From NCBI GenBank assembly GCA_942491735.1, contig CALOCN010000014.1, forward strand, positions 17,642 through 49,641: 32,000 bases of DNA, written 5' to 3'. Every line of letters starts with the position of its first letter. The stretch's first letter is position 1. The notes under the pieces were generated by a model. It was not told the DNA's origin. It saw only the letters and a list, made by a program, of their open reading frames with translations, and searched no databases. Positions 1-32,000 of the stretch are shown here, piece after piece. The position numbers were made by a program, and so were the translations under genes. Source of the stretch: Candidatus Eiseniibacteriota bacterium. Lineage in GTDB: Bacteria; Eisenbacteria; RBG-16-71-46; JABDJR01.

Positions 1-600
1 CCCTTCCTGGAGAGTTCCTCGTTCGAGACCTCCGAGACCAATACCGCCCCCGGCGATCTCACCCTGGAGACCCGCTACACGCTCAAGACCGGCGCCACAC
101 CGCTTGCCCTGGCCCTGCGCGTCACGCTTCCCACCGGGGACTCGGAGGGCGTCACTCCACTGAAGGGGACCGAGGGCTTTGTCCGTCTCCCGACCGGGGA
201 CAACCTGACCACCATTCTGCCGGTCTTCACCGTGTCCCACTCCTTCTACCCGGTTCGCGCTTACGCCACGGCGGATGCAGGCTACGCGTTTCGCACCAAC
301 GGATTCACCGACGAGTACCGCGGCTACCTGGAGGCCGGTTGGGAATTCGCCTCGCGGTTCCTGCTCAAAGGGATGATCGGCACCCGCGGCCCGGTCACCA
401 CGCCCAACCCCGACCTGGCCCTGGAGGCCCGCAATGGGCGCGGCGAAGGGGTGCAGTTCACCCGCGTGGGGGGCGGCTTGGGTTACGATCCGGTGGATGG
501 GTTCTCGGTGGAGGTGGATGTCACGACCAACATCTGGCGCACCGTCAACGCCTATGGCGGAACCAGCTTTACCTTGGGCGTCTCCTGGCAACGCCCCTGA
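1..600 (+). CDS. outer-membrane beta-barrel protein, 5'-truncated by the window edge (MetA-pathway/transporter-like family, tentative)
   Basis: Frame 1 is open from base 1 (PFLESSSFETSETNTAPGDLTLETRYTLK...) into the listed ORF 232..600. It shows an alternating beta-strand-like pattern rich in G/T/Y and aromatics, and an aromatic C-terminal strand (FTLGVSWQRP). A lipoprotein gene follows 19 nt later. Confidence 0.6.
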   Translation, partial: PFLESSSFETSETNTAPGDLTLETRYTLKTGATPLALALRVTLPTGDSEGVTPLKGTEGFVRLPTGDNLTTILPVFTVSHSFYPVRAYATADAGYAFRTNGFTDEYRGYLEAGWEFASRFLLKGMIGTRGPVTTPNPDLALEARNGRGEGVQFTRVGGGLGYDPVDGFSVEVDVTTNIWRTVNAYGGTSFTLGVSWQRP

Positions 601-619
601 TCGCTCGAAAGGAACCTGT

Positions 620-1360
620 ATGCGACTGCGACATCTCGTTCTCCTCACCCTGATTCCCGCGCTGGCCCTCACCGCGTGCAGCAGCGACGACCCCGCAGGA
701 CCTCCAGGTCCCGCGGTGCGCCTGGTCTTCGAGCAAGTGCCCGTAGCTGTGGTGGCCGGCTCCCCGTTCACGGTGACCGTCCACGGCGCCCGCGCCGACG
801 GCAGCGTGGACGACGCGTTCACCGATGAGATCACGATCTCGTTGGCCTCGGGTTCGGGGACCCTGAGCGGTACGACAACCCTCGCCGCCACCGCCGGCAA
901 AGCCACCTTCAAGGGCCTCACCCTGGACCAGGAGGGCGCGTTCACCCTTGGCGCGGCGTCCGGCGACCTCACCGCCACGACCTCCGAGTCCATCACCTCG
1001 TCGCCCGAGCCTCCCATGGTCCGCAGCGGCACCTTCTCCGGACAGAACGGCTACGTGTGCATGGGAAGCGTAGAGGTGACCATCCCGGCCAAGGGAACCG
1101 AGATTCTGCGCACCGGCGACGACTTCCAGGTCAGCAGCGGCGGGGGCTCCATCTCCATCTGGCTCACCGATGCGGTGGGCGCGGCACGGCTGGGCAACAC
1201 CGCGGTGAAGGTGAAGCTGGGGACGATCCTCAGTGGGTTCTCGGGGGTGTACTCGTACGCGGTGCCCGAAGGGGGATCAGCGGAGTACACGCATGTGGTG
1301 GCGTACTGTGATGGGGCGCAGGTGAACTTTGGGAATGCGGAGTTGAGCAGTGCCAAGTAG
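620..1360 (+). CDS. secreted lipoprotein with an Ig-like N-terminal domain and a DM13-like C-terminal domain
   Basis: ATG at 620 has AAAGGA 6 nt upstream. MRLRHLVLLTLIPALALTAC is a signal peptide plus lipobox. The listed start 434 overlaps the upstream gene and gives a Trp/Arg-rich non-protein-like leader, so I rejected it. The C-terminal half (GTFSGQNGY..FQVSSGGGSISIWLT..VVAYCDGAQVNFGNAEL) follows the DM13 pattern by eye. Confidence 0.8.
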   Translation: MRLRHLVLLTLIPALALTACSSDDPAGPPGPAVRLVFEQVPVAVVAGSPFTVTVHGARADGSVDDAFTDEITISLASGSGTLSGTTTLAATAGKATFKGLTLDQEGAFTLGAASGDLTATTSESITSSPEPPMVRSGTFSGQNGYVCMGSVEVTIPAKGTEILRTGDDFQVSSGGGSISIWLTDAVGAARLGNTAVKVKLGTILSGFSGVYSYAVPEGGSAEYTHVVAYCDGAQVNFGNAELSSAK

Positions 1361-1379
1361 CCAACCTGCCACTCGCTCC

Positions 1380-2453
1380 TCACCGCCCACTACCCGCAGG
1401 CGCTAGACGTCGCTCAGTGAGACGAGCCTTCAACGATCGGCCCGTCACTGACTCCCAGTGCGTGATGATGGTCCGGGCCTGAACGGAGAGGGAACCATCG
1501 ATTAGCGCAACTGCTCCGCCAGTGCCGACGAAGCCCGGGGTCTCGATTGCTCTCAGCACCTCGGACATGGGATCGGCGAGAATGAAGTAGCTGTCGCTCT
1601 TGCTGTGAAGGGGTAGTCCAACCCTCTGAGAGACCTGACTCAGCCGTTCGAACGGACTGGCGCTCTGGGAGCGCAGATCGACGATAACCTGGTGATTCTG
1701 CTCCACGGCCAAGTGGAACCAGGACAGCGTCGCTACAGCCCAGAACTCTTCACGAGTCAACGTTCCGTTGATGCGTCTGCCGGTCAGCATGACGTTGAGC
1801 AAGCGGATGCGGTCGACGATTCTCGTGAGGTCCGTGAGATCCACGCCCGCCGAGTCCCGGTGCGCATAGCCCACCCAGACCTCACTCATGAGATCTTCGA
1901 AGAGGGTAATGAAGTCCTTGTTGTACTTCGCCGCCTGGGGATACGGATATGGCTTGTTGTCCTCGGCCTGGTGGCTCAATGGCAGTCCAAACATGCGTTG
2001 GTAGGCATTGCGCCGGGTTGCCTCATGATCCGGTCGGATCGTGCTCTGGAGGTTCCCAATGAAATCGAAAGGGAGGTCACTGAAGAACAGGGTCTCAGTG
2101 TTCCGGAGCCACAGTTGGGTCAGCGGGTCGGCGAACCCGAACCTCTCTCCCTCGCGGAAGTACTGGATGACCCTGCGAAAGATCTGCAAGATCCGCGTGT
2201 TCTCGATCATGTAGGCGTAGATGAGGTGAGGCATGCCCACGCACTTTCCAACGGCGTCATCGAGAGTCGGACGGCTACCGGTGGAGTTACTGGGGAATGC
2301 TACAGGCCGCGGGAGTTCCCAGGACACCGGCTGATTCCTTCGGATTCTCCATGCCTCTTCCAGCGCGTACACCAAGTCTGTTGGATGCGCGGTGAACAAG
2401 TCGGTTGCGCTGCGTCCGTTCGCGACCAGGTTGTGGGCCATCTTCCTGAACAT
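1380..2453 (-). CDS. hypothetical protein (4th gene of the coupled operon 6756->1380); no recognisable domain
   Basis: 357-aa ORF with protein-like composition. ATG at 2453 is preceded by AGGAGGG, which overlaps the stop of the upstream gene (minus strand TAGGAGGGACCGGCGATG). No P-loop or catalytic motif recognised. Confidence 0.8.
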   Translation of the reverse strand: MFRKMAHNLVANGRSATDLFTAHPTDLVYALEEAWRIRRNQPVSWELPRPVAFPSNSTGSRPTLDDAVGKCVGMPHLIYAYMIENTRILQIFRRVIQYFREGERFGFADPLTQLWLRNTETLFFSDLPFDFIGNLQSTIRPDHEATRRNAYQRMFGLPLSHQAEDNKPYPYPQAAKYNKDFITLFEDLMSEVWVGYAHRDSAGVDLTDLTRIVDRIRLLNVMLTGRRINGTLTREEFWAVATLSWFHLAVEQNHQVIVDLRSQSASPFERLSQVSQRVGLPLHSKSDSYFILADPMSEVLRAIETPGFVGTGGAVALIDGSLSVQARTIITHWESVTGRSLKARLTERRLAPAGSGR

Positions 2454-2465
2454 CGCCGGTCCCTC

Positions 2466-3002
2466 CTATTGGTTGCTTGCCCACCACGTCTGGAATTGAC
2501 TCGCCAGTAGCGCGATGGATGGGGTCTCGTTCGTGGCGAATCTCGGGAAGAGTCCCTTGAAGGTCTCGATCCACTCGTCTACTTTGGATTCTTCGGCCCC
2601 CGCGATGTCCGCCACCATTCTCCTAATCAGGGCGATGTCCCCATTCTGCAGTACGCACTCTTCCTCTATCTTCGTTTGTCTCTCACGCATCTCCAGCTCT
2701 AGAGCGTCCTTTCGCTTGGTCGACGAACTCTGAACGTTTTCCTCAGCAATCTTGGATACGTCGTGGTCGTCTTGAACAGAGCGAATGCGATCCTGAGCTT
2801 CCTTGAGCTCGTCCTCGTAGCGCTTCACCAGCTTGGACTTCGTTTCGGCCATTGGCTCCTCCTTTTCGTCGTCCGGGATAGCAAGCAGTGCCTGAAGCAG
2901 AATGTCGACCTGAGAGGTCTCCTTGCTGGCGTTCAACTCCAGCCGGGAAGTGACTTCGTCGATGATCGCTCGATTCCTTTCGGTAACGTCGTGGATGGTC
3001 AT
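2466..3002 (-). CDS. acidic K/E-rich coiled-coil protein, unknown function
   Basis: 178-aa ORF whose ATG overlaps the upstream stop (ATGA at 2999-3002). It contains long charged heptad-like stretches (KSKLVKRYEDELKEAQDRIRSVQDD..ALELEMRERQTKIEEE). The region is visibly more A/T-rich than its neighbours, consistent with the K/E content. Confidence 0.75.
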   Translation of the reverse strand: MTIHDVTERNRAIIDEVTSRLELNASKETSQVDILLQALLAIPDDEKEEPMAETKSKLVKRYEDELKEAQDRIRSVQDDHDVSKIAEENVQSSSTKRKDALELEMRERQTKIEEECVLQNGDIALIRRMVADIAGAEESKVDEWIETFKGLFPRFATNETPSIALLASQFQTWWASNQ

Positions 3003-4225
3003 CTGGCCCCCAATCGCACCAGCGCGGTCTTGACCAACGCGGACTCACGTTGAGTGGAAGCCGGGTTCTCGTCCATTCTCAGGCCGGTCAAGGCAATGAG
3101 CCGAACGATCTCACGTCTCAGAACACCGATCGGAACGTCCTTGACCCTGTCCAGTTCGCCCGCGGAGGCCCGTAGAGCCGCTGGTGAGACATCAGAAGCG
3201 GGGATGAAGCGCGACAAGGGTGCCCCACGAAATGCCTTCATGGGACTCTGCAGGGTGATCCGGGCAATTAAGTCCATGTGGCGGAGAGACTCCCGGAAGA
3301 GGGGTTGGAGTTGGCTAGGCACTTCCTCAACTGGATAGCGCCGATCCCAGTCTTCAATCAGTCGATCCCACGGGCCGCTCCCGAACTCCAAGCCACACAT
3401 CCGGGCTACGCAGTGGACCCTCAAGCAACTGATGGGGTGTGGGTCGCCCGGCAGGTATCGGAAGACCATTCGTGGACCGCCGTCTACAACGTCTGCTAGC
3501 GCCACTAGGGAAGCATGTCCACTGAAGACGAATGCGACCGCGTCTGCGAACAGTTCGGAACTCCAGGAGGACCAAACTCCTCCAACGGGTCCAGGGAGTT
3601 CCCTTTCCAGGTTCATTGCCAGTTCATTGGCCCCAGAGGTCTGATGACCGATTTGGTGACCGGCCTCGTGGAGCAGCGATGTGGGGCGTAACGTGTTGTG
3701 TCTGGCTATCTTGATGGCAGCGACCGCGCTAATGGAAGCTGGGTCCCAAAGCCGTAACCCCGCTTTCAGGATGGAGGCTCCCAGACCTTTGTCCTGGTAC
3801 ACCAAGGTTCTCGGGACCGACTTTCCAAGAGGGCCAAGCGAACGCTCCAGTACCTCGCCGGCTACCGCATCCAGGCCCCGCAACAGGGCGGCAATCTCGG
3901 GATTCGTTCGCGTGTTGATGGCATCTGTGTAGAAGTCTGCGGTGACCTCTGCGCGAAGATACTGTCGCCTGACACTGATGATGGCCCGATTGGCTTGATC
4001 GGATGACAAGGAGTCCAGTCGTTTCTTGAGCGCATTGATGTTCTCTTGCAACGACCGAATTGTCTCCTGAAGGGGCGCCAACAAGGCGCGGCCCAGATCG
4101 GCCTCGAGGGAACGCCAAGCCTGATTGGAGGCTAGATCCTCCAGTCGAGCCAGCCGTTCCGAGGCAAGCCGCCAATGCTCGAGTTGGCGCACCGCCGTAC
4201 TGGGAAGGGAAGCGACACCCATCAC
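2999..4225 (-). CDS. putative zinc metallopeptidase (HExxH, gluzincin-like) with an N-terminal coiled-coil region
   Basis: 408-aa ORF. HEAGHQIGH is encoded at nt 3656-3670 (CAC GAG GCC GGT CAC on the minus strand), and a downstream SSELFADAV may supply the third-ligand Glu. The start is GTG 4225 (overlapping the upstream TAG by 1 nt) or ATG 4222. Confidence 0.75.
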   Translation of the reverse strand: MMGVASLPSTAVRQLEHWRLASERLARLEDLASNQAWRSLEADLGRALLAPLQETIRSLQENINALKKRLDSLSSDQANRAIISVRRQYLRAEVTADFYTDAINTRTNPEIAALLRGLDAVAGEVLERSLGPLGKSVPRTLVYQDKGLGASILKAGLRLWDPASISAVAAIKIARHNTLRPTSLLHEAGHQIGHQTSGANELAMNLERELPGPVGGVWSSWSSELFADAVAFVFSGHASLVALADVVDGGPRMVFRYLPGDPHPISCLRVHCVARMCGLEFGSGPWDRLIEDWDRRYPVEEVPSQLQPLFRESLRHMDLIARITLQSPMKAFRGAPLSRFIPASDVSPAALRASAGELDRVKDVPIGVLRREIVRLIALTGLRMDENPASTQRESALVKTALVRLGAR

Positions 4226-6756
4226 TAGCGCCGGTACCCGGGAACAACAGCGACGTCAAGCGAGCCCTGGATGCCACGGCGCCACAGGTCGGCCAGGGCG
4301 CCCCCGCGCTGGAACAGATTGCCCTTGAAGAGTCGGAAGACGTTGTCCGACTGAACCGTGAAGACCACAGTGACTCCGTCGGCGCGGTTCTCCACGGCTT
4401 CCTGGAACGTACGGGAGAACGAGGCAAGTCGAGACTTCATGTAGCGGATGAGCTGAGATATGAGGAACCGCATGAGGTAGACCCGGAACCGGTGCCCGGC
4501 GACGCGGAGAACCCCGACAACCACTCTCCCGATGGACTCCTCCGAGGGAACTTCCCTGACGATGCGGAGATTGCGGGTCGGTCTCCCCGAGAGGATTGCG
4601 CGAAGGGCGGAATCCAAGGAGGTTCGGAGACTCGTCACGACAGCAGACAATGACGCGCCCCGTCGTAGCTTGGTTGCGATGTCCTGGGAGGTCGACTCGG
4701 CGAGGAAGTCGTTGACCCGCAATTGCTGCTTGCGGAAATCAATGACGAGGTTGACCTCGCTGGCTCGGGCTGGACTGGGCCGCCTGCCTGTCCCTGGCCG
4801 TGGCCTGACCTGGGCCCCCTCGATCTCGAGATAGAAGAAACGCTGGCCGATTCCGATCAGGTTGCGGTCCATCAGAAAGCGTCGGGCAACCTTGCGACAA
4901 AGCCCGTTGTGACGCGGTATGAGGAGAGCGGCCGCGCGACAGGTCAGCGGGTGGATCTGGCTCCAGGACGAGCGTCTGGCCGAACCGAGTCCGGGGACTC
5001 CGCGCTCAAGCAGCGCAATGTGGCTCAGCGTTGTGCCCCGGATGGCCTGGTAGATGTGCATTTTCGCTCGGATAGGCTTGGACCGGACCGGCAGGCCCAG
5101 CTGCTCGCTAGTGAAACTGAGGAGAGTCTGCCCTCCGAATGTACGAATCCGTGAAGCGGTCTTCGCGTCGATCGTCACGTCGAGTATCTGGGTGTACTTC
5201 TTGTACCGCTTCCGTCCACGCCCTGGCCTCAGTACCCAAGCGCCTGTTCCACCCGGCGCCTCGCGGAGTTCCTCACGGACCGTTTCGGGCGGAAAGTTCG
5301 CCGACACCGCACGCTCGAATGCTGCATTGATGTGCTCGGTCAGCGCTTCCTCATCCTCGAACGCATCCTCCGGGGCTTCCGCGAGAAGGTTCTCAATTGT
5401 CTCCTCGACCGTGGCCGCGACTACTTCCGCTGCGACCAGGGCCTCATCCTCTTCTTGAGCCTCCAGGCGGATAAGCCGGAGACCTGCGCTGACCAGCACT
5501 CGCGACAGAGGCACAGCGTTCCGTCTGCCCACGTACCGGCGAATCAGCCGGGACAAGTAGCGGGCAAGGAAGTTCACGACCTTCCGCCGACCCACAATGC
5601 GGATACCCAGCCGCAGGGCGGGCATGAGGGCCATCACGAATTGCTCGACCTGGGGTGTGGCATCTGCGCCATCTTCCAACTGTATGAGTTCGCGAACGAA
5701 CTGCTCGCGGGCGTTGTCGATTCCTGCAGACGTGTCCTCGAGATTCTCTTCCTCGGAGATGTACTCGACGACCTCCGGAGTCATCTCGAAGTCCTCACCT
5801 GCCAGGACGTATCCCGAGATGATGGCATTGAGCTCCTGCTGAACCACATCGACCGGCACGGAAGCGGCCGCCTCGTCGGACACTTCCCGGTCGGCGGTTT
5901 CGACCCTCTCATCCAGGAACCCCGTCTCGTTCTCTTCCCCCTGGTCCATGTCCTCGCCAAGCTCCGAGGTCTCCCGGCGAAGGAAGACCCGGGCCAAACG
6001 CCGGGCAAGCGGCCGATAACGCCCGGGAATTCTTGAGATAGCAAACCGTAGAACCCGTCGCAGGAGAGGCCGGATGAGTCGTCGCAACTTGCGCAGGAGC
6101 ATGCCAATAGGCATTAGCTTGCCGAGCACGCGAACACCGCGTTTCGCGACTCGAGCAACGGCCTTGGCTGCCCTCTTTGCCTTGCGCCAGACCTTCTTGA
6201 AGAACTCCTCGGTAGCGGGCCCGCCCATCTCCCCCTCGGGGACAAAGCGGGCAAAGAACTCATCGATCTGCTGCTCGGTCATGGACTCGAGGGAGAGCTG
6301 GTCGGCTTCGTCCGCCATACGATCAAGGGAAGCCTCCGCCTGGTCCTGAAGAGGCTTGAGGTAGCTGGTCAGTGCAGCGGTTGCCTCCCGGGAGGACTCC
6401 GTGCCTGCGCTCAAGGCGGGCAGGTGCTGCTCGTACACCCCCGTCAATTCGTCGACCATGTCCTGAGTGGCCTCATCGAACTCCGGGTCGAACAGGGCCT
6501 CCAGCGTCTCACGATACTCCGCCTCTTCCGGGGACTCCATGTTGTCCGTGCCGGCGTACTCGGCGATGAACGGCGAGACAGTGGCTTCCGTATCGGGTGC
6601 GGACAAGGTGAACGCCGCAGCTTCGGCCACCTCAGGGGGGGCGGAGTATGCGGGCTCAGGAAGGAACGGGCTGGACTCCGGATCGGCGATCCCGGCACCG
6701 TTGGTGCTTGCTTCGGACTCAGGCCACTCGATAGCTTCGAGATCTTGCGTTGACAT
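4225..6756 (-). CDS. large hypothetical protein with an acidic N-terminus and two Arg/Lys-rich amphipathic segments
   Basis: 843-aa ORF. ATG 6756 is preceded by GGGAGGA (minus strand cctcGGGAGGAtccATG). Segments: acidic region aa 1-186, basic helix block aa 187-261 (nt 5974-6198), acidic linker, second basic block aa 374-431 (nt 5464-5637), then a C-terminal ~350 aa globular-looking region. No known domain recognised. Confidence 0.8.
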   Translation of the reverse strand: MSTQDLEAIEWPESEASTNGAGIADPESSPFLPEPAYSAPPEVAEAAAFTLSAPDTEATVSPFIAEYAGTDNMESPEEAEYRETLEALFDPEFDEATQDMVDELTGVYEQHLPALSAGTESSREATAALTSYLKPLQDQAEASLDRMADEADQLSLESMTEQQIDEFFARFVPEGEMGGPATEEFFKKVWRKAKRAAKAVARVAKRGVRVLGKLMPIGMLLRKLRRLIRPLLRRVLRFAISRIPGRYRPLARRLARVFLRRETSELGEDMDQGEENETGFLDERVETADREVSDEAAASVPVDVVQQELNAIISGYVLAGEDFEMTPEVVEYISEEENLEDTSAGIDNAREQFVRELIQLEDGADATPQVEQFVMALMPALRLGIRIVGRRKVVNFLARYLSRLIRRYVGRRNAVPLSRVLVSAGLRLIRLEAQEEDEALVAAEVVAATVEETIENLLAEAPEDAFEDEEALTEHINAAFERAVSANFPPETVREELREAPGGTGAWVLRPGRGRKRYKKYTQILDVTIDAKTASRIRTFGGQTLLSFTSEQLGLPVRSKPIRAKMHIYQAIRGTTLSHIALLERGVPGLGSARRSSWSQIHPLTCRAAALLIPRHNGLCRKVARRFLMDRNLIGIGQRFFYLEIEGAQVRPRPGTGRRPSPARASEVNLVIDFRKQQLRVNDFLAESTSQDIATKLRRGASLSAVVTSLRTSLDSALRAILSGRPTRNLRIVREVPSEESIGRVVVGVLRVAGHRFRVYLMRFLISQLIRYMKSRLASFSRTFQEAVENRADGVTVVFTVQSDNVFRLFKGNLFQRGGALADLWRRGIQGSLDVAVVPGYRR

Positions 6757-6826
6757 GGATCCTCCCGAGGTTCGAACGATTGCTTAATGCAACGTGCATC
6801 GTGCCGCACAAGGGAGGTTGAGCGCA

Positions 6827-6842
6827 TGAACCCTTGGGTTCA
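6827..6842. promoter_or_regulatory. inverted repeat TGAACCC-tt-GGGTTCA upstream of the 843-aa gene (candidate operator)
   Basis: Perfect 7-bp arms with a 2-nt spacer, read directly from the sequence. It lies 71-86 bp upstream of ATG 6756, in the 155-bp gap after the LuxR-type regulator gene. Confidence 0.3.
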
Positions 6843-6888
6843 AATGTGCCGGGCCCGTTTCTGCTCTTGGATCTAGTTCCAGGTGGCC

Positions 6889-6902
6889 GGGATCTAGATC
6901 CC
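6889..6902. promoter_or_regulatory. perfect 14-bp palindrome GGGATCTAGATCCC (operator or terminator-like stem); GGATCTAG also recurs at 6869-6876
   Basis: Read directly from the sequence. It lies 10 bp downstream of the LuxR-type gene stop (6912-6914). No U-tract follows, so the function is uncertain. Confidence 0.3.
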
Positions 6903-6911
6903 CGGGGTGAT

Positions 6912-7601
6912 TCAGCCTGTTCGACGCACCCGGGCCACGGCTTGTGTGCGTCGCTTCACGTGAAGCTTCGAGAGAATGTTGTGCACGTGATTCTTGACGG
7001 TAGATCGACCAACGTAGAGGCGATCGGCGATCTCCTGGTTGGAGAGACCCTCGTCTATCAGGGCCAGAATCTCCCGCTCGCGAGGTGTCAGGGACTCAAT
7101 CGTCTCCTCTTCCTCGGGTGCGTCGGGCTGATCATCGATGGTGGCTTGGGGCACCTTCGGGGCAGCAGCTTCCTGCTGAGCCCGAATGTACTCGAAGAGG
7201 ATTTCGGAGATTTGCGGTGGACAGTGAACCTGGTCACGGGCCACACCGTTGACCATTCGTAGGATGTCATCCGTGGTGGCGTCCGCAGGGGCGATCGCAG
7301 TCGCTCCCGCATGTATCGCACCGATGACGGTTGCCGTCGTAGGTTCAACCCCGACAACAATTACCCGCGAATGTGGGAAGGAACCATGAGTCGATAGTAT
7401 CTGGTCCTCGACCTCGCTCAGGTTTGCATCGATGAGCACCAGGTCCGGGGTTGGGCAGATGGAAGCCATGCCCGGCTCCTCAGGTGCTCTGGCCACGACC
7501 CGCATTCCGCCTAGGCTCTCAAGTTCCTTACTGAGGAGATCCCTCAGTAGGCGAACCGAACTGATCAGTAGAAGATTGATTCCATCCATCTTGATCCACA
7601 T
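6912..7601 (-). CDS. LuxR/NarL-family response regulator with an atypical (pseudo-)receiver domain
   Basis: The C-terminus [45 protein letters not shown] is a canonical LuxR-type HTH. The N-terminal receiver-like fold keeps the acceptor Asp (LVLIDAN) but has SS in place of the acidic DD pair (LLLISS) and lacks the conserved Lys (AIAPAD). An alternative start is M5 at 7589. Confidence 0.85.
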
Positions 7602-7789
7602 CCACGGGATTGGTTCTGCAGGAACGCCCGATGTCTCTGGATGTGTCTCTTGAGATGGATAGACGAGCGCAAATAATTGACACTTGTATTCTAAATGATC
7701 GCACCGAGGATTGGGCAGCTTTCCAATGCCAGGAAGCGCTTCAATTCGTTGAATCTACTCTAATGTCTAGGTGTTCCGGGTCGCCAACC

Positions 7790-8764
7790 CTACTGTCCAT
7801 CCCCAATCCGCGACCCCAACCCAAACAGCTCGTAATCCTCCCCATACACATCGCTCAACACCTTGAACCCCAGGTGCCCGGTGCAATGCGCCGGCGCCAC
7901 CGTCTTCACCCCCATCCCCTTGAGCCGCTCGGCGATCCCCTGGATCACGTCCCGCGGATAAGGCAACAAGTGGTACCCCCCCACCAAAAGAGCGACATCC
8001 TCTCCCGTGGCCTCCATGGTGCTGCGGACAATCGCCTCCACCGTGCTGTGCGAACAACCCACGAACAGTACGGTGCCCTCGTCCGTGTCCACGGCCAGGG
8101 AGAGTTCGGGCAGGCCAATCAGGTTGGCTTCGGCGTCCTCGTCCTGCGGGTTCCCGTTGACATCCACTCCGGGAAACTTGGTGAAGTACCCGATATTGGA
8201 TGAGCGCGTGGCGATGAGGCGCATGCCGGGCGCGACCTCCTGGGTCTCGGACACGTACTCCACAGCCTTGTAGTAGCGGCCATCCGTGCGAAGGTGCGCC
8301 GTGGTGCTCTCGCCGTCGAAGTACCGCTGCTCCGGCGGCAGGTCGTTGGCGACGTCCGGCTCCCGCCCCGCGATGCCCATGTCGAACGGTCCGCCGGCTC
8401 CCAGGAAGTCCGTGGCGAAGTAGATCGTCACGTCCGGATTGACCTGCATGAGGTAATCGAACCCGCCGGTGTGGTCCGCGTGCGCATGGGAGGCCACGGC
8501 AAAGTCCACCTCGGCCAGATCGATCCCCAGAGCTTCCGCGTTCTGCCGCAGCACATCGGCGCTGGTCCCTGCGTCGAAAAGGACCGAGGTCCCGTTGTGA
8601 CGCAGCAGCGCGGAGTAGCCGAAGTCCTTGCGGGTGCCCTCGTGAACCGCGCCGAATGCGTCGTAGAGGTTGATGATCTCGTAGGCGTGCGCGGGTTGGG
8701 ACGAAACGGCGGCCAAACCCGCGATCAGGACACAGACAGTGGACACGATGTGTCGAGGGGTCAT
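7790..8764 (-). CDS. secreted MBL-fold metallo-hydrolase
   Basis: HAHADH metal-binding motif (VASHAHADHTGG). ATG 8764 has GGAGGA 8 nt upstream and yields the signal peptide MTPRHIVSTVCVLIAGLAAVSSQPAHA. The longer listed start 8818 lacks an SD. Confidence 0.85.
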   Translation of the reverse strand: MTPRHIVSTVCVLIAGLAAVSSQPAHAYEIINLYDAFGAVHEGTRKDFGYSALLRHNGTSVLFDAGTSADVLRQNAEALGIDLAEVDFAVASHAHADHTGGFDYLMQVNPDVTIYFATDFLGAGGPFDMGIAGREPDVANDLPPEQRYFDGESTTAHLRTDGRYYKAVEYVSETQEVAPGMRLIATRSSNIGYFTKFPGVDVNGNPQDEDAEANLIGLPELSLAVDTDEGTVLFVGCSHSTVEAIVRSTMEATGEDVALLVGGYHLLPYPRDVIQGIAERLKGMGVKTVAPAHCTGHLGFKVLSDVYGEDYELFGLGSRIGDGQ

Positions 8765-8816
8765 GGAAAGGTCCTCCGTACGGGCCAGGGTAGGAGTGAG
8801 CTGGCAGACATCCAGC

Positions 8817-8833
8817 ATACCGAAGTTCGGTAT
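8817..8833. promoter_or_regulatory. 17-bp palindrome ATACCGAA-g-TTCGGTAT overlapping a -10-like TATACT (8831-8836); candidate operator/promoter of the RyR operon
   Basis: Perfect 8-bp arms, read directly, in the divergent gap between the MBL hydrolase gene and the RyR gene. A GGCAACG(8837-8843)/CGTTGCC(8853-8859) hairpin follows. No convincing -35 element. Confidence 0.3.
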
Positions 8834-8925
8834 ACTGGCAACGTTTTCCGTCCGTTGCCGCGGTCGGAGCCCGGTCCCAACGAACGCCCTTTGAGCCTTC
8901 GCGCCGAACCGCTAGACTCCTCCCC

Positions 8926-9177
8926 ATGAATCTCGACCCCGACACCCTGGAACAATTGGCCAAGGCTGCGCACAAGGTGTGGATGGAGGGCAAGCTCCGT
9001 GACGGCTGGGTCTACGGCAAGACCACCGACAAGGCGGCCAAGGTGCACAGTTGTCTGGTGCCCTATGATGAATTGAGCGAGCCGGACAAGGAATCGGATC
9101 GGGACATGGTGCGGGGGATTCCCGACATTCTGGCCATGGCCGGCTACAGGATCGTGAAGAACGAGGTCAATACCTAG
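8926..9177 (+). CDS. stand-alone RyR (ryanodine-receptor repeat) domain protein
   Basis: The 83-aa product LAKAAHKVWMEGKLRDGWVYGKTTDKAAKVHSCLVPYDELSEPDKESDRDMVRGIPDILAMAGYRIV matches the RyR domain consensus (..aH..W......GW.yG.......HP.LvpY.eLse.eKe.dR......l...G). Confidence 0.85.
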   Translation: MNLDPDTLEQLAKAAHKVWMEGKLRDGWVYGKTTDKAAKVHSCLVPYDELSEPDKESDRDMVRGIPDILAMAGYRIVKNEVNT

Positions 9178-9201
9178 AACCCAGGACCGGGGGAAGTCTT
9201 C

Positions 9202-11280
9202 ATGGCGACCAGGTCGGATCAGAAAACTGCCGCAAACACCCTCCCGATGCAGGTCGTCGGGGATCACAGCACGGATCGATTCATCTATCTGGCCGGGGAG
9301 GATTCCGGCGACCCTCCCAATCTTCGTGAGGCCTGGGTCAATGCGCGACGGTTCTGGATCACCGACCTGCCCGGCGGCACCGGTACCCTGGTTCGATGCC
9401 TGGAGGCCGGGGGTATCGACGTCGCGAACCCAACCACCACCGAACCACAGGAAGCCATCTCGATCTACATGCTCACCAACGCCTCCAAGACGGCCGGGGT
9501 GGAGCGATGGTGTGTGGGCCAGGCTATTGTTGCCGGCGAGAAGGAGTTCTCCCGGTCCCGGTACGAGCCGGATGGCCCGGGTGCCCCGCTGATCGTTCTC
9601 GATTTCAACCAGGGCTGGCTCAAGGCCAACCAGGCCGCGATTCCCGGAACACTGGCCGATCGCCCCTTCCTGGTGCGAACCCACGATCCGTGTCAGGGGG
9701 TCTGGCAGGACTCGAGACGATCCATGAACTCGCCCGGTCTCTGGTTCTCACCCATTCAGGACATGGCCGACGGGTCGCTCTGGTTCGACGGGGCCTGGGA
9801 CTCGATCCGGGCGCGAGTGGCCAATTACCTGCGTCGGGACGACACCCTTTTCGATTCCGATCGGAACGAGTGGCTGCACTTCGTGGTCGTGCAGGTGCAG
9901 TACGACGGCGCGTTGGTATTCGGACCCGGTCTCTCGGTCCACGGCGACTTGTTGATCTTCAAGGGGGACCAGCCCAGATCCTTCGAACGCTCCACCCAGG
10001 GAACGGTGGTCGCGGGAGGGATCGTCTTCACCTACTCCTTGGCCACGCGTCTCCTGCGAGAACCCGGTGTCGACCTGACCGGGAAGGACCGCGCGAAGAT
10101 GCTGCTCGAGGCGACACGGGAGGGCCTGGTCCGGATCCGTGATCTGGTGCGATTGGGCTATGCGCCTCCGCCGAAGGATCAGGGAGCGTCGTGTCAGTGG
10201 CAGCCCGAGTCCGGGACCAATCTTCCCGCGGGGGTTCTGGGCCCGGTGCGGACCACGGAGATCATCAGCTACTCCGCCAAGGCATTCCGGCCTTCCTGGA
10301 ACACGGCCTGCGAGATCGTATCGGGTGCCGACGACCTGCTGCGCAGGAGAACGCCGTTTCGTCTGGGCAACCTCATTGCCACCACACCCGAATACGCGGA
10401 CACCCTGCTGCGTCTGGCCCGTCGTCTGGAGTCCCACGTGTCCGGCGGCAAAGGTGTTCTTTCCTTCTCGATCTTCGGCGGCCCCGGGTCCGGGAAGTCG
10501 TTCGTGGCCGAGGAAGTGGCCGCGGCCGCCGACGCCACCGGTACCAAGCTGGACATGCGGACCTTCAACCTCTCGCAGTTCACCGGTGCGGACCGCCTTC
10601 TCGATGCCTTCAAGCAGATCCAGACCATTGGCCTGCAGGGGAAGATTCCGATCGTCATCTGGGACGAGTTCGACACGGTGTGGAATGGGGAGCAGTGTGG
10701 GTGGCTGTCCTCGTTCCTCATGCCCATGCAGGATCACACGTTCTTCGATGGACACACCACGCGCGCCCTGGGCAAGAGCGTGTTCGTCTTCGTGGGCGGA
10801 ACCTTCAAGGACGACCCGAATTTCGTGGAGTGGACCGAGACTCGGGAGGGGAAGCGCCTGAAGGGCCCGGACTTCCATAGCCGGCTCAGCCGGAGTCTGG
10901 CCGTTCCGGCCGTGGATGCCGAGACCTATCCCGAGTCGTACCGGAAGTCCACAGATCCCTCCATCCTGGTGCGCGCGGTGATGATCCGGACGTTCCTGCG
11001 CAAGACCCCGGTGGAAGCTATCTCCCGGGAGGTGCTCGCCTATCTGCTGCATGTTCCCCTGCAGCACGGGGTCCGTAGCCTCAAACAACTCGTCAACAAC
11101 AGCGAACTGTCCCGGACCAGGATCTTTCGCAGCTATCACATGCCTCCGGAAGATGTCCTCGCCCTGCATGTGAAGTCCGATGGGTTCTCGGAGAACCATT
11201 CCATGGACGCGGTGACCAACCGTCTCGTGGCACACGACCTGAGAAGTTCCGATTCCCTGCCCTTGGAGTGGAAGGCCTAG
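9202..11280 (+). CDS. AAA+ ATPase with a ~320-aa N-terminal domain of unknown function (weak ribokinase/PfkB-like pattern)
   Basis: Walker A GGPGSGKS (nt 10477-10500), Walker B IVIWDEFD (nt 10654-10677), sensor-1-like VFVFVGGT and an Arg-rich DFHSRLSRSLAVP, which together indicate a classical AAA module. The N-terminus (MQVVGDHSTDRF..LPGGTGTLVRCLEAGGIDV..TVVAGGIVFTYSLATRLL) loosely follows the PfkB fold pattern but lacks the GAGD motif. The start is 24 nt after the RyR gene, with a GGGGGAAG SD. Confidence 0.85.
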   Translation: MATRSDQKTAANTLPMQVVGDHSTDRFIYLAGEDSGDPPNLREAWVNARRFWITDLPGGTGTLVRCLEAGGIDVANPTTTEPQEAISIYMLTNASKTAGVERWCVGQAIVAGEKEFSRSRYEPDGPGAPLIVLDFNQGWLKANQAAIPGTLADRPFLVRTHDPCQGVWQDSRRSMNSPGLWFSPIQDMADGSLWFDGAWDSIRARVANYLRRDDTLFDSDRNEWLHFVVVQVQYDGALVFGPGLSVHGDLLIFKGDQPRSFERSTQGTVVAGGIVFTYSLATRLLREPGVDLTGKDRAKMLLEATREGLVRIRDLVRLGYAPPPKDQGASCQWQPESGTNLPAGVLGPVRTTEIISYSAKAFRPSWNTACEIVSGADDLLRRRTPFRLGNLIATTPEYADTLLRLARRLESHVSGGKGVLSFSIFGGPGSGKSFVAEEVAAAADATGTKLDMRTFNLSQFTGADRLLDAFKQIQTIGLQGKIPIVIWDEFDTVWNGEQCGWLSSFLMPMQDHTFFDGHTTRALGKSVFVFVGGTFKDDPNFVEWTETREGKRLKGPDFHSRLSRSLAVPAVDAETYPESYRKSTDPSILVRAVMIRTFLRKTPVEAISREVLAYLLHVPLQHGVRSLKQLVNNSELSRTRIFRSYHMPPEDVLALHVKSDGFSENHSMDAVTNRLVAHDLRSSDSLPLEWKA

Positions 11281-13061
11281 GAGACGCTTTGCATCAGTCC
11301 TCTGCTGGGCCTCCGCCAAGTCCCCGCCGTCGCCTTGTCTTCCTGGGCGTGACGCTCGGCGTGTGGGCACTGGGTACGTACGGGTATTGGCTCCACGGAA
11401 CAACGCATGGGTCGAAGTACGGTGATCCCTACTTCCTGGAGTACGTCTATCGCGCCGCCCAGCTCTTCGTGCTCCACATGCCGCACGAGCAGTTGCCTCT
11501 CCCCTGGCCCCTGGAGTTCGCCCGATTCCTGGCCCCTGCCATCGCCTTTGTCGCGGTGGCCGAGGCGATGTTCTCCCTGGCGCGTCGTCGCATTACCCGC
11601 CTGCGTGTCCAGCGCCAAAGCGATCACATTCTTGTCTGTGGTGCGGGTTGGAAGGGCTTGCGTCTGGCCAAGGAGTATCAGGAACGAGGCGAGAGGGTTG
11701 TGGTGGTTGAGCGGGACGAGGCCAATCCGGGACTCGTGGAGTGCGAGACCCTCGGCATTCCGGTCCAGATAGGAGATGCCTCGGACCCGCAGTTGTTGGA
11801 GTCGTTGAACGCACACAAGGCGAAGGTGTTGCTGGCCACCGCCGGAAGCGACGGCGCCAACCTGCAGATCGCCACCGCGGCCCGCAACCTGACCGCGGCC
11901 AAGCGGGATGGGGAGCGGCACGCGCTCCAGTGTTTCGTGGACATCCGGGATGTCGCCGACCGGACCCTGTTTCGACAGCAGCCCATCCTGGCCGGGGACG
12001 ATCGCCGGATCATTGTCACGGTGACCGGAGTCGACCTGTACGAAAACTCGGCCCGCCGGTTGTTCCAGAAGTATCCGCTCCACGAAGGTGCGGACAGCGC
12101 AAAGGTCCTGGGGGTCCCGCATCTGGTTCTGCTGGGCTTTGGACAGATGGGAGAAAGCGTGCTGCTCCAGGCAGCCAGAATCGCCCACTATCCCGGTGGG
12201 CATCGGCTCCAGGTCACCGTGTTCGACCCGGCCGTGGATCTCAAGGAGAGGCAGTTCCGGGATCGCTATCCCCGGATCGATAGCGCCTGCGACGTGGTGT
12301 TCGAGTCGTGCGATCCCGATAACCCCCAGTTGCTGGATCGTGCGGCCGGCTTGTGTCGTCAGGCCGGGCAGCATGTCACGGTGGTCGTGTGCTTCCCCGA
12401 AGACAGTTTCAATACGAGAGTGGCTCTGGGTCTGTCGCGCCGACTCTCGGGGGACGCCTGCAGGGTCCGGGTTCGCTTGGACTCGGAAGATGGCTTGGCC
12501 TCCCTGGTGACCCGGGAGGATCACGCGTACCTGGATCACGACCGGTTCACTCCGTTCGGCAGTCGTGCCGAAGCCTGCACGGTGGAGATGCTGGAGCGGA
12601 GCAAGCAGGACAAGCTGGCCCGCGCCATCCACGATCACTATGTGGCCAAGGAGAGGGAAAAGGGCGAGACCCCCGAGAGCAACCCCTCCATGAGACCCTG
12701 GGAAAAGCAGAACGAGGTGATGAGGGACTCCAACCGGTACGCCGCCGATCACATCGACATCAAGCTGTGGTCGATCGGGGCTTCCCGGGTGCCGGCCTCG
12801 CGCTCGGAACCGGTGGTGCCGTTGTCGGCAGAGCAGATCGAGGTCCTGGCTCCCACCGAGCACGCGCGTTATTGCGCGGATCGATTCCTGGCCGGCTGGG
12901 CGCCGGCTCCGGCCGGACAGCCCAAGGACCACGTGGCGCGAGTCAATCCCACGCTGATTCCCTGGGAGGAGCTGAGTGAAGAGGAGAAGGAGAAGGATCG
13001 CTGGGCGGTGGGGCAGTTGCCGGAGTTGTTGGGGATGATCGGGGAGAGGATTGTCTGGTAG
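11268..13061 (+). CDS. membrane protein: N-terminal TM helices + TrkA_N (RCK/NAD-binding) domain + second Rossmann-like domain + two C-terminal RyR repeats
   Basis: GTG 11268 lies 13 nt inside the end of the AAA+ gene. Hydrophobic helices are LVFLGVTLGVWALGTYGYWL, AAQLFVL and FLAPAIAFVAVAEAMFSLA. TrkA_N: HILVCGAGWKGLRLAKEYQERGERVVVVERDE (GxGxxG at nt 11640-11657). Second Rossmann-like domain: HLVLLGFGQMGESV. RyR repeats span aa 447-505 and 524-595 (nt 12606-13052; ..TLIPWEELSEEEKEKDRWAVGQLPELLGMIG). Confidence 0.85.
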   Translation: MEGLGDALHQSSAGPPPSPRRRLVFLGVTLGVWALGTYGYWLHGTTHGSKYGDPYFLEYVYRAAQLFVLHMPHEQLPLPWPLEFARFLAPAIAFVAVAEAMFSLARRRITRLRVQRQSDHILVCGAGWKGLRLAKEYQERGERVVVVERDEANPGLVECETLGIPVQIGDASDPQLLESLNAHKAKVLLATAGSDGANLQIATAARNLTAAKRDGERHALQCFVDIRDVADRTLFRQQPILAGDDRRIIVTVTGVDLYENSARRLFQKYPLHEGADSAKVLGVPHLVLLGFGQMGESVLLQAARIAHYPGGHRLQVTVFDPAVDLKERQFRDRYPRIDSACDVVFESCDPDNPQLLDRAAGLCRQAGQHVTVVVCFPEDSFNTRVALGLSRRLSGDACRVRVRLDSEDGLASLVTREDHAYLDHDRFTPFGSRAEACTVEMLERSKQDKLARAIHDHYVAKEREKGETPESNPSMRPWEKQNEVMRDSNRYAADHIDIKLWSIGASRVPASRSEPVVPLSAEQIEVLAPTEHARYCADRFLAGWAPAPAGQPKDHVARVNPTLIPWEELSEEEKEKDRWAVGQLPELLGMIGERIVW

Positions 13062-13142
13062 GCGGGAGTCGGATCGTCGCGGGTCACCCCCAGCCTGAGG
13101 AGCCATGGAGTACAATCCCACCAACCTCTAGGAGGATCTCTC

Positions 13143-16100
13143 GTGCCCTCCAAAACCTTGTTGTCCCTGAAAACAACGCTGCGCGGCGGCCAGAGCTGGT
13201 TTGGCCGACTCGAATGGTCCCCGGACGGCACAAGGATCGCCGCCGGCTGCGGTGACAAGGCAGTCTACTTGTGGACTCCCGAAGCCGGTTCTACGCCCTC
13301 CCAGCTCAAAGGCCATAAGGGCTCGGTGTTTGACGTCAGTTGGGCACCCGACGGCCGACGTCTGGCCTCCGCGTCGCGGGACGGGACGGTTCGGGTCTGG
13401 GACGTGACCGCCGGCTATCCCGAACGTGTGCTGGAAGGTCACCAGGACGCGGTACGCACCGTTGCATGGTCCCGCGACGGCACGCGGTTGGTCACCGGCG
13501 CCCGAGACGACACCATGCGGGTCTGGGATGCGTCTTCGGGGGATCAGCTCCATCAGATCACCGGCCTGGATTCGGTCAGGAGCGTGGCTTGGTCCCCGGA
13601 CGGGTCGTTCTTGGCATCGGGGGGAGGGCCAAGAACGGTGTTCGTCTGGGACCCCAACACCTGGAAACCGGTCTGGACCGGAGCGGGACACAAGGCCTAT
13701 GTGTTCTGTGTTGCCTGGTCCCCTGACCAGAGGTTGATAGCCTCCTGCTCCACGGACAAGACGATCGGAATCTGGGAAGCCGTTTCGGGTCGCCAATTGG
13801 CGGTACTCGAGGGCCACACCAACCGTGTCGGTTGTGTCGCGTTCTCGGCGGATTGCCGATGGTTGGCCTCGAAGTCGACCGACGGCACGGTCCGCATCTG
13901 GAACACGCAGAACTGGGAGCCTGCGCAGGTGCTGGCTGAGCCCCCGGTCGCGCGTGTCTTTCCAGGCTTGGCATTTCATCCCTCGGAGCCGCTCCTAGCC
14001 ACCCTTGGGGAGAGGGACTCGGAAGTCCGCCTGTGGACCGTAGACCCGAGTGTCCCTGGAAAGAGTGACACGGCAGGGTCGCCCGAGGTGGTCCGACACA
14101 GAACCGCCAAGATCGCGCTCCTCGGAGACTCGGGCGTGGGCAAGACCACTCTGGGGCATCGCCTCGCGGAAGGTGAGTTCAAGAAGTACCCATCTACCCA
14201 TGGTCAGCAATTCTGGGTCATTCCTGAGTTCGGTACTCGCCTCGAGGACGGGACCCAATGTGAAGCCGTTCTATGGGATTTTGCGGGGCAACCCGACTAT
14301 CGGCTGGTTCATGCCCTCTTTCTCGAGGATGTGGACTTGGCTTTGATTGTCTTTGATCCCACGGATCCGAGGGATCCTTTCCATGGAGTGGACTACTGGC
14401 TCCGGGCTCTTGCCCATCGCAATGAAGCGTGTCGGTGCGTTCTGGTTGCCGGGCGCACGGACGTAGGCCAGCCCAGAGTCACCCAGGATGAAATCGATGC
14501 CTTCTGCCGTGAGCGGGGGATCGCCGGCGGGTTCGTGAGTACCAGCGCCCTTGAGGGCACAGGTATGGAAACCCTCGCCGCGATGATTCACAGTCAACTG
14601 GACTGGCAGCGGGTTGTCAGTACGACGACGACCGGGGTGTTCAAGCGGATCAAGGACCAGGTCATGGCCATTAAGGAGGATGCAGGGGGTCAGGGTGTTC
14701 TTCTCACACCCAAGCGACTACGGGAGCTTCTCGGCGAGAACGAGACCGAGACCGGGCTCGAGAACGAGTTCAGCGACGACGAGTTGTTGACGGCCGTCGA
14801 ACACCTGGCCAAGCACGGGTATGTGAGTCTTCTCCGGTCGTTTGACGAACGACGGACGATCCTTCTGGTGCCGGAATTGCTGAACAATCTGGCAGCCTCC
14901 TTCATTGTCGAGGCTCGTCGCAACCCGAAAGGTCTTGGAGCTCTCGAGGAGCGGCGAGTCCTGGAGGGGCGGTATCCCTTTCCCGAGCTGGAGGGCCTGG
15001 GGGACGGCGAGCCCCAGGTTCTGCTGGAATCCGCGGTCGCTCTGTTCATGAGAAGCAACGTGTGTTTCCGGGAAACGCTGGGTGAGGATTCGTTCCTGGT
15101 GTTCCCCGAGTTGATCAACGTGAAGGAACCTCGGGACAACGATGAGAGCGAGTTCATCGATGACTACTCGTACACTGCCCAGGGTGCCATCGAGAACGTC
15201 TACTCCTCTCTGGTCGTGCTCATGGGATACACTAACGTGATCCGTCGTGCCCACCAGTGGCGAAACCATGCGCGTTACCAGATCGAAGAAGGTGAGTTCT
15301 GCGGGTTCCGGCAGGTGCGCGAACGTGAGGGTGAGATCGACTTCCAGTTGTATGCGTCGGAGTCCGCGAAGCCCGAGTCCCGCCAGACCTTCCGCTCCCT
15401 GTTCGAGCAGTTTCTCTCCCGCCACCCGGTCACCGTTACCAAGTATCCGGTCCTGATCTGTCCGGACGGGCATCATCAGGAGCGATCCACGGTGATTCGG
15501 CGTGTGCGTCAGCAGAAGGACTTTCTCCACTGCGACGAGTGTGGTGAGCGTGTCTCGATCGCCAACGTGGTGTCCGGCCCTTCCATCGTCGTGGGCGACC
15601 ACCGAGACACCAGGAAGCATGCCGCCGAAGCCACCCGACGCACGCGCTTCGAGACCTGTCTGGTGATGATCAACGCCTATCGGAGCGATCAGAAGAGCCC
15701 TGTCTGCTTCATCAGCTATGCCTGGGGGATTCCCGAGCACGAACGCTGGGTGGAACGGAGGCTTGCCCTGGACCTGCGCAAGGCGGGGATCCGGATCATC
15801 CTTGATCGCTGGCATGGAATCGGTGGCAGCCTGGGTCGGTTCGTCGGCCAGATCGATCAGGCCGACAACATCGTTGTGGTTGGAACGCCCCTATATCGGG
15901 AGAAGTACGAGAACAAGGTCTCCGATACCGGCAGCGTCGTTGCCGCGGAGGTCGACCTGATCAACAATCGCCTCCTTGGTACGGAAGAGCACAAGGAGAC
16001 TGTTATCCCCGTGCTCCTGGATGGCGAGCCAAGGAGTTCGTTGCCTCCGCTCATGCAGGCCAGGTTTCATGTGAACTTCAAGGAGCCGGATGCCTACTTC

Positions 16101-16208
16101 ACCGGCTTGTTCGATTTGATCCTTCACCTCTATCGGATTCCCTTCGAAAGCCCCGCGGTTGCCGAACTGCGGGATGCCCTGACCCTGGAGGCTATTGGGG
16201 ACGCGTAG
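13143..16208 (+). CDS. WD40(x7)-Roc GTPase-COR-Zn-ribbon-TIR family multidomain protein (ROCO-type)
   Basis: GTG 13143 has GGAGGA (13131-13136) 6 nt upstream. Seven W(S/A)PDG-type WD40 blades cover aa ~8-300. Roc: P-loop GDSGVGKT (nt 14124-14147), DFAGQ (nt 14277-14291), a variant G4 (AGRTDV) and TSAL. The COR-like region covers aa ~490-765. Zn-ribbon: C773-x3-H777 ... C797-x2-C800 (nt 15459-15551). The C-terminal TIR_2-like domain covers aa ~852-1000 (nt 15696-16142: VCFISYAWG..GIRIILDRW..NIVVVGTPLY..VVAAEVDLI..VIPVLLDGEP). Confidence 0.9.
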   Translation: MPSKTLLSLKTTLRGGQSWFGRLEWSPDGTRIAAGCGDKAVYLWTPEAGSTPSQLKGHKGSVFDVSWAPDGRRLASASRDGTVRVWDVTAGYPERVLEGHQDAVRTVAWSRDGTRLVTGARDDTMRVWDASSGDQLHQITGLDSVRSVAWSPDGSFLASGGGPRTVFVWDPNTWKPVWTGAGHKAYVFCVAWSPDQRLIASCSTDKTIGIWEAVSGRQLAVLEGHTNRVGCVAFSADCRWLASKSTDGTVRIWNTQNWEPAQVLAEPPVARVFPGLAFHPSEPLLATLGERDSEVRLWTVDPSVPGKSDTAGSPEVVRHRTAKIALLGDSGVGKTTLGHRLAEGEFKKYPSTHGQQFWVIPEFGTRLEDGTQCEAVLWDFAGQPDYRLVHALFLEDVDLALIVFDPTDPRDPFHGVDYWLRALAHRNEACRCVLVAGRTDVGQPRVTQDEIDAFCRERGIAGGFVSTSALEGTGMETLAAMIHSQLDWQRVVSTTTTGVFKRIKDQVMAIKEDAGGQGVLLTPKRLRELLGENETETGLENEFSDDELLTAVEHLAKHGYVSLLRSFDERRTILLVPELLNNLAASFIVEARRNPKGLGALEERRVLEGRYPFPELEGLGDGEPQVLLESAVALFMRSNVCFRETLGEDSFLVFPELINVKEPRDNDESEFIDDYSYTAQGAIENVYSSLVVLMGYTNVIRRAHQWRNHARYQIEEGEFCGFRQVREREGEIDFQLYASESAKPESRQTFRSLFEQFLSRHPVTVTKYPVLICPDGHHQERSTVIRRVRQQKDFLHCDECGERVSIANVVSGPSIVVGDHRDTRKHAAEATRRTRFETCLVMINAYRSDQKSPVCFISYAWGIPEHERWVERRLALDLRKAGIRIILDRWHGIGGSLGRFVGQIDQADNIVVVGTPLYREKYENKVSDTGSVVAAEVDLINNRLLGTEEHKETVIPVLLDGEPRSSLPPLMQARFHVNFKEPDAYFTGLFDLILHLYRIPFESPAVAELRDALTLEAIGDA

Positions 16209-16243
16209 AGAACCCACCGAACCCAGGTCACAATGGTTCACCC

Positions 16244-17212
16244 ATGAAAGCCATCACCTACACCCAGTACGGCCCGCCCTCGGTCCTGCGCCTCCAGGAC
16301 ATTTCCAAGCCTGTCCCCAAGCCCGATCAACTCCTTGTCCGGGTTCGCGCCGCCGCGGTCAATCCCTACGACTGGCACTTCCTGCGTGGCCTTCCCTATT
16401 TCATGCGACTTATCTCGGGGATCCGCGCGCCACGCCGGCCCACCCTGGGGGCCGACTTCGCCGGTGAGGTGGAGGCGGTGGGGAGCAAGGTCACCGAGTT
16501 CCGACCCGGTGATGCGTTGTTTGGTTTCGCGGACGGAACGTTCGCCGAGTACGTTGTGGCCAAACCCAAGCAGGTGGCGCTCAAGCCGGACGGCGTCTCG
16601 TTCGAGCAGGCGGCCTCGCTTCCCATTGCCGGCATCACCGCGCTCCAGGGCCTGCGTGATGTCGGCAAGCTGCAGCCGGGTCAGCGGGCGCTCATCGTGG
16701 GCGCATCCGGGGGCGTGGGAACGTTCGCGGTTCCGCTGGCCAAACACTTCGGCGCCCATGTGACCGGCGTGTGCAGCACGCGCAACCTGGAACTGGTCCG
16801 CTCCCTGGGTGCCGACCACGTGATTGACTACACCCAGGAAGACTGGACCACGTCGCCCGAACCGTACGATCTGGTCTTGCACCTCGCCGGGAGGGACTCG
16901 CCCGGTCGTTGCCGGACGGTGCTTACCCCCAAGGGGAGTTTGATTCTCAGCAGCGGGGATTCGGACAACCGTTGGTTGGGACCCTTGGGAAGCGTGCTCG
17001 GGGCCCTGCTCCTTTCCCCGTTTGTGGGGCAGAAGCTGACCATGGTTAACGCCAAGCCACGAACGGCTGACCTGGAGGCGCTTGCCGCCTACGTGGCGGA
17101 CGGGACGATGACTCCGATCCTGGGGGAATCCTATCCCCTGGCGGAGACCGCTCAGGCGATGGCGCAGATCGAGACGGCGCATACGCGAGGGAAGATCCTG
17201 ATAACTCCCTGA
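16244..17212 (+). CDS. NAD(P)H:quinone oxidoreductase / zinc-type alcohol dehydrogenase-like (MDR superfamily)
   Basis: MKAITYTQYGPPSVLRLQDISKPVPKPDQLLVRVRAAAVNPYDW.. is typical of zeta-crystallin-like MDRs. It has the GASGGVG Rossmann motif and the C-terminal TRGKILI. Confidence 0.9.
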   Translation: MKAITYTQYGPPSVLRLQDISKPVPKPDQLLVRVRAAAVNPYDWHFLRGLPYFMRLISGIRAPRRPTLGADFAGEVEAVGSKVTEFRPGDALFGFADGTFAEYVVAKPKQVALKPDGVSFEQAASLPIAGITALQGLRDVGKLQPGQRALIVGASGGVGTFAVPLAKHFGAHVTGVCSTRNLELVRSLGADHVIDYTQEDWTTSPEPYDLVLHLAGRDSPGRCRTVLTPKGSLILSSGDSDNRWLGPLGSVLGALLLSPFVGQKLTMVNAKPRTADLEALAAYVADGTMTPILGESYPLAETAQAMAQIETAHTRGKILITP

Positions 17213-17331
17213 CCCACCACTTTTCTTGTGCAGTTCTTCCGTCTGACGGCATTTACCCAATGTACGCCTGCCCCGCTCCGATTCCGGCTGACTGGGTCAG
17301 GCGATGGTCCACGACCCATTGGGAGACTGCC

Positions 17332-18291
17332 GTGAAGAAACAATTGATCGCCCTCGTTGCCCTGACGACCCTCCTGAGCCCCCTCGCCGCCTTCGCCGAG
17401 GTACCGCCGGTCTTCCTCCGTGGTTGGGGGGGCAATGGTCCGGACGGGTTCAATCTGGTCTCGGACCTTGGGATCGGGCCCACGGGCTATCTGTACTCGG
17501 TGGAAGTGCACGCTAGGCGAGTTCAGTACTTCAACCAGGACGGCACGCCAATGGGCTCCTGGGGCTCCTTCGGCAGTGGGCCCGGGGAGTTCAAGCTTCC
17601 CCAAGGGCTCCATGTATCCCCCACGGGTGTCGTCTATGTCGCCGATTGGGACAACTACCGATACCAGAAGTTCAATTCGGTGGGTACGTACCTTTCCGAG
17701 TTCTCCGACGGCAACAAACCCGCCGATCTTGACTTCGATTCCGCCGGAAACATTTACGTGGTCCAAACCCAGAATCACCGGATCCGGAAGTTCTCCAGTT
17801 CGGGATCCCTCATTCTCCAATGGGGCAGCTTCGGTTCCATCACCGGTCAGTTCAAGTCCCCCTATCACATCGTTATCGACGACTCGGATCGCGTCTATGT
17901 CACGGATGTGGGCAATGATCGGGTGCAGGTCTTCAACACTTCCGGTGGCTTTCTCTTTGGATGGGGGGCCAATGGAACGGGTGACGGCCAGTTCGACTCC
18001 CCGCACGGGATTGCCCAGGACGCACAAGGCAACATCTACGTCACGGACACGGACAACGGGCGAGTTCAGAAGTTCACTTCGGAGGGGGTATTCCTGACCA
18101 AGTTTGGTTCCTGGGGTAGTGGGGACGGAGAGTTCGTCGCTCCCTACGGAATCGTCGTCAACGACCTGGGAGAAGTATTCGTTGGGGACGACAAGAGGAT
18201 CCAGGTGTTCGGCGAGGCCCCGGTTGCCGTGGAGAAGACCACCTGGGGGGCGATCAAGAGCGCGGTGAGAGATCCGCAAGAGCAGCCCTAG
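17332..18291 (+). CDS. secreted NHL-repeat beta-propeller protein
   Basis: GTG 17332 yields the signal peptide VKKQLIALVALTTLLSPLAAFA; the listed ATG 17260 adds a non-signal leader. There are six repeats of G.G.GEF..P.GI.VD..GN.YV.D..N.R.Q.F type. The protein ends in ..EKTTWGAIKSAVRDPQEQP. Confidence 0.75.
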   Translation: MKKQLIALVALTTLLSPLAAFAEVPPVFLRGWGGNGPDGFNLVSDLGIGPTGYLYSVEVHARRVQYFNQDGTPMGSWGSFGSGPGEFKLPQGLHVSPTGVVYVADWDNYRYQKFNSVGTYLSEFSDGNKPADLDFDSAGNIYVVQTQNHRIRKFSSSGSLILQWGSFGSITGQFKSPYHIVIDDSDRVYVTDVGNDRVQVFNTSGGFLFGWGANGTGDGQFDSPHGIAQDAQGNIYVTDTDNGRVQKFTSEGVFLTKFGSWGSGDGEFVAPYGIVVNDLGEVFVGDDKRIQVFGEAPVAVEKTTWGAIKSAVRDPQEQP

Positions 18292-18348
18292 GTCGTGATC
18301 GCCGTCGGTTCCTGTGACTTTATCCTTCTCACTAGGAGAGCCAATTCC

Positions 18349-19188
18349 ATGCGGTATCTAGCCATGATGATGCTGGTCCCTTGCCTCTTTGTCTCCCAGA
18401 CTTCCGCCCAGGTTGTGGTAGCGGATCTGCATGCTTACGTTCTTCAGAACAACGGCACCCCCCCACCGTCCCCCAAGTACGGGTTTGGCGACGGTGAGTG
18501 GTTCGTGGGGAGCTACGGTCCCTGGTCCCTGGGGGGAGTGAACCATCGGAGCCCCAATGGAACCGCCCAAGGACTCCCGGCCATGTCGGGAGACAGCTGG
18601 GCATTCGCCGGCTGGAGCCGGGGTGCGGCACCCAACTGTTGCGATTTCAAGACGGTTCGACTCGCGGAGGAAACCTTCACGGCGTCACTCCTGATGCGCA
18701 ACTATCCGGTGCAAACAACGCAGCGCAGCATGATCCTGGGTTGGGCCGTGCCGGATCACGTGACCTCTGTCAGCAGAATCGTTCTCGTCGTCGAGAATGA
18801 CCCCGGGTGCCACCCGGAAGTCGAGGGCACCTGGGGAGGCACCATTGGACCATGCCAGGACCCTCCGATCATTTCGGACGTGGAGGTGTCCGCGGGATGG
18901 GCGACCTACGGGGGGTGCTGTGGTGCCTGGAGCCTAAGAGGGTCCATTACTCCGTTCGTGGTCCCCGGTGGAGACCAGACCGTGTTCGAGGTCGCCGCAG
19001 CGGACCCCGTCAGTGGGGACCCGGTGGAGACGATCGGACCGGGCCATCGCATCTATGTGGTCTTCCGACAGCCCAACAACGGCCTATTCGAACTGGCCAA
19101 CGTCAACCTGCAGGTTTGGGGAACATCCGATCAGCCGGTACCTACGGAGCCGACCACATGGGGCAAGCTGAAGCACTACGGACAGTAG
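18349..19188 (+). CDS. secreted hypothetical protein (Trp/Gly-rich, beta-rich), with a C-terminal TTWGKLK motif
   Basis: ATG 18349 is preceded by AGGAGA. The signal peptide is MRYLAMMMLVPCLFVSQTSAQ. No known domain recognised. Confidence 0.7.
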   Translation: MRYLAMMMLVPCLFVSQTSAQVVVADLHAYVLQNNGTPPPSPKYGFGDGEWFVGSYGPWSLGGVNHRSPNGTAQGLPAMSGDSWAFAGWSRGAAPNCCDFKTVRLAEETFTASLLMRNYPVQTTQRSMILGWAVPDHVTSVSRIVLVVENDPGCHPEVEGTWGGTIGPCQDPPIISDVEVSAGWATYGGCCGAWSLRGSITPFVVPGGDQTVFEVAAADPVSGDPVETIGPGHRIYVVFRQPNNGLFELANVNLQVWGTSDQPVPTEPTTWGKLKHYGQ

Positions 19189-19207
19189 GTACGCGTCGCT
19201 GTCCCAC

Positions 19208-19795
19208 CTACTCGCTCCTCAGGGCCCGGAGCTCCTCGGCCAGTCGTTTCGCCGCCCGCTTCACGGTCATGCGGGCTGCGTTCCAGGTCGGCTTTCCCAT
19301 CGCCTCGGCAACACGATCGTAGGTGAAGCCGAACTCGAACCTGAGAATGAAGGCTTCCTTGTATTCCTGGGACAGGCGATCGAGCCCCTGCTCGTACAGT
19401 TCCAACTGTTCGTTCGTGATCGTCCGGTCCAGGGGCGAGGGTGACGGGTCGATCACCATGGTCAGCTCCTGATGTTCCGGTCGCCGGGAAACCGCTCGAA
19501 TCTCTTGACGGATCTCGTTCAGGAGAACGACCCTCAGATAGGCCAGGAACGACCCTTCCTGGGTGAACTCAAGCTTCTCGATCCTGGCCAGCGTCTTGAG
19601 CAGGGTCACCTGGACCAGATCGTTCGTGTCGACCCGGGATCGGGCATGGGCGGGGAGCCGGTTGGAAGCCCAGCGGGTCAGGATGGGCAGGTAGCGCGTG
19701 ACCACAAGATTGGTGGCTGCCACATCTCCCTGGCCGCTCATCTCCAGCAAACGGATCGTTTTCAGTTCGGTATCGTGCCCCATTGTGTCTCCCAT
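19208..19795 (-). CDS. ECF-type RNA polymerase sigma-70 family factor
   Basis: Region 2 (DLVQVTLLKTLARIEKLEF..FLAYLRVVLLNEIRQEIR) and region 4 (LSQEYKEAFILRFEFGFTYDRVAEAMGKPTWNAARMTVKRAAKRL). ATG 19795 is the first in-frame Met after the upstream kinase stop (19845). ATG 19783 has a GGGAGA SD and is an alternative start. The listed start 19924 would overlap the kinase gene. Confidence 0.85.
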   Translation of the reverse strand: MGDTMGHDTELKTIRLLEMSGQGDVAATNLVVTRYLPILTRWASNRLPAHARSRVDTNDLVQVTLLKTLARIEKLEFTQEGSFLAYLRVVLLNEIRQEIRAVSRRPEHQELTMVIDPSPSPLDRTITNEQLELYEQGLDRLSQEYKEAFILRFEFGFTYDRVAEAMGKPTWNAARMTVKRAAKRLAEELRALRSE

Positions 19796-19844
19796 GTCTT
19801 GGGAATGCCGCCGAGCGGCAATCCTGAACACCACCCTCGGACGG

Positions 19845-22800
19845 TCAACGATCGCCTTCCAGGCTCCGATCTCCGTTGTCCTCGAGTCCGGCCCAAGGAT
19901 CCATAGGCTCGCGCAATCCAGCAAGGACCTGGAATCCGTAGGTTTGTGTGAGGGAGGCCAGTTCCGGATCCTCGAGACAGGCCTTCATCAGCCGGGCGGG
20001 ATTGCGCGAGGTCTCAAAGAGCTCAAGGGCCTGCTCAGGGTTTCCTCCAGCCGCGAAGGCGCTCATCTGCAGGAGTTCCGATTCCAGGTAGAGAGGAACA
20101 ACGGTCCAGTCCAGGAGCGTTCCCACCCCACCCAATCCACCCAGAAAATCGCTCGAGAACGAGCTTGCTACGGCCCCGCTAAAACCGCTCCGCCCATACC
20201 CATACCCGAGCCCCATCGCTCCCAGTAGCCTGGTGGTGTTTTCGATACGCCTTTCCTTGAGTCGTCTGGCCAAGGACTGCAAATCACGAAGGCCGCTACC
20301 GACAACACGCCGACACCACACGACTCTGGCTTGGTCAAGGGATGAAGTCCCTGACGTCCATTGAGAGACATCGCCGATGTCGGGAAACGCCTGAACGTCA
20401 ACGAGCGCAGCGGCCGCAGCAAGGCGCACGAGTCGATAGGGAGAGTCCAGCAATTCCCTTGCGTACGAGTAGGGACGCTCCAGGCAAATATCCCGCAGCG
20501 TTTGGACAGCGATGGAAAGAAGAAACTGGTCCTCCGGCTTGCACTGGGCCGCCCGTTCAAGGAAGCGGGAGACCACTTCAACAGTGTGGTCATCGCGATA
20601 CTCGCCGTGAAACGCCTGCAGAATGTTGAACTCCGAGTCTCGTGGAAGCACTGATTGGCGGCACTCATGAGCCCGGTTGGCAAGACGTGAATGGGATTCC
20701 CAGGCGATACCCTTGACGAAGGAGTCGGAGGAGGTCATCAGGTCAAGCAACGCACTGCAGGCGTCGGCGTCGGCGTAGTGGCGCAGGGCATATGCCAAGG
20801 TGACCTGTTCGGATCGTCGAAGATGGGGGCGTCTCGAGAAGTTCAGAAGTGCGTCACGTACGCGTGGGGATCGACACCAGAAGAGCGCGTCCAAAGCAAA
20901 GGTCAAGTGCTCTGGCGCAAGCTCCTGCATGACATTGTAGGCGTAGCGAGGGCCCTCCATGAGGCCTCGCTTTCCAAGCGTGGACGGGAATGTGCCGATG
21001 TAGGGACTCTGGGAGGACGACCATTGCTCAAGACGCGTGCTGATTCTCTGGGACTGTGCTTCCGTCAGCTCCTTGGCTTGAAGCAAAGACGGGATCCAGG
21101 CCAACGGGCGAGCATCGAGTACCTGACTCAGGGCGTGGTTGGCACCCTCGGGGCACATCAGAAAGGCCGCCCGAACGATTGCCGGTAGGGCGGGACTGTC
21201 AAGGAAGCGTGAAGCCACTTGCTCCAGTACCGAAACATCACTACATGTACCGCACTGTGCGAGCGTCCAGAGTGAAGTCTCGAAATCCCCGTCCGCACGA
21301 CTTGCGTAGGAACTGAAGCCGCCTCCTCCGATGCCCGAGACCGGGACATCCTGGGGTTCAATGCGAGAGAGATACGATCTTGCCTCAGCCAGTATGGAAG
21401 AGTCACATCTGCCAAGGTCCAGCAACGCAAGCTTGGCGTGGGCACCAATGTTGGACGTGTTGGCCAGAGATTTCAGGGTGTCGACCAGGGCATCTGACTC
21501 AATGAATCCAAGCGCGCGCACGAAGGCCGCGCGATCCATATATGGTCCAAGAAGTGAGTCGATGACCTGCGTGAGCTCCCGGCCGGGCAGCTGCCGGAGC
21601 GTAGCGGCAACAACGGACGACATAGCCGGAACCCCGTCACTGAAATGGTTTCCTCCCTCACGAAGCTCTGTCTCAAGGAGTTGGTCAAGGAGGGTGGAGT
21701 CCAGGCTCGCTCCATAGGCAACGAAGTTGCAGATCCCAAACGTACGGGCCATGGCGAGACGAGGGTGAGTGCTCAGTTGCTCTAGCAGCGCCTCCGCACC
21801 CTGAATTGTAGGCTCCCGAATGAACTGTACTTTCAGTTTCTCCCACGGTTTTGCCAGGAGAGACAGGTCCCGTTCACTCTCAACGTAGATACCCTTGGCA
21901 AGTGCTACGTGCTGAGAGTCGGGGAACTGTCGAACGTCCCAATGCGACTCGCGAAGAAACCTCGGGAAGCCCAGCCAACGGTCAACAGGCGTTGGTTCGG
22001 GCGTTCCCGCGAAGAGTCGTATGATTCCCAGGTCATGCGCCCTATCGCCTTCGATATTCGACGTCACCACGCCCTTTGCGAAGGTGAGATGTGAAAGATG
22101 CGAGTATCGGAGCCCGACCACGAGCATGCTGACCAGGGCGAGACCCAGGGCGCTGGCAATGGCGATGCGTTTCGGGGACTGTCGGAGCCTGGAGCGTGGT
22201 CTGGTCGCGGCCTCCAGATCGAGCAGAAGATCGTGGCACGTTTGGTAGCGCGAGTCCGGATCCCTGTGCAGGCACTTGAGGATCACAGCGGATAGCCGGA
22301 TGGGGATCTCCGGCCGGATTGAAATGGGAGGTTCGGGCTTGTCGTACAGTGTCTTGCGGATGACCTCGGCCGGATGCCTTCCCGGAAACGGAAGCACGCC
22401 GCAAAGCATCTGGTACAGCACGCACCCCAGGGCAAAGATGTCCACTCGGCCATCGGTTGCCAGTCCCCGGAGTTGTTCCGGGGCCGCGAACCCTGGCGTC
22501 CCCGGAATCAGCTCACCCTTGAGTCCCCCGACACCGGCGGCGTGGGCGATACCGAAGTCCGTGATCTTGCAACGACCCTGGGGATCCACGACAACGTTGC
22601 GACACTTGATGTCCCGGTGAACGATACCGGCTTCGTGGGCAGCCCCGAGTGCTTCCGCAAGCTGTCCAGCGATCTCGGAGAATCGTGGAAGGGAGAGCCG
22701 TCCTTCCTGGGCGATCAAAGTGGTCAAGTCACTCCCCGGGACCAACTCCTGGACCATGAAGGCGCGCTCTTCGGATACGCCGGCGTCGTGAACCGTTGCA

Positions 22801-23372
22801 ATGCCTGGGTGGTTCACTCGCGCGGCGATTCGTGCCTCCCGAAACAGGCTATCGTCATCCGAGGCTCCGGCCGTCGACACAATCTTCAAGGCCACGGTGC
22901 GCTGCAGGGGGCCCTCGTCGAACGCGCGGTAGACTATGCCGAAGCCACCCCGTCCCAGTTCTGCCTGCACGCGGTACCGGCCGGCGAACAAGGATCCCGG
23001 TTCCAGGGGAAGGACCGAGTCCGTGATCGGCACGGTCCATGAGGCCGTTGCGGGGTCATGCAGGTCCGCGACGCCTTCGATGAATCGGAGCGCGCTGAGG
23101 AGGGAGTCCCCCGTATGGAGCCTATCCTCTTCCCTCTTCCAGTCGATTACCTCGCCGTCCGCGAGGCGTCGCACCAGTTCCTCGATGTCCTTACGATCGG
23201 TCACGGGATCTTCCTCAGGCTCGGGGTAATCGAACGGAGAACCCTCCTGTATCAGATAGAATGCCGGAAACCCACTCCCCTGCACGCAGGCTGCAGGAAA
23301 GCAATCCTCACCCCTCATAGGCTGTGTGAATGGGTATCGACTCTCATTCCATAAGTTGATACTCAACCACAT
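19845..23372 (-). CDS. Hanks-type Ser/Thr protein kinase with one TM helix and a ~740-aa C-terminal alpha-helical (HEAT/ARM-like) domain
   Basis: Kinase motifs LGRGGFGIVYRA, VALKIV, HRDIKCRNVVV, DFG and PGTPGFAAPE (about nt 22190-22980). The TM helix is IAIASALGLALVSMLVVGL. The start is uncertain: the codons after ATG 23372 are atypically A/T-ending; alternatives are ATG 23318 or GTG 23204, the latter with GAGGAAG upstream. Confidence 0.85.
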   Translation of the reverse strand: MWLSINLWNESRYPFTQPMRGEDCFPAACVQGSGFPAFYLIQEGSPFDYPEPEEDPVTDRKDIEELVRRLADGEVIDWKREEDRLHTGDSLLSALRFIEGVADLHDPATASWTVPITDSVLPLEPGSLFAGRYRVQAELGRGGFGIVYRAFDEGPLQRTVALKIVSTAGASDDDSLFREARIAARVNHPGIATVHDAGVSEERAFMVQELVPGSDLTTLIAQEGRLSLPRFSEIAGQLAEALGAAHEAGIVHRDIKCRNVVVDPQGRCKITDFGIAHAAGVGGLKGELIPGTPGFAAPEQLRGLATDGRVDIFALGCVLYQMLCGVLPFPGRHPAEVIRKTLYDKPEPPISIRPEIPIRLSAVILKCLHRDPDSRYQTCHDLLLDLEAATRPRSRLRQSPKRIAIASALGLALVSMLVVGLRYSHLSHLTFAKGVVTSNIEGDRAHDLGIIRLFAGTPEPTPVDRWLGFPRFLRESHWDVRQFPDSQHVALAKGIYVESERDLSLLAKPWEKLKVQFIREPTIQGAEALLEQLSTHPRLAMARTFGICNFVAYGASLDSTLLDQLLETELREGGNHFSDGVPAMSSVVAATLRQLPGRELTQVIDSLLGPYMDRAAFVRALGFIESDALVDTLKSLANTSNIGAHAKLALLDLGRCDSSILAEARSYLSRIEPQDVPVSGIGGGGFSSYASRADGDFETSLWTLAQCGTCSDVSVLEQVASRFLDSPALPAIVRAAFLMCPEGANHALSQVLDARPLAWIPSLLQAKELTEAQSQRISTRLEQWSSSQSPYIGTFPSTLGKRGLMEGPRYAYNVMQELAPEHLTFALDALFWCRSPRVRDALLNFSRRPHLRRSEQVTLAYALRHYADADACSALLDLMTSSDSFVKGIAWESHSRLANRAHECRQSVLPRDSEFNILQAFHGEYRDDHTVEVVSRFLERAAQCKPEDQFLLSIAVQTLRDICLERPYSYARELLDSPYRLVRLAAAAALVDVQAFPDIGDVSQWTSGTSSLDQARVVWCRRVVGSGLRDLQSLARRLKERRIENTTRLLGAMGLGYGYGRSGFSGAVASSFSSDFLGGLGGVGTLLDWTVVPLYLESELLQMSAFAAGGNPEQALELFETSRNPARLMKACLEDPELASLTQTYGFQVLAGLREPMDPWAGLEDNGDRSLEGDR

Positions 23373-23480
23373 CTTATGGCTTGGGCGTGCAGTTCCTGGT
23401 TTCTAAGACATTCAATTTGTAGCGAACCCGAGGCCGGCTCGGAAGACCCACTCTCTCCCTACTCACCAAGAGGTACCAGG

Positions 23481-25103
23481 ATGCGTGCTGCTCCACTCAC
23501 CGTTCTTGCGATGGTTTTGACCCTATCCTTGCCCCTGGAAGTCGAAGCTCAGACGTCCTGCGTCGACTACGGTTCATACATCCACAGGGTCGCACATCTT
23601 CAGGACAACGGGGGGGGTGAGGGCCTTGTCATCAGGAATGGATACGCTTTCCGCGCGGCAGGCAATTCCGGCTTCCTGGTTACCGACATCTCGGACCCGT
23701 TGAATCCCGTGGCGGTGGCGAGTGTCCAGACTGGGCCAAACGCCTTCAGCCAGCAGGCCGTAGATCTGGAGGTCCAAGGCGACTATGCCTATGTCGTTGA
23801 CTCCTACGGATTGGCCCTGAGTGGTCTAAAGATCATCGACATCGCGGACCCTACTTCGCCGATCCTGATCGGTGGCGTCAATGCCCAAAGAACCGCCATG
23901 GACGTGGCGGTCTCCGGAACCCACGCCTACGTAGCCGATCACCAGAGCGGCCTGCAGGTGGTCGACGTCAGCAATCCTTCGAGTCCGGTGATGATCGGGA
24001 GCGTGGATACGCCTGGAGTCGGATATGGAGTCGCAGTTTCCGGGTCCTATGTCTACCTGGCCGATTTCACGGGCGGGTTTCATGTGATCGATGCTAGCAA
24101 CCCCGCCAGTCCCTCGATCATCGCGACACTTGCAACGGTGGGGGTTGCGTTTGATGTGGCGGTCGATGGGGACTATCTGTATCTGTCCAACCATGTTCAA
24201 GGCGTGCAAGTGGCGGACATTTCGAACCCGGCGAGCCCGGTCATCATCGCCAATATCCCCGCTGAGACGTCCTCAGGCGAGATCAATCTCGCGGGGGATC
24301 ACCTCTACATTGCCGACTATCCGCGGACACAGATCGTTGACGTGTCAACTCCCGGCGCTCCCGTCCTCCTTGCCAACATTGGTATTGTGGCCACAGGCGC
24401 AGGGGATGATGGAGTCTATGCCTACTTCTCGGAGCCAACGGGCGCTACCGCGGGCCTAGCCGTGTACGACATCGGCGCTCTCTCCAATCCCCAGCCGGTC
24501 GGCGTTTCAAGCCAAATCTTTCGTTGCCGGGCGTTGAGTGTCCAAGGGGACTACGCCTTCACCGCGGACCTCCTGTCGGCGTTGCGGGTGTTCGATGTAT
24601 CCGATCCGTCCAGCCCCAACGAAGTAGCAAGTATCCCGATTCCCGGGACCCCGACGGATGTCGATGTGTATGGAACCCAAGCCTACGTAGTTGCGGTCAA
24701 CTCCACGATTGAAGTCGTTGACACCAGTGATCCTCTGGCGCCTACGATCGTTGCGAGTCTCCCCCTTCCGGCGTTTTGCGTCACCGTTGCCGGATCCTAT
24801 GCATATGTCGGCGACGGGAGTGGGAATCTAACCATCCTCGACCTCGCGAATCCGGCGAACCCAAACCCGGTTTCGACGATCGCGTTGCCATCATCCTCTA
24901 CCATCTATGAGATCGTCGTTTCCGGATCATATGCCTACGTTGCCAACAACATCGAAGGCATTGTCGTCCTCGATGTGTCGGATCCCCTCAACCCGGTTGT
25001 CGTGGCGAATGTCCCGGTCACGGCATACAACACTGCATCCGCGGGTTGGCTCTGGCTGGAACAAGCCTGTGTGTCGCGGAGTTCAACAATGGGCTTGTTG
25101 TGA
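23481..25103 (+). CDS. secreted LVIVD-repeat beta-propeller protein, N-terminal part (frame broken near 25043-25046)
   Basis: ATG 23481 yields the signal peptide MRAAPLTVLAMVLTLSLPLEVEAQ. About 11 repeats of V.G.YAYVAD...GL.V(V/I)D(V/I)S(N/D)P..P type follow. The last 19 codons (WLWLEQACVSRSSTMGLL) break the repeat pattern. Confidence 0.8.
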   Translation: MRAAPLTVLAMVLTLSLPLEVEAQTSCVDYGSYIHRVAHLQDNGGGEGLVIRNGYAFRAAGNSGFLVTDISDPLNPVAVASVQTGPNAFSQQAVDLEVQGDYAYVVDSYGLALSGLKIIDIADPTSPILIGGVNAQRTAMDVAVSGTHAYVADHQSGLQVVDVSNPSSPVMIGSVDTPGVGYGVAVSGSYVYLADFTGGFHVIDASNPASPSIIATLATVGVAFDVAVDGDYLYLSNHVQGVQVADISNPASPVIIANIPAETSSGEINLAGDHLYIADYPRTQIVDVSTPGAPVLLANIGIVATGAGDDGVYAYFSEPTGATAGLAVYDIGALSNPQPVGVSSQIFRCRALSVQGDYAFTADLLSALRVFDVSDPSSPNEVASIPIPGTPTDVDVYGTQAYVVAVNSTIEVVDTSDPLAPTIVASLPLPAFCVTVAGSYAYVGDGSGNLTILDLANPANPNPVSTIALPSSSTIYEIVVSGSYAYVANNIEGIVVLDVSDPLNPVVVANVPVTAYNTASAGWLWLEQACVSRSSTMGLL

Positions 25104-25966
25104 TTGATGTAGCGAATCCTACCAGTCCTGCAGTTGTTTCCGTGGTTTCGGCCGCAGGCCAGAGTAACTGCGATGCCATCGCTGCCCAAGGTTCGATGGT
25201 TTATCTAAGAGAGGGAGAATCGGTCCATGCGATTGACGTCACCAACCCTGCGGTTCCGGTACGTTTGGGAGAGATTGTAGCGTTGGGTGCTCCCCACGAC
25301 ATGATGGTTTCCGGAGGACTTCTCTACGTGGGGACGGGCACAGAGTACAACTACATTGATCATGGCCTTCGCATCCTGCCCACGCACTGCGAACAGCCGG
25401 TTCCCGTTCGGTTGTCCTCGTTAACGGCGTCGGTCGTTTCCGGAGGCGTCGCACTCGCTTGGCACACATCCTCTGAGCGCCGCCACGCGGGGTTCCATGT
25501 CTATCGGCGGGACGGGGAGTCGGAAGATTTCCTTCTCATGAATAGCGAGCTGATCGTGGGGGGGCCCGACTACACGTTCAACGACGTATCCGCGACTCCT
25601 GGTAGCCGTTACGAGTACGTGCTGGAGTCGGTTTCCAGCGATGGGGCCAGGGAGCGTCTTGGGTCGGTCGGGATTGCAGTGCCCATTGGCGGTGCCTTGG
25701 CCTTGAAGGCCCATCCCAATCCGGCCGTTGGCTCAACGACCCTTGAGTTCGCACAGCCCGCCCCCGGCCGGGTCCGCATTCGGATTGTCGGCGTTTCCGG
25801 TCGCCTCGTGCGTGATCTTATCGATGAGAACCGCTTGGCGGGGAGCTATGTCGAGTCGTGGGACTTGAAGGAGGCCGGTGGAAGCCGAGTGCGTGCCGGA
25901 GTGTACTTTGCCCAGATTGTCGCTGGATCTGAGAAGAAAGTTGTGCGGGTAGTGGTTCTGCCGTAG
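25046..25966 (+). CDS. C-terminal part of the same LVIVD-repeat protein, with an Ig/FN3-like domain and a T9SS/FlgD-type C-terminal sorting domain
   Basis: In the -1 frame the repeat continues seamlessly (LALAGTSLCVAEFNNGLVVIDVANPTSPAVV...). The C-terminus LKAHPNPAVGSTTLEFAQPAPGRVRIRIVGVSGRLVRDL..GVYFAQIVAGSEKKVVRVVVLP matches the T9SS type-A/FlgD Ig-like CTD pattern. Confidence 0.75.
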   Translation: MALAGTSLCVAEFNNGLVVIDVANPTSPAVVSVVSAAGQSNCDAIAAQGSMVYLREGESVHAIDVTNPAVPVRLGEIVALGAPHDMMVSGGLLYVGTGTEYNYIDHGLRILPTHCEQPVPVRLSSLTASVVSGGVALAWHTSSERRHAGFHVYRRDGESEDFLLMNSELIVGGPDYTFNDVSATPGSRYEYVLESVSSDGARERLGSVGIAVPIGGALALKAHPNPAVGSTTLEFAQPAPGRVRIRIVGVSGRLVRDLIDENRLAGSYVESWDLKEAGGSRVRAGVYFAQIVAGSEKKVVRVVVLP

Positions 25967-25980
25967 CTGCAAGGCTGGTG

Positions 25981-26001
25981 GGGGGCTGTGCGTCAGCCCC
26001 C
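25981..26001. terminator. GC-rich hairpin GGGGGCTG-tgcgt-CAGCCCCC between convergent genes
   Basis: Perfect 8-bp stem with a 5-nt loop, read directly, 15 nt after the LVIVD gene stop (25964-25966). No U-tract, as is common in high-GC genomes. Confidence 0.35.
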
Positions 26002-26102
26002 TGCCCCGCATCCTGGGACGCACGGGTGACAGCGGTTCCGGGAGTGCCCCCACCACGCCGCTGCAAATGACCCTCGCCACGCCTGCAAGTCGCGCGGAAC
26101 AG

Positions 26103-27285
26103 CTACCCCCGCAACGGCGCCTGACACCAAGGCCGAACCGTCACCGGCACGCTTTCCAGTCGTGTCTCGATGGCCCGATCCAGATGCGGCAGCGCCTGGG
26201 CTGTGAACGCGTCCACTTCCGCAATGAACGGATTGAACGCGTGGACCAATCGCACAACGGGATGGCGACTGCGCGGGCGTGCGCGTAGCCGCTGCCACTC
26301 CTGCATCGCCGAACGGACCTCTTCCAGGACGCTGAGCGCACCCTCCACCCCACGGCCCTTCGTCCACCTGGGGCCACAAGGAAGCCTGCGTATCAAACAC
26401 CACCGCGTCCAGGATGGGCTGTCCGATCCGGTAGGCGATCTCCTCGCAGCTGAATCGCACCGTGTCCACCCGCGATTCGGTGAAGTTGTCGTCGGGAATG
26501 GGATCGGCACCGTAGATGATGTCATTGCGAAGGCCAAGAGACGCCAGGAGGTAGCCCGGTTTCCTCAGCCAGTCCAAAGACTCTTGGTTCGCGTGCATCA
26601 CGGGGCCGATGTCGCGCGAGGACCCAGTGGTTGGCATCCACTCCGGTTTCCATAGCGGGACCAGGTACTCCAGAAGGACCACGAAGAGGATCAACTGAAC
26701 CCTGCCATCCGGCACCCGCGAGATTGCCGGAATGCTGCGCTTTCCCGGGGGAAGCACGTGGGGCGCCGCTCCCTTCCTGGAATACGACTCCGAGGGGGGA
26801 TGGATCCGGCAGAGGAAGCGGTAGGCCGTCTCGGCAAAATCTTCCCGGGGTTCGACATTCCAGTGATACGGAGACGCGAGCGGGCCACGGCTCAGGCAAC
26901 GGGTCAAGTCCTGCATGGCCTCGTTCATGTCCGACGCCCACCAGAGCGCCCCGTCCAACTCATCCCAGGGCGGGGTCAGGTGTTGGGTTTGCGGGTTCTC
27001 TTTGCCAATCAGGGACCCGTAGATCCGCAGGTGCAGGTCGGCCGATTCACGGATGTCTTCCGGGCTGGCGGGGGTGGGGTCGCCCGCGTGGGCAACCTGA
27101 TTCCGAACGTCCCAAAGGGAGCGTTCGCCCTCCTGTGCAAGTCCTCGGGACAGGATGTCGTCAAAGGTAAGCGTCACTTCCCGGTCTTCCACGATGAGAC
27201 CCTGGATGCCGGCCCGGGCCAGGATCACGCGCACCGCGTCGTCAGGGATGGCTTCGATGTCCTCGATGCGAACCAGGAAGCTCAT
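26103..27285 (-). CDS. hypothetical protein with an apparent +1 frameshift near 26348-26351
   Basis: ATG 27285 overlaps the stop of the upstream membrane-protein gene (ATGA). The frame starting at 27297/27285 is protein-like until ..LWPQVDEGPW (nt ~26350) and then becomes Gly/Ala/Arg-rich junk up to 25993. The +1 frame from ~26348 (VEGALSVLEEVRSAMQEWQRL..AFNPFIAEVDAFTAQALPHLDRAIETRLE) is protein-like and stops at 26103. Confidence 0.6.
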
Positions 27286-27725
27286 GCCAACGGCCACACC
27301 CCGCCGACCAGGGTGCCGGCCGCGACCAGTGCGAGCACACTGAGGACGCCGATCAACAACTGCTCACCAAGGAGTGATCGCCAAGCCGTCTTGTCGTAGA
27401 CCCCGGCGGCGAAAGTCAGGCGATGCGACCTGTTGCGCGAGCCGCAGTCGGGGCACGCCGACCGATGTGGCCAGTGCCCAAGGAGGGGCTTCTCGCAAAC
27501 GCAGATTGGCGAGACGAGCCGCATAAGGCGATGGCGCTCCAGGCCGTTCACGACCATCCTGCCGGCGACCAGGCCAACACTCAGACACAGGACCGCGGCC
27601 AGGACGCCCGGTACGGCCAAGCCGGAGCGGAAGGCCGCACCGAGGAGTGCGCCCAGCGCCATGACCCCGGAAAACAAGGCCAGGGGCAGCCAGAAGATCC
27701 ACTGGAGGAGTTCAAGAACCTTCAT
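27282..27725 (-). CDS. small membrane protein with a cytoplasmic Cys-rich (zinc-ribbon-like) insert
   Basis: 147 aa with three hydrophobic helices (WIFWLPLALFSGVMALGALLGAAF, VPGVLAAVLCLSVGLVAG, LLIGVLSVLALVAAGTLVGGVW). A CVC...CPDC cluster lies between helices 2 and 3. Confidence 0.7.
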   Translation of the reverse strand: MKVLELLQWIFWLPLALFSGVMALGALLGAAFRSGLAVPGVLAAVLCLSVGLVAGRMVVNGLERHRLMRLVSPICVCEKPLLGHWPHRSACPDCGSRNRSHRLTFAAGVYDKTAWRSLLGEQLLIGVLSVLALVAAGTLVGGVWPLA

Positions 27726-27875
27726 GGCCGCATCGTATCTTCTCGTGACGGATCCATGTCAACCGGCCTCACGTCCACGCCTCCACTCGTATCACTCTCC
27801 CGTACCCGCCTTCCAGCTAGTTGCGCGAGCGGTGCGGTATTGCCCGCCCCTCGTTTCCAACTACCCTCCCACCCC

Positions 27876-30509
27876 ATGACTTCCCTCACCGGTCGCCGCC
27901 TCGCCCACTACGAGATCCTGGACAAACTGGGCCAAGGCGGCATGGGTGAGGTGTACCGAGCCCGCGACACCTCCTTGGACCGGGAGGTGGCCATCAAGCT
28001 CCTCCCCGAGCACTTTTCCCAGGACCCCCAACGCCTGGCGCGGTTCGAGCGCGAGGCCAAGCTCCTGGGGTCGCTCAACCACGGCAACATTGCTGCGGTG
28101 TACGGGCTGCACCTGGAGGGGGAGCACCGATTCCTGGCCATGGAACTGGTGCCCGGAAACGATCTGGCCCATACCCTGGCCCAGGGGCCGCTCCCCGTGG
28201 ACGAGGCCTTGGCCATCGCCGCCCAAGTCGCCGAAGCGTTGGAGACCGCCCACGCCAACGGGATCGTCCACCGCGATCTCAAGCCGGCCAACATCATGGT
28301 CACACCGGAGGGCAAGGCCAAGGTGCTGGACTTCGGTCTGGCCAAGTCGGCGGATCCCGAAGGGCCGGACTCGTCGGTCCTGCTCACCCAGTCGCCCACG
28401 CTCACCGCCGGGGTCGCCGCATCGCACCAGACCGTCTCGGGTTCCATTCTTGGCACCGCCGCCTACATGAGCCCCGAGCAGGCGCGCGGCAAGCCCACCG
28501 ATGGCCGCACCGATATCTGGGCCTTTGGCTGTGTCCTCTACGAGATGCTCACCGGCACGGCGCCCTTCAGCGGCGAGACCCTCACCGATAGCATCGCCGC
28601 CATTATTCATACGGAGGTGGATTTCGGGAAACTGCCGGAGAACCTCCCCCCGGGGGCGCGCCATGTCCTGCGCCGCTGCTTGACCCGGGATCGCGACCTG
28701 CGACAGCAGTCCATGGGAGACGTGCGGGTGGAGCTCACCGAGGCCCGCACCCAACCGCAGCTCTGGGAGTCGGTCACGGGGATGCCCGCCGCACCGGTCG
28801 CCCCCTCGCCCGCCAACCGCGCCCGCTCCGCACTGGGTGTGCTGGCCGTGGCTGCGGCCGGCGTGCTGGGGTTCGTGCTGGCCGTCGTGTTCGGCGTGGG
28901 CGGCTCATCGCCCGAGCCGGTCGAGCCGCGCACCATCGAGATCCCCATCGCCGACCTCGACAACAGCGTGATCCCCTGTTTATCCCCAGACGGGGAGTGG
29001 ATCGCCTTCATCCGTAACGACGAACTCTGGATCCGTTCGACCCGCACGCTCACCGAGCGCAAGCTGCAGACCGCCGGTCGCGCCTACGAGATGGCGTGGT
29101 CGCCCGACAGTCGATCCGTCGCCTACCATACGGTCGACGCCATGTACCGATCCGGCATCGACGGCGGCGACTCCCAGCTCGTCTGCGACCTGCCCACGAA
29201 CTGGGTTCGCGGCGCCGGTCTGACCTGGACCGACCGCGGGATCCTCTTTGCCCAGGGCTCGTCGGGGTTGCAGCGCGTCCCCGAGACCGGGGGCGCGATC
29301 GAGACCATCCTGGAGCAGGTTCCCGACGGGGAGCACTTCCATCGTCCGTCCCCCCTGCCGGGTGGACTCGGCTATGTCTATGCGAGCCACGGCAGCGACG
29401 GCGACGTGGTGCTGGAGGCCCTGCTGCAGGGTGAGCGCCGTGAGCTGCACCGGGCGCCCGGTGTCCGCCTGGAGGAGCCGATCTGGTCCCCCACCGGGCA
29501 CATCCTCTACCGGCGCGAGACGGACAACCCGGGCATCTGGGCCCTCCCGGTCTCGGGACCGGATCTCGGCAACGTGGGTCAACCGTTCCGGGTGGTGGCC
29601 AACGGGTACTCGGCTTCGGTGGACGCGCACGGCAACCTGTTCCAGATCATCGGGAGGATGGGGGTGAACACGCAGGGGGCGTGGGTGGACACCAGTGGAC
29701 GGGTCGTGGAACGGGTGGATCGACCGTTCCGTGGGTTCGAGAACCCGCGACTCTCGCCGGACGGTACTCGCATCGCCGCGGCTCGGGCCGAGACCGGCAG
29801 CCCGGATGTCTGGGTCCTGGACCTGGTGCGGGGCGGCTGGAGCCGGGTGACCTTCAGCGAGGAGCCTGATTTCGATCCGGTCTGGCTCCCCGATAGCCGG
29901 TCCCTGCTGTATGCCCATCTGGGCACGGTGCTCAAGGCCGACATCACGGGATCCCGCGACCATGAGTACGTGGCCACGCTCCAGAGCCACGATGTGGATC
30001 GCAACGGTAGGTGGCTGGTGGGGCTCAAGTCCAGCATGGGAAGCGGTCCGGATGTCTGGGCGTTCGATTTGACGACCGGAGACTCGCTGGTCGTGGTGGG
30101 AACCGAGGCTCGCGAAGGTTCGCCCCGCATTTCTCCCGACGGTCGCTACCTTCTGTATCCGTCGGATGAATCGGGACGTGCCGAGATCTACCTCACCACC
30201 ATGCCCACCGCGGACAAGCGCTGGCAGGTCTCGGTGGACGGCGGAAACTGGCCCCAGTGGAGCCCGGACGGCCGCACCATCTACTTCGAGTCGGCGGAGT
30301 CCGTATACCGGGTCAGGTTCGCCGAGGATCCGGAGGTTGTTCTGTCGACGCCCGAGTATCGGTTCGCCTTCGCCAACGACCTGGAGTACGTGTCCGATTT
30401 TTCCATGGAGCGGGGCCTGTTCCTGGGGGTCGCGCGCGCCCAGGACGAAGACGACATTGAGCATCCGATCCGCATTACCCTGGGGTGGGCGCAGAGCCTG
30501 GATCCATAG
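27876..30509 (+). CDS. Hanks-type Ser/Thr protein kinase with a TM helix and a C-terminal TolB-like (PD40/WD40-like) beta-propeller
   Basis: ATG 27876 yields MTSLTGRRLAHYEILDKLGQGGMGEVYRARD. Kinase motifs are AIKLL, HRDLKPANIMV, DFGLA and GTAAYMSPEQ. The TM helix is ALGVLAVAAAGVLGFVLAVVFGV. PD40-type repeats follow (SPDGEWIAF, WSPDSRSVAY, LSPDGTRIAA, ISPDGRYLLY, WSPDGRTIYF). The listed start 27423 overlaps the divergent membrane-protein gene. Confidence 0.9.
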   Translation: MTSLTGRRLAHYEILDKLGQGGMGEVYRARDTSLDREVAIKLLPEHFSQDPQRLARFEREAKLLGSLNHGNIAAVYGLHLEGEHRFLAMELVPGNDLAHTLAQGPLPVDEALAIAAQVAEALETAHANGIVHRDLKPANIMVTPEGKAKVLDFGLAKSADPEGPDSSVLLTQSPTLTAGVAASHQTVSGSILGTAAYMSPEQARGKPTDGRTDIWAFGCVLYEMLTGTAPFSGETLTDSIAAIIHTEVDFGKLPENLPPGARHVLRRCLTRDRDLRQQSMGDVRVELTEARTQPQLWESVTGMPAAPVAPSPANRARSALGVLAVAAAGVLGFVLAVVFGVGGSSPEPVEPRTIEIPIADLDNSVIPCLSPDGEWIAFIRNDELWIRSTRTLTERKLQTAGRAYEMAWSPDSRSVAYHTVDAMYRSGIDGGDSQLVCDLPTNWVRGAGLTWTDRGILFAQGSSGLQRVPETGGAIETILEQVPDGEHFHRPSPLPGGLGYVYASHGSDGDVVLEALLQGERRELHRAPGVRLEEPIWSPTGHILYRRETDNPGIWALPVSGPDLGNVGQPFRVVANGYSASVDAHGNLFQIIGRMGVNTQGAWVDTSGRVVERVDRPFRGFENPRLSPDGTRIAAARAETGSPDVWVLDLVRGGWSRVTFSEEPDFDPVWLPDSRSLLYAHLGTVLKADITGSRDHEYVATLQSHDVDRNGRWLVGLKSSMGSGPDVWAFDLTTGDSLVVVGTEAREGSPRISPDGRYLLYPSDESGRAEIYLTTMPTADKRWQVSVDGGNWPQWSPDGRTIYFESAESVYRVRFAEDPEVVLSTPEYRFAFANDLEYVSDFSMERGLFLGVARAQDEDDIEHPIRITLGWAQSLDP

Positions 30510-30555
30510 GAGATCGGTTCCCAACCCTCAACTCAACCCCCCAACCCGCCGAAAA

Positions 30556-30580
30556 CCTCCGGGTACCCCTTTACCGGAGG
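30556..30580 (+). promoter_or_regulatory. hairpin CCTCCGG-(11 nt)-CCGGAGG that includes the SD of the next gene; possibly also the terminator of the kinase gene
   Basis: 7-bp perfect arms at 30556-30562 and 30574-30580, read directly. The right arm contains GGAGG, 5 nt upstream of ATG 30586. Confidence 0.3.
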
Positions 30581-30585
30581 CTCCC

Positions 30586-31155
30586 ATGTCGAACGAGATC
30601 AAGTACTGGTGGCTTGGCTTCAAGACCCGCCCCAATTCCGCCAGCGAGCGGGGCATTTTCCAGGACACCTATCTCCAGGCGTTCCTGGATGGTCACGCCG
30701 ACCACTACGGCTGGCCGACGGTGGGGAGCTCGGATAGCTATGCCCGGTACGATGCGATGTCCCGGGGGGATCATGTGGTCCTCTATTGCGGCGGGGGATC
30801 CGGTCAACCGGACGACTACGGCGTGCTGGCCTTCGCCACCATCATGGACCGCACGGAACCGGGTGAGCTTCCCGGCGAGGGCATCATCAAGCTGGGTCGC
30901 CTGGAACGGTTCGCACCCATTCTTCCCTTCAACAGCGAAAACGATGGAACGGAACGCACCGAGGACTCGGATTTCCTGTGGGATCTCATGGGATCCGAAT
31001 TCCTGCCGTTGCATGACGTCTATAACCGGCTGGGCTACACCGAGAGCGAACGCCAGGCGGTGACCGTGTGGGATCTGGAACCCAAGCAGTACTGGGCAAT
31101 GCATCGGCGAGCGGAGCGCGTGTTGTTGGAGGGGATGGAGCGGCGCGCGGCGTAG
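30586..31155 (+). CDS. hypothetical cytoplasmic protein, possibly PUA-like/EVE-type fold (tentative)
   Basis: ATG 30586 has a GGAGG SD. The N-terminus KYWWLGFK...W....Y..MSRGDHVVLYCGG....YGVLAFATI resembles the EVE/PUA-like pattern (yW..k....W......mk.GD.v..Y......i.g...v). The listed start 30166 overlaps the kinase gene. Confidence 0.65.
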   Translation: MSNEIKYWWLGFKTRPNSASERGIFQDTYLQAFLDGHADHYGWPTVGSSDSYARYDAMSRGDHVVLYCGGGSGQPDDYGVLAFATIMDRTEPGELPGEGIIKLGRLERFAPILPFNSENDGTERTEDSDFLWDLMGSEFLPLHDVYNRLGYTESERQAVTVWDLEPKQYWAMHRRAERVLLEGMERRAA

Positions 31156-31162
31156 GCGTTCC

Positions 31163-32000
31163 CTAACCCGCCGCGTACTCCTCCCGCAACAACTCGAGGA
31201 ACAGTCGCCCCCCTCTCCCCGGCGCCTCGCCCCGCCTGTGCACCAGGTACGGGGTAAACCGATAGCGCGCCCCGTCCACCGCATCCACCTCGGCCAGTTC
31301 CCCCGCATCCAGGGCCTCGCCCGCAAGGTGCATGGGCAACCACCCGAACCCGACCCCTCCCAGCAGCGCCTCCCGCTTGCTATGGAAGTCCGATAGCTCG
31401 AATTGCTGCCGTGCATCGAAGCCAATGTCGTGCGGCCGGTCGGACCGCTCGCTTCCCGAGTCCGCGACCAACAGCTCCACGGATTCCCGCAACCCCTCAC
31501 GCGTCACCCCCTGTACCCCCGCCAACGGATGATCGCAGTGGACGACCAGCACCATCTCGATGGGGGCCAGCGCTTCCCCTTCCAGCGCGGCATCCGGGGT
31601 CCAATCCAGGCTGAGCATGAGATCCGCCCGGTCGGTCTCGAACCGCTCCCGCACCCCGCCCAGGTACTCGACCATGAGCCGCACCTGGGTGGGAACCTGC
31701 TCGGCGCTGAACCGCTTGAGTGCGCGCATGACCGGAGGCAGGGGGAAAATCCCGTCCAGCACCACCTCCAGCCGCGGCTCCCACCCCTCGCGCAGCTGAC
31801 GCGCCACCGCATCCAGCTGCAGGGCCGGGCCCAGGACTTTCCGCGCCTCCTCGAGAATCGTCTTCCCGGCCGGGGTCAACACGGCGCGATGCCCGGAGCG
31901 ATCGAACAGTTCCAATCCCAACGACTCTTCCAACGCCCGTACCGCGTAGCTCACGGCAGAGGTGGCACGGTGCGTCTCCCGGGCCGCCGCGGCAAAGCTG
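31163..32000 (-). CDS. LysR-family transcriptional regulator, 5'-truncated by the window edge
   Basis: The minus-strand frame stays open to base 32000 (..SFAAAARETHRATSAVSYAVRALEESLGLELFDRSGHRAVLTPAGKTILEEAR is the LysR HTH). It is followed by a typical LysR substrate-binding domain. Confidence 0.9.
   Translation of the reverse strand, partial: SFAAAARETHRATSAVSYAVRALEESLGLELFDRSGHRAVLTPAGKTILEEARKVLGPALQLDAVARQLREGWEPRLEVVLDGIFPLPPVMRALKRFSAEQVPTQVRLMVEYLGGVRERFETDRADLMLSLDWTPDAALEGEALAPIEMVLVVHCDHPLAGVQGVTREGLRESVELLVADSGSERSDRPHDIGFDARQQFELSDFHSKREALLGGVGFGWLPMHLAGEALDAGELAEVDAVDGARYRFTPYLVHRRGEAPGRGGRLFLELLREEYAAG

Follow-up and report, generated by a model that had tools for sequence, protein, structure and literature searches.

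Bacterial RyR-domain genes beside an AAA+ ATPase, a channel-like protein and a SEFIR/TIR protein look like an undescribed signalling defence system

What do four tightly packed genes for RyR, AAA+, channel-like and SEFIR/TIR proteins do together in a Candidatus Eiseniibacteriota bacterium? The genes (g1 to g4) lie in a 32,000-nucleotide stretch of contig CALOCN010000014.1 (GCA_942491735.1), referred to here as the window, and an initial annotation had proposed that they form an NAD-linked conflict system. The four co-directional plus-strand ORFs it described are all present (Table 1), nearly all of its domain calls were borne out by Pfam, PADLOC or Foldseek, the COR domain excepted, and the residue numbers K334 (Roc), K432 (Walker A) and E936 (TIR) were correct on sequence inspection. 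The GTG start it gave for g3 at 11268, 13 nt within g2, is doubtful; the deposited gene call uses a TTG at 11289, 8 nt past the g2 stop and 6 nt past an AGGAG. The tight packing holds with either start. Housekeeping-type genes downstream of g4 are separated by equally short gaps (35, 47 and 3 nt), so spacing by itself is weak proof of linkage. The flanking regions do not resemble a defence island: the flanking ORFs tested gave neither a phage nor a defence-island signal with PHROG or PADLOC, and the Pfam matches of the window included no integrase or transposase.

Table 1. Genes and domains of the locus (window positions).
Feature	Coordinates	Strand	Description
g1	8926-9177	+	83 aa, stand-alone single RyR (Repeat12-type)
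g2	9202-11280	+	692 aa, ribokinase/PfkB-like fold and AAA+ ATPase
g2 N-terminal domain (~aa 15-400)	9244-10401	+	ribokinase/PfkB-like; AF2 and Foldseek
g2 AAA+ module (~aa 405-665)	10414-11196	+	PF00004, Walker motifs, Foldseek
g3	11268-13061	+	2-TM channel-like, tandem RCK, RyR tandem
g3 membrane region	11322-11615	+	two long TM helices with a short pore-helix-like helix between
g3 tandem RCK/Rossmann	11619-12587	+	RCK1 = TrkA_N, GAGWKG 125-130; RCK2, GFGQMG 290-295
g3 RyR tandem (Repeat12-like)	12588-13061	+	PF02026 repeat 2; Foldseek RyR3 Repeat12
g4	13143-16208	+	1021 aa, WD40, Roc/Ras-like GTPase, SEFIR/TIR_2
g4 WD40 beta-propeller (presumed sensor)	13176-14042	+	PF00400 E 3.7e-62, six stretches
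g4 Roc/Ras-like GTPase	14100-14597	+	P-loop GDSGVGKT (K334); DFAGQ 379-383
g4 linker (~290 aa), then Cys/His Zn-ribbon-like motif	14598-15545	+	CPDGHH 773, CDECG 797
g4 C-terminal SEFIR/TIR_2	15699-16166	+	candidate catalytic Glu E936

The N-terminal part of g2 had been described as an unknown domain. Residues 1-400 gave no Pfam match and a profile search of the domain against PDB sequences gave no match, but its fold can now be assigned as ribokinase-like. The AF2 model of the domain (pLDDT 83, pTM 0.83) matched HldA, ketohexokinase, ribokinase, adenosine kinase and PFK-2 structures in Foldseek, with E of 2e-7 to 1e-5 and a TM of ~0.55 per target. In a by-eye alignment, the position of the catalytic Asp of the PfkB GAGD motif is occupied by G273, within a nearly invariant 'VVAGGIVF', and the domain is probably kinase-dead. 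The AAA+ call was upheld by a weak PF00004 match (E 6.6e-5, 23.8 bits against a cut-off of 21.2), by Walker A (GGPGSGKS 426-433, containing K432) and Walker B (VIWDEFD 485-491, D488/E489) motifs that are invariant across 17 homologues, and by Foldseek matches of the module to NtrC1, p97 and ClpC1. A profile search with this module returned 3143 cluster representatives at 50% identity.

The proposed architecture of g3, TM helices followed by TrkA_N and two RyR repeats, was recovered from Pfam, homologues and fold matching. The AF2 model (pLDDT 88.7) contains helices at 12-40, 49-61 and 73-109 (P0052 numbering), and the full chain matched the GsuK channel (4gx5, E 1e-9) and also MthK in Foldseek. 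TrkA_N was detected by Pfam at E 1.5e-18, and the RCK region matched the GsuK RCK pair, the TrkA gating ring and Slo1. g3 resembles GsuK, MthK and TrkA in its fold over pore, RCK1 and RCK2 and in both Rossmann GxGxxG motifs, but it lacks the TVGYG K+ selectivity filter (the family consensus there is 'LQLFVL......G..PW'), carries an added C-terminal Repeat12 module, and neighbours TIR proteins instead of K+ transport genes. The suggestion that this membrane protein reads NAD-type ligands fits the GsuK-like fold, as crystal structures of GsuK contain NAD and ADP in the RCK domains. The RyR tandem matched Repeat12 of human RyR3 (9ls7, Foldseek E 8e-5); repeat 2 (residues 523-591) matches PF02026 at E 1.1e-7, and the degenerate repeat 1 (~441-520) was recovered in homologues and by the RyR3 Repeat12 fold match. 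Both repeats are partly degenerate at the ligand positions (H455, Y458 and N489 in repeat 1; H532, Y535, N560 and D577 in repeat 2), with Y replacing W and N replacing the phosphate His, and the asymmetry between them recurs across homologues.

For g4, the initial annotation had read seven WD40 repeats, Roc, COR, a Zn-ribbon and TIR. The WD40 propeller (in six stretches, a region that also matches many other propeller families in Pfam), the Roc domain, a Zn-ribbon-like motif and the TIR domain were found, but COR gave no Pfam match at E<=1 and no Roco/LRRK2 protein was matched among PDB sequences. The ~290-aa linker after the GTPase matched no Pfam family at that threshold and is unassigned. 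The GTPase matches Roc (PF08477, 1.1e-19) and Ras (PF00071, 9.4e-20) similarly, and among PDB sequences it matches Rab GTPases (6e-16). The C-terminal domain matches TIR_2 (8.4e-13) and SEFIR (1.9e-5) in Pfam and the bSEFIR model of PADLOC at 1.6e-26. Its best match among PDB sequences is a bacterial SEFIR (5y8e, E 3.7e-12), and the Glu is aligned between the two. SEFIR defence depletes NAD+. In the single-gene defence bSEFIR (Millman et al. 2022; PDLC03957), the SEFIR domain is N-terminal, whereas in g4 it lies C-terminal to the WD40, Roc-like GTPase and Zn-ribbon regions, and g4 covers only positions 21-193 of 412 in the bSEFIR profile.

The stand-alone g1 matches PF02026 at E 2.9e-18 in Pfam. 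Among PDB sequences, it matches repeats of RyR1-3 and a Bacteroides protein labelled 'putative ryanodine receptor' (3nrt/6uag). Its putative ligand residues are H16/W19/H41/D58. These four (H/W/H/D) are present in 56/57, 54/57, 51/57 and 54/57 single RyR domains fused to the ATPase, respectively, and are also kept in most stand-alone RyRs. The same residues are conserved in PF02026 at large, and ATP- or ADP-binding animal RyRs have them too; they therefore do not specify a TIR product. Their spacing in g1 (+3, +25, +42) is identical to that of H75/W78/H100/D117 in RyDEP and H129/W132/H154/D171 in RyR Tad, dimeric phage proteins of the same fold in which these residues bind (at nanomolar level) or cleave 2'/3'cADPR; phage RyR proteins bind or cleave gcADPR (2026 preprints PMC13232231; 10.64898/2026.06.04.730250). 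A tblastn search found 235 g1 homologues in phage records. RyDEP and RyR Tad are virus-encoded inhibitors, whereas the RyR domains studied here are host-encoded and are fused or coupled to an ATPase, a channel or RelA/SpoT beside TIR genes. Judging from this diversity of attached outputs and from its replacement by an FCD ligand-binding domain in L147, the RyR domain behaves like a sensor module.

The likeness to RyDEP also bears on a different explanation, in which the RyR proteins would be regulators: the host would encode them to quench the signal or to reset TIR/NLR-like immunity, limiting autoimmunity. In that case, g1 would hydrolyse or sponge the TIR product, comparable to the ring nucleases of type III CRISPR, and the AAA+ protein would disassemble active TIR oligomers under RyR control, comparable to Trip13 in CBASS. 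RyDEP-type proteins are proven degraders or sponges of the signal (PMC13232231; 10.64898/2026.06.04.730250), both residues of the RyDEP catalytic dyad are kept in g1 (H16/D58) and in most ATPase-linked RyRs, and an AAA+ protein beside an oligomerising NTPase suits a remodeller. In addition, TIR-STAND and g4-type proteins can act as NADase effectors by themselves, which could leave a modulatory role for a partner. However, most tested homologues with the dyad did not cleave the signal (PMC13232231), the PfkB-like domain has no obvious part in a remodeller, and RyR fusions also include outputs that could plausibly kill (the filterless channel and RelA_SpoT), as is typical of effector sensor domains. 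We consider the regulatory role unlikely.

The neighbourhood survey covered 134 non-redundant loci, drawn through g2 relatives only, with genes called by a simple longest-ORF heuristic. RyR is fused or adjacent to the ATPase in 87 of these loci, and small RyR genes orthologous to g1 flank g2 orthologues. Among the 68 proteins of 780 aa or longer in an independent sample of family representatives, 43 carry a C-terminal RyR. A TIR_2 (32) or DUF4062 (23) gene, usually borne on a STAND/WD40/TPR protein, is present in 49/134 loci and in 22 of the 43 with a flank of at least 12 kb, so about half of the well-flanked ATPase loci carry no TIR-like gene. All submitted partner sequences were confirmed by Pfam (7/7 TIR_2 and 1 DUF4062 in one set, 10/10 in another), and the catalytic Glu is kept in 32/36 alignment rows of partner TIRs. 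The initial annotation had treated the four genes as one unit; what is conserved is instead a core of RyR and the (PfkB-like)-AAA+ ATPase, accompanied by a TIR-like partner whose architecture varies. The broader claim of a conserved, NAD-linked, conflict-type gene association was supported.

Could the four genes stand together by chance? In this case, g4 would be an autonomous NADase defence, g3 a homeostatic nucleotide-gated channel, and g1-g2 a separate module, brought together by chance or in an island. With at least 1934 matches, the g4 family is very large, and it is mostly autonomous: none of the three homologue contexts examined contained a RyR, AAA+ or g3-type partner. Housekeeping and transposase genes surround two of these homologues, and the third has TIR, SLATT and patatin genes nearby. 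The tie of g4 to g1-g3 is thus drawn from their adjacency and from the analogous DUF4062/TIR-STAND partners at other loci. Homologues of g3 also occur without a TIR neighbour in Archangium (L152), where the gene stands alone, and in Micromonospora (L153), and the housekeeping-type genes after g4 are as close as g1-g3. Against this, TIR-like genes reach a density of 16.6 per 100 kb at less than 1 kb from the ATPase, compared with 0-2.3 per 100 kb at 4-10 kb (binomial p 1e-12), and 37/46 are on the ATPase strand (p 4e-5). Fusions exist as TIR_2-PfkB-like-AAA+ (L018) and N-AAA+-RyR-HTH-TIR_2 (L099). The locus of the closest g2 orthologue (L165) encodes RyR (84 aa), ATPase and DUF4062/AAA_16/WD40 on a single strand; that of the closest g3 homologue (L164) places TIR_2-nSTAND1-TPR next to the channel protein and also encodes a RelA_SpoT-RyR fusion; and L154 combines TIR_2, a g3 homologue and a small RyR. 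All four component types co-occur, in varying gene order, in three different phyla (L009, L017 and L064; Thermodesulfobacteriota, Zipacnadia and Hydrogenedentota) and in two metagenome contigs (L111, L134). The adjacency is beyond chance by these statistics, and mere juxtaposition appears improbable.

The initial annotation had left open whether RyR is a shared adaptor or a ligand module, and the ligand module is favoured by the 2026 phage preprints and by residue conservation. Under the adaptor reading, RyR would work homotypically, like Death-like domains or EADs: RyR-RyR dimers would assemble the ATPase, the channel and the small subunits with no small-molecule signal. Single RyR repeats do dimerise into a Repeat12 fold (RyDEP, RyR Tad), and one small helical domain recurs on several proteins of the operon, as EADs do (Kaur 2020). 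However, EAD logic needs a copy on the core sensor, and no RyR was detected on a separate TIR or DUF4062 partner in the sampled loci, where only the L099 ATPase fusion combines RyR and TIR_2; the adaptor is disfavoured because of these partners. In addition, the ligand-contact residues are almost invariant, and an FCD ligand-binding domain takes the place of RyR in L147. We regard the adaptor role as very improbable.

As the initial annotation had supposed, no named system matched the cluster; PADLOC recognised only the SEFIR domain of g4, and no host-encoded RyR defence system was found in the literature searched for RyR with defence, conflict-system or TIR terms. Thoeris (types I-XI, 10.64898/2025.12.03.692087) is similar in placing a TIR enzyme with a catalytic Glu beside a ligand-binding domain and a toxic output, including membrane effectors; in type X, with a signal not yet known, the partner of the TIR is an 'ion channel' effector, compared with g3 here by description. 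Thoeris has a small ThsB, whereas here TIR is part of large sensors of the WD40/GTPase or STAND kind, a (PfkB-like)-AAA+ protein and a GsuK-like RCK channel would form the outputs, and the putative receiver, RyR/PF02026, is absent from the text and tables of that paper. The commonest partners of g2 orthologues (L001, L002, L165 and others) are DUF4062/NIR NADase-STAND proteins (Swarozyc, Evangelion, TEP1/NWD/NPHP3), which share the NADase-NTPase-repeat logic of g4, although g4 has SEFIR/TIR_2 and a Ras-like GTPase and not DUF4062-NACHT. DUF4062, a TIR-like NADase, reportedly yields linear ADPR and not a cyclic signal; these proteins are described as self-contained NAD+ depleters, and a RyR or AAA+ partner is not mentioned for them (10.64898/2026.05.01.722283).

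We give about an even chance to a conflict or defence module that signals through TIR in the manner of Thoeris and in which RyR/Repeat12 nucleotide-binding domains serve as the receivers; for this module, we infer the signalling direction, ligand identity, channel opening, ATPase output and defence phenotype. In this module, g4 would be the sensor-producer: its WD40 propeller would recognise an invader cue, the Roc-type GTPase switch would license oligomerisation and activation of the C-terminal SEFIR/TIR, and the activated domain would consume NAD+ and release a nucleotide of the ADPR family, either ADPR or a cADPR isomer. The RyR domains that bind this product would belong to two effector arms. 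The first arm would be g3, a GsuK-like and presumably tetrameric channel protein that has no K+ filter; its RCK gating ring and Repeat12-like module would open a pore without ion selectivity, and the membrane potential would collapse. In the second, g1 and g2 would represent a split form of the (PfkB-like)-AAA+-RyR proteins of other loci, and ligand-bound RyR dimers would switch the g2-type ATPase.

Like g3, the animal RyR is a channel-type protein with a two-repeat RyR module and nucleotide-contact residues, and g3 is genetically tied to enzymes of a cADPR-making family, which recalls the cADPR-RyR axis. The animal RyR is a six-TM giant, whereas g3 is a 2-TM RCK channel with unrelated pore and gating, so any evolutionary link would concern the Repeat12 module only. 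In summary, g1-g4 look like an undescribed signalling defence system, and their arrangement echoes the link between cADPR and the ryanodine receptor in animals.

Four co-directional ORFs, g1 to g4, were found at exactly the coordinates claimed in the initial annotation, and base composition is flat throughout the cluster. The same annotation placed the g3 start at a GTG within g2; the deposited gene call instead uses TTG 11289 with AGGAG upstream, which is the more likely start. A promoter and terminator scan, uninformative overall, found no terminator between g1 and g4. Three unrelated-looking genes trail g4 at equally short gaps (35, 47, and 3 nt), so spacing alone does not delimit the unit. 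The transcription unit may run into these genes, whose families are not recurrent in related loci.

Coordinates of the g1–g4 cluster, its flanking features, and selected features of related loci
Location	Coordinates	Strand	Feature
Window	1380-6756	-	Four packed/overlapping ORFs of 357, 178, 408, and 843 aa
Window	6912-7601		LuxR-type response regulator, adjoining the four-ORF operon
Window	7790-8818	-	Metallo-beta-lactamase (MBL)-fold protein, directly upstream of g1, divergent
Window	8926-9177	+	g1, 83-aa RyR protein
Window	9202-11280	+	g2, N-domain and AAA+ ATPase
Window	11268-13061	+	g3, TM helices, TrkA_N/RCK, and RyR
Window	13143-16208	+	g4, WD40-Roc-(linker)-SEFIR/TIR_2
Window	16244-19188	+	Zn-dependent dehydrogenase (Zn-ADH), NHL-repeat protein, and 297-aa unknown, 3' of g4
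Window	19845-23372	-	Very large Ser/Thr kinase
Window	27423-30509	+	Very large Ser/Thr kinase
L018	8828-12526		Single polypeptide, TIR_2-PfkB-like-AAA+
L099	5061-9056		Single polypeptide, N-domain-AAA+-RyR-HTH(sigma70 region 4-like)-TIR_2
L164	8596-11235		879-aa RelA_SpoT-RyR fusion protein
L147	7880-11425		Distant g2-ATPase relative with C-terminal FCD (GntR-type ligand-binding)
L001	12073-12198		Short ORF at or overlapping the ATPase gene end
L002	12063-12194		Short ORF at or overlapping the ATPase gene end

PADLOC and PHROG searches of the flanking ORFs pointed to neither a defence island nor a prophage, and no phage genes were found in the window. Matches of the flanking kinases to PADLOC PD-T4-6 models reflect a generic kinase domain. 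One of the two large kinases carries HEAT repeats and the other PD40/beta-propeller repeats, and they are accompanied by LVIVD-repeat proteins, T9SS-sorting-domain proteins, and an ECF-type sigma factor. The four-ORF operon upstream has no significant Pfam, PADLOC, or PHROG match; its largest protein (843 aa) is acidic in the N-half and contains long stretches rich in Arg. The MBL-fold protein beside g1 resembled the Apyc1 family of anti-Pycsar nucleases, though below the cut-off (E 6e-4), and also a PADLOC RT-associated MBL model; both resemblances probably reflect generic MBL similarity.

The assignment of g1 to the RyR family was confirmed by Pfam (PF02026, E 2.9e-18). In phage RyDEP, an H75/D117 dyad cleaves 2'/3'cADPR while W78 and H100 contact the ligand, and RyDEP-related phage proteins sponge 2'/3'cADPR signals with nanomolar affinity (PMC13232231). 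RyR Tad binds 1''-3' gcADPR via H129/W132, H154, and D171 (10.64898/2026.06.04.730250). Residues H16, W19, H41, and D58 of g1 have spacing identical to these ligand residues. Both phage proteins share the PF02026 fold and the H/W/H/D residues with g1, but they are virus-encoded and directed against host Thoeris, whereas g1 is host-encoded, in a window without phage genes, and its operon recurs on long contigs from bacterial MAGs and metagenome assemblies. Across loci, single RyR domains fused to the ATPase retain these four residues in 56/57, 54/57, 51/57, and 54/57 cases, respectively. Where the domain occurs in tandem, the first repeat is degenerate (H-Y-x-N) and the second canonical (H-W-H/S-D); the two g3 repeats of the window read H,Y,N,N and H,Y,N,D. 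By analogy with gcADPR binding by phage RyR, and given the kept contact residues, a TIR product may bind and activate RyR effectors. That the RyR proteins instead quench the signal, or serve as a reset machine of the AAA+ type, appears unlikely to us.

The RyR domain is attached to varied outputs, an FCD ligand-binding domain takes its place in one relative (L147), and no RyR was found on separate TIR-like partner proteins in the sampled loci. These features argue for RyR as a sensor domain of the second-messenger type. They are sensor-like rather than adaptor-like, and a role of RyR as a homotypic adaptor is very improbable.

For g3, Pfam supported TrkA_N (1.5e-18) and one of the two claimed RyR repeats (1.1e-7); the other, the degenerate repeat 1, was recovered in homologues and by the fold match. 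Foldseek searches with the predicted model (pLDDT 88.7) matched the full GsuK chain (4gx5), the TrkA gating ring, MthK, and Slo1, and the C-terminus matched Repeat12 of human RyR3. In the model, a short helix separates two long TM helices; a pair of Rossmann/RCK domains with GxGxxG motifs and an RyR module of two repeats follow. A 2-TM pore followed by one or more RCK domains is common to g3 and the RCK-gated K+ channels GsuK and MthK. However, these channels have a K+ selectivity filter, whereas the T(V/I)GYG motif (TVGYG) is absent from g3 and from a 30-sequence family consensus. Proteins of the g3 type occur in eight loci of g2 relatives, five of which also have TIR-like genes, and g3 homologues were also found without TIR neighbours.

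In g2, the AAA match was weak (6.6e-5), but the AAA+ claim stood, with Walker A K432 and Walker B D488/E489 intact and invariant in homologues. The predicted model (pLDDT 83, pTM 0.83) comprises a ribokinase/PfkB-like N-half and a C-terminal AAA+ module. Foldseek matched the N-half to HldA, ketohexokinase, ribokinase, and adenosine kinase (E 2e-7, probability 1.00, TM ~0.55), an assignment based on fold alone: the N-domain had no Pfam match, and a PDB profile search returned spurious weak matches only. At the site of the PfkB GAGD catalytic Asp, the g2 family reads AGG(I/V), with G273 nearly invariant ('VVAGGIVF'), as judged by eye from sequence alignments rather than a structural alignment. 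Glycine-rich motifs reminiscent of ribose-binding loops are kept. The g2 N-domain has the fold of PfkB/ribokinase kinases without their sequence profile and, on this reading, without their catalytic Asp, and we infer that it may be a ligand-binding pseudo-kinase domain. Close relatives of g2 were rare in a word-indexed search (51 matches). When 1.84 billion cluster representatives were searched with a profile, 3,143 relatives were retrieved, of which 1,857 had E<=1e-30; in many relatives the match spanned both the N-domain and the ATPase.

The WD40, Roc/Ras, and TIR domains annotated in g4 were recovered, with Roc at residues 323-440 (PF08477, E 1.1e-19) and TIR_2 (8.4e-13) accompanied by SEFIR. 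The COR domain was not: residues 481-830 matched no Pfam family at E<=1, no Roco/LRRK2 was present among the PDB sequence matches, and COR was absent from the Pfam families listed for g4 homologues. Thus, g4 shares Roc with Roco proteins, but COR directly after it was not detected by sequence, and a divergent COR is possible. The best solved relative of the C-terminal domain is Bacillus SEFIR 5y8e, in which a Glu aligns with E936, the candidate catalytic residue. PADLOC left g1-g3 unmatched and recognized only the g4 C-terminus, as bSEFIR (1.6e-26), with the match limited to profile positions 21-193 of 412 and g4 residues 836-1008. The bSEFIR single-gene system has an N-terminal SEFIR and a family C-terminal region, whereas g4 matches only this part of the profile and carries the domain at its C-terminus. 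SEFIR defence depletes NAD+, and DUF4062 has been described as an NADase (10.64898/2026.05.01.722283). The g4 family is very large (at least 1,934 matches), and three sampled g4-homologue contexts had no RyR partners.

The genomic association of these genes was analyzed in 151 loci around g2 relatives, 134 of them non-redundant, by scanning six-frame ORFs; the loci were sampled through g2 relatives only, and gene calling within them was heuristic. RyR was present in 87/134 loci. Full-length g2 orthologues have it as a small gene immediately adjacent, whereas in more distant relatives it is fused to the C-terminus. In an independent set of family representatives, 43 of the 68 proteins of >=780 aa carried an RyR fusion. 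Because ATPase-RyR fusions are so frequent among relatives, g1 and g2 can be read as the split form of a common fused architecture. The short ORFs of L001 and L002 (41-43 aa), the former resembling the N-half of RyR, may be what is left of an RyR or channel gene that lay downstream and has decayed.

A single-sequence phmmer search of the 151 loci with the g4 TIR and Roc segments returned nothing, and TIR-like genes were detected using iterative HMMs that started from TIR and DUF4062 sequences of the loci themselves. TIR_2-like domains were found in 32 loci and DUF4062 in 23, giving 49 of 134 loci in all, and TIR-like genes were present in 22/43 loci with at least 12 kb of flank. Pfam confirmed all locus-derived partner sequences submitted. 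The partner architectures were DUF4062-NACHT/AAA_16-TPR/WD40, TIR_2-STAND-WD40, TIR_2-WD40, and TIR_2-TPR-OmpA. The catalytic Glu was kept in 32/36 alignment rows of the partner TIRs; MAFFT misplaced E936 of g4 relative to them, so the partner Glu was counted in its own column and that of g4 via 5y8e.

The density of TIR-like genes was 16.6 per 100 kb within 1 kb of the ATPase, compared with 0-2.3 at 4-10 kb (binomial p 1e-12), and they were on the ATPase strand in 37/46 cases (p 4e-5). All four component types recur, in varying gene order, in five loci: L009 (Thermodesulfobacteriota), L017, L064 (Hydrogenedentota), L111, and L134. L018 and L099 hold two Rosetta-stone fusions of TIR_2 with the ATPase protein. 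The locus of the closest g2 orthologue (L165) reads RyR-ATPase-DUF4062/AAA_16/WD40, and L154, from a Vicinamibacterales genome, has a minimal set of TIR_2, channel, and small RyR. The closest g3 homologue (L164) lies beside a TIR_2-nSTAND1-TPR gene and near the RelA_SpoT-RyR fusion, which suggests an alarmone-type output under RyR control. RyR, ATPase, and TIR-like genes are coupled in genomes, and the RyR ligand residues are conserved; that independent systems are merely co-located is improbable.

The claim that the cluster matches no named system was upheld in PADLOC and in the literature searched. The RyR-ATPase-channel-TIR assembly is undescribed in Kaur et al. 2020, the DUF4062 preprint (10.64898/2026.05.01.722283), the RyDEP paper (PMC13232231), and PADLOC, and a literature search on RyR with bacterial defence or TIR returned only phage RyR papers and unrelated work. 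Kaur et al. 2020 define NTP-dependent ternary conflict systems by vWA-MoxR or GTPase-centric cores. These systems were rejected as a match, with neither vWA nor MoxR present in the cluster; RyR, ryanodine, TrkA, and SEFIR are not mentioned in that study. Yirmiya et al. describe ~29 types of Thoeris effector, and RyR, TrkA, and AAA are unmentioned in their text or tables (10.64898/2025.12.03.692087). One of these effectors, that of type X, is an 'ion channel' responding to an unknown signal and is encoded in Bacillus sp. BH32 / B. cereus Q1. The type X locus was sought in plasmids via the published TIR sequence; six of the 10 matches were inspected and all were of the type II kind. In five of them a Macro-domain gene lay next to the TIR gene, and in the sixth the record stopped just past the TIR gene. 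None of the 86 g3 homologues listed, most of which lack an organism name, was named as Bacillus or Vibrio.

The cluster resembles Thoeris-like TIR signalling in the TIR-family domain of g4 with its candidate catalytic Glu, and in the adjacency of RyR-bearing ATPase or channel genes to TIR-like genes across genomes, with fusions. By this analogy, it may follow Thoeris logic, as a form of TIR-signalling immunity in which both the receiver domain and the effectors are new. In the proposed scheme, the g4 WD40 propeller would sense, the GTPase would switch, and the SEFIR/TIR domain, once activated, would turn NAD+ into an ADPR-family nucleotide. The RyR modules of g3 and g1/g2 would bind this nucleotide; ligand-bound g3 would open a non-selective pore, and the g2 ATPase with its ribokinase-like domain would form a second output. 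Statements on the function of g1-g4 have a computational basis throughout, and we give the scheme as a whole, including its ligand, signalling direction, and outputs, an even chance of being correct. We propose only tentatively a bacterial pathway from TIR through (c)ADPR to a Repeat12-gated ion channel. In this pathway, TIR-made nucleotides would have their physiological receptor in Repeat12, which is carried by a GsuK-like channel and by (PfkB-like)-AAA+ ATPases. The system would then be a new Thoeris-type class and an antecedent, in prokaryotes, of the link between cADPR and the ryanodine receptor that has long been debated in animals. The parallel to that animal axis is suggestive.

The link between RyR and TIR signals dates only from mid-2026, solely as phage countermeasures (PMC13232231; 10.64898/2026.06.04.730250). 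Host-encoded RyR, wired to TIR/DUF4062 NADase sensors and to channel, ATPase, and RelA/SpoT outputs, would change this phage-only picture. If the proposal is true, bacterial second-messenger immunity would gain one new receiver domain as well as new classes of effector, ~1,900-3,100 uncharacterised ATPase clusters would gain a function, and phage RyR sponges would be explained as host-receptor mimics. The long-standing question of whether cADPR-type nucleotides act on ryanodine-receptor Repeat12, and in what way, could also be addressed in a tractable bacterial model.

Follow-up and report, generated by a model that had tools for sequence, protein, structure and literature searches.

The window analysed here, a stretch of 32,000 nucleotides, contains a complete gene for a 1021-aa protein in which WD40, Roc, COR, Zn ribbon and TIR-like domains follow one another in that order. 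The ORF begins with GTG and is preceded by a perfect Shine-Dalgarno sequence. An identical protein (P0001), from a 3.36-Mb NCBI contig, is known from the public collection. Three genes 5' of it on the same strand are possibly associated with it. The window also has many Ser/Thr kinases and repeat proteins. The features discussed are as follows.

8926..9177, + strand: stand-alone RyR-domain protein, 83 aa, possibly associated (Pfam RyR 2.9e-18)
9202..11280, + strand: P-loop ATPase (GPGSGKS) of 692 aa whose N-domain is uncharacterised, possibly associated (weak Pfam AAA match)
11268..13061, + strand: 597-aa TM-TrkA_N (RCK)-RyR protein with C-terminal RyR, possibly associated (Pfam TrkA_N 1.5e-18, RyR 1.1e-7)
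13130..13135, + strand: Shine-Dalgarno AGGAGG, 7 nt 5' of the GTG start, read directly from the sequence
13143..16208, + strand: WD40-Roc-COR-ZnR-SEFIR gene, complete, 1021 aa, from the ORF list
13176..14057, + strand: seven-bladed WD40 beta-propeller, predicted ligand or trigger sensor, aa ~12-305 (Pfam, blade motifs)
14100..14597, + strand: Roc (Ras-of-complex) GTPase domain, aa ~320-485 (Pfam Roc and Ras, PDB Rab11)
14124-14147, + strand: Roc G1 GDSGVGKT, aa 328-335
14277-14291, + strand: Roc G3 DFAGQ, aa 379-383
14448..14465, + strand: non-canonical G4 AGRTDV, aa 436-441
14598..15446, + strand: predicted COR domain (COR-A and COR-B), aa ~486-768 (AF2 model and Foldseek)
15447..15560, + strand: Zn ribbon C773-x3-H777 ... 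C797-x2-C800, aa ~769-806 (family conservation)
15561..15698, + strand: flexible linker and long helix tethering the effector, aa ~807-852 (AF2 model, conservation)
15699..16172, + strand: SEFIR-type STIR domain, predicted NAD+-consuming effector, aa ~853-1010 (PADLOC, Pfam, PDB, Foldseek)
15948..15950, + strand: E936 codon GAG, candidate catalytic residue; this Glu is invariant and sits on the helix that separates strands C and D

The sequence features listed in a preliminary description of this DNA were all found when the motif positions were recomputed, and the domain order that it gave is correct. It had placed seven W(S/A)PDG-type blades N-terminal to the GTPase, and seven blade motifs are indeed found (WSPDG 25, WAPDG 67, WSRDG 109, WSPDG 150, WSPDQ 192, FSADC 234, FHPSE 278), spaced by about 42 aa, together with a Pfam WD40 match of 3.7e-62 in which 6 repeats are scored. 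Whole-propeller Pfam families also match over aa 21-300, so that the seven blades of a beta-propeller are present both by motif and by whole-propeller match. Of 73 taxonomically diverse homologues, 72 have WD40 as their N-terminal extension. In the family alignment it is the fastest-evolving structured domain, with a mean pairwise identity of 41% versus 63-69% for Roc, COR and SEFIR.

Family distribution and gene neighbourhood

At least 1,940 homologous proteins were collected (294 representatives at 50% clustering, E<=1e-30), and there are 426 loci in species-representative genomes from many bacterial phyla and archaea. Identity is about 50% across the Acidobacteriota, Planctomycetota, Verrucomicrobiota, Cyanobacteria, Actinomycetota, Proteobacteria, Chloroflexota and the archaeal Methanosarcinales. 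The ROCO-SEFIR architecture is that of a widespread, horizontally spread family with a fixed domain order. SEFIR-bearing paralogues lie in tandem at two loci (L037 and L067). Effectors are swapped on the same chassis, with relatives that carry a degenerate SEFIR followed by PNP_UDP_1 or a canonical TIR_2.

According to the Wauters 2019 review, all prokaryotic Roco proteins identified to date are LRR-Roc-COR, and it is only against this classical literature that the architecture is unusual, as the preliminary description had called it. It belongs to a large family that is not rare and has already been catalogued, among predicted anti-virus proteins, as 'BetaPropeller+AP-GTPase+PrimaseZnR+TIR' (Kaur et al. 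2021, eLife 10:e70394, PMC8195603). What is added here is the COR domain by structure, the placing of the effector with prokaryotic SEFIR domains, the family size, the G4 signature and the invariant residues.

No neighbouring gene is conserved across the 76 other ROCO-SEFIR loci, and outside the window the gene is therefore autonomous. The homologue neighbourhoods sampled consist mostly of housekeeping genes rather than defence islands. In the window, the four genes from the small RyR gene to the ROCO-SEFIR gene are on one strand with gaps of 24, -13 and 81 nt, and promoter and terminator scans found nothing. An ORF of equal size and position to the 83-aa RyR gene is present at loci L086 and L087. 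The 692-aa ATPase belongs to a small family (51 matches). The broader family is [N]-ATPase-RyR x1-2, and RyR is fused to the ATPase or adjacent at 51 of 85 loci. Of the 49 ATPase-family loci with >=3 kb of flank, 9 have an ORF with DUF4062 in the part sampled; where complete, these ORFs encode DUF4062-STAND proteins and are usually the next ORF. Other neighbours of this family are NB-ARC proteins (L117, L123) and, at the P0147 and P0163 loci, TIR and SLATT genes.

The 597-aa protein, whose N-terminal hydrophobic segments were judged by eye to be TM helices, is one of a family of fixed architecture, TM-TrkA_N-RyR, with 82 matches. Its homologues have a RelA_SpoT-RyR gene as neighbour at both L170 and L171, together with a TIR-nSTAND1-TPR gene at L170 and three TIR-domain genes at L171. 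The DUF4062, TIR or NB-ARC sensor genes near relatives of the upstream genes are either adjacent or a few kb away. TIR-type neighbours are absent from one context in each family (P0161 for the ATPase, L172 for TM-TrkA_N-RyR).

The spacing and shared strand of the four genes, with the RyR assignments confirmed by Pfam, could be read as a Thoeris-like system, at least in this genome, in which the ROCO-SEFIR protein would turn NAD+ into an ADPR-derived messenger that the RyR domains encoded just upstream would read or buffer, the three upstream proteins then carrying out or regulating growth arrest. The associations of the ATPase and TM-TrkA_N-RyR families with RyR, DUF4062, NB-ARC, TIR and SLATT genes are in its favour, as are two 2026 preprints in which phage RyR-domain proteins (PF02026) bind or cleave TIR-made 2'/3'cADPR (PMC13232231; 10.64898/2026.06.04.730250). 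There, 6 of the 8 homologues tested bound the signal, and the binding motif described is H-x-x-W (H129/W132), which the 83-aa protein of the window has as AHKVW. However, homologues of the window's neighbouring genes, RyR and ATPase genes included, are absent from all 76 other ROCO-SEFIR loci, which means that the RyR partnership is not required for the ROCO-SEFIR family and that the co-occurrence of a STIR domain with a signal-binding effector is limited to their adjacency in the window. The two contexts without a TIR-type neighbour, and the scans, which gave no support to an operon, also speak against it; independent systems co-localised in a defence island would look alike; and the sole experimentally characterised bacterial SEFIR defence is reported as a single NAD+-depleting protein. 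On balance we regard a messenger-producing role as unlikely.

The Zn ribbon and the C-terminal domain

Between COR and the TIR-like domain there is the C-x3-H...C-x2-C knuckle that had been proposed from the sequence, with C773-x3-H777 at nt 15459-15473 and C797-x2-C800 at nt 15531-15542. Cysteines 773, 797 and 800 are practically invariant in the family, with the second CxxC present in 118-120 of 120 close homologues, while residue 777 is His in only 43 of 120. The first knuckle is CxxC in 68 of these homologues, C-x3-H in 37 and another C..[C/H] in 14, such that a four-ligand pattern is retained in 119 of 120. The two knuckles thus supply four Cys/His ligands of a predicted metal site, and in the same architecture this Zn ribbon has been labelled 'PrimaseZnR' (Kaur et al. 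2021). The linker that follows is the least conserved segment, with 38% pairwise identity in the family alignment; AF2 pLDDT falls to 50-69 at model residues 501-520, after which a helix is predicted at 510-536.

The C-terminal domain has the motifs FISYA (aa 856-860), VVAAEVDLI (aa 932-940) and VIPVLLD (aa 954-960), and it is closest to prokaryotic SEFIR domains by PADLOC, by PDB sequence and by Foldseek. The PADLOC bSEFIR profile matches at 1.6e-26, and the best PDB sequence match is 5y8e, a SEFIR structure, at 3.9e-12, or about 5e-13 with the family profile, versus 8e-4 for the best TIR. In the AF2 model of the domain (pLDDT 88.6, pTM 0.85) the best Foldseek match is again 5y8e (TMt 0.72), and the top matches are SEFIR or TIR domains only. 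The model has the flavodoxin-like alpha/beta TIR fold of the STIR superfamily. The caution in the preliminary description that the domain might belong to the SEFIR branch is borne out by the PADLOC and 5y8e matches. The assignment as SEFIR or TIR nevertheless depends on the method, since with Pfam (here TIR_2 5.7e-13, SEFIR 1.6e-5) TIR_2 outscores SEFIR in 19 of 19 sequences scanned.

The glutamate E936 had been suggested to occupy the position of the catalytic Glu of TIR NADases. It is invariant in 120 of 120 close homologues and in 77 of 77 taxonomically broad sequences; in the latter, D888 and R943, which with E936 form the SEFIR acidic/basic core, are invariant as well. In the AF2 model the helix that carries E936 spans aa 931-944, with strand C (aa 909-914) before it and strand D (aa 954-958) after it, and the same column is Glu in the B. 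cereus SEFIR (5y8e). The alignments to SARM1 E642 disagree: MAFFT pairs E642 with R943, and the hhalign register, when extended, puts the position within one residue of E936. The HMMER alignment to PDB 7uxr ('TIR domain protein'), which we take to be AbTir, pairs S927 with what is presumably its catalytic Glu.

The SEFIR domains of eukaryotes are adaptors, not enzymes, as in IL-17R/Act1. The protein might by the same token serve as a scaffold or adaptor without enzymatic activity in a signalling pathway unrelated to immunity, with SEFIR used for homotypic assembly only; it would then be a regulatory GTPase with which complex soil bacteria signal, for example, in development or under stress. 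The D40A substitution in the test of bacterial SEFIR defence was picked as a predicted SEFIR-SEFIR interaction residue (10.1101/2022.05.11.491447), and both the housekeeping character of many homologue neighbourhoods and the Ser/Thr kinases and repeat proteins in which the window is rich would fit such a role. It is nevertheless very unlikely. E936, R943 and D888 are absolutely conserved from one phylum to another, as is more usual for residues of an active site than for those of an interface; a patchy cross-domain spread at uniform ~50% identity with tandem paralogues and PNP/TIR swaps fits conflict systems; and later work reports bacterial SEFIR as an NAD+ depleter (10.1101/2024.02.11.579819; PMC12322248).

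The Roc-COR tandem

The Roc domain matches Pfam Roc (PF08477, 1.1e-19, above the gathering score) and Ras (9.4e-20) over aa 323-482, Rab11 in the PDB (7.5e-16) and the Roc domain of LRRK2 (BLASTP 2e-11), and is in these respects the Ras-like Roc GTPase of a ROCO protein. The Pfam scores of the WD40, Roc and C-terminal domains all lie well outside what chance would give. Pfam COR, in contrast, has no match in the protein, even at E<=1. The COR domain claimed from the sequence is borne out only by a predicted structure and Foldseek, which place it directly C-terminal to Roc. With the AF2 model (pLDDT 90.2, pTM 0.74), Foldseek ranks 1-27 are solely LRRK2, LRRK1, C. tepidum Roco or M. barkeri Roco2 (E 2.5e-19 to 9.4e-13), among them CtRoco 3dpu/6hlu and MbRoco2 4wnr (TMt 0.71). 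The alignments extend over 517-584 columns, save for the M. barkeri RocCORdeltaC, a truncated construct, at 344. As LRRK2, LRRK1 and C. tepidum Roco align with the model over ~520–580 columns, the product of 13143-16208 is, as predicted by AlphaFold, a true ROCO protein.

The G1 (GDSGVGKT) and G3 (DFAGQ) motifs had been described as intact, and both are conserved throughout the family, as G1 GxxGxGK[T/S] and G3 DxAGQ, together with the switch-I Thr (Thr352) of G2 and the G5 TSA. The G3 Gln corresponds to Q61 of Ras, where LRRK2 has Arg (Arg1398). The G4 truly deviates, reading AGRTDV rather than N/TKxD as had been noted; where it has GRTD, Rab11 has NKSD and LRRK2 has THLD in the alignments. 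By ROCO standards it keeps the Asp alone; homologues read A-A-(R/Q)-x-D by consensus, the Asp being present in 120 of 120 and 77 of 77 sequences and the Lys in none. The odd G4 is a conserved family signature that retains the guanine-specifying Asp. Since the Asp is retained family-wide and LRRK2 itself, the Roc domain of which is described in abstracts as a GTPase, has THLD, the G4 is no argument for a loss of GTP binding. Conservation of G1, Thr352, G3 with its Gln, G5 and the G4 Asp makes a hydrolysis-competent switch plausible. [quoted passage not shown] A degenerate or re-specified Roc, binding ATP or another nucleotide or serving as a constitutive structural domain instead of a GTP/GDP switch, would account for a G4 that lacks Asn and Lys in every family member but is highly improbable given the invariant Asp, the other conserved motifs, the His for Lys at the aligned position in LRRK2 and this affinity.

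Proposed function and comparison with known systems

The preliminary inference of a GTP-switched sensor-effector protein fits all of the comparative evidence. The protein is probably a self-contained, NLR-like, GTP-switched abortive-infection NADase, with a ROCO module where such sensors usually have a STAND ATPase. Recognition of a trigger, presumably a component of a phage or other invader, would fall to the variable seven-bladed WD40 domain. The Roc-COR tandem would act as the guanine-nucleotide switch, binding of the trigger changing its conformation or oligomeric state. The Zn ribbon and flexible helical linker would tether the SEFIR-type STIR domain, which, when brought together with other copies, would consume NAD+ and so abort the infection. 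We infer the trigger, the direction of the nucleotide cycle, the oligomerisation and the NADase chemistry.

Counted for this mechanism are the domain identities, the conserved GTPase motifs, the invariance of E936, R943 and D888, and the hallmarks of immune genes, namely broad spread, a fast WD40 domain, tandem paralogues, unconserved neighbours and effector swaps. Bacterial SEFIR has, furthermore, been validated by experiment as a defence that consists of a single protein and depletes NAD+ (10.1101/2022.05.11.491447; 10.1101/2024.02.11.579819; PMC12322248), and AP-GTPase+COR proteins with variable effectors including TIR have been proposed as counter-invader systems (Kaur et al. 2021, PMC8195603). 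Counted against it are the housekeeping neighbourhoods, the higher score of Pfam TIR_2 than of SEFIR, the disagreeing alignments of E936 and the adaptor role of eukaryotic SEFIR domains. In addition, CtRoco monomerises upon GTP binding (PMC11052575), which does not obviously favour clustering of the effector.

Among known systems, Thoeris is comparable only if the protein generates a signal: a STIR-family domain is encoded beside RyR proteins, and RyR has been shown to bind gcADPR. ROCO-SEFIR differs in being without a ThsA-like SIR2/SLOG or Macro effector and in that the RyR partnership is absent from the 76 other loci, and signal production by SEFIR is hypothetical. The gasdermin system of Runella includes a Roc-COR-CHAT protease (Johnson et al., 10.1101/2021.06.07.447441), which is likewise a bacterial Roc-COR fused to an immune or cell-death effector, but there a caspase-like CHAT protease acts on a separately encoded gasdermin, whereas here the effector is SEFIR and the gene is autonomous in most genomes. 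STAND NLR-like sensors with TIR or DUF4062 (Avs/bNACHT-like; neighbours in L086, L087 and L170) share the sensor-NTPase-effector logic and NAD-targeting effector domains, with a STAND AAA+ ATPase in place of the Ras-like GTPase and COR and with the effector N-terminal rather than C-terminal.

Chlorobium tepidum Roco and human LRRK2 and LRRK1 share the predicted Roc-COR tandem fold (Foldseek E 2.5e-19 to ~1e-17), and LRRK2 also shares a G4 that departs from NKxD yet keeps the Asp. Here, though, the sensor is an N-terminal WD40 and not LRR, the WD40 of LRRK2 being C-terminal; the output is SEFIR, where theirs is a kinase or nothing; the Ras-like G3 Gln is retained, unlike in LRRK2; and identity is only 13-19%, with Pfam COR models missing ROCO-SEFIR. 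In the case of bSEFIR (Millman et al. 2022; PADLOC PDLC03957), which is reported to act by abortive infection with NAD+ depletion (10.1101/2024.02.11.579819; PMC12322248), the SEFIR domains are homologous, the match covering profile positions 21-193. They have in common the FxSYxW start and the LDRW strand, and in the related SEFIR of B. cereus a Glu aligns with E936. The SEFIR of bSEFIR is N-terminal and followed by an unrelated C-terminal region, while here it lies at aa 853-1010 of 1021, C-terminal to WD40-Roc-COR-ZnR, and positions 194-412 of the 412-position profile are unmatched.

Also close are the prokaryotic AP-GTPase (Roc)+COR proteins of Kaur et al. 2021, which combine in one polypeptide an N-terminal repeat sensor, a Roc switch and a variable C-terminal effector, TIR included, and which also occur as several paralogues per genome. 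Their text covers LRR-bearing versions, and their beta-propeller entries are without a COR call and have the effector labelled TIR, whereas here COR is predicted by structure and the effector is placed with the prokaryotic SEFIR domains.

Domain composition of the ROCO-SEFIR protein

The ROCO-SEFIR gene has a perfect Shine-Dalgarno sequence, AGGAGG, 7 nt 5' of its start codon. On recomputation the ORF, the seven blades, the GTPase motifs, the knuckle and the C-terminal motifs are present exactly as they were read in the preliminary description.

Features of the ROCO-SEFIR gene and protein
13143..16208 (+): ORF of 1021 aa, GTG start
aa 25, 67, 109, 150, 192, 234, 278: seven WD40 blade motifs (coordinates recomputed)
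aa 328-335: Roc G1, GDSGVGKT
aa 379-383: Roc G3, DFAGQ
aa 436-441: Roc G4 position, AGRTDV
C773-x3-H777 … C797-x2-C800: Zn knuckle
aa 856-860 and aa 954-960: C-terminal domain motifs FISYA and VIPVLLD
15948-15950: GAG codon of E936

In Pfam searches the protein matches WD40 (3.7e-62), Roc (1.1e-19) and Ras (9.4e-20), and its last 198 aa match TIR_2 (5.7e-13) and SEFIR (1.6e-5). There is no Pfam match of any kind, even at E<=1, in the stretch between Roc and the C-terminal domain (355 residues, aa 486-840 scanned), so that the COR first assigned there was an unverified guess. A model of aa 311-1021 was made with AlphaFold2 from the 120-sequence family alignment (mean pLDDT 90.2, pTM 0.74). When this model is compared with the PDB using Foldseek, ranks 1-27 are exclusively ROCO proteins (E 2.5e-19 to 9.4e-13), among them LRRK2, LRRK1, the C. 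tepidum Roco (6hlu, 3dpu) and M. barkeri Roco2 (4wnr, TMt 0.71). These alignments span 517-584 columns, about three times longer than the plain small-GTPase matches ranked below, with the exception of the truncated M. barkeri construct at 344 columns. The unbroken run of ROCO matches and the length of their alignments show that the protein is a genuine ROCO. The order originally read, WD40-Roc-COR-Zn ribbon-TIR-like, is correct, the COR having now been found through AlphaFold2 and Foldseek.

The early caution that the C-terminal domain resembles the SEFIR branch was apt. The PADLOC bSEFIR model matches this domain at 1.6e-26, and the family profile finds the B. cereus SEFIR structure 5y8e in the PDB at ~5e-13, where the best bacterial TIR scores 8e-4. 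A Foldseek search with an AlphaFold2 model of the domain (pLDDT 88.6, pTM 0.85) also has 5y8e as its best match (TMt 0.72), with the TIRs of TLR1/6/10, the SEFIRs of IL-17RA/ACT1, and SARM1 ranked below it. These scores favour SEFIR, but Pfam ranks TIR_2 higher, in 19/19 family members scanned, and the domain is therefore called here a SEFIR-type STIR (TIR/SEFIR superfamily) domain.

Conserved residues, distribution and variation of the family

Conservation was assessed in 120 close homologues and in 77 sequences from species-representative genomes of many phyla. In both sets the G1, the switch-I Thr, the G3 DxAGQ and the G5 TSA are conserved family-wide, and the G4 reads A-A-(R/Q)-x-D, with the Asp in 100% and Lys never present. 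The uniformity of this pattern and its invariant Asp mark it as a stable signature of the family and not as decay. Aligned pairwise, GRTD falls opposite NKSD of Rab11 and opposite THLD of LRRK2 (the Roc sequence used is a 100% match to PDB 2zej), so that LRRK2, an established ROCO GTPase, provides a precedent for a G4 with Asp and without Lys. Such a G4 also agrees with the micromolar affinity of ROCO proteins for nucleotides (PMC6337361; PMC4104024). The G4 was thus rightly described as departing from N/TKxD, but this departure is probably not a defect; as a family-wide trait it offers a natural experiment in how ROCO GTPases recognise guanine.

C773, C797 and C800 of the Zn knuckle are virtually invariant. 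Its first half is CxxC in 68/120 and C-x3-H in 37/120, an alternation with the pattern of a four-ligand Zn ribbon. H777 was at one point suspected of being a non-ligand, as His is present in only 43/120, and this was dropped on seeing that the raw alignment alternates between CxxC and C-x3-H.

The invariant or near-invariant residues of the SEFIR domain are FxSYAWG, D888, R899-F900, G914-T915, Y918, K921, N924, G930, A934, E936 and R943, with E936, R943 and D888 each in 77/77. E936 had been proposed to stand where TIR NADases carry the catalytic Glu. In the predicted structure it is within a helix (aa 931-944) between strands C and D, which we take to be the element bearing E642 in SARM1, and Glu also occupies this column in the B. 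cereus SEFIR. Alignments to the SARM1 TIR sequence (a 100% match to PDB) are inconsistent: hhalign with the family profile ends just short of the Glu, the extended register placing E936 <=1 residue from E642; and MAFFT places E642 opposite R943. An HMMER alignment to another TIR-domain protein, 7uxr, has yet another register and stops at aa ~939. Because of this disagreement catalytic equivalence of E936 and E642 is plausible but unproven. Mutation of D40 in a Bacillus SEFIR protein abolished defence (10.1101/2022.05.11.491447), and D888, in LDRW, is probably its counterpart, judging from the numbering.

A query from Roc to the C-terminus finds at least 1,940 proteins, of which the best 120 all have ~50% identity over 98-99% of the query. 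An exhaustive HMMER search of 1.84 billion cluster representatives, with COR to the C-terminus as the query, finds 294 representatives at E<=1e-30. A set restricted to a single genome per species yields 426 loci. Among the best 80 are Acidobacteriota (many), Planctomycetota, Verrucomicrobiota, Cyanobacteria, Chlorobiaceae, Actinomycetota (cultured Phytohabitans), Nitrosomonas communis, Thiomargarita, Gemmatimonadota and Chloroflexota, as well as archaea (Methanothrix/Methanosarcinales). Identity is 46-53% throughout these 80 loci, which across such distant phyla and archaea indicates spread by horizontal transfer. Viral contigs hardly contain the family: a scan of them gave three matches only, at 25% identity and confined to the GTPase domain.

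The WD40 is N-terminal in 72/73 homologues, in an extension with a median of 346 aa, and a survey of homologues, as initially proposed, finds the same architecture in many phyla and archaea. The WD40 evolves faster than the rest of the protein (mean pairwise identity 41% vs 63-69%). Homologues of ~700-780 aa might be taken for a WD40-less architecture; this was rejected, since a remnant of the last blade is present and truncation of the gene calls is the probable cause. On the WD40-Roc-COR-ZnR chassis some relatives carry a degenerate SEFIR-like segment followed by another terminal domain, a PNP_UDP_1 phosphorylase in protein P0260 and a canonical TIR_2 in P0289, so that the C-terminal position behaves like a slot for interchangeable effectors. 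P0280 and P0304 also have extra C-terminal regions, for which Pfam gives no match.

Tandem ROCO-SEFIR paralogues adjoin the main copy at two loci (L037, 2860-4989; L067, 8158-10335). Large WD40-repeat ORFs adjoin the gene at two others (L061, 1690-4905; L050, 8380-12645), and one MAG has two copies on separate contigs (L039, L048). No gene family is shared by the neighbours of more than 8/76 ROCO-SEFIR loci, the top cluster being a generic ABC ATPase, and the gene families neighbouring the gene in the window are found in none of the 76 other loci. Two homologue neighbourhoods sampled contain housekeeping genes.

The RyR-rich region upstream and the other genes of the window

Three genes directly 5' of the ROCO-SEFIR gene share its strand, with gaps of 24, -13 and 81 nt. 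A promoter and terminator scan returned no sites and is uninformative for the host organism.

Genes 5' of the ROCO-SEFIR gene
8926-9177 (+): stand-alone RyR protein, 83 aa (Pfam RyR 2.9e-18), missing from the ORF list
9202-11280 (+): 692-aa protein, its N-terminal ~420 aa an uncharacterised and highly conserved domain, with a P-loop ATPase (GPGSGKS)
11268-13061 (+): TM-TrkA_N(RCK)-RyR protein, 597 aa, TM segments read by eye, of a family annotated 'NAD-binding protein' or 'Kch'

The 83-aa ORF ends 24 nt 5' of the ATPase gene, and two ATPase homologue loci (L086, L087) have an ORF of matching size at the corresponding position. It carries AHKVW, the H-x-x-W motif reported as gcADPR-binding in the phage RyR protein Tad. 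The close family of the 692-aa ATPase is small (51 hits), and the broader metagenomic family has the form [N-domain]-ATPase-RyR x1-2, ~850-950 aa (L086-L169). RyR is fused at the ATPase C-terminus or present in a separate nearby ORF at 51/85 loci; these 51 were found in a single pass with a profile of five trusted RyR domains, which answers the concern of jackhmmer drift, and in the fused ORFs it places RyR at discrete C-terminal coordinates. Where there is enough flank, 9/49 loci have an ORF bearing DUF4062 near the ATPase homologue. The complete ones are DUF4062-STAND proteins, usually the next gene (gap of 82 nt at L143). NB-ARC proteins, TIR genes and SLATT genes are also neighbours, and DUF4062-STAND or NB-ARC giants are often directly next to the ATPase homologue. 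The P0147 locus and L089, where ATPase homologues have SLATT-domain proteins and several TIR_2 proteins on their flanks (at L089 also a CHAT-FGE-sulfatase gene), are dense clusters of nucleotide-signalling or conflict domains.

The TM-TrkA_N-RyR family (82 hits) has a fixed architecture. Its closest homologue (L170) adjoins a TIR-nSTAND1-TPR gene and has an AAA ATPase and a gene for RelA_SpoT-RyR close by, and another (L171) is surrounded by three TIR-domain genes and one for RelA_SpoT-RyR; the context in Archangium (L172) is without TIR-domain or RelA_SpoT-RyR neighbours. The clustering at L170 and L171 suggests that several output modules use RyR as a common input domain. In two 2026 preprints, RyR-domain proteins of phages (PF02026) are shown to bind TIR-made 2'/3'cADPR or to cleave it (PMC13232231; 10.64898/2026.06.04.730250). 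To date RyR is known only as a phage anti-Thoeris sponge or glycosidase, and no description of host-encoded RyR-domain effectors was found. Together, this binding of cADPR isomers and the recurrence of RyR genes beside NAD-processing immune sensors make it a testable suggestion that RyR domains have a cellular role in the nucleotide signalling of bacteria.

It is conceivable, if unlikely, that host RyR proteins (in the window the 83-aa protein, the ATPase and TM-TrkA_N-RyR, elsewhere the ATPase-RyR fusions and RelA_SpoT-RyR) are receivers or regulators of ADPR-derived messengers from SEFIR, TIR and DUF4062 NLR-like sensors, and that 8926-16208 is a Thoeris-like system. That the ROCO-SEFIR protein signals in this way to RyR receivers, at least in the genome of the window, is similarly doubtful. 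If it were so, the four-gene run would be new, with ROCO-SEFIR as sensor and signal generator and RyR as the cellular receptor module. However, the module is absent from 76 other ROCO-SEFIR loci, which is strong counter-evidence for the family as a whole, and plain co-localisation in a defence island would account for the RyR and TIR neighbours too. The RyR-rich neighbourhood is in any case independent evidence that the ROCO-SEFIR gene has an immune setting.

Other genes of the window
6912-7601 (-): LuxR/GerE-type regulator
16244-17212 (+): Zn-dependent dehydrogenase/quinone oxidoreductase
17260-18291 (+): NHL-repeat propeller protein
23376-25103 (+): LVIVD-repeat propeller protein

None of these four is common to other ROCO-SEFIR loci, and PADLOC finds nothing among the window neighbours beyond generic kinase-domain matches to PD-T4-6. 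There are two large Ser/Thr kinases, one with HEAT repeats (19845-23372, -, 1175 aa) and one with a PD40/WD40-like propeller (27423-30509, +, 1028 aa), which match PADLOC PD-T4-6, mad6 and MkoA through the generic kinase domain only. Predicted ORFs at 1380-2453, 2999-4225 and 4225-6756 (all -; 357, 408 and 843 aa) and 434-1360 (+; 308 aa) have no Pfam or PADLOC match; the 408- and 843-aa ORFs share one base and look operon-like. The 342-aa ORF at 7790-8818 (-) has a HAHADH motif typical of the metallo-beta-lactamase fold and is probably a real gene. An ORF of 408 aa overlapping it in another frame (7767-8993, -) is Arg/Gly-rich, has no Pfam match and looks spurious.

Proposed mechanism and relation to known systems

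On the best-supported reading, the ROCO-SEFIR protein is an NLR-like sensor that acts autonomously. Its variable WD40 propeller would detect the trigger, Roc-COR would work as a guanine-nucleotide switch, and the flexibly tethered SEFIR domain, when clustered, would consume NAD+. We infer the whole chain, from trigger binding through nucleotide exchange and oligomerisation to NAD+ cleavage. Roc has all its catalytic motifs, and these include a Ras-Q61-like Gln not found in LRRK2. Bacterial SEFIR has been validated by experiment as a single-protein defence (10.1101/2022.05.11.491447), with NAD+ depletion and abortive infection reported (10.1101/2024.02.11.579819; PMC12322248). A SEFIR/TIR-type effector would then be controlled widely, in bacteria and archaea, by an LRRK2-type Roc-COR switch and not by a STAND ATPase. 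A soluble prokaryotic ROCO whose output is probably simple NAD+ consumption would offer an easy enzymatic read-out for an open question in research on LRRK2, by what means COR passes the nucleotide state of Roc on to an effector domain, and would be a tractable model of ROCO-to-effector coupling.

The architecture, initially called unusual, is so by comparison with the classical review of Wauters et al. (2019), for whom every prokaryotic Roco identified to date is LRR-Roc-COR (PMC6337361). With at least 1,940 such proteins the term is overstated. Kaur, Iyer, Burroughs and Aravind (2021) describe 'counter-invader' proteins of prokaryotes built on AP-GTPase+COR, whose C-terminal effector is one of at least 24 alternatives, TIR among them, and their source data list 'BetaPropeller+AP-GTPase+PrimaseZnR+TIR' in a Methanobacteriales archaeon (1195 aa) and 'BetaPropeller+AP-GTPase+TIR' in Anabaena (1179 aa) (PMC8195603). 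A study of the Runella gasdermin names a Roc-COR-CHAT protease (10.1101/2021.06.07.447441). The ROCO-SEFIR protein is therefore an uncharacterised member of an already predicted class. It is outside the bSEFIR system as defined, because there the SEFIR is N-terminal by definition, and this protein matches only the domain part of the profile. The present analysis adds to what is known of this class by confirming COR structurally, placing the C-terminal domain with SEFIR, defining the G4 signature and the invariant residues, charting the distribution and giving evidence that the gene is autonomous.
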